From Candidatus Omnitrophota bacterium (GTDB taxonomy: Bacteria > Omnitrophota > Gorgyraeia > Zapsychrales > Zapsychraceae): a stretch of 64,000 nucleotides of DNA. Positions 1 to 64,000 of the stretch are shown here, one piece after another (positions within the stretch are counted from its first letter, which is position 1; each line of letters begins with the position of its first letter). The stretch is from positions 18,238 to 82,237 of the forward strand of contig JADFXT010000001.1 of the NCBI GenBank assembly GCA_015233405.1. Direction: 5' to 3'. Under the pieces are notes generated by a model, which saw only the letters and a list, made by a program, of their open reading frames with translations, was not told where the DNA came from and did no database searches. The position numbers and the translations under genes were made by a program.

Positions 1-2535
1 AAGAAAAAGAAGGTTCCTGTTCCGGAAGGGTTCCTAAAGTCTTTGACCAAAGGAAGCCTTTTGGCGAGCCATGCGAATGAGCAAAGTTCTGTGTCAGGTA
101 TTATTTTAACGACGGACGGTCCGCTTTTAGTGGCTTCCAAGCCGATCTTAACCAGCGAGAGCAAAGGCCCTGTCAAAGGAGCTCTTATCTTTGCTGCGGA
201 CCTTGATTCAGATGAGATTGCGCGTTTAGGGAATATCCTTCGTCTTGATATGGATGTCAAAGGATTTAAAGCGGCTGGCTTGCCTGAGGATTTTGTTGTC
301 GCGCGTAGATCGTTTCTTGACGGTAGGCAGAAAGTTCTCGCTGAATTTGGTAAAGACAAAGTTGCCGGATATAGTGTCTTAAAAGATATTTATGGCAAAT
401 CCGCTTTGATATTAAAAATATCCGAACCCAGAGAGATCTATCAATTTGGCAGCCGCACATTAAATTATTTCGTTTTAGTTCTTCTTCTGGTCGGGCTTCT
501 TTTTGGGGCAGCTGTCTTTTTCCCATTGGAACAGGAGATTATTGCAAGAAAGTGGACAGAGAAGTTGTTGCGCGAGATTGGGGAAAAATATCAGACTTTG
601 ATTGAAACAACCAACACAGGTTATTTGATCCTTGATTCTCAAGGGAAAGTCGTTGATGCCAATAAAGAATATTTAAGATTAATCGGCCGAAAGTCACTTA
701 GCGATGTGTTAGGCAAGAGCGTGACCGATTGGACCGCTCCCTATGATCTGAAACGAAACGCCGACGCTATCAAAGAATGCATGGCAAAGGGATTTATTCG
801 GAATTTGACGATCGATTATTTGGCTCCGGATGGGAAGATCACACCTGTTGAAATTCAGGCGACGGTGGTCAAGACAGAAGGGGATTTTCAAATCGTGTCT
901 TTGTGCCGGGATATTACCATCCGTAAAATGGCCCAGGAAGCCATCCATAAGGCTAAAGAAGAGGCCGAGGCGTCCGCAAAAGCCAAAAGCAGTTTTTTGT
1001 CCAACATGTCTCATGAAATCCGTACTCCGATGAATGCCATTCTGGGATTTGGCGAGCTTCTAAAATCGACACCTGGACTTACGGATAAACAAAAAGGGTA
1101 TGTGGAGATGATCAATTCAAGCGGCCAAGGATTGGTCAAGATCATCGACGACATTCTCGATATTTCCAAAATGGAAGCCGGCCGGATCGTTTTTGAAACG
1201 GTGGAATTTGATTTGCATTATTTATCGGTCAATGTGTTTAAGATGATCGCGGTGCGGCTGAAAGGCAGCAACGTCCATCCTTATGTGGAGATCGCCCAAG
1301 ACGTTCCGATCCTGGTCAAAGGAGACCCGACGAGATTAAGGCAAATCTTGGTCAATCTTTTGGGGAATGCCGCGAAGTTCACGAAGAAAGGCGGAGTTGG
1401 CCTGATCGTAGAATTGGGAGAGAATTCTAAGACGCCGGCCGATGAAATCGCGATCCGCTTTATCGTTAAAGACACCGGCATCGGAATCCCTAAGGATAAA
1501 ATAGAAGAAATATTTCTTCCTTTTACGCAAGCGGACAGTTCGACGACGAGAAAATTTGGCGGCACGGGATTGGGTCTGACCATCGTCAAATCTTTTATCC
1601 AGGCGATGGGCGGACAAATTAATGTCCGTTCCGAGGAGGGGCAAGGAACCGAGTTTATCGTCGATCTTACCTTTAAGAAGGTGGTGAGCCAGGATTCCGC
1701 TAAGGAGAAATTATTAAAGCGAGAAGAATTCATAGGAAAGAAAGTTCTTATCCTTGATGACAACGAGATTGCTCGACGAGTTCTGAATAAAAATTGTCAG
1801 CTCGTAGGCTTAGAGACGCTTGCGATAGAAAGTACGGCCGAAGGCGCTCAAGAAACGCTTGATCGTTTAGCCCGGGAAGGGAAAATCCCGGATGTCCTTT
1901 TATTTGATGTCCTTTTGGAACATGGGGACTCGTTGGGGCTTTTAAAAAACGTCAAGGCCGACGGACGATTCAACCAATGCAAAATCATCGCTGTGACGGC
2001 AGAAGCAAAAATTGGTGACAGAGAAACTGCCAGAAATCTTGGATTTGACGGCTATTTGCCCAAACCGTTCGTGGCCGCGGACTTGGTTCAGGTCTTGAGC
2101 GCTGTTTTGGCAGAACGGAAGGTTGCCGAAGCGGCACTTATTCCGGACGCAGACACTGCTCGAGTGAAAATCCTTCTCGTCGAAGACAGCATCGAAAATG
2201 TGGAACTGATGCTCGAGAATTTTAAGATATTGGGCTGTGATTGTACCTGCGCGTATAACGGGATACAAGCTATCCAGGAACTTCAGACCAATCCTTATGA
2301 TATTTGTTTCATGGATATCCATATGCCTGAAATGAATGGGTTGGAAGCGACGACGATTATTAAACATCAAACTAATATCAAAATCCCGATCATTGCTTTA
2401 ACCGCGGCCGTCTTACCAGAAGAGAAAGACGGAGCATTACAGGCGGGCATGGATGCGTTTCTGACCAAACCGGTTCAATTAGAAACTCTACGGGAAATCA
2501 TCAAAAAATATGCTTTGAAATTTAAGCAATCTTAA
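1..2535 (+). CDS. Hybrid sensor histidine kinase/response regulator (5' partial; periplasmic sensor, TM, PAS, HisKA, HATPase_c, two REC domains)
   Basis: Frame is open to window start (listed TTG at 43 is probably not the true start). H-box [14 protein letters not shown]; G-box GGTGLGL; two receiver domains with D in LLFDV and FMDIHMP; TM segment [18 protein letters not shown]. Confidence 0.85.
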
Positions 2536-2647
2536 TTTTTGGTTTATAGATTTTAACGCTTTAAAAGGGAACGTTTTCCTGTTTCTACTAATACTAAGTG
2601 GCATTTTTGATAAAGATATTTTATACTTAATATAGAAGTAAAAAGTA

Positions 2648-2797
2648 GTGAACCGAAACGGCAAACCCATCGTAAGGTGGGGACGCAAAGTTAAAGGGTC
2701 CAAAAGGAATAGGACAGCCTGACTACCGAAGTCGCTGAATGAGTAAGAAATTTTAAGCCTATTCCTAATGATGTACGGGAATAGGCATTTTTTTTGG
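2648..2797 (+). promoter_or_regulatory. c-di-GMP-I (GEMM) riboswitch aptamer plus intrinsic-terminator expression platform
   Basis: Aptamer has GGCAAACC, P2 hairpin CCCAUC-GUAA-GGUGGG (GNRA loop), conserved GGGACGCAAAG, and 3' ACAGCCUGACUACCGAAG (compare Vc2 GGCAAACC...GGGACGCAAAGCC...UACCGAUGG). Terminator GCCTATTCC(2757-2765)/GGAATAGGC(2778-2786) plus T8; its 5' arm can alternatively pair with GGAATAGG (2706-2713) inside the aptamer. Confidence 0.75.
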
Positions 2798-2834
2798 AAG
2801 CTTATGAAGTAAAAGCGATATAAAGAATGTTTTT

Positions 2835-2931
2835 GTCATCCCCGCAATTTTTAGGCGGGGATCCACAAGGGTTGAAGACATGGTTTCCCGACCTGTCTGC
2901 CGACAGGCAGGCAGAAGATTTCGGGAATGAC
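2835..2931 (+). repeat. MITE/REP-like two-hairpin repeat, copy A
   Basis: GTCATCCCCGCAATTTTTAGGCGGGGATCC hairpin ... GGTTTCCCG..CGGGAATGAC hairpin; near-identical to copy at 7436-7531. Confidence 0.85.
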
Positions 2932-2985
2932 AGCAGTGAAAAAGGAATTATCAGTAGTTTTAGGACGAAAAAGAGGGGGCAATAA

Positions 2986-5900
2986 ATGTTTAGAGGGCAA
3001 GGCACAACAAGAAGTAACATACTAAAGACTATGAGTCTTATAGTCCTCTTTATTTTTATCCCTCAGACTTTATTCGCTCAAATCACTCTTCCAACGCCCG
3101 GGACCATGGTCACGACCAGCGCGTCGTTTGTCCCGCCGATGCTCAAAGGGATGAAGGTTGATTTAAAACAGCCGTTTCAATTTGATTTTATTCTCGATAC
3201 CGGAAATTCTAATTTACAGGACGATGATCTAAAAGATGAATCCAATAAGCTCATCCGCTATTTTCTTTCGTCCTTGACCATCCCGGAAAAAGATTTGTGG
3301 GTCAACTTGTCTCCGTATGAGAAAAACCGTATTATTCCCGACGAGTTCGGCACAACGGAAATGGGCCGCGACTTATTGGCGCAGGATTATATCCTTAAAC
3401 AGATAACAGCTTCGCTCATGTATCCGGAAAACGCAACCGGCAAGGCGTTTTGGCAGAAGGTTTATAAAAAAGCCTATGACCTTTACGGCACGACCGATAT
3501 CCCGACGGACACGTTTAATAAGGTGTGGATCGTTCCGGATAAGGCTGTTGTGTATGAGAATCCGACTCCCAAATCCGGAGAGGCAACGGTATTTGTGGTC
3601 GAGGCGAAGTTGAAGGTGATGCTCGAGGAGGATTATTTTGCGACATCGAATACTGTAGGGGCGGGGTTTCCCCGCCATGAGGATAAAGGGCGCGGGAACC
3701 GCGCCCCTACGGCAATAATCAAAGAGGTCATTATTCCTATTTTGGAAAAAGAAGTCAATGAGGGCGCGAATTTCGCGCAACTGCGTCAGGTGTATTATTC
3801 GCTCATTCTTGCTAAGTGGTATAAGGATAGCCTCAAAGAAAGTATCTTAAATCGCAAATATTCCGACCAGAAAAAGGTTGATGGCGTTGACCTGGCCGGT
3901 AAAAAGGATAAACAAGAAATTTATGAGCAGTATCTTAAGGCGTTTAAGAAGGGCGCGTTTAATTACATCAAAGAGGAATACGATCCAACGACGCAGGCGC
4001 TCATACCCCGCAAATATTTCTCGGGCGGGGCGAATTTTAAAATGGAGAAGCCGATTGAAAAGACAAAATTTTTCCCGAGAGTCATGGGTAATGTGGTCGG
4101 AAAGTTAAAAGAAATCGCAGGTGGTTTTAAAAAATGGATTTTATCGCCGAGGCTCAAAGATGCAGCGATGGTGGTAGCAACCGTTGCAACATTAGTCGTG
4201 CATAATGGAGAAAAAAATGAAGAATTCGATCCTGGTGAGGCTGTAAGACCCGTCGCTGCGGTTGTCGATCAAGCAATGGCTGTAGCGGAAGGAGTTAAGG
4301 CAGCTAAGCCGAATGAAACAGCTTTAAGAGAGGGTTTCAAGTTTCCTTATCTAGGCAAAGCCCCACGGGGTTTTATTATGGGAGGCACCACTAGCAATAC
4401 TCCAAGCGAAAATACTAAAGTCAACAATGCCATGATGAATGTTAAAACAGCAGGAAGCCAAGTTCTAAATGTTTTAGGAAACTTTATTAATCCTGACTAT
4501 GTTCGGCAATTTATTTTCGTAGTGACGGGAAGTTTGTCACTTTTAAGTCCCCTGCCATATGATCCTGGTCCTGAGAAGGACTCAAAGAATTGGAACATGA
4601 AACCTGCTATTACAAGTGACCATGCCATGATGAGCGTTAAGTCGGCCATCGGTGTGCTGGCGATGATGTATATGCTTGCTGGATTGGCTATGCCATCATT
4701 CGCTAATACGCCGGGAAATTTGATTAACCCATCGAGTCTGACTGCGCAAGCGCCCCAAACACGTCAGGCCGCGCCGGTTTCTATTTCCATCGACCAGCTT
4801 AAGAATAAAAATGGCATGATATCGGTCAGGGTCATTCCTCATTCTGAGGTTTATCAAGAATATGAAAAAACACTTTTTGCCTTACAAAGCTGGGCTAGAG
4901 ATAATAATTATCAGGAAGTCCGTGATTTAGGGAATTATATTTTGTTCGTCAATAAAGAGGCCGGGATTTCCATCACATTTGAAACCCGCGAGGGCAATAG
5001 CGATAATCAGAATGCGAACCAACAATTGATCAGGCAGGAAGTCAGAGAATTTCAAACAAAAAATAATCAAGCAACGATTGTTTTAAGTGCCGATGGAACA
5101 ACTTCGGAAATATCAACTGCTGATAATCTTTATTTTGCTTCCGGAATGACGGAAAGCCCGGTTATTGTCATCCCTAATAATGTCGATAGCAAGGTCCTTG
5201 ATAAAATTCGAGCCGCGCATCCGAAGGCGACGATTCTTCAGGCGGATGGTGGCGTCCTGATGGATTTTCTTAAACTTCTTCCGTATATTTCTCAGAATGG
5301 CGCGTTAAGTACGAAAAACACTTCATTCTCCGTCGCTGATACATCCAAATCAGCAAATCCTATGAATGCCGGTACAACCGCAATCCTTTTGGCATTACTG
5401 GGCGGCGGTATTGGCGGAGGAATAAGATTTGTGGGAAGGTCCAAGACGCGGTCAAATAATTCGCAGAGTTTTAATGTCAATTTGAGCGGGAGCCCTTCAA
5501 CCAGTAATCCGGGCATAGCAAAGAAAGCACCGAGATATAATGAGAAAGGCGAAGAGATCATTGGTGACTTCGCCATGATGACGAATAATCAGACAACAAA
5601 AATCCCAGCCGCTACCAGCGCAGGAAGGCTCACGCACCTTCAGAAAAAAATGATTGATGCCCTGGCTAAACAAAGACCGGACAAAGGCCAAGAGGAACCC
5701 ATTTATATCGCCGATATCGGATTCGGAGGAATGTCGACCGTGTTTGATTTAGCAAAAGAACTTAGCAGCCAAGGTTTTAAGAATGTTATTTTCTACGGAA
5801 TGGATTACCGTGCTGAAGTTGTTAAAGGCGCGCAAGATTTTGTATCCAAGCAAGGAAACATCGACGGAATAAGCCGTTTTCAATTTGTTAACGGCAGTTT

Positions 5901-6684
5901 TGAAGCTCTTCAGGACAAGGGGCAGTTTGATCTTATCGTAACGTCGAATACCCTGATGTGGTATGACAATGGGACGGATGCGGTCCAGAAATATCGTAAA
6001 AACATGCAACAAGCCCTTAAAGAAAACGGTATGGCGATCGAAGCAACAGGCGGAGGGGAAAAATTTTCTATTGGATATGTTCAGTGGAATAAAAATAATG
6101 TTACTGAAAGAGGGATCATTGACCCCCAGGGGACAGTATCCAGGAGTAATGCTATGATTCAAGAAGAGAGTGTTGAATCAATACAAAAATCCATTGGGGA
6201 AATTTTTCCTATTTTAAAAGATAGCAATAATTTGTCGGCTATTGCTGCTGTTGTCAAAGAACTTCGCGGAAATAATGTCGAAACTCGTCCAGATAAGCTT
6301 GTTAAGTGGATGAAAACAGCCCTATCTTTAGATTTAAACTGTTTAGAAAGCGAACTAGAGTCTAAGTTAGGGATCCAGATGAATGACGTTAACCTTTTTA
6401 AACTTCTCTATGCCGGGCATACAACAGAAGAACGCCTCAACAAAGACAACGCTCCTTTAGCCAATCCTGGTGGTATTGATTTTAATCCGAACCGTCTAGA
6501 GCTTGATAAACAAGGCGCGCATAATGATTTTGAAATGCCGACCAATCCCGCGGACATGGAAAACATCCAGATCAATGGCCTTGTGCCGGTTATTATGAAA
6601 ATCTCGCCGGTCACGAACCTGCCGCTTCTTCTTGGAGCGAATCAAAATAGCGAAACAACCAGTCCGTTACAAGCAGGTTCTTAG
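2986..6684 (+). CDS. Large secreted protein, paralog 1 (signal peptide; N-domain shared with 14975-19825; internal signal-peptide-like segment; putative class I SAM-methyltransferase-like module; conserved C-terminal GGIDxNP domain)
   Basis: RBS AGAGGGGG before ATG. N-region (from ~aa 60 to ~aa 400) aligns with 14975-19825 (DLWVNL..GRDLLAQDY..KVWIVP.KAVVYENP); the first ~60 aa are not shared. MTase-like IADIGFGGMS...FDLIVTSNTLMW. C-term PGGIDFNPNRLELDKQG. Confidence 0.7.
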   Translation: MFRGQGTTRSNILKTMSLIVLFIFIPQTLFAQITLPTPGTMVTTSASFVPPMLKGMKVDLKQPFQFDFILDTGNSNLQDDDLKDESNKLIRYFLSSLTIPEKDLWVNLSPYEKNRIIPDEFGTTEMGRDLLAQDYILKQITASLMYPENATGKAFWQKVYKKAYDLYGTTDIPTDTFNKVWIVPDKAVVYENPTPKSGEATVFVVEAKLKVMLEEDYFATSNTVGAGFPRHEDKGRGNRAPTAIIKEVIIPILEKEVNEGANFAQLRQVYYSLILAKWYKDSLKESILNRKYSDQKKVDGVDLAGKKDKQEIYEQYLKAFKKGAFNYIKEEYDPTTQALIPRKYFSGGANFKMEKPIEKTKFFPRVMGNVVGKLKEIAGGFKKWILSPRLKDAAMVVATVATLVVHNGEKNEEFDPGEAVRPVAAVVDQAMAVAEGVKAAKPNETALREGFKFPYLGKAPRGFIMGGTTSNTPSENTKVNNAMMNVKTAGSQVLNVLGNFINPDYVRQFIFVVTGSLSLLSPLPYDPGPEKDSKNWNMKPAITSDHAMMSVKSAIGVLAMMYMLAGLAMPSFANTPGNLINPSSLTAQAPQTRQAAPVSISIDQLKNKNGMISVRVIPHSEVYQEYEKTLFALQSWARDNNYQEVRDLGNYILFVNKEAGISITFETREGNSDNQNANQQLIRQEVREFQTKNNQATIVLSADGTTSEISTADNLYFASGMTESPVIVIPNNVDSKVLDKIRAAHPKATILQADGGVLMDFLKLLPYISQNGALSTKNTSFSVADTSKSANPMNAGTTAILLALLGGGIGGGIRFVGRSKTRSNNSQSFNVNLSGSPSTSNPGIAKKAPRYNEKGEEIIGDFAMMTNNQTTKIPAATSAGRLTHLQKKMIDALAKQRPDKGQEEPIYIADIGFGGMSTVFDLAKELSSQGFKNVIFYGMDYRAEVVKGAQDFVSKQGNIDGISRFQFVNGSFEALQDKGQFDLIVTSNTLMWYDNGTDAVQKYRKNMQQALKENGMAIEATGGGEKFSIGYVQWNKNNVTERGIIDPQGTVSRSNAMIQEESVESIQKSIGEIFPILKDSNNLSAIAAVVKELRGNNVETRPDKLVKWMKTALSLDLNCLESELESKLGIQMNDVNLFKLLYAGHTTEERLNKDNAPLANPGGIDFNPNRLELDKQGAHNDFEMPTNPADMENIQINGLVPVIMKISPVTNLPLLLGANQNSETTSPLQAGS
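3655..3710 (+). repeat. GC-rich nested palindromic element inserted in frame within CDS
   Basis: GTAGGGGC[GCGGGGTTTCCCCGC]CATGAGGATAAA[GGGCGCGGGAACCGCGCCC]CTAC; sits at the site homologous to the MITE insertion in the paralog. Confidence 0.6.
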
Positions 6685-6735
6685 CTTTTCTTTCCTATTT
6701 GACGCAAAAATTATTTTATGATACTTTAGTGGGTC

Positions 6736-7425
6736 ATGATTAAAGATAATGTAAATAATATTAATAATAAAATTGCCTCTATCTGTGCGCACCTTAGACG
6801 AGACCCCAAAGAGATTGTCCTTGTTGGGGTTACGAAATACGCGGACGTTCCATCAATTAAAGAAGCGGTAGACGCCGGCATTATGCATATCGGCGAAAAT
6901 TACGTCCAAGATGCTGTCAAAAAACTTGAAGAACTTGATACTCTGGGCGTTAAAGTTACAAAGCATTTTATCGGACATTTGCAGACCAACAAAGTTAAGC
7001 TGGTCCTTCCCGTCTTTGATTTGATCCAATCCGTGGACAGCTTCAAGCTCGCCCAAGAAATTGAGAAACAAGCCTTGAAAATCGGCAAAAGGGTTGATAT
7101 TCTGGTTCAAGTCAATATTTCAGGAGAGAAACAAAAATTCGGCGCGGATAAATTGTCCGGCCATCAGTTGGTTAAGGATATTTCAGCGTTAAAAAATATT
7201 CGCATTCTTGGACTTATGACCATGGCGCCCGAGATCGAGGATAAAGATATCATCCGCGAATGTTTTAAGGGCTTACGGTTATTGCGTGATCAGATCGTCG
7301 AGGAAATGGGCCGGCGGGATCATATGGACATGAAATATTTATCCATGGGCATGAGCGCGGATTATGAAATCGCCCTTGAAGAAGGTTCGAATATGGTAAG
7401 AATCGGAAGGGCGATTTTTAAATAA
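6736..7425 (+). CDS. yggS: YggS-family pyridoxal-phosphate homeostasis protein
   Basis: HFIGHLQTNKVK hallmark; ~229 aa alanine-racemase-N-like fold. Confidence 0.85.
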   Translation: MIKDNVNNINNKIASICAHLRRDPKEIVLVGVTKYADVPSIKEAVDAGIMHIGENYVQDAVKKLEELDTLGVKVTKHFIGHLQTNKVKLVLPVFDLIQSVDSFKLAQEIEKQALKIGKRVDILVQVNISGEKQKFGADKLSGHQLVKDISALKNIRILGLMTMAPEIEDKDIIRECFKGLRLLRDQIVEEMGRRDHMDMKYLSMGMSADYEIALEEGSNMVRIGRAIFK

Positions 7426-7435
7426 GTTTTTTGTT

Positions 7436-7531
7436 GTCATCCCCGCAATTTTTAGGCGGGGATCCACAAGATTTGAAAACATGGATTCCCGACCTGTCTG
7501 CCGACAGGCAGGCAAAAGATTTCGGCAATGA
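7436..7531 (+). repeat. MITE/REP-like repeat, copy B
   Basis: GTCATCCCCGCAATTTTTAGGCGGGGATCCACAAG...GGATTCCCGACCTGTCTGCCGACAGGCAGGCAAAAGATTTCGGCAATGAC. Confidence 0.85.
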
Positions 7532-7548
7532 CCTGAAGTGGGGTTGGG

Positions 7549-8370
7549 ATGAAAAGAATGGAAGCATTGACCACTTTTAATATTATGAAAACTAAAATCG
7601 GTTTTATCGGTTGTGGAAATATGGGGCAGGCGATCCTTAAAGGAGTCGTGAAGGATTCCTCTATTCTCGTCGCTGAGAAGGACGCGTCCCGCGTCGCACT
7701 TCTTAAGAAAAAATATAAAGTGGCTTGTGCGGATGTGCCGACCGTGGTTAAGAAATCTAATATTATTATTCTTGCGGTCAAGCCGCAGGATTTTGGCCAA
7801 ATCCTCGACGAGATAAAGGGATCTTTAACAAAGAATCATCTGGTGATTTCTATCGCCGCAGGCATTACGTGTTCGTATATCGAAGAAAGATTAGGGGATG
7901 TCAGAGTTGTCCGCACTATGCCGAACTTGCCGGCGCAGGTTGGTGTGGGCATGACCGCTCTTTGTAAGGGGAAGTTTGCCAAAGATAATGATGTGAAACA
8001 ATCCCAGCGGATCTTTGATGCGATTGGGAAAACCGTTATTGTCGACGAAAAATGGATGAACGCTGTGACGGCCGTCTCCGGCAGCGGGCCGGCGTATGTG
8101 TTTTTATTCGTCGAATGTATGATGAATGCGGCAAAAGCCTTAGGATTCCCGGACGATGTTTCTAAGGATTTGGTCTATCAGACGCTTAAAGGAAGCGTCA
8201 AACTTTTGGAAGAGTCCAGCGACGGGGCAGAAACATTGCGTTTAAAGGTGACGTCCAAAGGCGGAACAACGGAAGCAGCCATCAAAGAATTTTTTGGCGC
8301 AAAGTTAGATGAGATTTTTAAGACGGCCTTGAAAGCAGCGGAAACAAGGGCGAGAGAATTGGCAAAATAA
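7549..8370 (+). CDS. proC: Pyrroline-5-carboxylate reductase
   Basis: GFIGCGNMGQAIL NADP-binding N-term; KGGTTEAAI C-term motif. Confidence 0.85.
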   Translation: MKRMEALTTFNIMKTKIGFIGCGNMGQAILKGVVKDSSILVAEKDASRVALLKKKYKVACADVPTVVKKSNIIILAVKPQDFGQILDEIKGSLTKNHLVISIAAGITCSYIEERLGDVRVVRTMPNLPAQVGVGMTALCKGKFAKDNDVKQSQRIFDAIGKTVIVDEKWMNAVTAVSGSGPAYVFLFVECMMNAAKALGFPDDVSKDLVYQTLKGSVKLLEESSDGAETLRLKVTSKGGTTEAAIKEFFGAKLDEIFKTALKAAETRARELAK

Positions 8371-8382
8371 AAGGAGGCAGGC

Positions 8383-9243
8383 ATGTCCAAAGTCGGGATC
8401 ATCGGCGGGAGCGGGCTTTATGAAATGGAAGGATTTGAAAATAAGGAAGAAGTGGTCATCATCGATACGCCGTTCGGCCAGCCTTCAGGGAATCTGATCA
8501 CCGGGACATTTCAGGGGATTGATGTGGTCTTTATTGCGCGCCACGGCAAAGGCCATCGTTTGTCGCCGAGCCAAATCAACTATCGCGCGAACATTTTTGA
8601 GATGAAACGCATGGGCGTCAGCGCAATTCTATCTGTGTCCGCGGTCGGAAGCCTCAAAGAACATTTAAAGCCGATGGATTTTGTCGTGCCGGACCAATTT
8701 CTAGACCGCACGACCCTTCGGCAAGCGAGTTTTTTTGTGGACGGAATTGTCGGGCACGTAAGTTTTGCCGACCCTGTGGATAAACAACTTGCGAAAATTC
8801 TTGTCGAAGCTGCGAAACAGGCCGGGTCAACGGTCCATGAAGGCGGGACGTATGTCAATATGGAGGGCCCGCAATTCTCGACGAAAGCCGAATCGAATTT
8901 GTATCGCAGCTGGGGAATGGATATTATCGGTATGACCAATATGACAGAAGCCAAATTGGCGCGTGAGGCGGAGATCGCTTACGCTACGCTTGCCGCGGTG
9001 ACGGATTATGACTGCTGGCATCCGGACCATGATTCTGTTACGGTCGAGATGATTCTTAACAACTTGAATAAAAATGTTGCAAAAGCCAAAGAAATCCTTA
9101 GAATTGCTATACCAAAAGTCGGGAAGATTGAAAAGTTTGAGGCGAACGATGCTTTAAAATATGCGCTTGTGACAAGCGGTTCTGTTATTCCCGAGGACAT
9201 TAAAAAGCGATACCAGGTGTTGATTGGAAAATATATAAAATAG
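8383..9243 (+). CDS. mtnP: S-methyl-5'-thioadenosine phosphorylase
   Basis: KVGIIGGSGL; PSxINYRANI; TDYDCW, collinear with MTAP family. Confidence 0.85.
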   Translation: MSKVGIIGGSGLYEMEGFENKEEVVIIDTPFGQPSGNLITGTFQGIDVVFIARHGKGHRLSPSQINYRANIFEMKRMGVSAILSVSAVGSLKEHLKPMDFVVPDQFLDRTTLRQASFFVDGIVGHVSFADPVDKQLAKILVEAAKQAGSTVHEGGTYVNMEGPQFSTKAESNLYRSWGMDIIGMTNMTEAKLAREAEIAYATLAAVTDYDCWHPDHDSVTVEMILNNLNKNVAKAKEILRIAIPKVGKIEKFEANDALKYALVTSGSVIPEDIKKRYQVLIGKYIK

Positions 9244-9257
9244 ACTACTCCGTCACT

Positions 9258-9350
9258 GTCATTCCCGCGAAAGCGGGAATCCAGGATATGTTGTAAATTC
9301 CAGCGCAAAACCGAAAGGAGACACTGGATCCCCGCATGCGCGGGGATGAC
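9258..9350 (-). repeat. MITE/REP-like repeat, copy C (inverted orientation)
   Basis: GTCATTCCCGCGAAAGCGGGAATCC ... GGATCCCCGCATGCGCGGGGATGAC. Confidence 0.8.
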
Positions 9351-9361
9351 ATAATTTCTTT

Positions 9362-12190
9362 ATGGATTATCAAAAAACATTAAATCTGCCTCAAACCGAT
9401 TTTTCGATGAAGGCCGGGCTCGTCGTCAAAGAGCCGTCCTATCTGAAAAAATGGGAGGACGAGGGGCTTTATGCCAAGATCCGCGCGAAATCGCAGGGGA
9501 AAAAAACATTTTTCCTCCACGACGGGCCGCCGTACGCTAACGGCAATATTCACATCGGCCACGCGTTAAATAAAATATTAAAAGATATTATCGTCAAGTC
9601 CCGCACCATGCAGGGCTTTGACGCGCTTTATATTCCCGGCTGGGATTGCCATGGGCTTCCTATCGAGCATCAGCTGTTTAAGGAAATGGGCAAGGACAAA
9701 GCCGAAGTCGATTGCGCGCAATTCCGCAAACAAGCTCATGACTACGCGATGAAATATGTCGGGATTCAGCGTGAGCAGTTTAAACGCTTGGGCGTTTTTG
9801 GCGAATGGGATAAACCATATCTGACGCTCGACACGGAATATGAATATTGGATCCTAAAATCTTTAAGTGAGCTCACTCAAAAAGGGTATGTCTATCGGGG
9901 TGTAAAACCGGTCAATTGGTGTTTTGATTGTGAAACGGCCTTGGCTGAGGCGGAGGTGGAATATGAAGACCACACTTCTCCGTCGGTGTATGTCAAATTT
10001 GAAGTGAACAATTCTGCAATTTTAGGCCTGCCCAAAAATAAAAAAGTTTTTCTTTTGGTCTGGACGACGACGCCGTGGACGCTGTTGGCCAACGTCGCGG
10101 TCGCGGCACACCCGGATTTTCATTATGTGGCGGTCGAAAAAAATGACGAGATTTTTATCCTCGAGGAAAATATTGCAATTAAACTTTTGTCGCAGACGTA
10201 CGAAGAGCATCTTCATAGTCTTATCAGCCCCGTCACAGGCAGTTATTTAACGTCGTTACGTTATACGCACCCTTTTGGGAAATTAAAGGATTGTCCCGTC
10301 GTGACGGCGGATTATGTAACCAAAGACGAAGGAACGGGCTTGGTCCATACCGCACCCGGCCACGGCCAGGAAGATTATCAGACAGGTGTGCGTTGTAAAC
10401 TTCCTGTTTTGATGCCCGTCAATGACCGCGGCGTTTTTACCGTTGAAGGAGCGCCTTTTGAAGGCAAACATGTCCTTAAGGCTAACGCAGAAATAATTCA
10501 GAATTTGAAAGACCGCGGGCTTTTGTTTGATACCAAAGAAATTGTCCATTCCTATCCGCATTGCTGGCGCTGTAAGAAACCCGTCATTTTCCGCGCGACC
10601 CAGCAATGGTTCTTAAAGGTCGATCATAAAAATTTACGCGGGCGCCTCGTCGACATTGTGAAAAGCAGCATTCAGTGGATTCCCGCTGCCGGCCAGGAAC
10701 GCATGCTGGGGATGATCAAAACCCGGCCGGATTGGTGCTTGTCCCGTCAACGATATTGGGGCGTGCCGATTCCTGCGCTTGAATGCAAAGGCTGCAATAA
10801 TAATCATAAACTTTTTATCGAAGTGATCGACCATTTTGCGGAAACCGTCCGTAAAAATGGGACCAATGTTTGGTTTGAGAAAGACCTTAAAGATCTTCTG
10901 CCGAAAGGGTTTAAGTGTCCTGACTGCGGTGGAAACCAATTTGAAAAGACCAAAGATATTCTCGACGTGTGGTTCGATTCCGGTGTGAGCCATCAGGCGG
11001 TTGTTAAAGGCCGGCTTAAGATGTCTCTGCCGGTCGACCTTTATCTGGAAGGCTCCGACCAGCATCGCGGCTGGTTCCAATCTTCGTTGATCCCCGGCGT
11101 TTGCATCGAAAATAAGGCGCCGTTTAAAGCGGTCTTAACGCACGGGTTTGTCGTGGACGGACAGGGACGTAAAATGTCGAAATCGTTGGGTAATGTCATT
11201 TCGCCTTTGGATATTATGAAAAATAGCGGCGCGGACATTCTGCGTTTGTGGGTCGCGTCCAGCTCCTATCATGATGACATCCGGATGTCTCCTGAAAATC
11301 TGGAACGTTTAAGCGATGCCTACCGCAAAATTCGTAATACGTTTCGGTTTATTTTAGGGAATTTAAACGGATTTAATCCTGATACGGATGTGGTTGATTA
11401 TCAAGACCTTTTGGCCCTGGACAAATGGGCGCTATGCCGTTTGTCGACGGTCATGAGCGAAATTTATAAGGACTATGCCGAGTATGAGTTCGCGAAACTC
11501 TATAAGGAGCTCTATACTTTTTGTAACGAAGACCTCTCCAGTTTTTATCTTGACATTTTAAAAGACAGGTTATATACTTCATCACCAATTTCCAGAGAGC
11601 GGAAATCTGCGCAAACAGTTCTTTTTCATATCCTCAATTATTTGGTCAGAGTTTTAGCGCCTTTGGTCACGTTCACGGCTGAAGAGCTTTTCTTTAATAT
11701 GCCGAAGAACAAAGAGTTGGCGCAGTGTTCCAGTGTTCATCTGCTGGAATGGCTTAAAGTTCCGGATGCCTGGAAAGAGGAAGCGGTCCTCGCGCAATTT
11801 GAACGGTTGGTTCATTTAAGGCCGCACATCTTAAAAGCGTTGGAAGATAAAAGACGCGATGGACAGATCGGCAGTTCTCTGGAGGCGAAAGTCATTCTGG
11901 AAAGTGCAAGTCAAAAAGATTTGGAGTATTTAAAAGGATTTGAACGCGCGCTAGCGTCAATATTTATTGTTTCTCAAGTCGAGCTTAAAAGCGTTGCTGA
12001 AGTTACCCAAGGGTTAAGCGAGGAATTTGCGAAAACCCAGGTGAAAATAGAGAAAGCTGACGGACAAAAGTGCCCGCGCTGTTGGAATTATAAAACAGAT
12101 ATCGGGCAGGATTTAGAACATCAAACCCTATGTGCCCGTTGTGTGGCCGCCGTAAAGGAGAGTTTTAATGCCTCAAAAGACAATGGATAA
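9362..12190 (+). CDS. ileS: Isoleucine--tRNA ligase
   Basis: HIGH ([12 protein letters not shown]) and KMSKS (KMSKSLGN) motifs; C-terminal Zn finger CPRCW..CARC; 942 aa. Confidence 0.95.
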
Positions 12191-12554
12191 GAAAAAATTA
12201 GAACATTATAAGAAACTTCTTTTGAAACTCAAAGAAAGTCTTATGCATGATGTTAAGAACATGGCTCATAATACAGATAATCAGGGAAATGAGTCTAGCG
12301 ATGTCTCCGGCCATGTAATGCATATGGCGGATGTGGCGACGGACATGTATGACAAGGAATTTAATTTAGGATTAGCTTCTCACGACAGGCAGCTTTTGCA
12401 AAAGATTGACGATGCGCTCTTGCGTATCGAAAGAGGCACGTATGGTTTTTGCTTAGGCAGCGGCAAACCCATTTCTCAAGCCCGTCTTGAAGCGATTCCT
12501 TATGTAGAATATTGCTTAGAATACCAGGAAGAACTTGAAAGAAAAAAGAAATAA
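12168..12554 (+). CDS. DksA/TraR-family C4 zinc-finger protein
   Basis: C-terminal C-x2-C...C-x2-C-like [21 protein letters not shown]; position between ileS and lspA. Confidence 0.6.
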
Positions 12555-13030
12555 TGAGGGATCTCAAGCGATCTCAATTTGATATTGTTTTAGCTTTTCT
12601 TGTCACAGGCACAGTCGTTTTTCTGGATCAACTCACAAAAAGCCTGTTTTCCAAAATCCTTATCTTAGGGGAATCCCTTCCCGTTATTCAAAACATTTTT
12701 CATGTCACGCTCGTTCATAATACAGGCATTGCCTTTGGTTTTTTAAAAGAGCAGGGTTCTGTTTTTATTGTGATCCCAGCCATCGCCATTATCCTTTTGG
12801 TTTTTAATATTTTCTATTATAAACAAAATGATGAGGCTCTGAGTCGTCCTTATATTATCGGGTTTTCTCTGATCCTGGGTGGTGCGATCGGAAATTTGAT
12901 CGACCGTATCAGCGTCGGATATGTGATTGATTTTATTGATTTTCGCTTCTGGCCGGTGTTTAATGTCGCCGACAGCGCGATCACCATAGGGGCAGTTCTT
13001 ATCGCGGTGAAGTGCTTTAAAACTAAATAA
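12554..13030 (+). CDS. lspA: Lipoprotein signal peptidase (signal peptidase II)
   Basis: FNVADSAI motif, four TM segments, 158 aa, classic ileS-lspA linkage. Confidence 0.9.
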   Translation: MRDLKRSQFDIVLAFLVTGTVVFLDQLTKSLFSKILILGESLPVIQNIFHVTLVHNTGIAFGFLKEQGSVFIVIPAIAIILLVFNIFYYKQNDEALSRPYIIGFSLILGGAIGNLIDRISVGYVIDFIDFRFWPVFNVADSAITIGAVLIAVKCFKTK

Positions 13031-13050
13031 CAGAGTAACACTTCATTATT

Positions 13051-13161
13051 GTCATCCCCGAAATTTTTTGTCGGGGATCCACGATTTTAAAAAGCTGGAT
13101 TCCCGCTTTGGTTCGCCCTTCGCTTACCATCCCGCTTTTGGGCGGGATCGCCGGGAATGAC
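13051..13161 (+). repeat. MITE/REP-like repeat, copy D (extended second hairpin)
   Basis: GTCATCCCCGAAATTTTTTGTCGGGGATCC ... GGATTCCCGC...GGGCGGGATCGCCGGGAATGAC. Confidence 0.8.
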
Positions 13162-13186
13162 AGCAAAAAAGGCGAAAGATTAAACG

Positions 13187-13924
13187 ATGTTTCCCACTAT
13201 TTGTAAAATCGGACCTTTAACTATTTATTCTTACGGACTGATGATCGCCGTAGCGGCCATTGTCTGCACGTGGCTTTTAAGCCGTGATGCGCGGCATCTC
13301 GGCATCTCATCGGACACCATTTCGGATTTGATGTTCTGGATCGTCGTCTTTGGCCTCATCGGGGCGCGGATGCTTTATGTTTTGCTTAATTTGGATTATT
13401 TTATGCCGAACCCGCTAGAGATGGTGATGATCCAAAATGGCGGACTTGCGTGGCAGGGCGGACTTATCATCGGAACAATCGCCGGGCTTTTATTCGTTAA
13501 GAAAAGAAAATTGAATTTGAAGACCATGCTTGATTTATGCGCGCCGTATGTGGCCTTAGGGGAATCCATTGGCCGTGTCGGCTGCCTTTTAAACGGTTGC
13601 TGTTATGGTAAAGAAGTCGGCTGGGGATTGTATTTTCCCATTCATCATGCCAGGCTTCATCCGACGCAGATTTACACGTCTTTAGGGTTATTGAGTATCT
13701 TTGTGATTCTTCGATGGTACCAAAAACAGTCTGAAAGCTCGACCACCGGCAGCGTTTTTGTTTTGTATCTTGTCCTGGCTTCAGCCTTACGTTATTTTGT
13801 CGAATTCTTCCGCGCCGACCATGTTGAGATCCTTTGGGGATTAAGTATCTTTCAACTTGTTTGTCTGCTTTTGCTCTTGACGGCGTGTTACATCTTACTG
13901 CGGTTCGTCAAACCGAAGAAATAG
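13187..13924 (+). CDS. lgt: Phosphatidylglycerol--prolipoprotein diacylglyceryl transferase
   Basis: GGLAWQGG and GRVGCLLNGCCYG signature motifs. Confidence 0.9.
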   Translation: MFPTICKIGPLTIYSYGLMIAVAAIVCTWLLSRDARHLGISSDTISDLMFWIVVFGLIGARMLYVLLNLDYFMPNPLEMVMIQNGGLAWQGGLIIGTIAGLLFVKKRKLNLKTMLDLCAPYVALGESIGRVGCLLNGCCYGKEVGWGLYFPIHHARLHPTQIYTSLGLLSIFVILRWYQKQSESSTTGSVFVLYLVLASALRYFVEFFRADHVEILWGLSIFQLVCLLLLLTACYILLRFVKPKK

Positions 13925-13954
13925 AGCAACCAACTCTACTGGGGAGAGATTTCT

Positions 13955-14857
13955 GTGGCTCTTTATTCTTTTAAAATTAGTTCAGAAAATCAACACCAGC
14001 GACTTGACGTTTTCCTGACCCAGCATTTAACCGACATTCCTTCGCGCGCATTTGTCCAGAAGCTCATTGAGCATGGCCATGTCCGCGTCAACGAAACAAA
14101 AGTCAAGTCACATTACAAACTTCAAATAGGGGAAGACGTCCTCGTCGAAATCCCTCAGGATTTTATCACGCCGCAATATATCGCGCCGGAAGATATTGCG
14201 TTGGATATTTTTTATGAAGACGAATTTCTGTTGGTCATCAACAAGCCCATTGGCATGACGGTTCATCCGGCCCAGGGCTGTTATACGGGAACATTGGTCA
14301 ACGCGCTACTTCATTATTCCAATCAACTTTCGGACGTGAATGATAAAATGCGCCCCGGCATTGTGCATCGGTTAGACAAGGAAACCTCCGGTCTAATGCT
14401 CGTCGCGAAAGATAATATTACGCACACCAAGCTCGCCAAGCAATTCGCACGTCATGAAGTCAAGAAGCGTTACGTTGCTTTAGTCGAGGGGGAAATGCCT
14501 TTTGACGAGGGGAAAGTGGATGTTCCTATCGGCAAGCATCCGTTTCATCACGAGAAGAAAGCTGTATCATTCGCAGATTCTTCCAAAGAAGCCGTGACAT
14601 TTTATCACGTCCTTAAGCGTTTTAACGGCAAGACCTTGGTCGCTTTATATCCTAAGACCGGTCGCACGCATCAATTGCGTGTCCATATGAAACATCTCGG
14701 CCATCCTATTCTCGGCGATGACAAGTATGGAAATAAAAGTTCGTTCCCGCGCTTGGCCCTTCACGCCCAGTCCATCAGTTTTATCCATCCTCAAACGAAA
14801 AAGTATATCGAATTCAGTTTGATGATCCCTCCAGAATTTTCTGATAGTTCTAAATAA
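13955..14857 (+). CDS. rluD: RluA-family 23S rRNA pseudouridine synthase (RluD-like)
   Basis: N-terminal S4 domain; catalytic HRLDKETSGLMLVAK. Confidence 0.85.
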   Translation: MALYSFKISSENQHQRLDVFLTQHLTDIPSRAFVQKLIEHGHVRVNETKVKSHYKLQIGEDVLVEIPQDFITPQYIAPEDIALDIFYEDEFLLVINKPIGMTVHPAQGCYTGTLVNALLHYSNQLSDVNDKMRPGIVHRLDKETSGLMLVAKDNITHTKLAKQFARHEVKKRYVALVEGEMPFDEGKVDVPIGKHPFHHEKKAVSFADSSKEAVTFYHVLKRFNGKTLVALYPKTGRTHQLRVHMKHLGHPILGDDKYGNKSSFPRLALHAQSISFIHPQTKKYIEFSLMIPPEFSDSSK

Positions 14858-14974
14858 TCCCACGCCAGAATATTTTAAAGAAAGCGGTTTCTCCTTAGAT
14901 GCTACCTGGCCTACTCTTTTCTATATAATGTTTTATACTTATATTAGAGTTATAAAAAGAGGGGGAGAACAAAA

Positions 14975-17900
14975 GTGTTGCAATTGTATAGAAATAAAAG
15001 AGTTATAAGATATCAAAAACCTTTCATTTGGGGATTGATTTTCTTTTTTTCGCTTTCCAATATTCCTTTTCCTCAAAAATCTTTCGCTCAAAATATTCCA
15101 GCGGCAGTTAATGTTTTGCCTGCAGCCGCGCAAGCGTTCCAGCCGGTTTTAATCAAGGGAATCAAAGCTTATAAAAATAATCCGCTAAAGTTCGATTTCA
15201 TTTTAGACAAAGGCGAAGCCTTGGGACAAAATGACCCCGCTCGTCCGACGGGAGAGCAAGGGTTACAATTAAAACAAGAAGCCAGCCGACTGATCAAATA
15301 TTTTTTGGCATCTTTGACCGTACCCGAGGAGGATTTGTGGGTGAACTTAAATCCTAAAGAACCGAATAGAATTGTTCCCGGAAAATTTGGCGAGACACAA
15401 ATGGGCCGTGATCTATTGGCGCAGGATTATTTGCTTAAGCAGATTACAAGCGCTTTAATGAATCCGGACGGCGAAACAGGGAAGAAGTTTTGGGAAAGAA
15501 TCTACAGGGAGGTTTATGCAAAGTACGGCTCGACGGACATCCCCGTCGATACGCTCAACAAGGTTTGGATCGTACCAGCAAAGGCCGTTGTGTATGAGAA
15601 TCCGGCGAAAGATGCGGCACAAGCGTCAGCCTTCGTCGTAGAGGCGCGGCTTAAGGTGATGCTGGAGGAAGAATACGAAGCGCTCAAACCGAGCGCGGAG
15701 TCCCGAGCTTCTGCCCCGTTGTCATCCCCGCAATCTTTAAGCGGGGATCCAGGGGTACATAACAAAGCAACTGCTATGGATTCCCGCCTTCGCGGGAATG
15801 ACAAAAAAGGAGATGGGAATGACATGAAGAATGGGCGTGACATGAAGAATGGGAGTGATATAAGTTCTTCAATCATTAAAGAAATCATCATCCCCGAGAT
15901 AGAGAAGGAAGTCAATACCAGCAAAAGTTTTTCGCCGCTGCGCCAGGTTTACAACAGTCTTATCCTTGCCACATGGTATAAGCGGAAACTCAAAGAGAGT
16001 ATTCTGGGGAAGGTTTATTTAAACAAGAACAAAACCATGGGCGTTGATATCGTCGACAAACAAGAAAAACTAAAGATCTATGAGAATTATTTGGCAGCGT
16101 TTAAGAAAGGCACGTGCAATCTCATCAAGGAAGAATATGACCCGGCGACAAAAGAGATTATTCCAAGAAAATATTTCACCGGCGGTGCGCGGATGGCTGT
16201 GGACAAGGCTATGGTGGTAACAAACAAACTGCCTAAGGGATTCATGAAAGCCTTGGGTGTATTATTTCTTTGTTCAAGTGGATTATTTGTTGAGGAAACT
16301 TTTGCGCAAGCGCCGGTAGATTCCCAGCAGGTATCCTTGGCCTCGCAAAAAGAGCATTGGATGAGCCTCGCGAAGACAAATTATGCCGAGGTTTTTCAGC
16401 ATTCTGGGGAATTTATTAATGAACCTTGGGCCATGGACGTTCTTAAGGCCGCAATTTTAGCCACGCCGAACGGCCCATTTTATACGGGTTCCACAGCTGC
16501 TATGGAAAACTTCGATTATTATTTAAAATATGAAAAAGGATGGGAATTCTTTAGATGGATGATGCAAAGATATCCTGAATACGGTTATAGTTATATGGGT
16601 CTGTTTAGAGATAAACCTTATGCTTTAAGAGTGTATGAGCTATTGGCAGAATTGGATCCCGTGGGTATGGTTGATAGGTTGACTTTAAGTGAATATTATG
16701 GCAGGCCTGTTGAAATTGAATCCCCTTACGAAATACCGGAAAACGTTTTGAAACAGATTTTAGCTGGAAGCTCTTCAGATCGGGTCAAGTTGGTCCTTGC
16801 GATCCTACGGCTTTCTATACCACGCGACGAAAAAAAATGGTTGGCACGATTGGCGCCGGATATTTCCAGTGGGAAGTTGACCTTAGAAGAGGCCCAAATC
16901 ATAGTCAAGGATGCGAAAAAATATTTTGAGCGGGCCGTTTCAGTTTATCAATCTCAACCGCCGGAAATAAAAGCGGCCACCTCATGGAGTTTTTTCTATG
17001 AGATAAAGGATTTTTATCTTGGAGAACATTTATCTCCTCTTTATAAGTCTGACAAGAAAAAATTTATGGAAGAAATTCAGGGTCTTGATGCGTACCGGAT
17101 TTATCTTATTTTGGAAAGCTTCAGAGGTAAAGCTTCTTCTAAATTGGAGTCTTTTGATGCGATATTCCCCGTCTTTCTGCAAAAAGTTAAGGCGGAAAAA
17201 TTCAGTATTTCTCAAGCCTCAAGCAGTGCGTATTCTTTGATGGAATTCTTTTCTGATATCAATAGGAACCATCAGGGAAGGAATTTGATGGAGAGTCTTT
17301 CTAAAGAAGAACGGTTGGCCGTTATTCAAAAGATGTCCGAAGCGTTGAATTCCAGGGAGCTTTTCTTTTATTCAATTGATAGAATGAAATACACAATAAC
17401 CATCATGAGTTTTATAGATGATAATTTAGACCTTTTTGACAAGAACGCTCAGGATTATTTAAAACAGGTCAGGGCCAAGCTTCATATTGTTATGGTCGAC
17501 TTGATCAAGAAAGACATCGATGCGCTTGCGGTAGTTGATCAAATAAGGGATCCCGAGTTGATTAATTTGGTCAGAGACATGGCTTTCCAGAAGGTGAAGG
17601 AGCCCCGTTTTAACTCGTCGTTTTTGCTAACCTTTGACCACTATATCAGTCAACCCTGGGGGCAACAGATTCTATTAGAAATCTTGACGAGCGATCCAGC
17701 GAGAGCTCTTAACAATATGGACTTATTAAAGAAAAAATACCCTATTGATTACAATAACCCGCTCATAATGACTTTTAATCAAATCGCGAGTTTGAAAATA
17801 AAACAGTCTGAAAAAGAAAGATTGGCATTGCTTCTTGATGAGCTGGTTAATAAGCGCTTGTCATTAGAAGAAGCGCAGGAATTAATCAAAGATGATTTCT

Positions 17901-19825
17901 TATTGATGCGCCATTTAATCGGAATTTTATCCCGTGATTCTTTAATCGGGCGTGAAGCCATAAAAAGCTTTCTTTCTGATTTTTATCTTAAGTTTGTCCG
18001 GGAAATCAACAAATTACATGAACAGCCGGATTCCGTGCGTTTTAAATCCGTGGAAAAAGCCACGCCGGAGGATTTGTATAAGATCATCGTCTTTGGCGAG
18101 GATGAAGTTTACACGTCGACGTTTAACGGGCTTTTTACCCGGATGATAGAACGTATGAAAGCCCAGGGCATTTCCGGCGAGTCCGGCGAGGAGCTTTTAA
18201 ATTCTGCTGGCCGTTATAAAGTCCGGCCTTTCTTTAGATTGATGGCGAGTTTTAATCGGCTCAATGAATTTCTGGCGACCATGAGCCCTAAGGAGCAGGA
18301 CAATCTTATCGCATATGTTGTGCAGAGTATTGAGAAAGAAAAATATTTCTTAAAAGAAGCTGCTGTTGTGGCGGATATTTTTAGTGTGGTCAAAGACCCG
18401 AAGGTCCTTAAAAAAATTCAGATATTGATCAAGCAGGAATTCCTGCGCGTTCAAAAAGACAAGAATGAGCAAGGCATGGTTCTCTACGGATTGTTAAACG
18501 GCTTGTTTGGTGCTCGGGCTGTTATTGATGGACAATGGTTTAAAGATATGGCGAATCAATTTGGGCTTCCGGATATTTCTGTCTTGTCCCAAAAAACACT
18601 TTTTAATCAGCGGTATCAGAATATTCAACGGCATTTCTTTTATGATGATGAGGACGGTAAGTTATCTTTTGCGGATTTTCTGCAGACTTATCAGAACGAT
18701 TCCAGGAATTGGGAAATCAAAACCTTTCCGACCTATGTCCAGGTTACGTCCAAACACGGGTTTCCGATCGTTATGTATGCCAACCTTCCTGACAGCGTCG
18801 AGAATGGAAATGCCGCTATTGAGGGTGAGTTGTTAATGAAAGGAAACAAACCCCAGGTGATCGTTCATCATGGGCATAGTTATCACGTCGATAAAACCAT
18901 AGAGAAGATCGATTCCGCGGTGACGTTCGTTTATCTGGGCAGTTGTGGTGGATTCGGCCATGTGAGTGAGATTCTTAATTTGTCTCCCAATGCACAAATT
19001 TTTTCCACGAAAGGGACGGGAACGGCCGTTGTCAACGGGCCTTTATTTAAAATAATTAATGACGAGATCCGGCAAAAAGGGATGGTAGATTGGCGAAGTT
19101 TGTGGGTCAAGGCTGAACACAAATTGGGTAATGTTTCGGAATTGCGCAACTACATGTCGCCGGACCGGAACTTAAGCGTCCTATTTTTAAAAGCCTACAA
19201 CAAGAAATTGGAAGAGTTGAAGAATAAATCTTCCATGCCAGCGGATACGCTGCAGCATTCGTCTGTGAACAATCCGGATAGACAGTGGTTTGAAAGAATA
19301 CAACAAAGACGTAATGAATTGAACGCGTCTCTGCAAAATGTTTTGGCAACTAATGGTGATGTCCTGGTCGGACAAGCACGGGAACGTATTTTAAGCAAAG
19401 AGGACGCTCAGCGCCTTAAGAAGGCCCAGCGTCAAGTGGATTACATTCTGGCGGAGCAAGTTGAGCTTAACAGGCTTTTGACTGAGGCACGAAATAATAT
19501 CATTCAACAAAGACAAGCGCCACAGCAGGAAGAAAATCAATTTATGTATGCTTTGGCCCGTCGGGTTTCTCAAGAAGCCGGGAATAATGTTTTTGCTTTA
19601 GAGCACACAGATGCCGCTATGATTACACAAAAAACTCCGGGTGGGATTGATCTTAATCCGCAAAAGATGAATCTTGATATTCAAGGCAAAGGCGAGGATT
19701 TTACAATCCCAGACGGATTTGAGTATCTTTTAAAGGAAGATATCGCAGGTTTTAGCCCTGTCATTTTTGATATTACTCCGATATCTCCTGATAAAATCAC
19801 AGGAATTTTACAGAATTTTCACTAA
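14975..19825 (+). CDS. Large secreted protein, paralog 2 (signal peptide; shared N-domain; in-frame MITE insertion; internal signal-peptide-like segment; C-terminal GGIDxNP domain)
   Basis: RBS AGAGGGGGAG; N-terminal ~400 aa collinear with 2986-6684; C-term PGGIDLNPQKMNLDIQGKGEDF. Confidence 0.7.
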   Translation: MLQLYRNKRVIRYQKPFIWGLIFFFSLSNIPFPQKSFAQNIPAAVNVLPAAAQAFQPVLIKGIKAYKNNPLKFDFILDKGEALGQNDPARPTGEQGLQLKQEASRLIKYFLASLTVPEEDLWVNLNPKEPNRIVPGKFGETQMGRDLLAQDYLLKQITSALMNPDGETGKKFWERIYREVYAKYGSTDIPVDTLNKVWIVPAKAVVYENPAKDAAQASAFVVEARLKVMLEEEYEALKPSAESRASAPLSSPQSLSGDPGVHNKATAMDSRLRGNDKKGDGNDMKNGRDMKNGSDISSSIIKEIIIPEIEKEVNTSKSFSPLRQVYNSLILATWYKRKLKESILGKVYLNKNKTMGVDIVDKQEKLKIYENYLAAFKKGTCNLIKEEYDPATKEIIPRKYFTGGARMAVDKAMVVTNKLPKGFMKALGVLFLCSSGLFVEETFAQAPVDSQQVSLASQKEHWMSLAKTNYAEVFQHSGEFINEPWAMDVLKAAILATPNGPFYTGSTAAMENFDYYLKYEKGWEFFRWMMQRYPEYGYSYMGLFRDKPYALRVYELLAELDPVGMVDRLTLSEYYGRPVEIESPYEIPENVLKQILAGSSSDRVKLVLAILRLSIPRDEKKWLARLAPDISSGKLTLEEAQIIVKDAKKYFERAVSVYQSQPPEIKAATSWSFFYEIKDFYLGEHLSPLYKSDKKKFMEEIQGLDAYRIYLILESFRGKASSKLESFDAIFPVFLQKVKAEKFSISQASSSAYSLMEFFSDINRNHQGRNLMESLSKEERLAVIQKMSEALNSRELFFYSIDRMKYTITIMSFIDDNLDLFDKNAQDYLKQVRAKLHIVMVDLIKKDIDALAVVDQIRDPELINLVRDMAFQKVKEPRFNSSFLLTFDHYISQPWGQQILLEILTSDPARALNNMDLLKKKYPIDYNNPLIMTFNQIASLKIKQSEKERLALLLDELVNKRLSLEEAQELIKDDFLLMRHLIGILSRDSLIGREAIKSFLSDFYLKFVREINKLHEQPDSVRFKSVEKATPEDLYKIIVFGEDEVYTSTFNGLFTRMIERMKAQGISGESGEELLNSAGRYKVRPFFRLMASFNRLNEFLATMSPKEQDNLIAYVVQSIEKEKYFLKEAAVVADIFSVVKDPKVLKKIQILIKQEFLRVQKDKNEQGMVLYGLLNGLFGARAVIDGQWFKDMANQFGLPDISVLSQKTLFNQRYQNIQRHFFYDDEDGKLSFADFLQTYQNDSRNWEIKTFPTYVQVTSKHGFPIVMYANLPDSVENGNAAIEGELLMKGNKPQVIVHHGHSYHVDKTIEKIDSAVTFVYLGSCGGFGHVSEILNLSPNAQIFSTKGTGTAVVNGPLFKIINDEIRQKGMVDWRSLWVKAEHKLGNVSELRNYMSPDRNLSVLFLKAYNKKLEELKNKSSMPADTLQHSSVNNPDRQWFERIQQRRNELNASLQNVLATNGDVLVGQARERILSKEDAQRLKKAQRQVDYILAEQVELNRLLTEARNNIIQQRQAPQQEENQFMYALARRVSQEAGNNVFALEHTDAAMITQKTPGGIDLNPQKMNLDIQGKGEDFTIPDGFEYLLKEDIAGFSPVIFDITPISPDKITGILQNFH
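15721..15868 (+). repeat. MITE copy E inserted in frame in CDS, plus 18-bp tandem repeats derived from its 3' end
   Basis: GTCATCCCCGCAATCTTTAAGCGGGGATCC...GGATTCCCGCCTTCGCGGGAATGAC, then GGGAATGACATGAAGAAT / GGGCGTGACATGAAGAAT / GGGAGTGATATAAGT (translated GNDMKN-GRDMKN-GSDIS). Confidence 0.8.
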
Positions 19826-19858
19826 AAATTCATTCTCATCCTCAGCTCGGAATTCGAT

Positions 19859-19887
19859 TTGACTTTCCCTTAAAAACATGTTAAATT
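19859..19887 (+). promoter_or_regulatory. Candidate sigma70 promoter for the pilB1 cluster
   Basis: TTGACT-N17-TAAATT. Confidence 0.4.
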
Positions 19888-20029
19888 TTCTTACTTGTTA
19901 AACTCACCTATTGCATATCAGCTAAAGTTGAAATTCTGTTAGGTAGAAAAAAGTCAGAAAAAAGTGGAATCTGCCAATAGCTGATTCCTAAAGTTCTTTT
20001 AATATAAATAAAAATATGAGGGGTTCTGC

Positions 20030-21712
20030 ATGCAAATAGGACTATCGTTAGTTAAAAACGGGTTAATTTCCCTAGAGCAATTGGATTTGATTTTAGCAGA
20101 GCAGCAAAAAACCCAGGAGCGCATTGGCGATATCGCCATCAGGCTCGGTTTCGTTAACCCTCATCAACTCGCTCCTTTCATCGCCGAGCATTTCAGCCTT
20201 CCTTTCGTAGAACTCAAAAAAAATTATAAAGCCATCAAGCCCGAGATCATTAGCCTGATCCCGGAAGATTTGGCTTATCGTTTTGTCGTCATTCCTCTGG
20301 AGATGGAAAATAATGCCTTGGTCCTCGCCGTCGCGGATCCTTTAAATATTGTCGCCGATGACACGCTCAAATTAAAGACGGGATTGAAGATCAAGCACAA
20401 GGTGGCCTCCGCCGAGGATATTATTGAAGCCATTGATTATTGTTACCATCAACTTCCACGGCTTAAAGAGCATATCAATCATTTTATTGAACTTGAGCCG
20501 CAATCGGCGGTGGAGAAAGATTTTGAGAAATTGCGCATTGAAGCCAATGACCCGCCGGTCGTCAAATATGTCCATCATCTGATCGTCCAGGCCGTTAACA
20601 GCGATGCGAGCGACATCCATATTCAGCCTAAACAAGATAAGGTCCGGTTGTGTTTCCGCGTCGACGGGATTTTGTATGATTTCGATCCGCCGCCGAAGAG
20701 CATGCTCGCGGGCATCATCACGCGTATTAAGATTTTGGCGGGGCTCGATATCGCCGAACGGCGCTTGCCGCAGGATGGACGTTTTAAGATGGTCGTCGGA
20801 GCGGTGGAAATCGATGTGCGAACCTCGTGTTTTCCGACGATTTACGGCGAGAATATTGTTATGAGAATTTTAAATACCTCCAGCCCTTTATTGGGATTGG
20901 AACAGCTAGGATTTTCTCAAGAGGACGTTGTGAAATTCCGGGAATTGATTCACAGACCGTATGGTTTGATCCTCGTCACCGGTCCGACGGGAAGTGGAAA
21001 GACAACAACCCTTTATACCGCTTTAAATGAAATTAAATCCTCGGATAAAAATATGATCACACTTGAGGACCCCGTCGAGTATAGGTTGCCGTTCATTCAG
21101 CAATCCCAGATGAATTCTGTCATAGGATTTGATTTTGCCCGAGGATTACGGTCGGTCTTACGCCAGGACCCGGATGTCATCATGGTCGGAGAAATCCGTG
21201 ACAAAGAAACGGCCGAGATCGCTATTCATGCGTCGTTGACGGGACACTTGGTTTTCTCTACACTGCACACCAATGATGCCACGGGGGCGACGGTGCGCCT
21301 GATCAATATGGGCGTGGAGCCGTTTTTGATCACCTCGTCATTGATCGGCGTTTTGGCCCAGAGGTTGATCCGTTCCATCTGCCATAATTGCCGTAAAGAA
21401 TATTTGGTCAACGAGGAATCGCTGGAGAGATTATCTTTGGATGAAAAGCTGCATAAGTTTTTCAAGGGCCAAGGATGCTCGAATTGTTTAAACAGCGGAT
21501 ATCGAGGACGGTCGGCCATTTTTGAATTGCTTACGGTCAACGATGCGGTCCGTAGCCTGATCCTCAAACGTTCGTCGAGTGAAGAGATCAAGCGTCAGGC
21601 CCAGGCCGACGGAATGAAGACGCTGCGCGAAAGTGGTATTGAGAAAATCAAGATGGGGATAACCACGGTCAGCGAAGTTTTACGTGTCACCCAGGAAGCG
21701 GAGAGCATTTAG
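20030..21712 (+). CDS. pilB: Type IV pilus/T2SS assembly ATPase (PilB/GspE family) with N-terminal MshEN-type domain
   Basis: Walker A GPTGSGKTTT; Asp box; His box; tetracysteine CHNC..CSNC; N-term QIGLSLVKNGLISLEQLDLILAEQ matches MshEN c-di-GMP motif. Confidence 0.9.
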   Translation: MQIGLSLVKNGLISLEQLDLILAEQQKTQERIGDIAIRLGFVNPHQLAPFIAEHFSLPFVELKKNYKAIKPEIISLIPEDLAYRFVVIPLEMENNALVLAVADPLNIVADDTLKLKTGLKIKHKVASAEDIIEAIDYCYHQLPRLKEHINHFIELEPQSAVEKDFEKLRIEANDPPVVKYVHHLIVQAVNSDASDIHIQPKQDKVRLCFRVDGILYDFDPPPKSMLAGIITRIKILAGLDIAERRLPQDGRFKMVVGAVEIDVRTSCFPTIYGENIVMRILNTSSPLLGLEQLGFSQEDVVKFRELIHRPYGLILVTGPTGSGKTTTLYTALNEIKSSDKNMITLEDPVEYRLPFIQQSQMNSVIGFDFARGLRSVLRQDPDVIMVGEIRDKETAEIAIHASLTGHLVFSTLHTNDATGATVRLINMGVEPFLITSSLIGVLAQRLIRSICHNCRKEYLVNEESLERLSLDEKLHKFFKGQGCSNCLNSGYRGRSAIFELLTVNDAVRSLILKRSSSEEIKRQAQADGMKTLRESGIEKIKMGITTVSEVLRVTQEAESI

Positions 21713-21744
21713 TTTTTTGTCATCCACGAATGCTTTTTTGATTT

Positions 21745-21872
21745 TGTCATCCCCGCAATTTTTAGGCGGGGATCCAGGGTAAAAGTTATTTCAGCAAGCA
21801 TCAAAAATTTGAAAAGCATTTATTGGATTCCCAATCATTTCTGGATAAAAAATCAAGGAAGTTGGGAATGAC
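21745..21872 (+). repeat. MITE/REP-like repeat, copy F (degenerate partial copy just upstream at ~21719)
   Basis: GTCATCCCCGCAATTTTTAGGCGGGGATCCAGGG...GGATTCCCAATCATTTCTGG...GTTGGGAATGAC. Confidence 0.8.
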
Positions 21873-21957
21873 ATAATGTTTGTGCAAGTGAAACATGGGG
21901 TTTCCCCTCCAACTTGTGGGGAGGGAAAATCGATGTCGAATATAGAGAGGAATTTTT

Positions 21958-23172
21958 TTGATGGAATTTCAATACGTCGCCCTTGATAAAAACGGCCAAC
22001 ACGTCAGTGCCACCGCAACCGCGGATTCCGTCGCGGCCCTCATTAGCCGTTTAAAAAACAAAGGATTCATTCCTTTGCGCGTTTCCGAAACAAGGCAAGC
22101 AAGCGCGCAGATTTCTAAAATAAAAAAGATTTTTATCCCGCAGATCACATCCAAAGAGCTGGTCGTCTTTACCCGTCAGCTGGCCACGATCCTTAATTCC
22201 GGTGTTCTGTTGACCGACGCTATCATGACGATCGCCGAGGATATGGACAATCAATATTTTTGCGATATCCTCAAAGACGTTTGGACGGATATTAACGGCG
22301 GCAAAACTCTTTCACTAGCTTTATCTAAGTATCCCATTTTTCCGACGACATATACCGCTGTTGTCAAATCCGGTGAAGAGGTCGGGAATCTCGGCAACAC
22401 GCTGATGGGCCTGGCAAAATATCTTGAGGATTCTGAACGCACGAAAGAAAAAATTGTCAACGCCATGCGTTATCCGACATTTCTTTTTCTATTCATGCTT
22501 CTTATTGTGTCGGCCATGGTCATATTTCTTATTCCTAAATTTAGCCGCCTGTTTTCAAATGCGGGAGTCGAACTGCCTTTATTGACGAGGATCGTGGTCG
22601 GTTTTAGCGATTTTTGTCTCAAGAATGCCGCACTCGAGATCCTTGGCATCACAGGTTTAGGGTTTCTGGTCTGGCATCTTTTAAAGAATCCGGAGATCCG
22701 ATATAAATTTGATTACTATATTTTGAAGCTTCCTATCATCGGGAATTTGGCGCTTAAGGCGCTCATTTCCCAATTTTGCCGGACCTTCGGCATTTTGATT
22801 TCCGGCGGCGTCAGCATGGTCGCGGCCTTAGCGGTCTCAAGCGACGTCATGAAAAATTTGTATTTAAATAATATTATCGACCAGGTCAGAGCAAAAGTCA
22901 TTTCCGGAGAGGCTTTAAGCGATGCCATGAAAGCGCATAAAATGATGCCGCGGATCATGGTCAAAATGATCGCTGTCGGCGAGAAATCCGGGAAACTCGA
23001 TGAAATGTTGACCAAGACCTCGGATTATTATGACCGGGACCTGGAATCCGCGCTAGATGGTTTTACGTCTTTGCTCGAGCCGGTCTTTGTGGTCTTGATC
23101 GGCGGGATCGTTCTGATTGTCGCCTTAGCACTTTATTTACCGATCTTTAAATTGTCGGCGACAGCGCACTAA
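21958..23172 (+). CDS. pilC: Type IV pilus/T2SS inner-membrane platform protein (PilC/GspF family)
   Basis: Two T2SSF repeats, three TM, 404 aa, collinear with 40592-41800. Confidence 0.9.
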   Translation: MMEFQYVALDKNGQHVSATATADSVAALISRLKNKGFIPLRVSETRQASAQISKIKKIFIPQITSKELVVFTRQLATILNSGVLLTDAIMTIAEDMDNQYFCDILKDVWTDINGGKTLSLALSKYPIFPTTYTAVVKSGEEVGNLGNTLMGLAKYLEDSERTKEKIVNAMRYPTFLFLFMLLIVSAMVIFLIPKFSRLFSNAGVELPLLTRIVVGFSDFCLKNAALEILGITGLGFLVWHLLKNPEIRYKFDYYILKLPIIGNLALKALISQFCRTFGILISGGVSMVAALAVSSDVMKNLYLNNIIDQVRAKVISGEALSDAMKAHKMMPRIMVKMIAVGEKSGKLDEMLTKTSDYYDRDLESALDGFTSLLEPVFVVLIGGIVLIVALALYLPIFKLSATAH

Positions 23173-23206
23173 GAAAGTTCACTGTCATGAACGCTGCTTT
23201 GTACTT

Positions 23207-23390
23207 GTCATCCCCGCGAAGGCGGGGATCCAGGATACAGGGTGAACTCCGGCGTGGATAAGGAACAAGCAGATAAAAAAATGACGTCGGGAATGGAATA
23301 TAGCATTGGTTGAGAACGGTAATCTAAAATAGATAGATTTATTTGATAATCTGATTTAATTCTTTGGATCCCCGCCTTCGCGGGGATCAC
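23207..23390 (+). repeat. Composite MITE-like element with perfect ~24-bp terminal inverted repeats, copy G
   Basis: GTCATCCCCGCGAAGGCGGGGATCC (23207-23231) ... GGATCCCCGCCTTCGCGGGGATCAC (23366-23390); internal GGGAATGG fragment. Confidence 0.75.
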
Positions 23391-23484
23391 AAGAATGGAA
23401 ATTAAAGGAGGTGATTTTTAAAACAGAATCCCCAATCGTTTTTTTAAGCAAACCAACTGCTCACAAACAAAAAAGGAGAGAGCA

Positions 23485-24000
23485 ATGATGAATAAAAAAG
23501 GTTTTACAATGGTCGAATTACTGGTGGTCTTGTTGATCATCGGTATTTTGGCTGCAGTCGCGGCTCCGCTGTATCTTTCAAACACGGACAAAGCCAAGGT
23601 TTCCGAGGCTGTTGGGGCTATGAGCCTTATTCGCCAAGCGGAAAGAGATTATTATTTATCACATAATTCAACTTATCTTGATGTTGCTTTGGGAAAATTA
23701 TCTGGTTCTCCGGATGATTCGACTGCAGGCAATAGAGGTTTGGGGATTAATGTTGGTGCCGTCCAATATTTTGCAACCGGAGCTTATAGCGTAAGCACTT
23801 CTGGGACGTTTCCTTCAACTGCAGGGCTTACGGCTGTAAATTTTGTGATTACAGCAAATCCTAATGGCATTGCGGATGTGACTGCTGGAGATGGAGCTCG
23901 TAGCTCGTCGCAGGTTCAGAATTATCGTGTCATAATGGACAATAGCGGGAAAGTCTTTTATAGCACAGACAGTGGGACAAATTGGAAAGCTTATAATTAA
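23485..24000 (+). CDS. pilA: Type IV pilin (prepilin-type N-terminal cleavage/methylation domain); probable major pilin
   Basis: KKGFTMVELLVVLLIIGILAAVAAP class III signal with Glu5; RBS AAGGAGAGAG. Confidence 0.85.
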   Translation: MMNKKGFTMVELLVVLLIIGILAAVAAPLYLSNTDKAKVSEAVGAMSLIRQAERDYYLSHNSTYLDVALGKLSGSPDDSTAGNRGLGINVGAVQYFATGAYSVSTSGTFPSTAGLTAVNFVITANPNGIADVTAGDGARSSSQVQNYRVIMDNSGKVFYSTDSGTNWKAYN

Positions 24001-24032
24001 GGATTTTTTATCATTGAAAATCCGAAGCACGA

Positions 24033-24194
24033 ATATCGAAATCCGAAACAAATCTTAAATCCCAAGCATCAAACATTTTAGATTTAGAATTTAAGTGGTT
24101 TTGTTTCGGATTTCGATATTCGGATTTCGAGCTTTTTTACTCCTGGATTTCGATATTCGGATTTCGAGTTTTTTTACTCCTGGATTTCGACATT
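24033..24194 (+). terminator. Complex repeat/terminator-like region downstream of the pilin gene
   Basis: 20-bp perfect inverted repeat ATATCGAAATCCGAAACAAA (24033-24052) / TTTGTTTCGGATTTCGATAT (24100-24119); two tandem 37-bp units CGGATTTCGAGCTTTTTTACTCCTGGATTTCGATATT (24121-24157, 24158-24194), each with a T-run. Confidence 0.5.
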
Positions 24195-24219
24195 CGAGTT
24201 TCGGATTTCTTATAAGAAT

Positions 24220-24615
24220 ATGTTAAATCGGTTAAATCATAAAGGTCTTACCTTAATTGAGTGCATGATGTCACTTCTTTTGATAGGCATCGTCGTGGCA
24301 GGAAGCACGTCTTTTTATTTGTATGCCAATAATTATCTAAAATCCGCGACCAATAAAAGAATCGCCATGGAAATGGCAAGCGCCAAAATGGAACAGATCA
24401 AGAATGTCGCTTATGCCAATCTGGCGAATGAAACTGCCACATCGGTGATCATTAACGGAGCCATTACCGGCAGCCAAACTGTGACAGTCTCCGACGTAGA
24501 TGATGACGCTAACGGAACGAATGATTATAAGAAAGTAGAAGTGGCCATTGCCTGGAACCAGCCCGGCGTCACAGGATCTCAGCAAGTTGTTTTGGATACT
24601 TTAATCGCGCCATGA
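24220..24615 (+). CDS. Minor pilin/pseudopilin (prepilin N-terminal domain)
   Basis: HKGLTLIECMMSLLLIGIVVAG. Confidence 0.7.
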   Translation: MLNRLNHKGLTLIECMMSLLLIGIVVAGSTSFYLYANNYLKSATNKRIAMEMASAKMEQIKNVAYANLANETATSVIINGAITGSQTVTVSDVDDDANGTNDYKKVEVAIAWNQPGVTGSQQVVLDTLIAP

Positions 24616-25097
24616 TGAATAAAAAAGGTTTTACGTTAACGGAATTGATCGTCGCGTTGATCGTCAGTATCGTCTTGATGATGACCGTCGGGGCCATTGC
24701 GTCCATCGGAAATGATTCTTACAGCAATTTGATGAAGGAAGCCAACATTTACAACGATGTTTATTTTGGATTGGATTTGATCCAGAGCCTTAGTCATAAA
24801 GCCACGACTATCAGCGTCGATACGGTCAACAAGACGCTCACCATAGACAAACTTGTTTTTAGTGTTTCCAAGAAAAAGATCACCGATACTGTTTCGGATT
24901 TTATTTATACGAACACTTTGACGAATGCTCAGACGATTCTTTTTTCCGGTGTTGGCAATCTTTCGTTTGTTCCGTCTTTAAGCGCGGACGGAAAAATTGT
25001 CACGGCAAGTTTAAGCGGAACGAAAAGTTTTGGAGGAATCAATACGAGTAAGGCTGTGACTTTTAATGTTTCGACGAGTGCTATGAGGAGAAACTAA
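24612..25097 (+). CDS. Minor pilin/pseudopilin
   Basis: KKGFTLTELIVALIVSIVLMM. Confidence 0.75.
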   Translation: MMNKKGFTLTELIVALIVSIVLMMTVGAIASIGNDSYSNLMKEANIYNDVYFGLDLIQSLSHKATTISVDTVNKTLTIDKLVFSVSKKKITDTVSDFIYTNTLTNAQTILFSGVGNLSFVPSLSADGKIVTASLSGTKSFGGINTSKAVTFNVSTSAMRRN

Positions 25098-25098
25098 C

Positions 25099-26790
25099 GT
25101 GCGTAGTGAAAGAGGAGCTATTTTAGGTCTGGTCATGGTGTGCATCATGGCGTTTACCATGCTGGGGTTAGGTGCGGTCTATTTTTCCGGCGCGCAGTCC
25201 CAGGCAGCGCAAATGAGAATAGCGTCCATTCAAGCCTTTTGGGCGGCCGAGGGTGGAGCCCAGGCGGGTGTTTATAAATTAAATGATTTGATCAATGTTC
25301 ATTTGAGAAATTATATTAATAATTCAACGGCTGATAATGTCAAAAATTTTGCCAGTTCCAAGGTCACATCCAAAGATGGCATTGGCTGGCTTATCGGTAG
25401 TGTGGTGGATGGAGGGACGCAACTTTTGACGAAAACTGGAAGTACCGCCACCTATGCGATCAATTCAACATCCATCGGCAACGGCCCCACCTATCAAGGA
25501 ACGATTGTTATTTCTCAAACCGTTAATCCGCAAACGATCGTCACCAATGCTAGCTGGAGATTTTTTTATAATTATGCGCTTCAATTAACCGGAACAGCGT
25601 CTGGGGTCAAGAAAAAGATCCAATTAAGCGGGGTTTTCACTGTTAATGTGCAGTATGACAATTTTGCCCGATATGCGCTTTTTGTGAATAACAATACGCT
25701 TCCGGATGGTACCCTCGTCTGGTTTGCGAATTCAACAACGTTCTCCGGGCCGCTTCAGACCAATGGGCAATATAATTTTTGGGGTAAGCCTGTTTTCTAT
25801 GGGGAAGTCACGCAGCACAATAGTTCTGCTAATTTTTATAATAACGGTCATCAGGTGTCTCTCAATTCGGACCATAATGGGACAATCGATGTGCCGACGT
25901 TCTCTCAAGGTTTTGTTCGCGGCGCCGCGACCGTTGACCCTTCGCAAAGCCCTATTAAGGAACAAGATATTATCGATCAATCGACGGGAAAAACTAAACT
26001 CAATGGCAATGGGACTTTTGTGCCTAATGATGGAACAAAATTAATCGGCGGTATTTATGTCAATGGCAATGCGGACAATGTCCTTTTAGGCGTTGATGCT
26101 CAGGGGCAGGCAACCTATCAAATTACCCAAGGGAAAACAACAAGCACGATTACCGTTAACACAGCGAATAAAACGACGACATTTAATGACGGCAAAACAT
26201 CAAAGACATATAACGGAATACCGGATGGGATCAGTCATTCTGGAACAATTCTTTATGTCAATGGGCAGATTACCGCCTTATCAGGGACCGTGCAGAAAGA
26301 TTCTGCGGTCACGATTTCCACCAAAAACGATATTCTGATCAATAATAATATCCAGTACCAGCAACGGACAGCGGCGAAGGGAACTCCGGGAACGACAGGT
26401 TACGTGGCGGCGACGGCAGATGGTTTTAATAATATGTTGGGGATTTTGTCCTGGGAAGGAAATGTGCGTATTCCGACATCAGCGCCGAATAATTTGAACA
26501 TCGACGGAATTGTCATGGCGCCCATCGGTGTTTTTTCCGTTGATAATTATAATTCCGGTAGCCCTCGAGGAACCGTCAATATCTTGGGGGGCGTTATTAG
26601 CAATTATTACGGAGCGTTCGGGACTTCGGATGATGGCAAAACAATGAAGACGGGTTATGGGCGTAATTTTAGTTATGATGATAGAACTCTTTTAGGCAAC
26701 ATCCCGCCATATTTTCCGGGCTTAAACACCTTTGCAGCATTTACGACAGATATCCGCGACCAGGTGGCTTGGCAAGAAGGCGGTTTCTAA
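25099..26790 (+). CDS. Large GspK/PilX-like minor pseudopilin (563 aa)
   Basis: N-term RGAILGLVMVCIMAFTMLGLGAVYF (GspK-like, no Glu5); C-terminal block GYGRNFSYDDRTLLGNIPPYFPGLNTF..WQEGGF shared with 45344-47128. Confidence 0.6.
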   Translation: MRSERGAILGLVMVCIMAFTMLGLGAVYFSGAQSQAAQMRIASIQAFWAAEGGAQAGVYKLNDLINVHLRNYINNSTADNVKNFASSKVTSKDGIGWLIGSVVDGGTQLLTKTGSTATYAINSTSIGNGPTYQGTIVISQTVNPQTIVTNASWRFFYNYALQLTGTASGVKKKIQLSGVFTVNVQYDNFARYALFVNNNTLPDGTLVWFANSTTFSGPLQTNGQYNFWGKPVFYGEVTQHNSSANFYNNGHQVSLNSDHNGTIDVPTFSQGFVRGAATVDPSQSPIKEQDIIDQSTGKTKLNGNGTFVPNDGTKLIGGIYVNGNADNVLLGVDAQGQATYQITQGKTTSTITVNTANKTTTFNDGKTSKTYNGIPDGISHSGTILYVNGQITALSGTVQKDSAVTISTKNDILINNNIQYQQRTAAKGTPGTTGYVAATADGFNNMLGILSWEGNVRIPTSAPNNLNIDGIVMAPIGVFSVDNYNSGSPRGTVNILGGVISNYYGAFGTSDDGKTMKTGYGRNFSYDDRTLLGNIPPYFPGLNTFAAFTTDIRDQVAWQEGGF

Positions 26791-26818
26791 ACATAACGTG
26801 TTTCTAGTGACATATTAA

Positions 26819-27778
26819 TTGAGAGGGATTATGAAAGAAAGATTATTTAAGATTGAAGTTTGTTCTCCCGAAGGGTTGTGCGAAGATTTAAGGTCTTTGC
26901 CTGAGGCGACGGAAAAAGAAGCGCGCCAAGCGCAGGTCAGCGTTTATGGTTCGAAGGTTCTCGTACGCCAATTTGAATTGCCGACGATGGCGGCAGGTGA
27001 GGTGAAAGGGGCTTTAAAGCTCGAAGCGGCTGAGATTTTATCTTTATCGCCGGAAGAGATTGATTTGGAATTTCATATTTCTCATGCCGGCCAGGATAAG
27101 ACCAAAGGATATTTTCTAGCCATGCCGGTCAAGGTCTTACAGCAATATCTGTCTTGTTTTGAGAAGACTGACGTGGCCTTGGTTAAGTTGACCGCACGAA
27201 TGCTAACGGCGGCCGGTGATTTTCTTGCCAAAGAAAAACAGGTCGCAAAGGATTTTTGTTTGCTCGATTTCTTTAATGGCAATATGCTCAATCTGGCTGT
27301 TTTTATCGACGGGCATTCAGAGCTTTTAAGAGAAATTCGTTATGATTCCCCGGAAGAGGCGGAGAAAGAAGTGATGAATTCACTAAGATATGTTTGCGGC
27401 CGCAGTTCCTGCAAGTCTTTGAATAAAATTTATTTTACCGGCGATGTTTCTGATAAGGGTGAACTGACTTCTCATTTGCAAAAGAAGATCGAGGACGGCA
27501 GTATTTTAAAACATTCTGAATTGCTTTCTTCCGGACGTTTAACTGCAGAAGATTTCTGGAAAATGAATTTATTGAGGGCCCACAGGTCGATTCGTCAAAG
27601 GCTTTTGTGGATAGAAAGTGTCGCACTTGCCGTTTGTCTTGTGATGTGTGTGATTCTCGGCGGGAAAATCGTCAAAGGACAAGCGACCATCAAAAACTTG
27701 CGAGCTTCTTTAGGAGGCTTTGTAGATAATGCTCAAACTCAAGGATTAGAAAAAAAGGCGGAGAAATTTAATCTATGA
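26819..27778 (+). CDS. Putative GspL/PilM-like assembly-platform protein (degenerate actin-like cytoplasmic domain + C-terminal TM)
   Basis: Position after the K-like gene; CLLDFFNGNMLNLAVFIDGHSELL resembles the PilM LLDMGESVSTLTILVD block; TM LLWIESVALAVCLVMCVILGG. Confidence 0.35.
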   Translation: MRGIMKERLFKIEVCSPEGLCEDLRSLPEATEKEARQAQVSVYGSKVLVRQFELPTMAAGEVKGALKLEAAEILSLSPEEIDLEFHISHAGQDKTKGYFLAMPVKVLQQYLSCFEKTDVALVKLTARMLTAAGDFLAKEKQVAKDFCLLDFFNGNMLNLAVFIDGHSELLREIRYDSPEEAEKEVMNSLRYVCGRSSCKSLNKIYFTGDVSDKGELTSHLQKKIEDGSILKHSELLSSGRLTAEDFWKMNLLRAHRSIRQRLLWIESVALAVCLVMCVILGGKIVKGQATIKNLRASLGGFVDNAQTQGLEKKAEKFNL

Positions 27779-28197
27779 TCAATAGACAAAATGAGTTCTT
27801 AATGTTCTTAAAAAAAGATAAAAAGTTGCAAGCCAGCACCTTGATCCTTATTGTTGCTTTTTGTGCGCAGATGGTTTTGCTGGGGATTGATAAGAAACAG
27901 TCTTTGGAAATACAGAAATTACAACAGTCGCTGGAGAAAAAGAAGGCAGCTTTGCGTCTTATGCAGGTAAGGCCCAATTCCCCAGGAGTTTCTAAGACCT
28001 CGGCTCTGGCCGTGGAAGATCCTGGTCTGCCATCTTTGTCGGGAATCGTTTTTTCCAAGGAAATGCCCCGGGCGATCATTGATAATAAAATAGTCGTGGT
28101 CGGTGATAAAGTGAAGTCCAACAAAGTTGTTAAGATCACTGAAAATACGGTTGTCTTAAATGACGGGACGAAAGACTTTACCCTATTCTTGAAATAA
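27775..28197 (+). CDS. Putative PilP/GspC-like protein (N-terminal TM, C-terminal HR-type beta domain)
   Basis: C-term AIIDNKIVVVGDKVKSNKVVKITENTVVLNDGTKDFTL resembles 52302-52673 AIINDKVVKEKDIIGQFTVLKIEKNRVVLEK. Confidence 0.35.
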   Translation: MINRQNEFLMFLKKDKKLQASTLILIVAFCAQMVLLGIDKKQSLEIQKLQQSLEKKKAALRLMQVRPNSPGVSKTSALAVEDPGLPSLSGIVFSKEMPRAIIDNKIVVVGDKVKSNKVVKITENTVVLNDGTKDFTLFLK

Positions 28198-28319
28198 ACC
28201 AACCCCTTGAAGAAGTATTTTTTTAAAACGAATCTTTACTTATATTTTTTTTATGTATAATATAGATGTATCTTGAAATCCAACCTTTAGTTCCCTAATT
28301 TATAAGTGGGAGGAGAGAA

Positions 28320-29180
28320 ATGAAAATGAATTCCTCTGGAAAAGTTGTTACAATCTTTATTGCTATTTTTGTGGTCTTGTTGATTTCTTTAACGGCCATT
28401 TCGATGTTTTATCTCCAGCAGGAATCAAAAATCCGTCGAGAAGCTGAATCCCAATTAGAAAAAGCCAAAACGCAAATAACGTCTTTGGAAGGCGAGCGCG
28501 ACGGGTTAAAGAAAGATAAATTTGTCCTGGAGGCAAAGAATAAAGAAGCGGATGACCGTATCAATGATTTATCGTCGGAGTTGGATTTGGAAAAAGGCCT
28601 GCGCGAACAGATGAAAACGGAAAACACTTCTTTGAAATCACAGTTGGACCAGGAAAAGCAAGCTAACGCGGTTCTTCAGGGACAATTCGATAAGCAATCG
28701 GCGGAATTACAAAAGACAACTTCTGACCTACAGACAAGCCTTAAAGAAAATCAAGATAACGAAGCCCGCGCGAAAACAGCCGAACAGGCCGCTGCAGAGT
28801 TAAAAGAAAAAATGGCGAAGATGGAAGAAGGATTTGCTCCGACTAATAATAATTTAGCGATGAATGACCCCGTGAGCCAAGCTAAACAGACTGTGGCTAA
28901 AGACCAGGTCCAGTTGGATAAAATTGTGGTTTCTCCTAAACAAGTCCCCGAAGGAAGGGTTTTAAGTGTTGATACGGAAACAGAATTTGTGATCATTAAC
29001 CTCGGCGAGAAAGATGGCGTCCGGCAAGGCGACCTCTTGGCTGTTTACCGAGGCAAGGATTATTTAGGCGATATCAAAGTGACCCGTCTTCAGGCGGAAA
29101 TGGCCGCTGCGGACCTGCTTCCGCCATTCTCCAGCAAGCTTGTGCGCAAGAATGACCAAGTCGTCAGCAAAACACAATGA
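28320..29180 (+). CDS. Membrane-anchored coiled-coil protein with C-terminal beta-rich domain (GspM/PilO position)
   Basis: N-terminal TM; ~150 aa heptad-rich Q/E/K region; C-term RVLSVDTETEFVIINLGEKDGVRQGDLLAVYRG. Confidence 0.3.
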   Translation: MKMNSSGKVVTIFIAIFVVLLISLTAISMFYLQQESKIRREAESQLEKAKTQITSLEGERDGLKKDKFVLEAKNKEADDRINDLSSELDLEKGLREQMKTENTSLKSQLDQEKQANAVLQGQFDKQSAELQKTTSDLQTSLKENQDNEARAKTAEQAAAELKEKMAKMEEGFAPTNNNLAMNDPVSQAKQTVAKDQVQLDKIVVSPKQVPEGRVLSVDTETEFVIINLGEKDGVRQGDLLAVYRGKDYLGDIKVTRLQAEMAAADLLPPFSSKLVRKNDQVVSKTQ

Positions 29181-30463
29181 ACCTTTCGGTTAAACCCGCC
29201 ACACAGTTAAAGGGCAAGGTTTTCCTTCCTGCTTCAAAATCATATTCTATTCGTGCATGTATCATTGCAGCCTGCGGCGGAATGTCGACGATAAATTCCA
29301 TTTCTGATTGTGATGATGCTAAAGTCGCTCTAAAGATCGCTCGTGCTTTGGGTGCAGATATCAAGCCTTTAAAGAATAATTCTTACCGAATCAAGGCCTT
29401 TCATCACCCTTTTAAACTTTCCAGCGTCAACGTCCAGGAATCCGGTACGGTTTTGCGGTTTCTTTTACCTTTGGTATCCTTATATGCGGCACAATCCATT
29501 ATCGACGGGGAAGGGACCTTAAAGGGCCGGCCGAATTTATTTTTGACGCAAACGTTGCGCGAGATGGGCGTTGATATTAAAGGTACTGGCCCGAAGGAAA
29601 GTGTTCCGATTCATTTTCATGGCGGGAATCTTCATGCCGGTGATATAGCTATTGACGGAAGTTTAAGTAGCCAGTTTATCTCCGCACTTTTGATTGCCTG
29701 CCCGCAGCTTAAAGGCGATAGTACGCTAACACTTAAAGGCAAAAAATTAGTCTCGTCGGATTACATTACTATGACGATCCAGATCTTAAAAAAGTCCGGT
29801 ATCGTCGTCCAGCAAAGGGGCCAACGTTATTTTGCCATCAAAGGCCTTCAGAAATTTAAAGGATTGAAGAATTTTACTGTTCCGTCGGATTATGGCTTGG
29901 CCGCGTTCCTTTTAGCTGCGGCGTGTCTGGTAAATTCCGATGTGACCTTAACAGGATTTTTATCCGATGATTTTATTCAGGCCGACGGGCAGATATTAAA
30001 TTTCTTAAAGAAAATGGGCGCGCGGTTTACGAAAACCTCCAAATTCCTCCGCGTCCAAGGCCCGTGTTCATTAAAAGGCGGTGATTTTTCCTTAAAGAGT
30101 TGTCCGGATTTAGTTCCCATCATGGCGGTCTTGGCGTTATTTGCCGATGGCAGAACGCGGCTTTATGATATCGCTCATGCCCGGGCCAAAGAATCTGACC
30201 GTATCAGCGATTTAAGAACGGAACTTCTCAAACTTGGTGCGAAGGTTTCGGAAACAGCCAATGAACTTATTATTGAGCCGCAAGCTTCTTATAAAGAAAA
30301 TTGTGTGCTTGATCCTCATCATGACCACCGCCTCGCCATGGCGTTTTCTGTGTTCGGGTTAAGGCATCCGGTCGTCGTCAAAGATGTCGAATGCACCCAT
30401 AAATCTTATCCTGGTTTCTTCAAGGATTTTAAAGCCCTGGGGGCTAAGGTTTTTAAGCAATAG
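29177..30463 (+). CDS. aroA: 3-phosphoshikimate 1-carboxyvinyltransferase (EPSP synthase)
   Basis: LPASKSYSIRA; ARAKESDRI; DHRLAMAFSVFGL; 428 aa. Confidence 0.8.
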   Translation: MNLSVKPATQLKGKVFLPASKSYSIRACIIAACGGMSTINSISDCDDAKVALKIARALGADIKPLKNNSYRIKAFHHPFKLSSVNVQESGTVLRFLLPLVSLYAAQSIIDGEGTLKGRPNLFLTQTLREMGVDIKGTGPKESVPIHFHGGNLHAGDIAIDGSLSSQFISALLIACPQLKGDSTLTLKGKKLVSSDYITMTIQILKKSGIVVQQRGQRYFAIKGLQKFKGLKNFTVPSDYGLAAFLLAAACLVNSDVTLTGFLSDDFIQADGQILNFLKKMGARFTKTSKFLRVQGPCSLKGGDFSLKSCPDLVPIMAVLALFADGRTRLYDIAHARAKESDRISDLRTELLKLGAKVSETANELIIEPQASYKENCVLDPHHDHRLAMAFSVFGLRHPVVVKDVECTHKSYPGFFKDFKALGAKVFKQ

Positions 30464-30488
30464 TTAAAAACAGCCTCCAACAAACCAT

Positions 30489-30517
30489 TTGACAGCCAAA
30501 ATCTTTTCATATATTAT
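30489..30517 (+). promoter_or_regulatory. Candidate sigma70 promoter for mreB
   Basis: TTGACA-N17-TATTAT. Confidence 0.5.
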
Positions 30518-30578
30518 TACTTAATCTTCGTACTAAAAATAATCTTTCCATTAAACACTTATCTTAAAGGGAGAGTTC

Positions 30579-31652
30579 ATGTTGCAGAAATTCATGAGAA
30601 TTATTCGGAAAATTTATAACTACATTTTGGGGCTTTTTTCCAACGATATGGGCATTGATCTGGGAACGGCTACAACCCTTGTTTTTGTCCGTGGGGAAGG
30701 CGTTGTCCTTTGTGAGCCATCGGTCGTCGCCATTGAAAAAGACACAAATCGGGTCTTGGCCGTCGGGGAAGAAGCTAAAAAAATGTTAGGGAAAACCCCT
30801 GGTAACATTATGGCGATCCGTCCGATGAAAGACGGCGTTATCTCGGATTTTGAAATTACCGAGGCGATGTTAAAGTATTTTATTAAGAAGGTCCATCACC
30901 GAAGGACGTTCGTAAGCCCGGCCATGGTCATTGGTATTCCTTCAGGCATTACGGCTGTTGAAAAAAGAGCGGTCCGCGATTCTGCGATGCGTGCGGGTGC
31001 CCGTTCGGTCGAATTTATCGAAGAGCCTAAGGCTGCGGCCATCGGCGTGGGACTTCCTGTTGAAGAACCCGGCGGAAACATGATCATTGATATCGGCGGC
31101 GGGACCACGGAATTTGCCGTTATTTCTTTAGGTGGGATTGTCTATGCTAAGTCGGTCCGTATCGCTGGAGATAAAATGGACGAGGCGATCGTGGAATATC
31201 TTCGTAAGACATATAATTTGATGATCGGAGAGAGGACCGCGGAAGAAATTAAAATCCGTATCGGTTCTGCGTATCCTTTGGAAGAAGAACTGAATATGGA
31301 TGTGCGCGGCCGCGATTTGATTTCAGGGTTGCCTAAAACCGTTTCTATTTCTTCTGTTGAAGTCCGTGAAGCGTTGCATGATCCTATCCAGGCTATTGTG
31401 GATGCGTCTAAAACAACTCTGGAACAAACGCCGCCCGAACTTTCCGCGGATTTGATCGACCGCGGCATCGTTATGGCTGGAGGCGGATCTCTCATTAGAG
31501 GACTGGACAAGCGCATCGCCGAAGAAACCGGCTTAGCCGTGCATATTGCCGATGATCCTCTGACGGCTGTCGTTTTAGGGACGGGACATATGTTAAGCAT
31601 GCCGGCACGTTTGCGCAGAAGAATCGGCGTTCCCATAAGATTAGATTTTTAG
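30579..31652 (+). CDS. mreB: Rod shape-determining protein MreB
   Basis: [11 protein letters not shown]; [18 protein letters not shown]; the true start may be the downstream ATG (MRIIRK...) of this ORF. Confidence 0.95.
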
Positions 31653-31783
31653 TTAAAGGCCATAGGCTAAAAAGATATTTTCCAATAACCCTTTAGTCTA
31701 TGGTCTGTTTTCTTTCTACCCTGCTTAACCTTTCCACACCGGGTGTGGAAACGGTTATTAGGGTGTGAGGGCGTTAACCTGTC

Positions 31784-32569
31784 ATGATTTCCAGAAGAAT
31801 CATAAAAAACATTGCCTATGTGATCATCCTCCTCGTTCCTTTCTTTTTATTTTTCTCCCGCAATAAAGTTTTTCAAGATTTAAAATTAAAAATGGTCGGG
31901 TTGTCCGCCGGACCTGTTCGGCTGATCTCGGTTCCGTTTAAGGAAGCGAAAAAGATTTTATATTATCACCGGACCTTTGAAGAATATAAACGGCTAAACC
32001 GGGAAGTGAATACGTTAAAAAACCGGTTGGTGGGCTTGGAAGAAGCCTTGAAAGAAAATACCCGTTTAGAAAGGTTGTTAAAATTCCAGAGAAACCAGGT
32101 CTATTCGTCCGTCGTGGCGAATGTGATCGGACGAAATCCTTCTTATTGGAATTCCGCGATGATCATTGATAAGGGCTCGCTCGACGGTATTCGTCAGGGA
32201 TTTCCTGTGGTGGATTCTGCCGGGGTCGTGGGAAAAGTCGCTGAGGTTGGCCCTAAGACCAGCAAGGTGATCCTTTTGACCGACCCGGAATTTAGCGCGG
32301 CAGCGCTTGTTCAGGAATCCCGGGAAAGCGGTTTGGTGTCCGGGACGCTGCGCGGGCTTTGCCGAATGAAGTATATGAACCCCGGGGCCGATATCCAGGT
32401 GGGAAACAAGATCATCACGTCAAAGCTCAGTTCTTCTTTCCCCGAGGGATTATTGATAGGCCAAGTGGTAGAAATTTCCTCAACGTCTAAAGACCTTGCC
32501 GCGGAATGTGTCATCGAACCTGCGGTCTCCTTATCTCAGCTTGAAGAGGTCTTGGTTATCGTAAAATAA
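31784..32569 (+). CDS. mreC: Rod shape-determining protein MreC
   Basis: TM, coiled coil, beta-barrel GVVGKVAEVGPKTSKVILLTD; downstream of mreB. Confidence 0.85.
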   Translation: MISRRIIKNIAYVIILLVPFFLFFSRNKVFQDLKLKMVGLSAGPVRLISVPFKEAKKILYYHRTFEEYKRLNREVNTLKNRLVGLEEALKENTRLERLLKFQRNQVYSSVVANVIGRNPSYWNSAMIIDKGSLDGIRQGFPVVDSAGVVGKVAEVGPKTSKVILLTDPEFSAAALVQESRESGLVSGTLRGLCRMKYMNPGADIQVGNKIITSKLSSSFPEGLLIGQVVEISSTSKDLAAECVIEPAVSLSQLEEVLVIVK

Positions 32570-32591
32570 CGCTAAAAGGTTTTAAAAGAAT

Positions 32592-33080
32592 ATGATGCGA
32601 AAAATTTTATTTATCGTGGCCGTGATTTTTATCGCATTTCTCGTCGAGTTCTTGTTGTTTAATTTTGTCGGCCGATGGATCATGCCCAATCTTTTGCTAT
32701 TGGTCGTGATCTTTTTTAATTTGTTGTGGGGAATCCGGTTCAGCCTTTTTACGGCCGTTATAGCCGGCCTCTTACAGGACAGCTTCAGCACCAATCCTTT
32801 TGGCGTCCATTTGTTCTCATTTGTCGTGTGCGCTTTTGCGGCGACATTGATTAAGAAAATTATTTATCCCGGAGGGTCTAGGTCGATTCGGCTGCTTTTA
32901 GTTTCCCTCATCGTAATCGTCAATTTTTTGGTCCAGTTTTTCCTGCACATGGTCTTTGGTGTCGTTGATGTTCGGGAAACGATGCGATTTATCTTTATCC
33001 CCGAGATGTTGACGACATTGATCGTGACCAACTATTGTTTTAATCAACTTAAAATATGCGTATTAAAGTTTTTCGTATAA
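32592..33080 (+). CDS. mreD: Rod shape-determining protein MreD
   Basis: Small polytopic membrane protein following mreC. Confidence 0.75.
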   Translation: MMRKILFIVAVIFIAFLVEFLLFNFVGRWIMPNLLLLVVIFFNLLWGIRFSLFTAVIAGLLQDSFSTNPFGVHLFSFVVCAFAATLIKKIIYPGGSRSIRLLLVSLIVIVNFLVQFFLHMVFGVVDVRETMRFIFIPEMLTTLIVTNYCFNQLKICVLKFFV

Positions 33081-34768
33081 TTGTTGTCATTTTATTTATC
33101 ATCACGGTCCTGAATTTGATCTACATTCAAGCGATCCGGGGCGGGTATTATTATGATCTGAGCATGAACAACCGCATCCGCGTTGTTCCGACGGAAGGAT
33201 GGCGGGGCCGTATCTTTGACCGTAACGGCGTTCTCTTGGCGGATAATCATAGGACGTATAATGTGATGGTGACCCCGCAGGATGTCAAAGATGGGGAGGA
33301 ATTATTTTCTTTCTTAAGCTCGGCGTTGGGGATCAATGAACGGGTCCTTCTTCGGACATATCGTTTAAGGGAAGTTGCTCCGTTTGAGCCGGTGGTTGTC
33401 GCCGAGAATATCAGCCGGGAACAAGCAATTGTCCTGGAAGAAAATACCTATCGTTTTCCCAGCTTGATGGTCCAGGAAAGTTTTAGGCGTATTTATCCTT
33501 TACGCGAAAATAGCGCCCATGTTTTAGGGTATGTGGGCAAGATGAATGAATCGGACATTAATCTCTTGGAAGAATACGGATATTCCCCTCAAAGCCTCGT
33601 CGGATATTTGGGTGTTGAAGAATACTATAACGAGATTTTGCGGGGAGACACAGGAGGCTTGCAACTTGAGGTTAATAGCCGCGGGCAGCAAGTGCGGCTA
33701 CTGAGTTTTAAAGAACCCGTCAAGGGAACCGATATTACGTTAACGATCGACTCCAAAATCCAGGGGGCGGCGCTTAATCTGTTACAGAGTAAAATAGGCA
33801 GTATTATTGTGATGGATGCGGACAACGGAGAAATCCTGGCGTTGACAAATTTCCCGGCGTTCGATCCGAATCTGTTTAGTGATCCTAAATCGTCGTCGGG
33901 GGTTCAGGGATTATTGTCTAATTCCCAATCTCCTTTGCTCAACCGTGCGATTAAAGGGCTTTATCCGCCGGGGTCGGTATTTAAGATCCCTGTGGCTATG
34001 GCGGCCTTGGATTTAAACAAGATTATTCCCGCCACGACATTTTATTGCCCTGGCTTTTACGAACTCGGCGGCAGGAAATTTGGATGTTCCCACGTTCATG
34101 GGCCTCAAAATTTGATTGAAGCCATTGCCCATTCCTGTAATGTGTATTTTTTCCATGTGGGCTTGACCGTCGGGGCTGACGCCATTTATCGTTATGCGGA
34201 TCTGCTGGGATTGGGGAATTTAACGCGTGTGGACATCCCTTATGAAAAAAAAGGCAGCATCCCTCATCGGGCGCAGAATATCTTGTCGGGAAAAAGATGG
34301 TATACCGGAAACACATTGAATTTTTCCATCGGGCAAGGAGATACTTTGATCACCCCGCTTCAATTGACGCGGATGATGGCAACGGTTTTTAACGACGGGC
34401 TTCAGGTCCAGCCGCATATTATTCGTTTGATCGGAGATAAGGCGGTGCTGAGATACAATGCCAAACAACAGTTAAAAATTGACCCTGAGATTTTTCGGAT
34501 TATTAAGCAGGGGCTTAAAGGGGCGGTGCAATCCGAAAGCGGAACCGCGCATGTTTTGGATATTGCAGGGTTTGACATCGAGGGGAAAACAGGAACAGCG
34601 CAATCATTTGGCGAGAAGGGAACGCATGCCTGGTTTGTGGGTTATGTAGCAGGAGCGAAGCGTCGTCTAACTTTTTGTGTTTTCTTAGAGCATGGAGGCG
34701 GTAGTGAGAACGCTTGTTGGGTGGCCCGGAGTTTATTGGAAGCCATGATCAAGGACGGAGCGATATAA
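33056..34768 (+). CDS. mrdA: Penicillin-binding protein 2 (elongasome transpeptidase)
   Basis: SxxK (GSVFK), SxN (HSCN), KTGT motifs; N-terminal TM. Confidence 0.9.
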   Translation: MRIKVFRIIVVILFIITVLNLIYIQAIRGGYYYDLSMNNRIRVVPTEGWRGRIFDRNGVLLADNHRTYNVMVTPQDVKDGEELFSFLSSALGINERVLLRTYRLREVAPFEPVVVAENISREQAIVLEENTYRFPSLMVQESFRRIYPLRENSAHVLGYVGKMNESDINLLEEYGYSPQSLVGYLGVEEYYNEILRGDTGGLQLEVNSRGQQVRLLSFKEPVKGTDITLTIDSKIQGAALNLLQSKIGSIIVMDADNGEILALTNFPAFDPNLFSDPKSSSGVQGLLSNSQSPLLNRAIKGLYPPGSVFKIPVAMAALDLNKIIPATTFYCPGFYELGGRKFGCSHVHGPQNLIEAIAHSCNVYFFHVGLTVGADAIYRYADLLGLGNLTRVDIPYEKKGSIPHRAQNILSGKRWYTGNTLNFSIGQGDTLITPLQLTRMMATVFNDGLQVQPHIIRLIGDKAVLRYNAKQQLKIDPEIFRIIKQGLKGAVQSESGTAHVLDIAGFDIEGKTGTAQSFGEKGTHAWFVGYVAGAKRRLTFCVFLEHGGGSENACWVARSLLEAMIKDGAI

Positions 34769-34771
34769 CAT

Positions 34772-35881
34772 TTGAGGGGACTTTTTATGGGACGCGATTT
34801 AGAAAAGAAAATCTGGCTGTATAGTTTGATTATTATGTTTATCGGGTTGGTTGTTTTATACAGCGCATCGTATAACAACGTACGCGTCGGGCAGAAAGTG
34901 TTTTTTGATCAATTGGGCTTTGCGGGGATCGGGATTGTGATCATGTATGTCCTCGGGAGAATCGATTACCGTAAATTTTATGATTCAGCCTATTTTCTTT
35001 ATGCCCTGAATGTTTTTGTGCTATTTCTGGTATTGGTCACAGGCCGCCAGGCTTTGGGCGCAAGCCGTTGGATTGATATCGCAGGGATATCTTTTCAGCC
35101 GTCGGAATTCATGAAATTGACGCTTATTTTAATGTTGGGACGGTATTTTTCCCGGCGGCGGGTGAATTTATCGTTTAGCTTTTTAAGTAAGACCCAGCTC
35201 ATCATTCGTGATTTTATTTTTCCGTTTACTTTGACGCTGATCCCCATGTTCTTGATTTTTAAACAGCCGGATTTGGGGACGGCGCTTTTGCTCTTCGGCA
35301 TATTTTTCATTATGCTGTTTGTCGGCGGGATCGGGTATCGATATATTTTAAGTTTCTTTATTTTTTGTTTATGTTTCTCTCCCTTGGCATGGCATATTTT
35401 AAAGCCTTATCAAAGAGACCGGTTGCTGGTTTTCTTAAACCCGGATAAAGACCCTTTAGGCGCCGGCTATACCATCATCCAGTCTAAGATCGCTATTGGT
35501 TCTGGCCAATTATTCGGCAAAGGCTGGCTCGCCGGCACGCAAAGCCAATTGAATTTCTTACCGGAGCGCCATACGGATTTTATTTTTTCCGTCGTCGGGG
35601 AGGAATGGGGGCTTATGGGGACGCTGTTGGTTTTAGCCATGTATTTTCTTCTGATCCATACGGCCATTAATATCGCTGAACAAATCAAAGACCGGTTTGG
35701 CGTTTACGTTTGTATTGGCATTGCAGCGATCTTGGCGCTTCAGGCGATCATCAACATCGGGATGGTCATGGGATTATTTCCGATCGTCGGTATCACGCTG
35801 CCCTTTATTAGTTATGGACGGTCATCATTTTTTGTCTGCGTTTTTATGATGGGATTTTTACTGAGCCTCAGTAAGCGATAG
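34772..35881 (+). CDS. mrdB: Peptidoglycan glycosyltransferase RodA (SEDS family)
   Basis: FtsW/RodA/SpoVE topology; follows mrdA. Confidence 0.85.
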   Translation: MRGLFMGRDLEKKIWLYSLIIMFIGLVVLYSASYNNVRVGQKVFFDQLGFAGIGIVIMYVLGRIDYRKFYDSAYFLYALNVFVLFLVLVTGRQALGASRWIDIAGISFQPSEFMKLTLILMLGRYFSRRRVNLSFSFLSKTQLIIRDFIFPFTLTLIPMFLIFKQPDLGTALLLFGIFFIMLFVGGIGYRYILSFFIFCLCFSPLAWHILKPYQRDRLLVFLNPDKDPLGAGYTIIQSKIAIGSGQLFGKGWLAGTQSQLNFLPERHTDFIFSVVGEEWGLMGTLLVLAMYFLLIHTAINIAEQIKDRFGVYVCIGIAAILALQAIINIGMVMGLFPIVGITLPFISYGRSSFFVCVFMMGFLLSLSKR

Positions 35882-36007
35882 CTATTTTCTTGATAAGCTC
35901 GAAGAACAATTCCATTTTGCATTTGTTTCCTTTTAAGAAGTATAGTAGAATTAAAGAAATTTTTCGGGCGAAAAAACATCTTCGATAAAACAACAAAGGT
36001 TTGCCAT

Positions 36008-36466
36008 ATGAAACAATTCAAAAGGACTTCTAATAAACAATTAGGGGAGCTCTTGATTGAACGTGGCGTGATTACGCAGGAACAACTGCAGACCGCCATT
36101 GCGAAACAAAAAGAGAAAAAACGATTGATTGGCGAGATTCTCGTCGAGCTTGATTTTGCGACAGAAAAAGACATCGCTCAGGCTTTAACATGCCAGTATG
36201 GGATTCCCTATCTTCCGTTGGGGAATTATGAGATTGATAAAGAAATTCTGAGCATGGCCCCAGAAGATGTCTGCCGGAAATATTGTTTAATCCCCGTTGA
36301 TAAGATCGGCAAGAGCCTGACCATAGCCATGGCCAATCCTTTGAATACTCCGGCGATTGAAGCGGTTGAACTTCTCACGGGCTGCATTGTCCAAGTGTTT
36401 GTCAGCACGACAACAGAGGTTCTTCAGGCGATTAACAAAAATTATCCTAAAGCCGAGACCCTATAG
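36008..36466 (+). CDS. Stand-alone T2SSE_N / MshEN-domain protein (putative c-di-GMP receptor)
   Basis: QLGELLIERGVITQEQLQTAIAKQ and LIGEILVELDFATEKDIAQALTCQ match the tandem 24-residue MshEN motif RLGxxLLxxGLIxxxxLxxALxxQ; no ATPase domain. Confidence 0.7.
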   Translation: MKQFKRTSNKQLGELLIERGVITQEQLQTAIAKQKEKKRLIGEILVELDFATEKDIAQALTCQYGIPYLPLGNYEIDKEILSMAPEDVCRKYCLIPVDKIGKSLTIAMANPLNTPAIEAVELLTGCIVQVFVSTTTEVLQAINKNYPKAETL

Positions 36467-36519
36467 AATTTTAGCGGCACGATGCATATCGAAATCTTTC
36501 CTCGCGGATCTTTTAGGCC

Positions 36520-38304
36520 GTGGGGAAATTCATAAAAATCATAGATGAAAAGACTTTCCATCCCATGGCTTCCTTAAAAGACCGTCTACAACAGATACTC
36601 CTTCAGCATAAACTTGTTTCGCCGGAAAATTTGGACAAGGCGTTAAAACAGCAGGAACAGGAAGGCGGCGAACTTAGTAAGATCCTTATTAAGTTGAACC
36701 TTATCGACGAAGAAACTTTGATCCCGGTCCTTTCCGAGGCCATGGAAGTCCCGCTGATTCACATCTCACGGCTTCATATTGACCCAGAAGTCGTCAAGAT
36801 TGTTCCTCAAGATGTTGCGCAGAAATATCAGGTGATCCCTGTTTCCCTTTTAGGCGATCATTTGACCGTGGCGATGGCAGATCCTTTAAATATTTTTGCC
36901 GTGGATAATCTTAAAGCGTTAACAGGTTATACGATCATTCCGGTGATTGGCAGGGAAGAGGAGATCCGTTTGGCCATTAGCCGGCATTATGGTATTGAGG
37001 ATACAGGAACAGCGACGGGGAAATTCAAGGAAATCATCAAAGATATTCAGGACACAGGAGATATTGAACTCGTCAAGGAAGCCGGCCATCATGACCCTAA
37101 GGCCGTCGAGGAACTTGCAGACGATGCCCCAATTATCAAATTAACGGATACCATTATTCAACAAGCCGCATTTGCCAAGGCCAGCGATGTGTTTATTGAG
37201 CCGATGGAAAAGACCCTGCGGATCCGTTACAGAATCGACGGGATGATCCGAGAGATCGACCGGATGGCCAAATTCCTGCACGCGCCGATCATTTCCCGCA
37301 TCAAGGTCATTTCCAATTTAGATATTTCAGAACACCGCCTTCCTCAAGATGGACGGTTTAAAACGATCATCTCCGGGAAAATCGAGGTGGATTTTCGTGT
37401 TTCTGTTTTGCCGACGCCGTTTGGGGAAAAAATTGTTTTACGCGTCTTAGACCAGCAGGGCACGGTGCTGGATGTGGATAACTTGGGGTTTGACCCGGAA
37501 TCCTTACGCCGGCTCAAGGAGTGTTCTTTTCGGCCGCATGGGATGATTCTTACCTGTGGCCCGACGGGAAGCGGGAAGACGACGACGCTGTATTCTATCC
37601 TTAAATATATTGATTCACCCGAGAAAAATATCGTGACCGTCGAAGACCCGGTGGAATATCAATTGAAAGGGGCCAATCAGGTCAATGTCCGTCCGGCGAT
37701 CGGGTTGACCTTTCCGGCGTGTTTGAGGTCCATTTTACGTCAGGATCCCAATGTCATTTTGATCGGAGAAATCCGGGATACGGAAACATTGGATATTGCC
37801 GTTAAGGCTGCGCTAACCGGGCATCTGGTTTTAAGTTCGCTGCATACGACCACGGCCGCAGGGTCTGTGGTGCGTATGATGAACATGGGCATTGAACCTT
37901 TTTTGATATGCTCGTCGGTGTTGGCGGTTGTGGCTCAGCGGCTTTTACGCCGGCTTTGTCCGCATTGCAAAGAATACTACACGCTTTCTAAGGAGATTGT
38001 CGCCAAAGTGGGGTTGGCAAAAATTGTTTCGCAGGATACGGTGGTGTTATTTAGAGCTAAAGGATGCCCGCAATGTTTTAATACCGGATATCGAGGGCGC
38101 GTTGGGATCACAGAGATCATGGTCTTGTCTATTCGTCTTAAAGAATTAATTCTTCAGAAAGTTGGAGAAGGCAAGATCAAACACGTCGCCCGTCAGGAAG
38201 GAATGAAAACCATGCGGGAGGACGGTTTAAAAAAGGCGATGGAAGGGTTGACGTCGTTAGAGGAAGTTCTCCGTGTCACCGCTCCCGACGAAGAGGAATC
38301 ATGA
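36520..38304 (+). CDS. PilB/GspE-family ATPase 2 with MshEN-type N-domain
   Basis: GPTGSGKTTT; CPHC..CPQC; N-term RLQQILLQHKLVSPENLDKALKQQ. Confidence 0.9.
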   Translation: MGKFIKIIDEKTFHPMASLKDRLQQILLQHKLVSPENLDKALKQQEQEGGELSKILIKLNLIDEETLIPVLSEAMEVPLIHISRLHIDPEVVKIVPQDVAQKYQVIPVSLLGDHLTVAMADPLNIFAVDNLKALTGYTIIPVIGREEEIRLAISRHYGIEDTGTATGKFKEIIKDIQDTGDIELVKEAGHHDPKAVEELADDAPIIKLTDTIIQQAAFAKASDVFIEPMEKTLRIRYRIDGMIREIDRMAKFLHAPIISRIKVISNLDISEHRLPQDGRFKTIISGKIEVDFRVSVLPTPFGEKIVLRVLDQQGTVLDVDNLGFDPESLRRLKECSFRPHGMILTCGPTGSGKTTTLYSILKYIDSPEKNIVTVEDPVEYQLKGANQVNVRPAIGLTFPACLRSILRQDPNVILIGEIRDTETLDIAVKAALTGHLVLSSLHTTTAAGSVVRMMNMGIEPFLICSSVLAVVAQRLLRRLCPHCKEYYTLSKEIVAKVGLAKIVSQDTVVLFRAKGCPQCFNTGYRGRVGITEIMVLSIRLKELILQKVGEGKIKHVARQEGMKTMREDGLKKAMEGLTSLEEVLRVTAPDEEES

Positions 38305-38307
38305 TTT

Positions 38308-40029
38308 ATGGCTAAAACCATTAAAGAAAAAGTTTTAGAAGACCTGATCATTTCCCGAAAGATCAGCAAAAGCGAACTTGAATTCGCCAAAGAGATACAG
38401 TACAACAAGGGAATTAGTTTGGACAAGGCCTTGATAGATCAGGGGCTGATTCAAGAGGAAGAACTGTTGTCTTTGCTTGTTCAGGAATTGAATGTTCCTT
38501 TTGTGAACCTTAGTAAATATAAAATCGACCCTGCCTTAAAAGAAATTATCCCGCAGAAAGTCGCTTATCAATATAGAATTGTTCCTCTTTCCGTCCTGGG
38601 AAACGTGATGACGATCGCGGTTTCCGATCCGCTTAATGTTTTTGTCGTCGATGATTTGAAGAATATTACGGGAAAACAAATTGATATTGTGATGAGCCTG
38701 GAAAAAGAGATTGTAAAGGCCATGGAGAATTATTATGGCCTGCAGTCAACCGCGACGGTCACAGAGGTCAGCCAAGATATCCAAAAAGACATCGCCAGTG
38801 ACGCTTTTGAGATCGTCATGGAGGGAGAAGTTCCGGAACATATGGCGAGCGTCATCGATGAAAGCGAGAAGGCGCCAATTATCCGGATGGTCAATCTCGT
38901 TATTGAAGAAGCAATTCGTCAAAGGGCATCGGACATTCATATTGAGCCGGCGATGGATGTCGTGCGAGTCCGTTATCGCATTGACGGGGCTCTGCGGGAA
39001 ATCTTGGAGATCCCGAAAGAAAATCAGAACGCCGTGATCGTGCGTATCAAAATCATGTCGCGGCTTGATATTACGGCCAATCAAGTGCCTCAAGACGGGC
39101 GGTTTAAGTTAAAGATCTCACATAAAGAAATTGATTTTCGGGTTTCTCTTCTTCCGACGACATTTGGCCAGAAAGTCGTTATGCGCGTCTTAGACAAACG
39201 GAATCTTTCGTCCGGATTAAGCGGCCTTGGGTTAAATGAACGGTCTTTGGCGATCCTGCGCGAAGGGATCCATAAGCCGTTTGGCATGATTCTGGTCACT
39301 GGTCCGACGGGAAGCGGAAAATCGACAACATTATATTCCATTATTAATGAACTGAATACGGTTGACCGGAACATTATTACTATTGAAGATCCGGTGGAAT
39401 ATTTGATCGAAGGCTTGACGCAGATTCAGACCCGTTCAGAGATCGGCTTGACCTTTGCGGAAGGATTGCGGGCGGTTTTACGGCAAAGTCCGGATGTGGT
39501 GATGGTCGGAGAAATCCGGGACAATGAGACCGCCGATATCGCGATCAAAGCCTCTTTAACGGGGCAGATTGTTTTATCCACGCTTCACACTAATGATGCG
39601 GCCGGCGCGTTGACCCGTTTGGTCGATATGGGCGTAGAGCCTTTCCTCGTCGGGTCAAGTTTGATTCTGGTGACCGCTCAACGGCTTTGCCGAAAAGTTT
39701 GCCCTCAGTGCAAAGAGCCTGTTGCCATTGACGAAAACACATTAAAACGTCTTAAATACGATCTTGCTCCTAAGGTTGTTTTTTATCATGGCAAAGGTTG
39801 CGATTTATGCCATCAAACCGGTTATTTTGGTAGGACGAGTATTACGGAAATTTTAGAAATTGACGACAATATCCGTTATATGCTTTTGTCCGGAGACTCT
39901 TCCGATAAGATCAAGGAATATGCGCTTAAGAAAAAAGGCATGACAACCCTTTGGGCTGATGCTATGGATAAATGTGTTTCAGGGATCATTTCTTTAGAAG
40001 AAGTCTTACGCGTGACAACAAGCGATTAA
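38308..40029 (+). CDS. PilB/GspE-family ATPase 3 with T2SSE_N-type N-domain
   Basis: GPTGSGKSTT; CPQC..CDLC; starts 4 bp after the previous gene. Confidence 0.9.
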   Translation: MAKTIKEKVLEDLIISRKISKSELEFAKEIQYNKGISLDKALIDQGLIQEEELLSLLVQELNVPFVNLSKYKIDPALKEIIPQKVAYQYRIVPLSVLGNVMTIAVSDPLNVFVVDDLKNITGKQIDIVMSLEKEIVKAMENYYGLQSTATVTEVSQDIQKDIASDAFEIVMEGEVPEHMASVIDESEKAPIIRMVNLVIEEAIRQRASDIHIEPAMDVVRVRYRIDGALREILEIPKENQNAVIVRIKIMSRLDITANQVPQDGRFKLKISHKEIDFRVSLLPTTFGQKVVMRVLDKRNLSSGLSGLGLNERSLAILREGIHKPFGMILVTGPTGSGKSTTLYSIINELNTVDRNIITIEDPVEYLIEGLTQIQTRSEIGLTFAEGLRAVLRQSPDVVMVGEIRDNETADIAIKASLTGQIVLSTLHTNDAAGALTRLVDMGVEPFLVGSSLILVTAQRLCRKVCPQCKEPVAIDENTLKRLKYDLAPKVVFYHGKGCDLCHQTGYFGRTSITEILEIDDNIRYMLLSGDSSDKIKEYALKKKGMTTLWADAMDKCVSGIISLEEVLRVTTSD

Positions 40030-40123
40030 TGGTAAAAATTCTTTTTCGTATTTATTTATTTCCAAGAAAGGTTTTAGTGTTAAAATAAAAATAATACTAT
40101 TAACTTTTTAAGAGATATAGCCT

Positions 40124-40585
40124 ATGTTAGCTCAAAAAGAGTATTGTGTTGCCAAAAAAGAACTTTTAGGCCAGATTCTCATTAACCGGGATTTGATCAC
40201 CTCTGAACAGCTTAGGTATGCGTTAAAGCTGCAAAAGAAAGAACGGGGCTATTTGGGCGACGTCCTCGTTAAATATGGATTTGTCGACGAGAAAGATGTG
40301 ATGGTTGCGCTTGTGGTCCAATGTAATTTTGCCTATATTGCGATTGACCGGTATGATATTGACCCGAAATTGACAGAGCTTGTTCCCCGAGAAATGGCTT
40401 GCCGGGCACATGTCGTGCCTTTGGAGCAGGTCGGAGATGTGTTAAGTATCGTCATGGCCAATCCGCTCGATTTTTCTATTAAAGAAGAATTGCAGAAATT
40501 AACCAAATGCCACATCGCGTCTTTTATCGCCACGCGGGTTGAGATCGATAACGCGATCAATCGATGTTATCCTAAAAGGATTTAA
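40124..40585 (+). CDS. Stand-alone T2SSE_N / MshEN-domain protein 2
   Basis: LLGQILINRDLITSEQLRYALKLQ and YLGDVLVKYGFVDEKDVMVALVVQ; paralog of 36008-36466. Confidence 0.7.
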   Translation: MLAQKEYCVAKKELLGQILINRDLITSEQLRYALKLQKKERGYLGDVLVKYGFVDEKDVMVALVVQCNFAYIAIDRYDIDPKLTELVPREMACRAHVVPLEQVGDVLSIVMANPLDFSIKEELQKLTKCHIASFIATRVEIDNAINRCYPKRI

Positions 40586-40591
40586 ATTCCT

Positions 40592-41800
40592 ATGGCAACG
40601 TTCAAATATACTGTTAAAGATGAAAATTCTAAAACGATTTCCGGAAAGTTTTCTGCGGACAACCGGGAAGCTGTCATTGAGGAACTTAGAAAAAGGAAAT
40701 ACATCATTATTTCCCTTGCGGAAACCAAAGAGGAAGGGCCGAAGAGGGCGCCTTTTCAAAAAGATAAAGTCAACCCCGATGAGATTGTTCTATTTGCTCG
40801 CCAATTAGCAACGATGATTGACGCCGGAATTCCTATCCTGCAGGCTTTGGATGCGTTAGAGCAGCAGACAACCAATGCCTTTTTTAAGGCGGTCTTAGGG
40901 ACGATGAAAACAGATATTGAACACGGTAGCAGCCTCTCGGCGGCATTTGCCAAACATCCGAAGGTCTTTAACGTTTTGTTTATTAATATGGTCAAAGTCG
41001 GAGAAACAGGGGGCGTTTTAAGCCAGGTATTGGACCGCGTTTCCAGTTATATGGAAAAGACCTTGAAGCTCCAGCGAAAAGTTAAAGCGGCGTTAACTTA
41101 TCCGATCGTAGTTGTCTCGATGGCCATCATCATTACCGTTGGTTTACTGGTGAAGGTTGTCCCGACCTTTGCCAAAATTTATGATTCGTTAAATCAAAAA
41201 CTGCCGGCCATGACCCTTTTGTTGATTACGATCAGTAATTTATTAAAACAGCAACTTCCTTTAATCCTTGTAATTTTAATTGTCACCGCTGTTTTTCTTT
41301 CTCGATGGCACAAATCAGAAAAAGGGGCGCGGGTGATTGACGGTGCGATATTAAAGATGCCGATCTTTGGGGACCTTTTACGCAAGGTGGCCATCAGCCG
41401 TTTTAGCCGCACCTTGGCAACTCTGATTCAAAGTGGCGTGCCTATTTTGGAAGCGCTGAATGTCGTCCAAAAAACGATCGGAAATAAAATTTTGGAAGAT
41501 GTCATTGAAGATGTTAAAGTGAATGTCAAAGAAGGGGAAAGTATCGCGGCCCCACTGGAACGCAGTAAGGTCTTTCCCGCGATGGTCACGCGCATGATTA
41601 GCGTCGGAGAAAAATCCGGAAAAATGGAGACGATGCTTCTGAAGGTTTCCGAATTTTATGATGACCAGGTCGATGCTGCTGTGGACGGATTGACCAGCAT
41701 CATCGAGCCTTTGATCATCGGAGTTTTAGGTATTATTATTGGTTTTATTGTCATTGCGTTATTTATGCCAATCTTGGCAATCACACAATTAATCAAATAG
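40592..41800 (+). CDS. PilC/GspF-family platform protein 2
   Basis: Collinear with 21958-23172. Confidence 0.9.
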   Translation: MATFKYTVKDENSKTISGKFSADNREAVIEELRKRKYIIISLAETKEEGPKRAPFQKDKVNPDEIVLFARQLATMIDAGIPILQALDALEQQTTNAFFKAVLGTMKTDIEHGSSLSAAFAKHPKVFNVLFINMVKVGETGGVLSQVLDRVSSYMEKTLKLQRKVKAALTYPIVVVSMAIIITVGLLVKVVPTFAKIYDSLNQKLPAMTLLLITISNLLKQQLPLILVILIVTAVFLSRWHKSEKGARVIDGAILKMPIFGDLLRKVAISRFSRTLATLIQSGVPILEALNVVQKTIGNKILEDVIEDVKVNVKEGESIAAPLERSKVFPAMVTRMISVGEKSGKMETMLLKVSEFYDDQVDAAVDGLTSIIEPLIIGVLGIIIGFIVIALFMPILAITQLIK

Positions 41801-41808
41801 GATCTTCT

Positions 41809-42816
41809 ATGAACGGGCAAAAAAATAAATTTTCTAGACTTGGGAAGTTTTTGGCAGTGGCAGCAGCATGTTTTATTTCGAATGTTTGTCTGGCCCAAAC
41901 AGTATCCGTCAGGGTTTATGATCAAAATAACCCGGATAACCCAACAGGGCCAACCACACAAAATATTAACGCTCTTGAGCAAAAGAATGATTATCTCGTC
42001 AGACAGATCCATGAATTAGAAAAAAGCACAACTGATATGGACAGGCAGATTAAGGCCTTGGACCAGGATTTAAAAGATGTTCGGGAAGCTGTGATCGATC
42101 AAAAAGCCAGGAATCAGGCGATGGCACAGCAAAAAATAACGGAAGAAGCTTTGTTGAAAGAAAAACGGGTCCGGGTCCAATTGGAAGGCGTGCAGGTCAG
42201 CAAAGAAATCATGCTCTTGGAAAAAGAACTGTTGTCCCGAGAGAAACAGGAGCTGTCGCTGACAAATAATATTAAGATCCTCACGCAGGAAATAGGCGTC
42301 TTAAAGAATCAGATGATTGCAATGGAACACCAGAATAAAAATGCGGAAAAGAAGGTGTTACGAGAAAGCATCCTCGTCAGCGAGAAGAAAATAACTCAAT
42401 TGAATCGTGAACTCGAGCAGGTTAAGAAAAAGTATCGAGCCCCGACAGAAACCTTGGAGAAATTAAAAGCGGACAATTTTTTGCTAAAGCAGCAAGCGGA
42501 AATTATCACGAAAGATTTAAAAGATTCTCTTAAAAATAAAGATGTTCGGCAAAAAGAATATGAACAAAAAGAACAAGAGAACCAAAAACAAGTTTTAAAG
42601 CTTACGGAAGACATTGAGCAATTGAAAACAAAAAAGAAAAATTTGGAAGAAGTCCTTGCGCAGGCGGAGCTTAAGTTAAAAGAAAAGAAAAAGGATTTGA
42701 TAAATCCGGAAGAAGGCCAAAAAGAGATTGAAAGACTGCAGAAGACCTTAGACGCTATTAACGACGAGAATTTGAAATTGGAAGAACAGAAAAATGTTTA
42801 CTCTTCCCAGAATTAA
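41809..42816 (+). CDS. Secreted long coiled-coil protein
   Basis: Signal peptide FLAVAAACFISNVCLAQ; ~300 aa K/E/Q-rich heptad sequence. Confidence 0.45.
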   Translation: MNGQKNKFSRLGKFLAVAAACFISNVCLAQTVSVRVYDQNNPDNPTGPTTQNINALEQKNDYLVRQIHELEKSTTDMDRQIKALDQDLKDVREAVIDQKARNQAMAQQKITEEALLKEKRVRVQLEGVQVSKEIMLLEKELLSREKQELSLTNNIKILTQEIGVLKNQMIAMEHQNKNAEKKVLRESILVSEKKITQLNRELEQVKKKYRAPTETLEKLKADNFLLKQQAEIITKDLKDSLKNKDVRQKEYEQKEQENQKQVLKLTEDIEQLKTKKKNLEEVLAQAELKLKEKKKDLINPEEGQKEIERLQKTLDAINDENLKLEEQKNVYSSQN

Positions 42817-42944
42817 ACTGGGCGAGTTGTTTTAAAGCTGCCTTTAGTAAAAAATCCTCAGATGATTCCCGTTGATGCTTGCCCGGTTTGCAAATTATTT
42901 TTTAATGTGCTACACTTAAATTGAAAGCTGAAATTTGCTTTTGT

Positions 42945-43035
42945 GAAAAAAGGTAAACCATTCGAAAGGATGGGACACAAAACTAAAGGGCCCTCAAGCC
43001 GTTAAAAGCTCGGGCAGCCAGTTGCCACATAAGGA
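42945..43035 (+). promoter_or_regulatory. GEMM-like (c-di-GMP-I/cyclic-dinucleotide riboswitch-like) element with variant core
   Basis: GGUAAACC + P2 CCAUUC-GAAA-GGAUGG (identical to Vc2 P2) + GGGACACAAAAC in place of GGGACGCAAAGC; 3' GGGCAGCCAGUUGCC. Confidence 0.45.
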
Positions 43036-43088
43036 ACAAGAGCCGTGGAAAGAATTCGGAGCTTTTCTCTTTCCTGGAGTTATTGATC

Positions 43089-43117
43089 CCGTTCCCGTTT
43101 GTGGAATGGGTTTTTTA
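43089..43117 (+). terminator. Intrinsic terminator (candidate expression platform of the GEMM-like element)
   Basis: CCCGTTCC-CGTTTGT-GGAATGGG + TTTTTT. Confidence 0.5.
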
Positions 43118-43163
43118 TTTTATGGGAAAAGGTTAAGCGTATTTTGAAAAAACAATATATAAA

Positions 43164-43193
43164 TTGACAAAGAAAGGAGGTGGGTGTTACAAT
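43164..43193 (+). promoter_or_regulatory. Strong candidate sigma70 promoter for the pilin gene at 43409
   Basis: TTGACA-N17/18-TACAAT. Confidence 0.55.
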
Positions 43194-43408
43194 CAGTTAA
43201 GATTTAAAGGTTTCTTAAAACCTTGAGCCATAAGAATTTAGGTCAAATTGGAAAAGGGTTGAAAAGGGAAAAAAAGAAATAAAACGTCATTATATTATTT
43301 ATTATTTTATTCCTCTTGATTTTCCTGATCTCTCCTTCCTCCTGAAATGACTCGTAAATTCCTTCTGGCTCGAAAAACCCCTTATTAAAGGGAAGAGGAG
43401 GAATTACT

Positions 43409-43828
43409 ATGAGAATCAGAAATCAGAAAGGTTTTACGCTCGTCGAAATTATGATCGTCGTTGCGATCATAGCCCTGTTGGCCGCTATTGCAATCCCGAA
43501 CTTGTTAAGAGCCAAGATGTCCGCTAATGAAGCATTAGCACAGAGCACGCTTCGCGCTATGTCAACGGCAGCAGAAACTTTTGCCTCCGCACATAACGGT
43601 ACTTATCCTACAGCTGGTCAGTTAACAACCGGCGGGCCAAAGTATATTGAAGTCGATTATTGCGATGCTGGTGGAAATCCTCGTTCTGGATATAATTATA
43701 CTTGTCCGACCCAGACGACTACCGGGTATAGTTTTGTTGCTACGCCGGCGTCTGCATCGACGGGTTCAAAGACATTCACCATTGTTACAGGTGGCGTATT
43801 GTCAAACGTGGATTTTGTAGCTCAATAA
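43409..43828 (+). CDS. Type IV pilin / GspG-like pseudopilin
   Basis: QKGFTLVEIMIVVAIIALLAAIAIPNLLRAKMSANEA; RBS GAGGAGG. Confidence 0.85.
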   Translation: MRIRNQKGFTLVEIMIVVAIIALLAAIAIPNLLRAKMSANEALAQSTLRAMSTAAETFASAHNGTYPTAGQLTTGGPKYIEVDYCDAGGNPRSGYNYTCPTQTTTGYSFVATPASASTGSKTFTIVTGGVLSNVDFVAQ

Positions 43829-43869
43829 TAAGGACCGTTATTGGTTTTGATGTGGCAGTTGTATTTTTA

Positions 43870-43902
43870 AAAAGGGGGGCTTTTAAAAAGCCCCCCTTTT
43901 TT
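43870..43902 (+). terminator. Rho-independent terminator after the pilin gene
   Basis: AAAAGGGGGGC-TTTTAAAAA-GCCCCCCTTTTTT perfect hairpin, A-run/T-run flanks. Confidence 0.85.
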
Positions 43903-43938
43903 ATGGTAAAACGACACATTTATTATATGATAAATGAG

Positions 43939-44400
43939 ATGAAAAATATGAAAAACAAGAAGCAATATATTCAAGGATTCACGCTGATGGAGCTGATGGT
44001 TGTGACGGTGATTCTGATCGTGGCCATCGGAGGGATTCTGGCGACATATATTCAGTGCTTGGCAATAAGCGAGATATCACGAAATTCCACGACAGCGATG
44101 ATTGCCGCTAAAAGCAGGTTGGAAGATATCAAGAATGCGTCTTTTGATCAATTGGTGACAAAATTTAATAAAGTCAGTTTTTCTATTGGAGATCTAAACG
44201 GTATCGGCGTCAGTTATGTTGATAACACGAATTTGGATCTATATAAAATTACGATTTCTGTTTGTTGGCAACAAAGAAACGGTCAGATTATAGGAGAAGA
44301 CACAAATTTAAACGGGCAGTTGGATGCAGGGGAAGATGTCAATCATAACAATATTATTGATTCGCCCTTACAAATTGTAACGTATATTTATAATAGGTAG
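43939..44400 (+). CDS. Minor pilin/pseudopilin
   Basis: QGFTLMELMVVTVILIVAIGG; start placed after the terminator (listed ORF start at 43852 overlaps the terminator). Confidence 0.7.
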   Translation: MKNMKNKKQYIQGFTLMELMVVTVILIVAIGGILATYIQCLAISEISRNSTTAMIAAKSRLEDIKNASFDQLVTKFNKVSFSIGDLNGIGVSYVDNTNLDLYKITISVCWQQRNGQIIGEDTNLNGQLDAGEDVNHNNIIDSPLQIVTYIYNR

Positions 44401-44402
44401 GT

Positions 44403-45320
44403 ATGGCTATGAATATTAAACAAAAAAATGGATACAGTTTGGTCGAAATGCTCGTTGTCGTCATCATTGTGGCGGTCGTTATGAATGCAATGATGGTATC
44501 GTTCATGGCCGGTCAAAACAGCTGGACAAAGACAAATAACTCTATTCAATTAAAGGAAAATTTAAGACGGACTATCCAGCGAATTGCCAAAGAGCTTCGA
44601 GAATCAGGGTCAGATCAAAACAATGCTTTAAAGGTCGCGATTTCTTACGGTCAAGGCGTCAGCAATCCGGCAGGTTTATATGCCGGCGGCACTTTTAACA
44701 CGGATATTTTGGATTTCGCTATGCCAATTACTTGTCAAAGCGATACGGTTCTTTTGGATTCAAGCGGTAATGTTAAAAATTGGGGTGCACCATTAACATG
44801 GGGATGCACGGACAGTTCTTGTATGGACCCCGGGAATAGCTGCGCAGTTAGCAATCAAAGGAAAGTGGAATATAAGATTGATGCGAACCATAATCTTTTA
44901 AGACGTGTTATTGAAGGCAATGGAGCACAGGTCAATCAAACGACTATCGCTGAACAGCTCGTGGATTTTCAGGTCGGATGCCCGGAAATTGACCAGGTAA
45001 CATTCTCGGACTTGGCCATGGTTAATGGAAGCACAACATTGACTTCTGCGACCGGAGGATTCACGGCTGCTATGGGAACGAATCATTGCATTATTAATAT
45101 TACATCCGGGACAAATTTTATCCCAGGTTGTTATGAAATTAAAACTTATTCGAATGCGAACACCGTTACTTTTTATAAGACGGCCACCAAAAGCGGTAAT
45201 GCTTCTGCTGGGAAAGCCACTGTCGGTGGAAAAGCATTAGTCACGTTACATGTCACGGCACAGGATGACGATGTGATTGTTGAAGAATGTATGGACATTA
45301 ATCTTCGAAATCACCAGTAA
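44403..45320 (+). CDS. Minor pilin/pseudopilin (305 aa)
   Basis: NGYSLVEMLVVVIIVAVVMNA. Confidence 0.7.
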   Translation: MAMNIKQKNGYSLVEMLVVVIIVAVVMNAMMVSFMAGQNSWTKTNNSIQLKENLRRTIQRIAKELRESGSDQNNALKVAISYGQGVSNPAGLYAGGTFNTDILDFAMPITCQSDTVLLDSSGNVKNWGAPLTWGCTDSSCMDPGNSCAVSNQRKVEYKIDANHNLLRRVIEGNGAQVNQTTIAEQLVDFQVGCPEIDQVTFSDLAMVNGSTTLTSATGGFTAAMGTNHCIINITSGTNFIPGCYEIKTYSNANTVTFYKTATKSGNASAGKATVGGKALVTLHVTAQDDDVIVEECMDINLRNHQ

Positions 45321-45343
45321 GGGGCAGATAAGGAGATGTTGCG

Positions 45344-47128
45344 ATGATTCTAAAAAATAAAAAGGGAATGGCTCTTATTTTGGGGTTGTTTCTTTTGACC
45401 CTGCTGATGGGCTTTGCTACCTTGCTTGTTTTGCGGACCGTCAACGAGAATAAGATCGCCACTTTGGAACGCAATATGAACAAGGCTCTTTATCTCGCCG
45501 AAGCCGGAACGCAAAAAGGCCTTTATGAACTGAGTGGCCTTATTAATACTCATGTCAGGAAAACGGCTATGGACGCTACTCCGAATACTTTTGTCAATAC
45601 GACGGAAACCAAAGTCACGCAAAAGGACAATATCGGGTGGCTTTTTACCTATAGTTTCGACGGGCAGACGCAGTTATTGACCAAAAGCGGCTCAAATTTG
45701 ATTTATCCTCTGGGCAGCACAAATTTTGGTGACGGAACGTATCAGATCAATATCGTTATTTCCAAGAAGCCTGTGGGAGGAGATCCTATTACGGTCAAGG
45801 CCCACGAAAAATGGAAATTTCCTTACGCTTTTACGATCCAATCAACAGGGACTGTTGCGGGTGTCACGAGGAAAGTCAAGATTAGCGGAGATTTTACCGT
45901 TAATCCTCAGAAAGATAATTTTGCCAAGTATGCGTTATTTACCGACCACCAATATCTTCCCGGATCTCAGGATCCCAACCAAGTTGCTAACAGGGTTTGG
46001 TTTAACAAAAATACCTTTTTTACCGGACCGATGCACTCTAATGACCAATTTAATTTTGCCGGCAATCCCGGTCCTGTTTTTTATAATGATTTAACTCACC
46101 CGGAAATAGAAGTCGACATGACCCAGCATTTAAGTAAGGCATGGTTTTATAATAATAACAACAAGGCTTTTCAAGCCGATGCGTCTAGCAATCTTCAGAT
46201 CGACACCCCGGTATTTTATTCGACGTATACGCGAGGCGAGGATCTTATTAATTTGGAATCTTCTATTCAGAAGGCGGACCTGTCCACGCAAGCTACTTAC
46301 GGGGGCGGGAATGTTAATAATAACGGTATTTATATTCCCAATGATGGGACGAAAGTCACCGGAGGAATTTATATCAACCGGAAGACTGGAAACAATTTTG
46401 TGAGTATCCAAATGGCTGCGGATAATAATGGCAAGGCGACGTATACTGTCGTAGAAAATGGAACAACAAAGAACATCATTGTTGATACGGTTAATAAAAC
46501 AACAAAAATTACGCAGTCTGGGAAGTCGGATATAAACTTAACCGGTATGCCCAACGGCAAGGATGGAGTTGGCGTGATTATTTATGCCCAAGGACAAATA
46601 GACAGTTTGTCAGGAACGGTTCAAAAAAATTCCCAAGTTACTATTTCCGGAGATTCGGATATCATTATTACAAATCATATTCAATATCAGGTTTGTACGG
46701 CTTCTTCCGGGACTTTAGGACAGGCAGGATATATCCCACCGCATGTGGATATGGATGAAGCCAGTAATCTTTTAGGAATATTGTCTTGGGGCGGCAATAT
46801 TCGTATAGGCACGACAGCTCCGGATAATCTTAATGTTCAGGCCATCCTTATGGCTAGAAATGGCATTGTTGCCGTCGATAATTATGATGATCAAAATGTT
46901 GGCCCGCGAGGAACTGTGAATTTATTAGGAGGGGTTATTTCGGATTTTTATGGCGCATTTAATACGTTTAATAATAGTGGGCTTGTATCCGGTTACGGGC
47001 GGAATTTTAATTACGATGACCGCACATTGCTCGGCCAGTCGCCGCCCTATTTTCCATCGCTAAATACTTTTATAGCTTATACGACCGATATTGCGGATAA
47101 GCTGGTTTGGCAAGAAGGAGGATTCTAA
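45344..47128 (+). CDS. Large GspK/PilX-like minor pseudopilin 2 (594 aa)
   Basis: KGMALILGLFLLTLLMGFATLLV; C-term GYGRNFNYDDRTLLGQSPPYFPSLNTF..WQEGGF; paralog of 25099-26790. Confidence 0.6.
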   Translation: MILKNKKGMALILGLFLLTLLMGFATLLVLRTVNENKIATLERNMNKALYLAEAGTQKGLYELSGLINTHVRKTAMDATPNTFVNTTETKVTQKDNIGWLFTYSFDGQTQLLTKSGSNLIYPLGSTNFGDGTYQINIVISKKPVGGDPITVKAHEKWKFPYAFTIQSTGTVAGVTRKVKISGDFTVNPQKDNFAKYALFTDHQYLPGSQDPNQVANRVWFNKNTFFTGPMHSNDQFNFAGNPGPVFYNDLTHPEIEVDMTQHLSKAWFYNNNNKAFQADASSNLQIDTPVFYSTYTRGEDLINLESSIQKADLSTQATYGGGNVNNNGIYIPNDGTKVTGGIYINRKTGNNFVSIQMAADNNGKATYTVVENGTTKNIIVDTVNKTTKITQSGKSDINLTGMPNGKDGVGVIIYAQGQIDSLSGTVQKNSQVTISGDSDIIITNHIQYQVCTASSGTLGQAGYIPPHVDMDEASNLLGILSWGGNIRIGTTAPDNLNVQAILMARNGIVAVDNYDDQNVGPRGTVNLLGGVISDFYGAFNTFNNSGLVSGYGRNFNYDDRTLLGQSPPYFPSLNTFIAYTTDIADKLVWQEGGF

Positions 47129-47460
47129 TGGATGGCCAAAAGAAAATGTTTATTGTTTTTGGCATTGTGATCCTTATCTTTGTCGGTATTATATTGATCA
47201 ATCAAAATATCGAGAAGGAATTGAATCAATCTTCGGAGAAAAAATCCGGACCAGCGCAGAATGTGTTGTCTGAGAAAGTTATTGTGCCCAATTCGGCGCA
47301 ATCGCAAAAGAGTCGTCTAGATCAAGATTCAACAGCGCCTTCTTCAGAGAACGCTATTTCGGGTTCTTCGGAAGAAAACCGCCCAAATCAGGATAATAAA
47401 AAAATCAGTTATGGAATGCCACTTCCTGGTATGGTTTTGTTTTGCTATAATAAGTATTGA
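47128..47460 (+). CDS. Small single-TM protein with S/Q-rich tail
   Basis: RBS AAGGAGG 8 bp upstream; ATG overlaps the upstream stop (TAATG); TM MFIVFGIVILIFVGIILI. Confidence 0.4.
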   Translation: MDGQKKMFIVFGIVILIFVGIILINQNIEKELNQSSEKKSGPAQNVLSEKVIVPNSAQSQKSRLDQDSTAPSSENAISGSSEENRPNQDNKKISYGMPLPGMVLFCYNKY

Positions 47461-47513
47461 TAGAGAAAAGGGAAAGTAAGACGAGTTAGCTTTTTAACTA
47501 TAGGACGGCAAAT

Positions 47514-47936
47514 ATGATAAATTTTAGGAATAAAAAAGGATTTACCCTGATAGAGTTGCTTGCGGCAGCTGCGATCTTCGTGTTCGCGATGTCTGCGATA
47601 ATACTTTTTTTTATAAGCTGTGCGTTCCTTAATCAAGCCAATCGCAATAAAAGCATGGCCACGATTCATGCGGAGTTTGTCGCCGAAGACATCATGCAAT
47701 ACATGAGGAACAATTCCCTCGCTTCTTTTGAACAGGGGATTGCGGCGTGGAATTGGAATAATTCGACAATAGCTTCTAAATGTTCAACTGTTATCAATGA
47801 TAGTGAATATATCGTAACTTCTTACAAGACACCCGTCACAGATCCGTTAGATATCACTGTTACGGTTAAATGGAAAGATAGCGCACAACTTAATGAAAGG
47901 AACATATCATTAAAAACTTTAATTTCAAAACGATGA
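47514..47936 (+). CDS. Minor pilin/pseudopilin
   Basis: KKGFTLIELLAAAAIFVFAMSAIILF. Confidence 0.75.
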   Translation: MINFRNKKGFTLIELLAAAAIFVFAMSAIILFFISCAFLNQANRNKSMATIHAEFVAEDIMQYMRNNSLASFEQGIAAWNWNNSTIASKCSTVINDSEYIVTSYKTPVTDPLDITVTVKWKDSAQLNERNISLKTLISKR

Positions 47937-48391
47937 AAGGTTTTACTTTATTTGAGGTGTTGATTACAACGGTGATTTTTGCCTTTGTCGCCGGAGGTAT
48001 ATATGGCATCCTGGTCATTGCCACAAGCAATTATGATGCTGAAGAGGCTTCGCTGAATCTTCAGCGGCAGGCAAGGCAAGGGATGAATTGGCTGGTCAGG
48101 GACGTAAGGCAAGCGTATTTATCGACAATACCCAATAAGACGCAAAGCAGGAGTAGCATTGCTTTTGATATTCCCGGTGAGACGGGTATTACATATTCTA
48201 TCGTGGCGGGTCAGCTGGTGCGTAAAGGTGTGGTCGTGGCGAATAATATCACAAGTTTGACTTTTGCTCCGATTGTTGGGAATAATATTCAAAAGATCAC
48301 ATTGGAGGCGAGTAAAGATTTACGTTTGCTTGGAAAGATTCAGACACCTAAATTTTCCTTAACTGAACAAGTACAGATAAGGAACCAATAA
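47933..48391 (+). CDS. Minor pilin/pseudopilin
   Basis: MKGFTLFEVLITTVIFAFVAGG. Confidence 0.75.
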   Translation: MKGFTLFEVLITTVIFAFVAGGIYGILVIATSNYDAEEASLNLQRQARQGMNWLVRDVRQAYLSTIPNKTQSRSSIAFDIPGETGITYSIVAGQLVRKGVVVANNITSLTFAPIVGNNIQKITLEASKDLRLLGKIQTPKFSLTEQVQIRNQ

Positions 48392-48394
48392 CCT

Positions 48395-49426
48395 ATGAAT
48401 AAACGTGGAGCAGCTCTCATCATTTGTCTTTTGGTCATTGTAACTTTGGTTATTTTAGTTGCGGCATCTCTTCAGCGCAGCATCTCTGAGCGAAGTGTTG
48501 CCGCTAAATATCTTGATTCAGCTCAGGCGCTTTGGTTGGCTGAATCCGGTCTGAACAAAGCCATTGTCCAATTAAGGAGTAACTATACTAATTTAGCAGC
48601 TATACCTCTTGCGTCTTTAGCCATGGACGATGCTTCCGTGGTAGGAGAATATTCTGCGACAATAACCTCTAGCGATACAAGCCGAACAGTGACGGCCCAT
48701 GGTTTTGTCCCTTCGAGTGCCGCGACGGTTAAGTCAGAACGTGTTGTACAAGCGATCATAAACAGAAAAATTCCGGCAGGATTTTATGATTATGCGATCT
48801 ATGCTGCAGGAAACTTAGAGGAAAAAGGTAATGTCGTCGGCGGGGTTATTTATGGAGGGACAGCGAGTGGTGGCTTTAAAGATCCTCAGCCAACGGTAGT
48901 GACGCCGGACCCTTCTATCAATCCTTTGGCTTTACTTGATTTTGACCAGATAAAGACTTTAAGTAAGAACCAGGGGAATTATCATAGCGTAGCAAAAAAT
49001 TGTACTAACAATAAAGGTCAAGCAGCAGCATGTGCTCCTGCTTATCCTACATCCTTTTGGTATGATGCGGTTAATAAGATCCCCAATGTTGTCTTTTTAG
49101 AGGATGAGGATTTTACCGTTTCAGGAAACGCCACCTATGGCGGTTTTATTGTGGTGGGCGGAGGAGGAGTGACTTACGATGCCACGATAAATGGAACTGT
49201 AAGTATAGACGGTTGTATCTATACGCGGGGTGATTTTACCATTAATGGCGGTGGGCATGGAGACAAAAACGCGCAGGGACTTAATTTGAATAACATTTGG
49301 GTCGGTGGAACCACGACCTTAGGCGGGAGTTCCGTGTTTATTTATAGAAAAGATTATGCGGATGCCATAAAAGCTTTAAATATAAATCCGGATGTTCAGA
49401 TTACATCTTGGAAGGAGGTATTATAA
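48395..49426 (+). CDS. GspK/PilX-like minor pseudopilin 3 (343 aa)
   Basis: KRGAALIICLLVIVTLVILVAASL. Confidence 0.55.
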   Translation: MNKRGAALIICLLVIVTLVILVAASLQRSISERSVAAKYLDSAQALWLAESGLNKAIVQLRSNYTNLAAIPLASLAMDDASVVGEYSATITSSDTSRTVTAHGFVPSSAATVKSERVVQAIINRKIPAGFYDYAIYAAGNLEEKGNVVGGVIYGGTASGGFKDPQPTVVTPDPSINPLALLDFDQIKTLSKNQGNYHSVAKNCTNNKGQAAACAPAYPTSFWYDAVNKIPNVVFLEDEDFTVSGNATYGGFIVVGGGGVTYDATINGTVSIDGCIYTRGDFTINGGGHGDKNAQGLNLNNIWVGGTTTLGGSSVFIYRKDYADAIKALNINPDVQITSWKEVL

Positions 49427-49427
49427 A

Positions 49428-49877
49428 ATGGAAAAGAAAGGTTTTACTCTTGTTGAAGTGATGATCGTTATTGCCCTTATCGCGATATTGACATGTATTG
49501 CTATTCCTAATTTATTGCGTTCTCGTTTAAACGCAAATGAACGTTATGCGACTTCTAATGTTCAAACAATTTCAGTCGCTGCTCAAACATATTGGTCTGT
49601 TAAGAATGTTTTACCTTCCACTTTACTGCAGCTGAACGCTGAAGGTTTACTTGATGGTTCCTTAGGCTGTGCCTCGCAGCCCTGCATTAAGAACGGGTAT
49701 AAATATTACATGGGAGGGTCTGGTCTGAGGACTGACTTTTTTATTTATACCATTCCCCAGACGTCCAACGATGGCGTGCAATCTTTTTGTGCTGGCTCGG
49801 ATGGCGTGACAAGGGTAAGCGCTACGGGTGAAACTCCAGCCAATCAGGCAGCGTGTAACGCGTGGGGTTCTCTCTAA
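49428..49877 (+). CDS. Type IV pilin / GspG-like pseudopilin (paralog of 43409-43828)
   Basis: RBS GGAGG; MEKKGFTLVEVMIVIALIAILTCIAIPNLLRSRLNANER. Confidence 0.85.
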   Translation: MEKKGFTLVEVMIVIALIAILTCIAIPNLLRSRLNANERYATSNVQTISVAAQTYWSVKNVLPSTLLQLNAEGLLDGSLGCASQPCIKNGYKYYMGGSGLRTDFFIYTIPQTSNDGVQSFCAGSDGVTRVSATGETPANQAACNAWGSL

Positions 49878-50065
49878 AAACAGCACATAACGTTTTTTAT
49901 TATCGAAATCTTCTTTGAAAAAACGTTTCTATGATTTTCTTCAAAAAAGCTGCCAAAACAGGATAATAAAAAAATCATTTACGGATTCCTATTAAAAGGT
50001 ATAATTCTGGTACAATAATAATATTATTTAAATATATTAAATAGTAATAAGGAAAACTGAGAGAA

Positions 50066-51130
50066 GTGCATATTCTTCTGGAGAATTATTTTAAATTTAT
50101 TAAACGGTTGATTCCACATAAAACCGGCGGGATTTCTGTGGGATTAGATATCGGCCCGGCTGAGTGTAAGCTGGTGGCGATCAGCAAGAATAATAATTCT
50201 TTCGAGCTCAAAGATCTGATGGTCGAGCCTGTTTCTGGTGGGAATATTAATCAGACCATTGGAAAAATTTTAAAAAGAATAAAATATCCTTATCAGACCC
50301 TGTATACCGCCGTCTCCGGACGAGGGACGTTAATTCGTTATATTGATATGCCGAGAATGTCTTTTGACGAGCTTTTAATGTCTTTTGATATTGAGGCAGA
50401 TAAATATTTTCCATTTCCGCGAGACCAGATCTATTCAGATTGTTATATTTTAGATCCCCAGGGCAAAGGGAAACAAATGTCTGTCATGATCGCTGCTTCC
50501 CGTCGGGAAATGATCGACCAGAGAATGAAACTTTTATCCGAGCTGGGCATTCAGGCGGATTTTATCGGAATCAATCCCGTGGCCTTAACGAATGCTTTTA
50601 ATGTTTTGGGTTTTAACGAAGAAAAAGAGGTTAAATCGGCGACCGCCGTAGCTTTATTGGATATGGGAGAGTCGGTTAGCACGCTCACGATTTTAGTGGA
50701 TAAGTTGCCGCGATTTACCAGAGATATCTTTATCGGCGGGCAAGATTTTACGAAGAAAATCAGTAATGCGTTGGGCGTGAGTTTTGACGAAGCAGAAAAG
50801 TTGAAAAGCAATCCTAATAAGGAAAATGAGGAAAAAATTCTTGCCGCTTGCGAAGATGCCCTTATGAATATGGGCTTAGAAATCAAACTTTCCTTTGATT
50901 ATTTCTCCACGGAAAAAAATACGGATATTTCTTACTTGCTTTTAACCGGCGGGGCTTCTTTGCTAAAAGGGATCCCGGAATTCTTTCAGAAAAAGCTCGA
51001 TGTTAAAGTGAGCTTGTGGGATCCGCTCAGTCGCATAGTTCTTTCAAAGGACCTGCCCATTAAGGAAGCTCAGGAAAAATCTCTCACATTAGGAGTGGCG
51101 TTAGGATTAGCCTTTTACGATTATGATTGA
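50066..51130 (+). CDS. pilM: Type IV pilus assembly protein PilM (actin-like)
   Basis: GLDIGPAECKLVAI; LLDMGESVSTLTILVD; 354 aa. Confidence 0.8.
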   Translation: MHILLENYFKFIKRLIPHKTGGISVGLDIGPAECKLVAISKNNNSFELKDLMVEPVSGGNINQTIGKILKRIKYPYQTLYTAVSGRGTLIRYIDMPRMSFDELLMSFDIEADKYFPFPRDQIYSDCYILDPQGKGKQMSVMIAASRREMIDQRMKLLSELGIQADFIGINPVALTNAFNVLGFNEEKEVKSATAVALLDMGESVSTLTILVDKLPRFTRDIFIGGQDFTKKISNALGVSFDEAEKLKSNPNKENEEKILAACEDALMNMGLEIKLSFDYFSTEKNTDISYLLLTGGASLLKGIPEFFQKKLDVKVSLWDPLSRIVLSKDLPIKEAQEKSLTLGVALGLAFYDYD

Positions 51131-51725
51131 GATTAATTTAGTTCCTAAAGATTTAAGAAAAAAAAGAAAAGCTCCCCTTTGGGGCGGGAATGATGTCCCC
51201 ATGGAGGTTGTTTTCGGGTCTTTGGGCGCAGGATTATTTCTTCTGATTGTGATACATCTGGTGTTTATTGGGGTCAATATGGGGAGACTTACCTATTACA
51301 AAGCTCTTCAGAAAGATTGGGAAAAGATCCAGCCTGAGCAAAAAGAAATCGACGATATCTTCAATGAAAAAAGTGTTTTAGACACCCAGTATCAGAAGAT
51401 CCAGGGTCTTATCGGCGGTAAAAAAAGAATATTCTGGTTTCAGAAATTAAATATTTTAAGCGATGCGCTGCCCAAGGGGGTGTGGTTGACAGAGCTCGAA
51501 ATGAATATAAATCAGTTTATGATTAAAGGGAGCGCCATTGCTCGTCAGGATACGGAAATGACCAATGTGCACAGTCTGTTCTCAAGCCTGAAGAACGACG
51601 CTGTTTTTACAGACCAGTTAGGCCAGTTGGATTTAAGTTCCATTAAGAAACGGATGATCGGCAGCACGGAAGTCGCGGATTTTCTGATTGATGTGGAGTT
51701 CAAAAAAAATGACAGACCTAAATAA
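51123..51725 (+). CDS. pilN: Type IV pilus assembly protein PilN
   Basis: MIEINLVPKDLRKKRK, single TM, follows pilM. Confidence 0.7.
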   Translation: MIEINLVPKDLRKKRKAPLWGGNDVPMEVVFGSLGAGLFLLIVIHLVFIGVNMGRLTYYKALQKDWEKIQPEQKEIDDIFNEKSVLDTQYQKIQGLIGGKKRIFWFQKLNILSDALPKGVWLTELEMNINQFMIKGSAIARQDTEMTNVHSLFSSLKNDAVFTDQLGQLDLSSIKKRMIGSTEVADFLIDVEFKKNDRPK

Positions 51726-52305
51726 ATATATCGAACAATTTCAAGATCTGGATATTAAAAAAAGATACATTATCTTTTTTGTTGTCTTACTGATTCTTCT
51801 TTTTCTGGATATCTTTGTTTTGATGCGTCCGCAGATTGTGTATTTAGGAAAAATTAATAAGAACATCAAGATGCAGATGAGGAAGAATGCAGAATCGCGG
51901 TCTAATATCAGCAAAAAAGCGGACATCAAAAAACAAGAGGAAGATTTTAAGCTAAAAGTTCAGCAAGCTCAATTACAAGTGATCCCGAAAGATGAAGTTC
52001 CATTTCTGCTGGAGATCATTTCCAAAATAGCTGAAAAAAGCGCGTTAAACGTCGACCAGATTGTGCCACACCCGGAAGATTTAAAGCTTTTATTGGATGA
52101 TAAAACGAAAAAATATTATACCCTGGCTATTTCAGTTAAAGCGACGGGCGGTTATCATAATTTTGGAAAGTTTCTCAATGGGCTCGAGAATCACGAACGG
52201 TATTTTGATATCGCTGAATTTTCTTTAAAACCCGCTTTAGATTCCCGGATTTTGAGTCTTCAATTAACTTTAAATATCATTGTTTATGAAGAGGTCAAGA
52301 AATGA
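51709..52305 (+). CDS. pilO: Type IV pilus assembly protein PilO
   Basis: TM + coiled coil; gene order M-N-O-P-Q; an earlier in-frame start at 51688 is possible. Confidence 0.6.
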   Translation: MTDLNKYIEQFQDLDIKKRYIIFFVVLLILLFLDIFVLMRPQIVYLGKINKNIKMQMRKNAESRSNISKKADIKKQEEDFKLKVQQAQLQVIPKDEVPFLLEIISKIAEKSALNVDQIVPHPEDLKLLLDDKTKKYYTLAISVKATGGYHNFGKFLNGLENHERYFDIAEFSLKPALDSRILSLQLTLNIIVYEEVKK

Positions 52306-52673
52306 AATCCGTCTTAAGATATTTAATGATAATGTTGCTTATAGGGGCGATGGCGGGAGCTGTTTATGCTCAACAACAAAATGGGGAAGCCAAATTTGTT
52401 TACGATGACCATAGCAAACGAGATCCCTTTTGGACCCTCGTTAAGAATGACGGGTCTATCATCAATTATGATAATGATTTCTTGATCACGGATTTGGTTC
52501 TCGAAGGTGTTACCTTAGGGGCTTCTGGGAAAAATTTTGCAATCATTAATGATAAGGTTGTTAAAGAGAAAGATATTATCGGGCAATTTACGGTCTTAAA
52601 AATCGAAAAGAACCGCGTTGTCCTTGAAAAAGAAAACCAAGAGTTCTCTCTTTATTTAAAAAAGGAGGAGTAA
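52302..52673 (+). CDS. pilP: PilP-like pilot/periplasmic protein
   Basis: Signal peptide; C-terminal beta domain; precedes the secretin. Confidence 0.55.
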   Translation: MKSVLRYLMIMLLIGAMAGAVYAQQQNGEAKFVYDDHSKRDPFWTLVKNDGSIINYDNDFLITDLVLEGVTLGASGKNFAIINDKVVKEKDIIGQFTVLKIEKNRVVLEKENQEFSLYLKKEE

Positions 52674-52674
52674 T

Positions 52675-54060
52675 ATGGTTCGCAGGATCATGGTCGCTGT
52701 TTTAGTGTTAACTTTTATATCCGGACAAGTTTTTGCGCAGCAGGCAGCTGCTCCGCAGGCCTCGGCCCAACAGGCCTCTGAGCCCCAGGAAGTGAAGACA
52801 GATGTCACTTCGACCAAGGAAGGCTATGTGAGCCTGGATTTTCAGGATGCGAATATTAGAAATGTTTTGGAAATCCTTGCTTTAAAAAGCGGCGTTAATA
52901 TTGTCGCAAGCCCTGAAGTCAAAGGGACCATTACGCTTCGGCTTAATGATGTTCCTTGGCAGGATGCGCTGGATGTGATCTTGCAGACCTATGGCTATGC
53001 CTTTGAGAAAAAAGGCAATGTCATTGTTGTGTCGACGGTGACAGAATTAAAGAAGCGCCGTGAAGATACACAAACTTTATCCGAGCAGGAAGCCGTGGTT
53101 ACAAAAACATTTACGTTAAATTTTGCCAAAGCAGCTAAGGTCGTTGAATCGATAGGGAAAATGAAATCTACCCACGGCAATATTGATTTTGATGAGAGAA
53201 CCAATACGGTGATTATTACGGATGCGGTCAGTAAAGTTGATTTGATGGGCTCTGTAATTAGAAAGTTGGATTCGACAACGCCTCAAGTGAGCATTGAAGC
53301 GAAGATCGTTGAAACAACTTTTACGGATGCAGAAAATTTTGGTATCGATTGGGCAGCGCAGATCACGGCGGGCGGCGCTAAACGGCCGATTGTTTTCCCG
53401 TTTGGAAAACGTGGCGATGCTGATTTGAGCCTTACGGCCCCTAATGCTTTTCCGGGGACGGATACCACCACAACAGCCGCCAATACGCAGTTTTCTTACG
53501 GAACGTTGGATTTTACAAAGTTACAAGCGGTCTTTCAGATGCTCAAAACAAAATCAGATACAAACATTCTTTCTAACCCAAGGATCGTGACTTTGGATAA
53601 TCAAACGGCCACGATCAAAGTCGGGGAGCAGTATCCGATTCCGCAGTATACCTATAATGAACAGCAGGCAACTTTACAGATTTCCGGGTGGGAATATAAA
53701 GATGTTGGAATTATTTTTGATGTGACCCCGCATGTCAATGATGCCGGGTTTGTGACCTTGGACGTTGAGCCCAAGATCACAGCAATCACGACATTTGTAA
53801 CCGTCGAGAATACGTCGGTCCCGCGGTTAAGTAATGAGTCCGCAAAAACAAGCGTTGTGATCAAAGAAGGAGAGACCTTGGTCATTGGAGGATTGCTAAA
53901 GAATCAGACGACAGATACCAAGAAAAAAGTGCCTCTTTTGGGGGACATCCCCATTGTCGGTCTTGCTTTCCAGAAAAAGGAGAAGTCGGTTACAAAGACA
54001 GATCTGTTGATCTTTATTACCCCACATATTGTAACTCCTCAAATTCCGACGGGTTCTTAA
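52675..54060 (+). CDS. pilQ: Secretin (PilQ/GspD family)
   Basis: Signal peptide; secretin C-domain GETLVIGGLL...VPLLGDIPIVGLAF...DLLIFITPHIV. Confidence 0.85.
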   Translation: MVRRIMVAVLVLTFISGQVFAQQAAAPQASAQQASEPQEVKTDVTSTKEGYVSLDFQDANIRNVLEILALKSGVNIVASPEVKGTITLRLNDVPWQDALDVILQTYGYAFEKKGNVIVVSTVTELKKRREDTQTLSEQEAVVTKTFTLNFAKAAKVVESIGKMKSTHGNIDFDERTNTVIITDAVSKVDLMGSVIRKLDSTTPQVSIEAKIVETTFTDAENFGIDWAAQITAGGAKRPIVFPFGKRGDADLSLTAPNAFPGTDTTTTAANTQFSYGTLDFTKLQAVFQMLKTKSDTNILSNPRIVTLDNQTATIKVGEQYPIPQYTYNEQQATLQISGWEYKDVGIIFDVTPHVNDAGFVTLDVEPKITAITTFVTVENTSVPRLSNESAKTSVVIKEGETLVIGGLLKNQTTDTKKKVPLLGDIPIVGLAFQKKEKSVTKTDLLIFITPHIVTPQIPTGS

Positions 54061-54123
54061 AGTCTAGATCATCGTAAGGATGGAAGGGTCTTAAGCATTA
54101 TAAAAAAATTTTAAGGAGGGATT

Positions 54124-55437
54124 GTGTCACGAGAAATTCTAATTCAAACGCAAAAAGGTGAACGGCAGGTCGCCATTATCGAAAATGGCAAGATTGAAGA
54201 TTTTTATATTGAGCTGGACCGTTATCAGTCTTTATTAGGGAATATTTATAAGGGAAGAGTCGAGTCTATTTTACCGTCGATCAATGCAGCCTTTGTGAAT
54301 ATCGGCCAACCTAAGAATGGGTTTTTATATTTAACGGATATTGTTAATCCTCTGGTCGAAGAAGAGGTGTCCGGCCCACGGAACATTATCGAGAAAATTC
54401 TTGGGAAAGCATCTCCTAAGCCCAACAGGGCTCCGAAGGGAAGAAAGCCGGAAGACAAAATAAATTTACGTGTCGGTCAGGAGATCCTCGTTCAGGTGGT
54501 TAAAGATCCATTTGGCGATAAAGGGGCGCGTTTGACAACGCATTTGAGCCTTCCCGGGCGGTTTGTCGTCTATATGCCTTTTGACAAACAGACTGGGGTT
54601 TCTAAGAAAATCGACAGTAAGGAAGAGCGCCAACGGCTTCGAGAAGTGATCGATTTGTTTGGGTTCGTTAAGACGGGCGGTTTTATTGTCCGCACAGCGT
54701 CGCACAAGCAAGGCAAACGGGAGCTTATCCGTGATGCGCATTTTTTGTATGATATTTGGGTGAAAATTTATAAGAAAGCAGAACAGCAAAAAGCCCCCGC
54801 ACTTCTTTATGAAGAAGGCGAATTGACGTGGAAGATCGTCCGAGATTATTTAACGGAAAAAGTTGAACGGCTTATTATTGATACCGAAGAGGAATATATA
54901 CAAATCAAAAAATTTGTTAATACGCTTATCGGCAAGCACATGGTCGATAAGATTGAATATTATCAGGGCAAAGAGCCTTTGTTTGAGGCGAAACATGTCG
55001 CTAGTGAGCTCAAGAAAATTTATGACACGCATGTTTATTGCAAATCCGGGGCGTATGTCGTTATTGAGCGGACGGAAGGTTTAACGGTTGTGGATGTCAA
55101 CAGCGGTAAATTTAAGACTCATGCTTCGCCGGGAGAAGCGGCGTATATGGTCAATATGGAAGTGATCCCGGAAATTGCCCGACAGTTACGACTCAGAGAC
55201 TTAGGGGGAATTATTGTCATTGACTTTATTGATATGACGCATGAGTTTAACAAGCGCCGGGTTGTCGAACATTTACAGAGGGAATTATCGAAAGACCGGG
55301 CGAAAACAGAGGTTTATAAGATTTCTGCTTTAGGCCTGGTGGAAATGACCAGGGCTAGGACCGGAAAAGCCTTGGAATCGATTTCCTTTGGAAAATGTCC
55401 TTTTTGTTCAGGCCGCGGCCGCGTGCGGATTCCGTAA
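54124..55437 (+). CDS. rng: Ribonuclease E/G family (RNase G-like)
   Basis: N-terminal S1 domain GNIYKGRVESILPSINAAFVNIG; CPFCSGRGRV Zn-link; upstream of rplU. Confidence 0.8.
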   Translation: MSREILIQTQKGERQVAIIENGKIEDFYIELDRYQSLLGNIYKGRVESILPSINAAFVNIGQPKNGFLYLTDIVNPLVEEEVSGPRNIIEKILGKASPKPNRAPKGRKPEDKINLRVGQEILVQVVKDPFGDKGARLTTHLSLPGRFVVYMPFDKQTGVSKKIDSKEERQRLREVIDLFGFVKTGGFIVRTASHKQGKRELIRDAHFLYDIWVKIYKKAEQQKAPALLYEEGELTWKIVRDYLTEKVERLIIDTEEEYIQIKKFVNTLIGKHMVDKIEYYQGKEPLFEAKHVASELKKIYDTHVYCKSGAYVVIERTEGLTVVDVNSGKFKTHASPGEAAYMVNMEVIPEIARQLRLRDLGGIIVIDFIDMTHEFNKRRVVEHLQRELSKDRAKTEVYKISALGLVEMTRARTGKALESISFGKCPFCSGRGRVRIP

Positions 55438-55451
55438 GACAAATTTTCTTG

Positions 55452-55479
55452 TTGCAATATTTCATTTTGTGCATACAAT
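55452..55479 (+). promoter_or_regulatory. Candidate sigma70 promoter for rplU
   Basis: TTGCAA-N16-TACAAT. Confidence 0.4.
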
Positions 55480-55549
55480 GTTAACATTAGATTTTTGAGA
55501 GAATTAATATTATTTATTATTAAGAGTATTTCTTCAAGGAGGTTAAAAT

Positions 55550-55864
55550 ATGTACGCAGTCGTTCAAGTAGGAGTCCATCAGGTTAAAGTTTCTGAAGGC
55601 GAAACGGTCGAAATCAACCGCGTCGACGGTGAAGATGGCAAGAGCATTAAATTGGACAAAGTCCTTATGTATGTTAATGAGGGCGATATCCGTATTGGCC
55701 AGCCGTATTTAAGTAATGTTACGGTCGAGGCCAAGGTTATCAAGCAAACTGTTTTAGGGCCTAAGACGGTTGCTTTTAAATTCCGCAGACGAAAGAATTC
55801 CGCTTCTAAAAAAGGGCATCGCCAGAAGCTCACAGCTATTCATATCGCGAAGATCACGGCATAA
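55550..55864 (+). CDS. rplU: 50S ribosomal protein L21
   Basis: MYAVVQVGVHQVKVSEGETVEI; RBS AAGGAGG. Confidence 0.95.
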   Translation: MYAVVQVGVHQVKVSEGETVEINRVDGEDGKSIKLDKVLMYVNEGDIRIGQPYLSNVTVEAKVIKQTVLGPKTVAFKFRRRKNSASKKGHRQKLTAIHIAKITA

Positions 55865-56034
55865 GCTGGAAAAGATTTATAAAGTCATCAAGACAAGGTC
55901 ATGCGTCAGGAAAATCCCTTCGTAGAAAAATTTTCTGCGCCAAGGGCATCCAAAGGATCCCCTTCCTTTGAATTTGGTTCTGAGCCTAACTTAAAATTCT
56001 GATGCTGTTAATGGGGATAACAGTATAGTCCACT

Positions 56035-56772
56035 ATGACAAAAGATTTCTCTCTCGTCATCCCTGCTTATAACGAAGGCGACCGTCTAGAAGTTTTTTTA
56101 AAAGAACTTGTTTTACAGATGAAGGGTTCTCATCTTTCCGGAGAGATCATTGTCGTCGATGACGGAAGCCTTGAAAAAGACCGTAATGCTTATCAGCGGA
56201 TGATTCAGGATATCAACTCTTCCGATGTCCGGTTAGTTTCTTTAGATAAAAATTCTGGAAAAGGTTATGCCATTCGTCACGGGTTTCATCTGGCAGACGC
56301 AAGGTGGGTGGGTTTTGCCGATGCGGATGGGGCCATCTGTGCAGAGGAAGTTTTTCGTTTGCTGTCTTTTGCGCTTCATTCCTCGGGGTTCAGCGGGGTC
56401 TTCGGGGCCCGTATCCTGATGCTAGGGTATCAAATCCAGCGTTCGCTTTTAAGGCATTTGTTCGGGCGTGTTTTTGTCACCTGTGTGACGTGCATTCTAG
56501 GGATCCCTGTTTATGACCCGCAATGTGGATGCAAATTTTTCTTAAAAAAGGATATCGTCGACTTTTTGCCATTTTGCCAGGAAAAGGGATACCTTCTGGA
56601 TCTTGAGCTCATTGCTTTTGGACTTGGGAAAAAGTTGAAATTTCTCGAGATCCCTATTAATTGGAATGATGTTAAAGGCAGCAAAGTCCGTCTTTTTTCC
56701 GACGGGATAGGGATGTTAAAAGATTTATGGCGCATTAAAAAAAGAGCGGACCGGTTAAAAACCATTCAATGA
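56035..56772 (+). CDS. GT2-family polyprenol-phosphate glycosyltransferase (ArnC/DPM-like)
   Basis: FSLVIPAYNEGDRL ... IIVVDDGS. Confidence 0.75.
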   Translation: MTKDFSLVIPAYNEGDRLEVFLKELVLQMKGSHLSGEIIVVDDGSLEKDRNAYQRMIQDINSSDVRLVSLDKNSGKGYAIRHGFHLADARWVGFADADGAICAEEVFRLLSFALHSSGFSGVFGARILMLGYQIQRSLLRHLFGRVFVTCVTCILGIPVYDPQCGCKFFLKKDIVDFLPFCQEKGYLLDLELIAFGLGKKLKFLEIPINWNDVKGSKVRLFSDGIGMLKDLWRIKKRADRLKTIQ

Positions 56773-58271
56773 CCATGCCTAAATTGCGTTATCATATTTT
56801 ATTTATTTTTTTATGGGTGCTGATCGGGATTGTTAATTGTTTAAGGTTCTATAATCTTGAGGATGTCCCAAAAGGGTTTCACGTTGATGAGTTATCGTCG
56901 GCCACGACGATTCAGTGTCTGGCGACAGAAGGCCGAGACGCCCGGGGGAATAAGCCGGACGTTTTTTTAAATCTGGGATATGGCACGCCTAAGCCTCCGA
57001 CGTATATTTATCCGGGAATTCTTTGGACAAAAATATTCGGGTATTCCATCGCGAGCTTTCATGGGTACACGGCCTTTGCCTATACTTTATTTTTGATCGG
57101 TTTGTTTTTTCTCTCCCGTCGGATTTTTCCTCTGTTTATTGACAACAGGCAGGCAACGGCAAACGATTGTTCGAAGGCGTCTCTTTTTGCGGCATTGACA
57201 ACGCTTGCGGCTTCTCTTTCGCCTTGGTCGTGGCCAGTATCTAGGGTTGCTTTTGAATCTATTTTTACCCTGGCATATTTGATATGGGGATTATATTTCT
57301 TTTTTAAGTCCAACCGTACGTTTTCGATGATGATGGCGGGTTTTTTATTATCTTGTGCCATGTATACTTATCCGCCGACGCGCGCGCAGGTTCCGCTCAT
57401 GCTTATTCCGTTAATTTTTTTACGGCATAAACAGTTTTCACTGACGTTTAAAGGGATGGCGGCTTTTTTTTCTGCATTGATGATCACAAGCGTGCCGCTT
57501 GCGCTAAAGATCATATTTGACAAGAGCCTTTTAAACCGTTTTAGGGAGCTCAGTATTTTTTCGAAAACTTTCTTAGAGTCCCAGGGCAAGACGGGCACAT
57601 TCGCGGATATCGTGGGGATTTTTTTGAACGGGTTTAAGCTTCATTTTTCTCCTTATTTTTTATTTGGGAGCGCTAGTCGGCATAGCACCTTGGACATGCT
57701 GAGATGTTTTGGTATTTTAGGATGGCTCGATGTGTTGGGACTTCTTTGTGGACTGGGATGGATTGTCTATCTTTGTTTCCGTTGGAAAAATAAAGAGCAT
57801 TGGCCGGCAGGGCATATCTTTTTTATCGTTTTTTGTGTAGTGAATATCATGATTGGCTTTGTCCCGTCGGCATTAACGGGCACGGACATCCCGAATGTCC
57901 TACGGATTATTGGCGCATTGCCTTTTATGATGCTCTTGACGGGATTCTTTTTGTATAAAACGATATCTGTTTTTTCTCCGATGATGGAAATTTCTAGTGC
58001 TTTGGCGTTGATTTTTGCTATTGTTTTTTTAAGGTCTTATTTTTTGGCCTATCCTAATGAGACACAAGGATTGTTCAGCATCTGGTCAAAAGGGGAAGCT
58101 TTGGCTGCAAAGTCCGAGGACGATTGGGTTCGTTTTTTATGCCGCCACTCTTCGTGTAATTTTCACGCTATTTATTATTTGATGAATTATAAAAAAGGAG
58201 AGACGTGCCAATCAGCGAGGACAAAGTGGGAATTCTTTTACAATTATGCGTTAAAACATAAAGTACAGTAA
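56769..58271 (+). CDS. GT-C fold (ArnT/PMT-like) integral membrane glycosyltransferase
   Basis: ~12 TM; first-loop DE motif FHVDELSSA; partner of the upstream GT2. Confidence 0.55.
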   Translation: MTMPKLRYHILFIFLWVLIGIVNCLRFYNLEDVPKGFHVDELSSATTIQCLATEGRDARGNKPDVFLNLGYGTPKPPTYIYPGILWTKIFGYSIASFHGYTAFAYTLFLIGLFFLSRRIFPLFIDNRQATANDCSKASLFAALTTLAASLSPWSWPVSRVAFESIFTLAYLIWGLYFFFKSNRTFSMMMAGFLLSCAMYTYPPTRAQVPLMLIPLIFLRHKQFSLTFKGMAAFFSALMITSVPLALKIIFDKSLLNRFRELSIFSKTFLESQGKTGTFADIVGIFLNGFKLHFSPYFLFGSASRHSTLDMLRCFGILGWLDVLGLLCGLGWIVYLCFRWKNKEHWPAGHIFFIVFCVVNIMIGFVPSALTGTDIPNVLRIIGALPFMMLLTGFFLYKTISVFSPMMEISSALALIFAIVFLRSYFLAYPNETQGLFSIWSKGEALAAKSEDDWVRFLCRHSSCNFHAIYYLMNYKKGETCQSARTKWEFFYNYALKHKVQ

Positions 58272-58305
58272 ATTTAATTAGGTCGTATATTTTTTAGGGG
58301 GTGCC

Positions 58306-59331
58306 ATGCTATTCGTTGATGAAGCAAGGATTTTTGTTCAAGGGGGAAAAGGCGGCCAGGGGTGCGAAAGCTTTTACATGGATAAACGGATGCGCAATCC
58401 TCGTCCGGACGGCGGTGACGGCGGCAGAGGCGGTAACGTTATTTTTGTGGCGGACAGGGCTTTACGAACTTTATTAGATTTTAAATATAAACAGCATTAC
58501 AAGGCAAAAAGTGGCGGGCACGCGAGTAGCAAAGGTAAAAAAGGAAGGACCGGCGAGGATTGTGTGGTGCATGTGCCTCAGGGGACGATCATCAAAGATT
58601 ATGAAACTGGCCTTCAAATCAAAGATCTGGTCGACGATGGGGAATCCATTGTAATTGCCAAAGGCGGTCGTGGCGGGATAGGAAACGGGGCGACCCGTCG
58701 AGGAGTTATTCTTCATGAAGAAGGGGAACAAAGGACACTTCTTTTAGAACTTAAAATGATTGCCGACGTTGGGCTTGTCGGTTTTCCTAATGCGGGTAAA
58801 TCCACGATCATCACGAATATTTCTAAGGTCCGTTCGCCGATCGCTAATTATCCGTTTACGACCAAACATCCGATCTTGGGAATCGTATTCATCGAGGAAA
58901 ATGCGCATGAAGATTTTTCTTTTGTGGTCGCGGATTTGCCGGGGATCATCGAAGGCGCGCATTTAGGGAAAGGGTTGGGCCATCAATTCTTGCGCCATGC
59001 CGAACGGACAAAGATTTTGGTCCACGTTCTTGATATGGCGGGTACGGAGGGCCGGGATCCTTTAGACGATTATGAAAAATTAAATATCGAACTTGAAAAA
59101 TACAGTGACAAATTTTTATTTAAGCATAAAATTGTAGTAGCCAATAAAATGGATCTTCCCGAGGCTGAGGAGAACCTCAAGCGTTTTAAGAAAAAGTTTG
59201 GGGGAAAAGTTATTCCTGTCTCGGCGGCAGAAAAACAGGGTTTGGATAAACTTGTGAAAACGATCCAGAAGGTTTTAAAGAAAATACATAAGGAAGAGAA
59301 TAATGCTCAGGAAATTTCCAAGGCCGGTTAA
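58306..59331 (+). CDS. obg: GTPase Obg/CgtA
   Basis: Gly-rich Obg fold QGGKGGQG; G1 GFPNAGKST; DLPGIIEGA. Confidence 0.95.
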   Translation: MLFVDEARIFVQGGKGGQGCESFYMDKRMRNPRPDGGDGGRGGNVIFVADRALRTLLDFKYKQHYKAKSGGHASSKGKKGRTGEDCVVHVPQGTIIKDYETGLQIKDLVDDGESIVIAKGGRGGIGNGATRRGVILHEEGEQRTLLLELKMIADVGLVGFPNAGKSTIITNISKVRSPIANYPFTTKHPILGIVFIEENAHEDFSFVVADLPGIIEGAHLGKGLGHQFLRHAERTKILVHVLDMAGTEGRDPLDDYEKLNIELEKYSDKFLFKHKIVVANKMDLPEAEENLKRFKKKFGGKVIPVSAAEKQGLDKLVKTIQKVLKKIHKEENNAQEISKAG

Positions 59332-60385
59332 AAAAATCGTCGTGAAAGTGGGTTCGAGTTTGATCGCCACGTATCAAATGGAGCCGCGCAAAGCTGAACT
59401 GCGTTCGCTCGTCAATCAGATCTGTGCTTTACGAAAAAGAGGAATCCAGGTTGTTCTGGTCAGTTCTGGCGCGATCGTTTTAGGGATGGGCGAGATGGGT
59501 TTAAAGAAGCGCCCGACGGAATTGTCCGCGCTTCAATCGTTAGCGGCGATCGGGCAGACCCTTTTAATGCGCGTTTATATGGATATTTTCAAGAAATGTC
59601 GGGTGACTTGTTCCCAGGTTCTCCTGACATGGGATGATTTTAGCCACCGCGACCGGTTTAACAATATCCGTAACATTTTTAAAGCCATGCTGGAGTGTGG
59701 GGTGGTGCCGGTCGTTAATGAAAATGATACTATCTCGACGGACGAAATCAAATTTGGTGATAATGACAAGCTTTCCGCTCTTGTGGCTAGTTTGATTGAG
59801 GCTGATCTTTTGGTGATCCTTTCAGACGTTGAAGGACTTTATGAAATCAAAGACGGGGAGAAAAAGGTTTTTAGCGAAATCAAGAAGATCACGGAAGACA
59901 TTGAAAAGCTCGCCGGGGGAACGAACAAAAAAGATATGTCCAAGGGCGGCATGGCGACCAAGCTCGACGCGGTCAAAATAGCGACCAAGGCAAAAATCCC
60001 CTGCGTTATCGCTCACGGAGAGGCCAGGGATGTTTTGCTCCGTGTCCATAAAGGAGAGCGATTGGGTACTTTCTTCGTTGAGGAAGAAGAAAAATTGGTC
60101 TCGCGTAAACACTGGATTTCGTTTGGGTCTAAGCCAAAAGGTGTTGTTGTTGTCGACGATGGGGCCAAAGAAGTGCTCCAAAAAGGCGGAAAAAGTTTGC
60201 TTCTTCCGGGGATCGTTTCGTGGGAAGGGCAATTTAAAAAGAATGATGTGGTCGTGGTGGAAGATAAGAAACATGAGGAAATCGCGCGAGGGATGGTAAA
60301 TTATTCGGCGGAAGAATTAGCTAATATCGTCGATAAAAAAGGAAAACCAGAGGCGATTCACTGCGATAATATGGTGGTTCTATAA
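59303..60385 (+). CDS. proB: Glutamate 5-kinase (with PUA domain)
   Basis: IVVKVGSSLI; C-terminal PUA. Confidence 0.9.
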   Translation: MLRKFPRPVKKIVVKVGSSLIATYQMEPRKAELRSLVNQICALRKRGIQVVLVSSGAIVLGMGEMGLKKRPTELSALQSLAAIGQTLLMRVYMDIFKKCRVTCSQVLLTWDDFSHRDRFNNIRNIFKAMLECGVVPVVNENDTISTDEIKFGDNDKLSALVASLIEADLLVILSDVEGLYEIKDGEKKVFSEIKKITEDIEKLAGGTNKKDMSKGGMATKLDAVKIATKAKIPCVIAHGEARDVLLRVHKGERLGTFFVEEEEKLVSRKHWISFGSKPKGVVVVDDGAKEVLQKGGKSLLLPGIVSWEGQFKKNDVVVVEDKKHEEIARGMVNYSAEELANIVDKKGKPEAIHCDNMVVL

Positions 60386-61647
60386 TGATAAAGACATTGG
60401 AAAAACAAATTATGGGTATGGCGAAAGAAGCGAAGGCGGCTTCCCGTCAATTGGCCCTTATCTCGACGGATGAGAAAAATAAAGCGCTTGTCAAAATGGC
60501 TTCGGCGCTTAAAGCCCATTCTCTATATTTAATCCGGGAAAATGAAAAGGACTTGGCCGCCGGAAAGAGGGCTGGCCTTAGTAATGCCTTATTGGATCGT
60601 CTGACGCTTAATGAAAAACGGATTCAGAGTATGATCGATTGCCTTTTAGATACGTCCAAACTTAAAGATCCCATTGGCGTTGTTCTGGAAACTTATAAGC
60701 GTCCGAACGGACTTATTATTAAAAAGGTCAGAGTCCCGATTGGCGTCATTGGAATTATTTATGAATCCCGTCCGAATGTGACGAGCGATTGTATCGGATT
60801 GTGTTTAAAATCCGGTAATGCGGTTTTTTTAAAAGGCGGCAAAGAAGCGCTTTATTCGAACCGAGCGATTTTCTCTGTTTTAAAAAACGCGTTAAAGTCG
60901 ACGAAGATCCCGAGCGAAAGTGTGCAAATGGTTGATTCGACGGACCGCGAAGCACTTCAAATCCTTTTAAAGCTTAATCAATATGTGGATTTGATCGTTC
61001 CTCGTGGCGGCGAAGGCCTTATCCGTTTTGTCGCCGAGAATTCCAGTATTCCTGTCATCAAACATTATAAAGGTGTGTGCCATACCTACGTCAGCGACAA
61101 GGCAGACCTCGCGATGGCCAAGCGGATTTGTTTTAATGCCAAAGTCCAGCGGCCGGGAGTCTGTAATGCCATGGAGACCATGCTGGTCCATGAGAAGGTC
61201 GCCAAGAAGTTCTTACCGACGATGATCGAAGAATTTAAGAAAGCCGGCGTGGAGATTCGTGGCTGTGATAAGACGCGAAATATCGTTAAAGATATTAAGA
61301 AGGCTACGACGCAAGATTGGTACGAAGAATACCTCGACCTGATCCTAGCTGTCAAGGTGGTTAAGAATACCGATGAAGCGATTGGCCATATCAATACTTT
61401 TGGCTCGCAGCATTCGGAAACCATTGTGACCCAAGATAAAAAAGAAGCTGATAAATTTCTTAAAGCGGTTGATTCTGCCTGCCTTTATGTGAATGCGTCT
61501 ACACGGTTTACCGACGGATACGAGTTTGGCTTTGGCGCGGAGGTTGGCATCAGCACGGATAAAATCCATGTCCGCGGGCCCATGGCACTAGACGGGCTTA
61601 CGACGTATAAATATGAAATCTATGGCCAGGGGCAGATAAGACAATGA
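60385..61647 (+). CDS. proA: Gamma-glutamyl phosphate reductase
   Basis: Aldehyde-dehydrogenase-like; catalytic Cys in GVCNAMET; follows proB. Confidence 0.9.
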   Translation: MIKTLEKQIMGMAKEAKAASRQLALISTDEKNKALVKMASALKAHSLYLIRENEKDLAAGKRAGLSNALLDRLTLNEKRIQSMIDCLLDTSKLKDPIGVVLETYKRPNGLIIKKVRVPIGVIGIIYESRPNVTSDCIGLCLKSGNAVFLKGGKEALYSNRAIFSVLKNALKSTKIPSESVQMVDSTDREALQILLKLNQYVDLIVPRGGEGLIRFVAENSSIPVIKHYKGVCHTYVSDKADLAMAKRICFNAKVQRPGVCNAMETMLVHEKVAKKFLPTMIEEFKKAGVEIRGCDKTRNIVKDIKKATTQDWYEEYLDLILAVKVVKNTDEAIGHINTFGSQHSETIVTQDKKEADKFLKAVDSACLYVNASTRFTDGYEFGFGAEVGISTDKIHVRGPMALDGLTTYKYEIYGQGQIRQ

Positions 61648-62225
61648 AGCGCATTGGCATCTTAGGCGGGACGTTTAATCCTGTTCATATCGGCCACTTG
61701 GCAATCGCAGAGTGGGCGTGCGAACAATTGAAGCTCGATAAAGTGATCTTTGTTCCGTCGCATCTTCCGCCGCATAAGACCAGCCGTGGGGTTCTTGATT
61801 CCAAACATCGCTTTGAAATGGTTTTGCAAGCCGTCAAGGATAACCCTTGTTTTGGCGTATCAGATTTTGAAGTCAACAGGGAAGGAAAGTCATATAGTAT
61901 TGATACCGTCGAACATTTTCGTTCGATTTTCCCCAAGGACACAAAATTTTATTTTATTATCGGGGAAGACGCCTTGACAACCCTTTCGGATTGGAAGGAT
62001 ATTGACCGTTTAACCGAATTGGTGGATTTCGTCGCTGTTAATAGGCCAGGGACTCATCATCTGAAATCAAAAGTCCCCGTGAAATTTATTCCTATGCTTG
62101 GGATTGACGTTTCTTCATCCTATGTGCGAAAATGTTTGACGTCGGGAAAAAGCGCTAAATATTTTCTACCGGAGAATGTTATTAAATATATTAAAAAGCA
62201 TCATTTATATACTTCGCGGCCTTAA
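61644..62225 (+). CDS. nadD: Nicotinate-nucleotide adenylyltransferase
   Basis: GILGGTFNPVHIGHL. Confidence 0.9.
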   Translation: MKRIGILGGTFNPVHIGHLAIAEWACEQLKLDKVIFVPSHLPPHKTSRGVLDSKHRFEMVLQAVKDNPCFGVSDFEVNREGKSYSIDTVEHFRSIFPKDTKFYFIIGEDALTTLSDWKDIDRLTELVDFVAVNRPGTHHLKSKVPVKFIPMLGIDVSSSYVRKCLTSGKSAKYFLPENVIKYIKKHHLYTSRP

Positions 62226-62274
62226 ATCGCAGGCAGATGGTTTGGCCGTTTAAGTATCATCAATCAAAGGAGAA

Positions 62275-63696
62275 TTGACCATGACAGACCAGAACACGAG
62301 TGAAATTAAATTTGGGACCGACGGATGGAGAGCGGTTATCTCAGATACGTTTACCTTTAAAAACGTGGCGATTGTAGCGCAGGCCATTGCCGAATGGTTG
62401 AAAAGCGATTTTCCATCGGAACATAAAAAAGTGTCCGTGGCCTATGACACGCGGTTTTTATCGGATAAATATGCTGAGATCGTTGCCTGTGTCCTGGCCA
62501 AAAATGGCATTGAAGTCCTCTTATCCGACCGAGCTGTTCCGACGCCGGCGTTAAGTTATGGAGTGGTCAATACCAAATCGACTTGCGGCGTGATGATCAC
62601 CGCGAGCCATAATCCGGGCGCGTTTAATGGGATTAAAATTAAAAATGGCCAGGGCGGTGGGGCCTCTAAAGACATCACGAATAAAGTGGAATCGTTTTTT
62701 TATAAAACATCCGTCGAGACTATCGCGTTAAAAGACGCCCTCGCGCTTAAAACCATTCAGATGTATGATTTTAAGGCGGCGTATTTAAAGTTCATGAAAA
62801 GTTATGTGGATTTAAAGAAAATTAAAAAAGCAAAATTTAAAGTTGTTCAGGACGTCATGCATGGCAGCGGCGGGCGTATTTTGGAAGAAATATTAAAGGG
62901 AAGCCAGATCCGGTTGTCCTTGATGCGTTCAGAAGTCAATCCTTCGTTTGAAGGCGGCAAGCCGGAACCGATCGTGGAATTTTTAGGCGGCATCTTAAAG
63001 AAAGTCAAAGACGAAAAGTATGATATCGGGTTAGTCTTAGATGGGGATGCGGACCGTATCGCAGCTGTTGCGCCCGGCGGAGAATTCATCAGCCCTCAGA
63101 AAATTTTAGGGCTTATCATTCTTCATTTGGTCCGCAATCGTGGCCGTAAAGGCGGTATTGTTAAGACTACGTGCGGAACTGTGATGCTGGATAATATCGC
63201 GAAGAAGCTTAATCTCAAGCTTTATGAAACACCCGTCGGGTTTAAATATATTTCCGATTTGATGGTGAGCGAACAAATTATCGCCGGCGGAGAAGAGGCC
63301 GGTGGTATTGGCGTCCAAGATTATATTCCGGAACGCGATGGGACGTTAGCTGGATTATTACTTTTGGAAATGATGGTGTATCAGAAAAAAAATATCAAAA
63401 AACTTTTGGATGAAATGGAAAAAGAATTCGGTCGGTATTATTACGAACGAGCAGATCTTCCTTTAGGCGCTGGGAAATATGACCCTGAAAAAGTCAAAGC
63501 GATCCAGACCCTTTTAGGAAAGAAAGTCGTGGAAGTGAAAGATAAGGACGGCGTGAAACTGATTTGTGAAGATGATAGCTGGCTCATGCTTCGTCCGTCG
63601 GGAACTGAGCCTTTGGTCCGTGCTTATTCGGAGGCGAAATCGTTAAAGAAGGCTAAAGACCTTCTTAAGATCGGCGAGAATCTGCTTAAGGTATAA
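62275..63696 (+). CDS. Alpha-D-phosphohexomutase (phosphomannomutase/phosphoglucomutase family)
   Basis: Active-site TASHNPGAFNGIKI; GLVLDGDADR metal loop. Confidence 0.8.
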   Translation: MTMTDQNTSEIKFGTDGWRAVISDTFTFKNVAIVAQAIAEWLKSDFPSEHKKVSVAYDTRFLSDKYAEIVACVLAKNGIEVLLSDRAVPTPALSYGVVNTKSTCGVMITASHNPGAFNGIKIKNGQGGGASKDITNKVESFFYKTSVETIALKDALALKTIQMYDFKAAYLKFMKSYVDLKKIKKAKFKVVQDVMHGSGGRILEEILKGSQIRLSLMRSEVNPSFEGGKPEPIVEFLGGILKKVKDEKYDIGLVLDGDADRIAAVAPGGEFISPQKILGLIILHLVRNRGRKGGIVKTTCGTVMLDNIAKKLNLKLYETPVGFKYISDLMVSEQIIAGGEEAGGIGVQDYIPERDGTLAGLLLLEMMVYQKKNIKKLLDEMEKEFGRYYYERADLPLGAGKYDPEKVKAIQTLLGKKVVEVKDKDGVKLICEDDSWLMLRPSGTEPLVRAYSEAKSLKKAKDLLKIGENLLKV

Positions 63697-63700
63697 TTTT

Positions 63701-64000
63701 ATGGTTTATTGGATTGTTTGGTCGCTTCTTAAAATGGTAAGGCCTTTTTGTTTTCCGTTAAAAATTTACGGGAAAGAAAATATTCCGCAAAAGGGCGCAT
63801 TTATTCTTGCAAGTAATCACCGAAGTTACCTTGACCCGCCTTTGGTGTCGATCTGCCATACATGGCGCATTAGTTTTGTGGCCCGGGATTCCCTTTTTAA
63901 AGGTTTTGCCGGGTGGCTTTTCCCGAAGCTCGAGGCTTTCCCTATAAAAAGGCAGTCCGCGGACGTCGGGGCCATTAAAGAGGCGTTAAACCGCCTGGAG
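63701..64000 (+). CDS. plsC: 1-acyl-sn-glycerol-3-phosphate acyltransferase (3' partial, runs off window)
   Basis: NHRSYLDP (HxxxxD) acyltransferase motif; ATG at 63701; not in ORF track because no stop lies in the window. Confidence 0.7.
   Translation, partial: MVYWIVWSLLKMVRPFCFPLKIYGKENIPQKGAFILASNHRSYLDPPLVSICHTWRISFVARDSLFKGFAGWLFPKLEAFPIKRQSADVGAIKEALNRLE

What the first reader, a model, noticed from the sequence alone, without database searches (positions are those of the whole stretch)
3655..15868. GC-rich palindromic elements inserted in frame at the same codon position of both paralogs, with 18-bp tandem expansion of the element's 3' end
At the homologous site (after LKVMLEE(D/E)Y, before IIKE(V/I)IIP) paralog 1 carries a 56-bp nested palindrome (3655-3710). 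Paralog 2 carries a full copy of the MITE family found intergenically across the region (15721-15802). Both are translated without frame disruption: ...GAGFPRHEDKGRGNRAP... and ...SSPQSLSGDPGVHNKATAMDSRLRGNDKK.... In paralog 2 the MITE terminus GGGAATGAC has expanded into three or four 18-bp tandem units (GGGAATGACATGAAGAAT, GGGCGTGACATGAAGAAT, GGGAGTGATATA...), giving G-N/R/S-D-M-K-N repeats. Independent insertion at one site in two paralogs suggests a tolerated or selected variable linker, or an insertion hotspot. It may be a mechanism for generating surface-protein variation.
Basis: seen in the sequence. Interest (0 to 1): 0.8.

Follow-up and report, generated by a model that had tools for sequence, protein, structure and literature searches.

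The report
Palindromic repeats translated inside a protein loop
Two related genes of an uncultured Omnitrophota bacterium each carry a different short palindromic repeat element, read through in frame within the same variable loop, and that loop has been colonised by such elements again and again across the phylum, much like the palindromic elements known in Rickettsia genes.

Summary
Par1 (2986-6684) carries a 56-bp nested palindrome (3655-3710). Par2 (14975-19825) carries an end-to-end copy (15720-15803) of a MITE that has six intergenic copies in the window, followed by an 18-bp tandem array (15813-15858). Both are read in frame.

Both lie in one hypervariable, low-confidence loop of a ~330-aa N-terminal domain. 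This domain has no Pfam or NCBIfam model and belongs to a large Omnitrophota-only family (signal peptide, N-domain, diverse enzyme cargo, short C-domain). In 222 homologues the loop is 17-75 aa, and 30 of them hold peptides derived from at least five palindromic repeat families. DNA from other genomes confirms hairpins at this site.

In this genome (MAG HQL24), 9 of the 11 paralogs recovered carry one of the two elements there. Their N-domains are only 60-75% identical, and their nearest relatives lack the element. Acquisition was therefore repeated, by insertion, gene conversion, or both, and not inherited from one ancestor.

Best reading: selfish REPIN-like and MITE repeats tolerated in a permissive loop, as with Rickettsia palindromic elements, plus slippage at element ends.

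I found no evidence for ongoing variation generated this way. A true insertion hotspot remains possible but unproven.

The parts
2986..6684 (+). Paralog 1 (1232-aa ORF; NCBI MBF0521436.1 is annotated as 1217 aa): signal-peptide-like N-terminus, conserved N-domain, low-complexity region, class I SAM methyltransferase cargo, conserved C-terminal ~50 aa
3631..3714 (+). Par1 hypervariable linker (DYFATSNTVGAGFPRHEDKGRGNRAPTA) between LKVMLEE and IIKEVIIP
   Evidence: AF2 pLDDT 58-59 over residues 221-240, coil at residues 225-235
3655..3710 (+). 56-bp REPIN-like doublet. Left hairpin 3655-3676 (GTAG head), 12-nt spacer 3677-3688, inverted right hairpin 3689-3710. With the next base it encodes VGAGFPRHEDKGRGNRAPT.
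   Evidence: The 22-mer arm occurs in at least 120 metagenome contigs, mostly in intergenic-like settings.
14975..19825 (+). Paralog 2 (1616 aa, HQL24_00145, MBF0521445.1): same N-domain and C-terminal segment, cargo of unknown function
15671..15871 (+). Par2 hypervariable linker (67 aa) between LKVMLEE and IIKEIIIP
15720..15803 (+). Full MITE copy in frame (84 bp = 28 codons). Left TIR hairpin 15720-15752, internal segment, right TIR hairpin 15777-15803. Encodes (L)SSPQSLSGDPGVHNKATAMDSRLRGND.
   Evidence: (I1, I7)
15813..15858 (+). 18-bp tandem array built on a second copy of the MITE terminus (GGGAATGACA at 15815-15824). Units GGGAATGACATGAAGAAT / GGGCGTGACATGAAGAAT / GGGAGTGATATA...
2834..2932 (+). 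Intergenic MITE copy, in the par1 leader between a c-di-GMP-I-GGC riboswitch with its terminator and the ATG
7435..7533 (+). Intergenic MITE copy (91% identical to the 2834 copy over 109 nt)
   Evidence: (D8)
9257..9351 (.). Intergenic MITE copy of the short-loop, symmetric type
13050..13162 (+). Intergenic MITE copy
21745..21873 (+). Intergenic MITE copy with a degenerate right inner hairpin. Its right end resembles 15806-15836 of par2.
   Evidence: (D16)
23206..23393 (.). Intergenic MITE copy, 188 bp, arms 97% complementary
   Evidence: (I4)

Best explanation
Both inserts are copies of short, GC-rich, dispersed palindromic repeats that sit in frame inside a coding sequence.

Par2 holds a complete MITE whose terminal inverted repeats are themselves hairpins (TGTCATYCCCGC..GCGGGRATCCA). 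Par1 holds a doublet of two inverted GTAG-headed hairpins, which is the REPIN architecture.

Both lie in one loop of a phylum-specific N-terminal domain. That loop has no length or sequence constraint, so any copy that arrives in an open frame with a length divisible by three is tolerated and translated as extra loop residues. This is the situation described for Rickettsia palindromic elements.

The loop has been colonised repeatedly, by at least five element families across Omnitrophota and by these two families in at least nine paralogs of this one genome.

Shown: the element copies are much more alike than their host domains.

Inferred: acquisitions are younger than the paralog duplications. 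They arose by repeated insertion (possibly favoured because resident palindromes attract further elements), by short-tract gene conversion between element copies, or by both. After arrival, the hairpin-forming ends promote replication slippage, giving in-frame tandem units (18 bp here).

The elements are most likely neutral or nearly neutral passengers and not a dedicated variation device.
For: Element identity:
- The par2 copy is colinear with six intergenic copies.
- Par1's 22-mer arm occurs in at least 120 metagenome contigs. 54 of 94 matches have no spanning ORF of 150 aa or more, and several contigs hold multiple copies or inverted doublets.

Permissive loop:
- The linker is 17-75 aa across 222 homologues.
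- pLDDT is 58-59 over residues 221-240, with coil at 225-235 between confident helices.

Recurrence:
- 30 of 222 linkers carry palindrome-derived peptides. These include VIPAKAGIQ, VGA..APT, LSSP..GDP..SRLRGND, VILSAAKDL and SDISHQ..RRLTT types.
- They need at least 28 state changes on an N-domain tree.

DNA confirmation in other genomes:
- L024, L016, L065, L053, L039, L075, L007/L045.
- L201 holds a full MITE in mid-linker, and L202 holds a different MITE.

Enrichment:
- Stems of 8 bp or more occur in 10 of 78 linkers versus 42 of 2319 control windows, p = 4e-6.
- Hairpin density is 0.55 per kb in linkers, 0.06 in the rest of the same ORFs and 0.17 elsewhere.
- The linker is 2.2% of residues but holds most of the element motifs.

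Same genome:
- P0018, P0129 and P0152 (and probably P0107) carry the doublet.
- P0014, P0015 and P0019 carry the MITE.
- Accessions fall within the HQL24 block.

Relative age:
- Host N-domains are 60-75% identical, while element peptides are about 85-93% identical.
- Nearest neighbours lack the element.

Frame filter:
- The frame used in par2 is one of only two of its six frames without a stop. The same frame is open in two intergenic copies.

Slippage:
-, with a parallel 4 x 27-bp repeat of an element arm in L202.

Precedent:
- In-frame MITE/RPE insertions are reviewed in PMC10969869.
Against: - No target-site duplication is evident at any of the seven MITE copies. No transposase, RAYT or parent IS was identified, so mobility is inferred from dispersal alone.
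- DNA of the other HQL24 paralogs could not be retrieved. The claim that elements are younger than paralogs therefore rests on peptide identity.
- Simple tolerance does not obviously explain why the long low-complexity regions between N-domain and cargo are almost free of elements. This hints at targeting or function.
- All long-loop copies share one orientation with the genes, which a purely neutral model does not predict.
- Strong conservation of the hairpins inside coding sequence could also reflect selection on the DNA or RNA structure.
Confidence: 0.78

Rival explanations
1. True insertion hotspot or homing. The elements are actively targeted to this loop-coding DNA, for example because a resident palindrome or a local DNA structure is the preferred target of the mobilising enzyme. 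Some IS elements are known to insert specifically into REP sequences (from my own knowledge, not checked here). The concentration at this site would then reflect targeting and not just survival.
For: - The same element sits at the same distance from the downstream helix (1 residue before I[IV]K) in five paralogs belonging to at least four separate clades.
- Two families occupy the site in one genome.
- Elements are nearly absent from the far larger inter-domain low-complexity regions.
- Nested or adjacent remnants occur, such as HEGIQS + VIPAKAGIQ in L053.
- A mosaic segment, SAESRASA(RDLAAS), precedes either element.
Against: - Elements also occur in at least two other loops of the same domain (about 135 aa upstream of the linker, and just before TFNKVWI) and in other genes.
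- Insertion points within the linker differ between families and genomes.
- No conserved target motif or TSD was found.
- Counts are small.
Confidence: 0.3
2. Concerted evolution. One or a few old insertions were spread among paralogs, or kept homogeneous, by short-tract gene conversion between paralog linkers or with intergenic copies. No repeated transposition is needed.
For: - Element peptides are 85-93% identical among paralogs whose flanking domain is 60-75% identical.
- Par2, P0014 and P0015 share the same internal MITE segment (HNKATAM), which differs from the internal segments of the intergenic copies in the window.
- They also share a first duplicated terminus, GDGND.
Against: - Flanking loop residues right next to the elements are diverged, so conversion tracts would have to match element borders exactly.
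- The element-bearing paralogs are polyphyletic.
- This does not explain the different families seen in other genomes.
Confidence: 0.3
3. Selected functional module. The palindrome-derived peptides and tandem units are maintained because a variable exposed loop diversifies a secreted or surface protein family (host or prey interaction, immune evasion). Alternatively, the hairpin acts in the mRNA or DNA, for example as a pause or processing signal between subdomains.
For: - Signal-peptide-like N-termini.
- The family is hugely expanded with a diverse loop.
- Hairpins are preserved inside coding sequence.
- Uniform orientation.
- In-frame expansion keeps the ORF intact.
Against: - No within-population variation in any 90% cluster examined, including the 4x repeat, which is seen in 7 sequences from several samples.
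- Many family members have plain linkers of 17-33 aa, and the commonest form (33 aa, 47 of 222) contains no element.
- Peptide content is dictated by the palindromes and shows no conserved function-like motif.
- Localisation is untested.
Confidence: 0.12
4. The sequence is an ancestral linker inherited vertically, or an assembly or annotation artefact or pseudogene.
For: Only that the ORFs come from a MAG and that no close orthologue is available.
Against: - Nearest relatives lack the elements.
- The par2 copy matches the intergenic copies from the first base to the last.
- The same phenomenon appears in many independent assemblies.
- Both ORFs stay open for 1232 and 1616 codons and keep the conserved C-terminal domain.
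Confidence: 0.03

Closest known systems
Rickettsia palindromic elements (RPEs; Ogata et al. 2000, as summarised in PMC10969869)
   Same: Short palindromic dispersed repeats found both between genes and inside ORFs, inserted in frame and translated. They sit where the protein fold tolerates extra residues, and several families coexist in one genome.
   Different: - Different phylum, and no sequence relationship was tested or is expected.
- Elements here are shorter (56-105 bp versus roughly 100-150 bp).
- Here one loop of one paralogous domain family is hit repeatedly by several families, and in many paralogs of one genome. RPEs are scattered over unrelated genes.
- The terminal tandem expansion seen here is not a described RPE feature, as far as I know.
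REP sequences and REPINs (REP doublets forming hairpins, mobilised by RAYT transposases; Bertels & Rainey 2011, from my own knowledge)
   Same: Par1's element is two roughly 22-nt imperfect palindromes in inverted orientation separated by a 12-nt spacer. Each starts with GTAG, the conserved REP head. The arm is a widely dispersed sequence that is often found as doublets.
   Different: - REPs and REPINs are by definition largely extragenic, whereas this copy is coding.
- No RAYT gene could be sought in this genome.
- This window contains only one copy.
- The identical arm occurs in many unrelated metagenome contigs, which is unusual for REPs, since they are normally species-specific.
Bacterial MITEs with intragenic in-frame copies (ERIC, BOX, Correia/NEMIS, QMITE1, Anabaena MITEs; PMC10969869)
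   Same: Par2's element has terminal inverted repeats, is 84-188 bp across copies, has no coding capacity of its own, occurs in seven copies within 24 kb, and forms an in-frame fusion with the host ORF.
   Different: - No target-site duplication is visible.
- Each TIR is itself a stable hairpin (a REP-like module).
- No parent IS has been identified.
The dRS3/NIME-type hairpin repeat of Neisseria (ATTCCCNNNNNNNNGGGAAT) and the 'VIPAKAGIQ / SRLRGND' peptides it produces in spurious ORFs (from my own knowledge, not tested)
   Same: The core hairpin GTCATTCCCGCGAAAGCGGGAATCC matches this motif type.
   Different: The resemblance is recalled from memory only. No alignment to Neisseria repeats was made. 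The phylum and the element architecture (paired as MITE TIRs) differ.

Membership tests
MITE (par2 element, 15720-15803) | Terminal inverted repeats | tested here: met
   TGTCATYCCCGC... / ...GCGGGRATGACA. Arms of 28-36 nt are 86-97% complementary between copies and within copies (I1, I4, I6, I7).
MITE (par2 element, 15720-15803) | Small size, no transposase gene, several dispersed copies | tested here: met
   84-188 bp. Seven copies lie between 2.8 and 23.4 kb, against a chance expectation of 0.0-0.24.
MITE (par2 element, 15720-15803) | Target-site duplication flanking each copy | tested here: not met
   The flanks of all seven copies were inspected and aligned, and no direct repeat is shared at the two ends. 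A 1-2-bp TSD cannot be excluded.
MITE (par2 element, 15720-15803) | Parent IS/transposase with the same TIRs in the genome | not testable with these tools
   Only 64 kb of the genome is available. DNA of other HQL24 contigs could not be fetched.
REPIN / REP (par1 element, 3655-3710) | Two REP-like imperfect palindromes in inverted orientation with a short spacer, able to form one long hairpin | tested here: met
   22 + 12 + 22 nt. MFE -23.8 kcal/mol, z = -5.1.
REPIN / REP (par1 element, 3655-3710) | Conserved GTAG-type head on each REP | tested here: met
   Both arms read GTAGGGGCG... on their own strand.
REPIN / REP (par1 element, 3655-3710) | High copy number in extragenic space of the same genome | tested here: inconclusive
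   There is one copy in the 64-kb window. Four more sit in paralog linkers of the same genome, known at peptide level only. The arm is present in at least 120 metagenome contigs, mostly in intergenic-like settings.
REPIN / REP (par1 element, 3655-3710) | Cognate RAYT (Y1 transposase) gene flanked by REPs | not testable with these tools
RPE-like in-frame selfish DNA (functional analogy, not homology) | Repeat present both intergenically and in ORFs, with the ORF kept open and in frame | tested here: met
RPE-like in-frame selfish DNA (functional analogy, not homology) | Insertion at a structurally permissive (surface or loop) position | tested here: met
   AF2 model with pTM 0.76. The linker has pLDDT 58-59 and is partly coil (residues 225-235) between confident helices. 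Loop length is 17-75 aa across the family.
RPE-like in-frame selfish DNA (functional analogy, not homology) | Sequence homology to Rickettsia RPE families | not tested
   No RPE sequences were compared. Membership is not claimed.

The most novel reading that the evidence does not exclude
The loop is a genuine, phylum-wide homing site. Several unrelated palindromic repeat families are actively targeted to, or exchanged as cassettes at, this one loop of a secreted N-terminal domain that carries very diverse enzyme cargo. Together with slippage at the element ends, this continually remodels an exposed loop of a predator or epibiont effector-delivery family. It would be a repeat-driven protein diversification system, and not passive junk.
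Probability: 0.15. Interest if true: 0.85.

Novelty: new variant of a known kind. Interest (0 to 1): 0.6.

Why it matters
In-frame palindromic 'selfish DNA' in genes is known mainly from Rickettsia and from scattered MITE cases. Here it appears in an uncultured phylum with three unusual features:
- One loop of one expanded domain family has been colonised dozens of times by several element families.
- Nine of the eleven paralogs recovered from a single genome are affected.
- Element ends have expanded into in-frame tandem repeats.

This gives a natural system for separating target preference, gene conversion and selective tolerance in how repeats shape proteins.

It also has practical value. 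Peptides such as VGAGFPRP..GRGNRAPT, VIPAKAGIQ and SRLRGND in Omnitrophota proteins mark repeat-derived loop sequence and not conserved motifs.

Finally, it draws attention to a very large, uncharacterised Omnitrophota protein family (N-domain + enzyme cargo + C-domain) that has no Pfam or NCBIfam model.

Tried and rejected
- Fetching DNA of the other HQL24 paralogs (P0018, P0014, P0015, P0019) with the look-up of encoding contigs: not on record. Element-versus-flank divergence and TSDs in those paralogs could not be measured.
- Orthologue empty-site test: no close orthologue exists in the 5.8-billion-protein set. Par2's best other hit is 34-41% identical, and par1's best is 59-61% over the N-domain only.
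- Population polymorphism in repeat number or element presence: cluster members of P0110, P0103, P0020, P0197, P0221 and P0056 differ only in start-codon calls, and their linkers are identical.
- Domain identification: no Pfam or NCBIfam hit for the N- or C-domain. PDB Foldseek found nothing significant. The best hit had E = 0.05 and TM 0.13, and the weak top hits (ClyA/MakB/NheA-type toxins) are not evidence.
- The shared upstream segment SAESRASA as a third repeat: its DNA has no other copy in the window or in 203 loci.
- Literature: no paper on palindromic repeats, or on this domain, in Omnitrophota.
- Ancestral-linker and artefact readings: rejected.
- Phase variation (on/off switching): rejected, because the tandem unit is 18 bp and preserves the frame.

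Full report
**1. What is in the window**

The window comes from a 304,738-bp contig of an uncultured 'Candidatus Omnitrophica bacterium' MAG with locus tags HQL24_*.

The two genes are 2986-6684 (par1, 1232-aa ORF, methyltransferase cargo) and 14975-19825 (par2, 1616 aa). They share an N-terminal ~380 aa at 46% identity (E = 1e-96) and a ~50-aa C-terminal segment, PGGID(F/L)NP.... Both begin with a signal-peptide-like hydrophobic stretch ending in FAQ.

Between LKVMLEE(D/E)Y and IIKE(V/I)IIP the two proteins cannot be aligned. Par1 has 28 residues there and par2 has 67.

**2. Checking the observation**

*Par1.* 3655-3710 reads GTAGGGGCGGGGTTTCCCCGCC / ATGAGGATAAAG / GGCGCGGGAACCGCGCCCCTAC. These are two 22-nt hairpins in inverted orientation, each starting with GTAG on its own strand. 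As single-stranded DNA it folds into one long branched hairpin at -23.8 kcal/mol (z = -5.1, 0 of 200 shuffles as good).

*Par2.* 15720-15803 begins TGTCATCCCCGCAATCTTTAAGCGGGGATCCA and ends TGGATTCCCGCCTTCGCGGGAATGACA. It aligns from first base to last with six intergenic copies at 2834, 7435, 9257, 13050, 21745 and 23206. Shuffled sequence gives 0.00-0.24 matches to the motifs used.

The MITE is 84 bp, or 28 codons. The frame used (SSPQ..GDP..GND) is one of only two frames of the par2 copy without a stop, and it is also open in the intergenic copies at 2834 and 7435.

*Tandem array.* TRF finds an array at 15813-15858 with period 18, 2.6 copies and 89% matches. The terminus GGGAATGACA occurs at 15794 and again at 15815.

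*Specificity.* Inside the two genes, these elements are the only GC-rich perfect hairpins of 8 bp or more.

The one correction is that the elements share a loop, not a strictly homologous codon.

**3. The host domain and its loop**

The N-domain has no Pfam or NCBIfam model. Even so, it defines a very large family. There are more than 4800 significant hits among the candidates scored, and every hit that carries an organism name is labelled Omnitrophota/Omnitrophica or a genus within it. The domain is fused to a wide range of cargo, including methyltransferases, nucleoside-monophosphate kinases, Nudix hydrolases, HEAT repeats, ABC1 kinases, M48 peptidases and PGK. The proteins end in the same short C-terminal domain. 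577 relatives were confirmed in GTDB species genomes.

An AlphaFold2 model of par1 residues 1-395, built on an 80-sequence alignment, has pTM 0.76. The linker lies between a β-hairpin-plus-helix (E180-213, H214-224) and long helices (H236-292). It has pLDDT 58-59 over residues 221-240 and is coil at 225-235. PDB Foldseek gives no significant match.

In an alignment of 222 homologues the linker is 17-75 aa. The commonest form is 33 aa (47 of 222), of the type DYLALKENxxNxKxGTDQL....VSS, and contains no element. This loop is therefore the family's hypervariable region.

**4. The phenomenon is general**

The same loop in other family members contains peptides that are translations of well-defined palindromes:
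- VIPAKAGIQ, from GTCATTCCCGCGAAAGCGGGAATCCAG, which is the hairpin of the MITE TIR.
- VGA...APT, RG..PLQ and GRPYT variants, from GTAGGGGC-stem-loop-GCCCCTAC in three frames.
- LSSP..GDP...SR(L/F)RGND, from full MITE copies.
- VILSAAKDL...SSATPQND, from a second MITE family with GTCATYCTGAGC termini.
- SDISHQ...RRLTT, from a long CAGTCATCAG-type palindrome.

DNA from 80 GTDB loci and from two further contigs confirms this:
- L024 holds GTAGGGAACGGTcgcgACCGTTCCCTAC.
- L016, L065, L039 and L075 hold GTAG-type hairpins.
- L053 holds GTCATTCCCGCgaaaGCGGGAATCCAG.
- L007/L045 hold the long palindrome.
- L201, an unrelated JGI contig, holds a complete MITE (TTGTCGTCCCCGAATGCTTTAGTCGGGGACCCA...TGGATTCCCGATTAAAGCATTCGGGAATGACA) in mid-linker.
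- L202 holds the second MITE family with its left arm repeated 4 x 27 bp.

Enrichment at the linker is clear on three measures:

| Measure | Linker | Comparison |
|---|---|---|
| Perfect stem of 8 bp or more | 10 of 78 linkers | 42 of 2319 same-length control windows in the same genes (odds ratio 8, p = 4e-6) |
| Perfect hairpins of 9 bp or more, per kb | 0.55 | 0.06 in the rest of these ORFs; 0.17 in the remainder of the loci |
| Share of strict element-peptide motifs | 9 of 15 strict VIPAKAGIQ/SRxRGND/VILS-type motifs; 12 of 16 loose VGA..APT matches | the linker is 2.2% of residues |

The linker is not the only site. A second cluster lies about 135-143 residues upstream, in the loop after FDFILDxG. 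A few copies lie 60-90 residues downstream or just before TFNKVWI.

**5. Are the par1 and par2 elements dispersed repeats?**

For the MITE the window itself answers this: six intergenic copies.

For par1's palindrome the window holds no other copy. Of 94 matches, 54 lie where no ORF of 150 aa or more spans them. Several contigs carry multiple copies or inverted doublets: L087 has five, L085 has three, and L088 has a doublet. It is therefore a widely dispersed REP-like hairpin, and the par1 copy has the doublet (REPIN-like) architecture.

**6. Inheritance or repeated acquisition?**

*Same-genome paralogs.* The homologues with par1's element at this site are P0018, P0107, P0129 and P0152. Those with par2's MITE are P0014, P0015 and, as a variant, P0019. 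Accession numbers place P0018, P0129, P0152, P0014, P0015 and P0019 inside the HQL24 accession block, MBF0521436-MBF0522820. P0107 (MBF0523166) lies just beyond it. Other HQL genomes sit in distant blocks. So 9 of the 11 HQL24 paralogs recovered carry one of the two elements in this loop. P0016 and P0148 do not.

*Relationships among the N-domains.* Apart from par1 and P0018, which are 93% identical and a recent duplicate, the N-domains are only 60-75% identical to one another. Par1's next nearest relatives, P0122 and P0121 (75-76%, from other genomes), lack any element. Par2's nearest relative is P0016 (74%, same genome), which has none.

*Parsimony on a tree.* On a neighbour-joining tree of the N-domain with the linker masked, the doublet needs at least 4 state changes and the MITE at least 6. 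All 30 element-bearing linkers together need at least 28. The NJ topology is approximate.

*Element conservation.* The element-encoded peptides are far more conserved than their hosts. Examples are LSSPQSL(S/G)GDPG(V/L)HNKATAMDSRLRGND at 26 of 28, and VGAGFPRP(E/D)DKGRGNRAPT at 16-18 of 19. The loop residues immediately beside them differ.

*Conclusion.* A single ancestral insertion followed by vertical descent is therefore unlikely. The data call for repeated insertion at this site, short-tract gene conversion, or both. I could not separate these two, because DNA of the other paralogs was not retrievable.

**7. Mechanism proposed**

Shown:
- Dispersed palindromic repeats of two families are translated in frame in a permissive loop.
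- The loop is a recurrent home for such repeats across the phylum.
- The ends of two different elements have undergone in-frame tandem duplication (18 bp here, 27 bp in L202).

Inferred:
- Copies arrive by transposition or conversion.
- Only those in an open frame, with a length divisible by three, and in unconstrained loops survive selection.
- Hairpin-forming ends provoke replication slippage.

Possible but unproven: resident palindromes make the site a preferred target. Features that a purely neutral model does not explain:
- Elements are scarce in the long inter-domain low-complexity regions.
- All five long-loop MITE copies point the same way as the genes.
- The segment SAESRASA(RDLAAS) precedes either element in four paralogs, yet its DNA has no other copy.

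**8. The 'variation generator' idea**

I found no support for it. In six 90%-identity clusters with 3 to 9 members, drawn from more than one source collection (JGI, ENA, NCBI, Logan), the linkers are identical wherever the linker is present. This includes the 4x repeat of P0110. All length differences come from start-codon calls. No close orthologue of par1 or par2 exists to test presence or absence. Because the tandem unit is 18 bp, it cannot act as an on/off switch. The idea is not excluded for this particular locus, since par2 is a singleton cluster.

**9. Comparison with known systems**

The closest functional analogue is the Rickettsia palindromic element. Those are repeats inserted in frame in many ORFs at positions compatible with the fold (PMC10969869, citing Ogata et al. 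2000 and 2002). In-frame copies of ERIC, BOX and QMITE1 are further precedents (same review).

Architecturally, par2's element meets the MITE criteria except for a visible target-site duplication. Par1's element meets the structural REPIN criteria (GTAG head, inverted doublet), but its RAYT and its genome-wide extragenic abundance could not be tested.

I found no paper describing palindromic repeats, or this N-domain family, in Omnitrophota. The two giant-protein papers mention multi-enzyme long proteins in the phylum and nearby type II secretion or pilus loci. They do not mention this domain or these repeats.

**10. Verdict**

The finding is a new variant of a known kind. It is RPE-like in-frame selfish DNA, but concentrated in one loop of an expanded, uncharacterised Omnitrophota domain family. 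Acquisition has been parallel within a single genome, and element ends have expanded. Interest is moderate to high (0.6).

Noticed in passing
window 2651-2731 (+), 2757-2786, 2834-2932; also 42942-43029 (+): A c-di-GMP-I-GGC variant riboswitch (62 bits, above gathering score) lies upstream of par1, followed by a terminator-like hairpin with a T-run. A MITE copy is inserted between this leader and the par1 start codon. A second, canonical c-di-GMP-I riboswitch (65 bits) lies at 42942-43029.
   Followed up: partly
window 2986-4100 and 14975-16190 (N-domain); 6460-6684 and 19630-19825 (C-domain): Par1 and par2 belong to a very large, apparently Omnitrophota-only family. The architecture is a signal peptide, a ~330-aa domain with no Pfam or NCBIfam model, highly diverse enzyme cargo of usually cytoplasmic types, and a ~50-aa C-terminal GGIDLN...PVIINI.P domain. 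The AF2 model has pTM 0.76 and no significant PDB match. The weak, non-significant top hits are ClyA/MakB/NheA-type pore-forming toxins.
   Followed up: partly
window 2834, 7435, 13050, 15720, 21745: All five MITE copies with the long-loop left arm lie on the + strand, the same direction as every gene in 1-24 kb. No MITE copy occurs in 24-64 kb.
   Followed up: no
window 15686-15719; homologues P0014, P0019, P0152: The peptide segment (K)(P/S/T)SAESRASA(RDLAAS) precedes either the MITE or the REPIN-like doublet in four paralogs of the same genome. Its DNA has no other copy in the window or in the 203 fetched loci.
   Followed up: partly
L202 1916-2110 (also L203): In another Omnitrophota genome, a different MITE (GTCATCCTGAGCG...CTCAGAATGAC) sits in the same loop with its left arm tandemly repeated 4 x 27 bp (peptide NT(A/V)ILSVAK x4). 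It is identical in 7 cluster members, drawn from ENA and JGI assemblies.
   Followed up: yes
L037 6082, L040 4462, L032, L067, L068 (about 135-143 aa upstream of the linker); L120 3-24 and 5161-5182: Other loops of the same N-domain also hold hairpin elements in some genomes. One is after FDFILDxG and another is just before TFNKVWI.
   Followed up: partly
window 23485-24000, 24612-25097, 43412-43510, 47520-47580, 47933-48391, 49392-49877; 20030-21712, 36520-38304, 38308-40029: There are several pilin or pseudopilin-like genes with the KGFTL(V/I)E N-terminal motif (repeat families D3, D5, D11) and three GspE/PilB-type ATPase paralogs (D1, D7, D9). The two N-domain genes therefore sit next to a type II secretion or type IV pilus-like gene region.
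   Followed up: no
window 43869-43901: A perfect 15-bp-stem palindrome, AAAAAGGGGGGCTTTTAAAAAGCCCCCCTTTTT, which looks like a bidirectional terminator.
   Followed up: no

Follow-up and report, generated by a model that had tools for sequence, protein, structure and literature searches.

The region in front of a major-type pilin gene in a 64-kb window (the whole stretch of 64,000 nucleotides that was analysed) of a Candidatus Omnitrophota genome raises the question of what an element resembling c-di-GMP riboswitches does there, when it appears to have an altered core, ends in a terminator of its own and is followed by a further promoter before the gene. The gap between the end of the coiled-coil ORF at 42816 and the start of the pilin ORF is occupied by a promoter, an aptamer, a terminator, a second promoter and a leader (Table 1). 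As judged from the sequence, the element at 42942-43029 is almost certainly a canonical class I c-di-GMP aptamer located in a type IV pilus locus, and together with a putative promoter P1 and a terminator it appears to form a self-contained small transcription unit upstream of the major pilin gene. Members of the uncultured phylum Omnitrophota are mostly ultra-small and are believed to live on other cells; type IVa pili have been proposed as one of their means of host attachment (PMC10066038). The main genome survey of the phylum discusses these pili and mentions neither c-di-GMP nor riboswitches (PMC10066038), and our literature search found no paper linking Omnitrophota with c-di-GMP or riboswitches. 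The same operon also codes for PilB ATPases with MshEN domains.

Table 1. Features of the pilin locus and of the second aptamer copy (positions in the window; Vc2 numbering where indicated)
Feature	Position	Strand	Details
PilC of the pilin locus	40592-41800		
Coiled-coil protein ORF	41809-42816		same strand as pilin
Putative promoter P1	42887-42916	+	-35 TTTGCA 42887-42892 (or TTGCAA 42888-42893), N18, TG 42908-42909, -10 TACACT 42911-42916
c-di-GMP-I (GEMM-I) aptamer	42942-43029	+	RF01051, 65.0 bits versus gathering score 35, E 1.8e-10, model positions 1-87 of 87
Aptamer stem P1	42942-42945 with 43026-43029	+	RF01051 alignment
Aptamer first hairpin (P2)	42958-42963 / 42968-42973	+	GAAA loop 42964-42967; RF01051 alignment
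Aptamer second hairpin, base	42981-42984 with 43020-43023	+	RF01051 alignment
Aptamer pairs	G42953-C42978, U42954-A42977		21-46, 22-45 (Vc2 numbering)
Aptamer single positions	42952; 42976; 42979; 43025		equivalents of G20; C44; A47; C92
Linker aptamer-terminator	43030-43087	+	58 nt versus 11-45 nt in relatives
Intrinsic terminator	43088-43116	+	CCCGUUCC / loop CGUUUGU / GGAAUGGG, U6 43111-43116
Putative promoter P2 of the pilin gene	43164-43193	+	-35 TTGACA 43164-43169, 18-nt spacer, TG 43185-43186, -10 TACAAT 43188-43193
Pilin 5' leader	43200-43408	+	long imperfect hairpin ~43225-43370 (predicted folds)
Type IV (major-type) pilin gene	43409-43828	+	139 aa, N-terminus MRIRNQKGFTLVEIMIVVAIIALLAAIAIPNLLRAK; Pfam N_methyl 3.6e-10
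Second aptamer	2651-2731		P1-type promoter 2598-2627; follows unrelated sensor-kinase gene
Terminator of second aptamer	2757-2797		GCCUAUUCC...GGAAUAGGC-U8

A preliminary description of this DNA had recognized a GEMM-I element upstream of the pilin gene, and this was borne out: the element reads as described (GGUAAACCAUUCGAAAGGAUGGGACACAAAAC), its RF01051 score lies well above the gathering score (Table 1), and only class I c-di-GMP models match it. We built a lineage covariance model (R1) from nine aptamers; RNAalifold gave a wrong fold for these nine sequences, and the Rfam-based structure was supplied by hand instead. With this model the element obtained 94.9 bits, the top score among all copies. 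Using a Vc2 numbering that we inferred by way of the Rfam consensus, G42952, A42979 and C43025 align to G20, A47 and C92, which are ligand contacts in Vc2 (PMC4744006; roles also in PMC6140456), and these nucleotides are invariant among the relatives. The same is true for C42976, equivalent to C44, and for the G of AGC at 43017, which correspond to the interhelical C44-G83 pair. The identity of the aptamer and the intact state of its ligand-contact positions were thus computed directly, and the RNA is expected to bind c-di-GMP.

The same description had placed two G-to-A changes in the ligand-contacting stretch of the core and had proposed an altered cyclic-dinucleotide specificity or a decayed copy. 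Both changes turned out to affect positions that the Rfam model treats as paired, and in both cases the pair is kept. In the first, GGU...ACA replaces GGC...ACG, converting C22-G45 to U42954-A42977; in the second, AAAACU...AGUU replaces AAAGCY...RGYU, converting G50·U to A42982-U43022. Of 55 distinct aptamers, 46 have U-A and 6 have C-G at 22-45, with U-A covarying with C-G; at position 50, 38 have a G·U, 8 an A-U and 5 a G-C pair. Over the whole structure 98.3% of the cells are paired in these 55 relatives, and 10 of the 18 aptamer pairs show changes on both sides as compared with 3.2 in shuffles, in an alignment that was itself fitted to the model.

A specificity for cGAMP or c-di-AMP, or a decaying copy, could be argued from the two departures from the ACGCAAAGC consensus and from the 57.9 bits that the variant family RF03167 (c-di-GMP-I-GGC) also assigns to the element. 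This score, however, is below the gathering score of 59 for that family, and the G which distinguishes the variant at the A47 position of the parent class, as read from the model consensus GACGCGAA, aligns to A42979. Likewise, GEMM-Ib aptamers of the cGAMP type carry an A at position 20 (PMC6140456), whereas this nucleotide is a G in the element and in all its relatives. Because both changes keep their pairs, are common in the lineage and leave G20, A47 and C92 intact, the reading as an altered or decayed core fails, and the top score in the lineage model is a further point against it. The sequence gives no basis for either altered specificity or decay, which we regard as extremely improbable. 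A smaller point concerns the first hairpin, which had been called identical to that of Vc2: the Vc2 3' arm is presumably GAGUGG and not GGAUGG, and only the 5' arm and the loop would then be identical.

Since a scan of the genome collection gave no relatives of the coiled-coil protein, we used PilC instead as query for related loci. This search yielded 80 loci with 42-75% identity, nearly all of them from Candidatus Omnitrophota MAGs. Full-length aptamers were present in 47 of the 80 loci (50 copies), and many of the other loci end too early to judge. All 50 aptamers have the same orientation as pilC and follow it at a distance of about 1-1.5 kb, and a pilin gene with the GFTLVE motif lies within ~150-460 nt of 47 copies. 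Where the pilin gene is duplicated, as in loci L040 and L036, each gene copy has one aptamer. In 47 of the 80 pilus loci we found the same order of a strong promoter, the aptamer, a terminator, usually a second promoter, a leader of 130-215 nt and the major pilin gene, in sequences which, as for all counts across loci given here, are phylogenetically related and not independent. The pilin itself has thousands of homologues in Omnitrophota, the best with 99% identity; in an exact-sequence look-up neither the pilin encoded at 43409 nor this 99% relative (P0001) was on record.

The aptamer is preceded by a putative promoter of its own. The P1 site, with a predicted start at ~42923, aligns with near-consensus TTGACA-N16-18-(TG)-TATACT sequences (TTGACA-N17-TGnTATACT form) upstream of the aptamers of the relatives. 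In 46 of 52 aptamer copies such a promoter matches the consensus in at least 10 of 12 positions and ends 17-45 nt upstream of the GG(Y)AAA core; the one in front of the 42942-43029 aptamer is weaker, with 9 of 12 positions plus the TG. That the element should gate only read-through from the upstream pilC/coiled-coil operon, as had been proposed as one possibility, does not agree well with an aptamer that has its own conserved promoter. In its favor, the pilB, pilC and coiled-coil genes are on the same strand as the element, the only terminator candidate that a pattern scan revealed at the end of the coiled-coil ORF is a weak hairpin (42806-42822) with a poor T run, and P1 is sub-consensus at this locus. 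Yet P1 is near-consensus and precisely placed in the 46 copies, among them the copy at 2651, which stands behind an unrelated sensor-kinase gene, and the unit is self-contained, so that read-through from upstream could add to P1 but would not be required. We therefore consider it quite improbable that the element mainly serves the upstream operon in place of its own promoter.

P1 lies directly upstream of the aptamer and had been overlooked in the preliminary description. Two small ORFs in the region, 43022-43147 on the plus strand (41 aa) and 42858-42980 on the minus strand (40 aa), overlap the aptamer and the terminator and were rejected as unsupported.

Downstream of the aptamer follows a linker in which no conserved sequence was found, and then the intrinsic terminator. 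The pattern scan identified the DNA hairpin CCCGTTCC-N7-GGAATGGG at 43088-43110 with one G·U pair, followed by T6, in agreement with the earlier assignment of a separate terminator to this element. Every one of the 47 copies that have a pilin gene close by also has an intrinsic terminator, 11-58 nt beyond the aptamer. The usual stem in the relatives is CCUAUUC...GAAUAGG followed by U6-U8; the terminator stem is conserved in sequence, whereas such stems normally drift.

The 5' arm of the terminator, CCCGUUC (43088-43094), is complementary to GGAUGGG (42968-42974), the 3' arm of the first aptamer hairpin, with a duplex energy of -10.2 to -11.6 kcal/mol, and in about 30 of the 47 loci no other upstream segment pairs better with the terminator 5' arm than this hairpin arm. 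When the nascent RNA was cut at the terminator loop, the first hairpin opened and an antiterminator formed in the MFE structure in 24 of 44 loci, including the 42942 element, as compared with 8.0 +/- 1.8 (maximum 12) when the arms were shuffled; in 17 of the 44 loci the first hairpin stayed intact in the truncated fold. The 7-bp antiterminator register is paired in 93.8% of the cells versus 20-70% when the register is slid. Duplexes within a locus are only slightly more stable than those across loci (-11.14 kcal/mol as against -10.70 kcal/mol; p 0.012 by permutation, for sequences that are related and not independent). Compensatory covariation was not found in the antiterminator helix: none of its pairs has substitutions in both strands, and shuffling gave the same value as the one observed. 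The complementarity could therefore reflect shared ancestry. Furthermore, the full RNA at equilibrium prefers the first hairpin together with the terminator, so that a switch would need kinetic control.

Taking the unit as a whole, we find it moderately plausible that a canonical class I c-di-GMP riboswitch acts as an OFF switch on P1 before the pilin gene. An RNA started at P1 would fold the aptamer and then reach the terminator, whose 5' arm would have two possible partners, its own 3' arm and that of the first hairpin. In the absence of c-di-GMP, the pairing with the first hairpin would act as antiterminator, and the P1 transcripts would continue through P2 and the ~210-nt leader into the pilin gene. 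With c-di-GMP bound, the first hairpin would be locked in the aptamer, the terminator would form and an RNA of ~190 nt would be released. Such a switch would subtract the contribution of P1, while P2 would provide riboswitch-independent transcription of the pilin gene; the simplest reading is additive, with a baseline from P2 and read-through from P1 at low c-di-GMP. Cis-acting control of termination by the unit is probable. As to direction, the modelled folds point to c-di-GMP causing termination as the somewhat likelier alternative, and all functional class I c-di-GMP riboswitches of Clostridioides difficile are termination OFF switches (PMC6366702).

The promoter P2 behind the terminator had been noticed before; its site was confirmed, and its spacer, previously given as 17 nt, measures 18 nt. 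In the pattern scan it shows 11 of 12 consensus matches and a TG-extended -10 element, and its spacer contains the SD-like sequence AAAGGAGGTG (43173-43182). Of 47 relatives, 34 carry a corresponding TTGACA-N16-18-TGnTAGAAT, in most cases 128-180 nt upstream of the pilin ATG (215 nt at the 43164-43193 site), and about a quarter of the loci show no second promoter. The distance from the terminator to P2 is 53 nt here and 100-240 nt in some loci, and in at least 13 loci the -35 element of P2 lies only 15-21 nt past the terminator U tract. With a strong P2 right after the terminator, the pilin gene would not depend on read-through, an arrangement that a stand-alone RNA would explain just as well.

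This raises the alternative of a stand-alone c-di-GMP-binding RNA: the ~190-nt RNA from P1 would always end at 43116, the pilin gene would be transcribed from P2 only, and the RNA could serve as a buffer or sponge for c-di-GMP or act in trans, similar to the merRNA of Bdellovibrio. There are several points of agreement with this idea. The dedicated near-consensus promoter and the strong U6-U8 terminator are conserved, a strong promoter follows the terminator in the 34 loci mentioned, and the antiterminator helix shows no covariation. The merRNA, a c-di-GMP riboswitch RNA that has been proposed as a ligand store in a predator, likewise has a c-di-GMP-I aptamer, its own promoter, a terminator and a host-dependent bearer (PMC3627812), and the Omnitrophota are proposed predators or parasites relying on type IVa pili (PMC10066038). 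The merRNA, however, is confined to Bdellovibrio and has no conserved downstream gene (PMC3627812), whereas the Omnitrophota unit is always gene-adjacent, lies directly in front of a pilin gene in 47 copies and has been duplicated along with it. In addition, the quarter of the loci without a second promoter, and the 2651 copy, would need read-through to express their genes, and the terminator stem is both conserved and complementary to the aptamer far above shuffled arms, neither of which a constitutive terminator needs. Cis control is thus favored by the strict pairing of unit and gene, by the duplication with pilin genes and by the copies without P2, none of which is decisive; the small RNA is the less likely of the two, and we judge it unlikely.

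The closeness of the tandem promoters, above all in the loci with the shortest distance between U tract and P2, also allows for transcriptional interference, in which read-through from P1 would occlude P2 and termination by c-di-GMP would relieve the occlusion and raise pilin expression. The net effect would then have the sign expected from the general observation that pili are promoted by c-di-GMP (PMC6366702), and would also agree with the PilB ATPases of the operon, which contain MshEN domains. But every read-through transcript carries the pilin gene with an open SD, and occlusion would have to outweigh this; moreover, P2 is separated from the terminator by the 53 nt found here and by the larger gaps of some other loci. 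For these reasons interference appears improbable to us. That the unit is one of the two, a c-di-GMP-gated interference device acting on P2 or a merRNA-like RNA storing c-di-GMP beside the pilin gene, is likewise doubtful; if true, the attachment of these nanobacteria to their hosts would in either case be coupled to the level of the second messenger.

The second aptamer of the window bears on the preferred reading as a switch acting in cis. Its terminator, CCUAUUCC, has a 5' arm which pairs perfectly with GGAAUAGG in the second hairpin of the aptamer (-14.2 kcal/mol). We detected no second promoter before the 1232-aa ORF that follows this copy, and its gene would therefore need read-through. 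The switch logic of the 2651 copy is the same, with the partner of the terminator in the second hairpin rather than in the first.

Several known systems resemble the proposed OFF switch in parts. With Vc2 of Vibrio cholerae and RF01051 the element shares the two-hairpin aptamer, the GNRA loop, G20, A47, C92 and C44 as well as the linkage to pilus genes; it differs in the U-A pair at 22-45, the A-U pair at 50 and its host, an uncultured phylum. GEMM elements upstream of pilus genes have been known since the motif was first described, and in the usual ON design the terminator overlaps the 3' hairpin, as in 78 of 322 GEMM instances (PMC1950547). The Omnitrophota terminator, in contrast, is a separate hairpin with a 5' arm that matches the 3' arm of the first hairpin. 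In C. difficile, Cd1 (Cdi-1-3) and the other class I OFF switches also consist of a class I aptamer, an intrinsic terminator and a long leader after it, and c-di-GMP raises termination and leaves a short terminated RNA (PMC6366702). Cd1 controls flagellar genes, whereas the Omnitrophota unit stands before a pilin gene and its OFF behavior is a prediction. No second promoter is known to follow the terminator of Cd1. Bc1 of Bacillus thuringiensis shares the class I aptamer and an extended, complex region between aptamer and gene, but has two terminators and translational control where the Omnitrophota unit has one terminator followed by a promoter. Closest in its target is Cdi-2-4 of C. difficile, a c-di-GMP riboswitch with a terminator directly before the major type IV pilin gene pilA1 (PMC6366702); it is, however, a class II aptamer and an ON switch. 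The predicted OFF control of a pilin gene by a class I aptamer would thus be opposite in sign to that of C. difficile pilA1.

The aptamer class and its link to pili are therefore already known. There is some modest novelty in the phylum in which the unit occurs, in its association with the major pilin gene throughout that phylum, in a terminator that stands apart from the aptamer and imitates its first hairpin, and in the order promoter-aptamer-terminator-promoter; this layout and the hairpin-mimicking terminator slightly widen the known expression platforms of GEMM-I but amount to no new principle. A riboswitch before the major pilin gene in most of the sampled pilus loci, together with PilB proteins containing MshEN domains, suggests that c-di-GMP may control the pili at the levels of both RNA and protein. 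As sensors or in reporter constructs, the elements could give practical access to bacteria that are not amenable to cultivation.

The leader of the pilin gene had been described as containing an anti-SD sequence complementary to the RBS. The CU tract TTCCTCCT and its complement AGGAGGAA, which is the SD AGGAGG(AA), are indeed both present, at 43336-43343 and 43396-43403, which is 11 and 2 nt away from the positions given before. By chance, the two strands of the 64-kb window together should contain about 2.4 copies of the exact 8-nt complement, so that a chance occurrence within a 200-nt leader is unlikely. The folds, however, do not predict that the two pair: both the MFE and the centroid structure place the CU tract in the long leader hairpin, paired to a purine tract upstream of it, and leave the SD open. 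In the core of this hairpin (43250-43342) a purine-rich arm (~43250-43282) pairs with the CU-rich arm, and a conserved motif ACGTCATTAT (43284-43293) is situated near the apex. Rfam gave no known family in the leader, only weak sub-threshold plant miRNA hairpin models on both strands; RNAalifold on a MAFFT alignment gave no consensus structure for the leader, and a script scoring the leader hairpin across loci was noisy and was abandoned. The probability of the SD being unpaired is 0.64, versus 0.09 with the upstream part shuffled, and 22 relatives show no uniform trend, the accessibility of the SD being below that of the control in about 10 and above it in 12. A switchable anti-SD state of the leader is possible, yet the modelled folds do not predict it. 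We also considered that the SD-like sequence in the spacer of P2 might free the SD only in the long P1 transcripts; this was rejected, as the fold of 43118-43425 keeps both the leader hairpin and the open SD.

The operon upstream of the pilin riboswitch encodes two PilB-type ATPases that both carry an MshEN domain, and a further small protein that consists essentially of this domain alone (see table). MshEN domains are known c-di-GMP receptors and therefore the pilus locus may sense c-di-GMP both at the protein level and, through the aptamer, at the RNA level.

Some of the relative loci (designated L plus number) have enlarged aptamers of 125-160 nt: L065 (9969-10127), L010 (7737-7863), L072 (4254-4378), L027 (8823-8970), L043, L049, L021, L008, and L035. 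Their extra length stems from large insertions, located either downstream of the first hairpin or within the loop of the second, and the core positions are retained. Weak partial matches, located upstream of pilin genes, occur in L033 (8354-8405), L037 (9211-9257 and 9879-9925), L070 (12860-12924), and L022 (8932-9007). These comprise only the 5′ part of the aptamer and the first hairpin (e.g., CATGAAAAAGGTAAACTATTCGTAAGAATAGGACCC...), the second hairpin being absent, and may represent either truncated relics or a small motif in its own right.

The spacer between the -35 and -10 elements of the pilin promoter P2 contains the Shine-Dalgarno-like sequence AAAGGAGGTG, which is present in the P2 spacers of at least 15 of the 47 loci with an aptamer near the pilin gene (L002, L004, L005, L006, L008, L015, L017, L022, L035, L038, L054, L072, and L076 among others), far above the chance expectation of about 0.6. 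This spacer sequence is not followed by a start codon at a usable distance, and its pairing with the CU tract of the pilin leader is absent from the folds. In at least 13 loci (L044, L078, L040:5004, L036:5619, L027, L047, L004, L056, L034, L043, L049, L021, and L079) the -35 element of the pilin promoter begins just 15-21 nt past the start of the terminator T run, so that the T tract occupies the position of an UP element.

Two motifs are common to the pilin leaders. The conserved motif A(A/C)CGNNATTAT, for which no matching family was found in Rfam, has a purine-rich tract on its 5′ side and a CU-rich tract on its 3′ side; in the window it is predicted to lie close to the apex of a long leader hairpin (about 43225-43370). 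The second motif, YGGCTCNAA, is located about 30 nt 5′ of the ATG.

Features of the window
Feature	Position
First module, promoter	2598-2627
First module, GEMM-I aptamer	2651-2731
First module, terminator, GCCUAUUCC...GGAAUAGGC-U8	2757-2797
1232-aa ORF, signal-peptide-like N-terminus, downstream of first aptamer	2986-6684
Operon with two PilB-type ATPases	36520-40585
153-aa MshEN protein	40124-40585
AAAGGAGGTG in P2 spacer	43173-43182
A(A/C)CGNNATTAT leader motif	43284-43293

The first GEMM-I aptamer of the window belongs to a module of the same type as that of the pilin locus. The 5′ arm of its terminator is perfectly complementary to GGAAUAGG within the aptamer, and no second promoter was found between this module and the downstream ORF. 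Rfam assigns the aptamer to the variant family RF03167 (62.3 bits) despite an A where the model has its distinctive G.

Several loci carrying the Omnitrophota-type operon (L012, L013, L025, L027, L028, and others) derive from MAGs labelled "uncultured Planctomycetales", and one (L030) derives from a MAG labelled Lysobacterales; these loci probably represent mislabelled bins or contaminating contigs.
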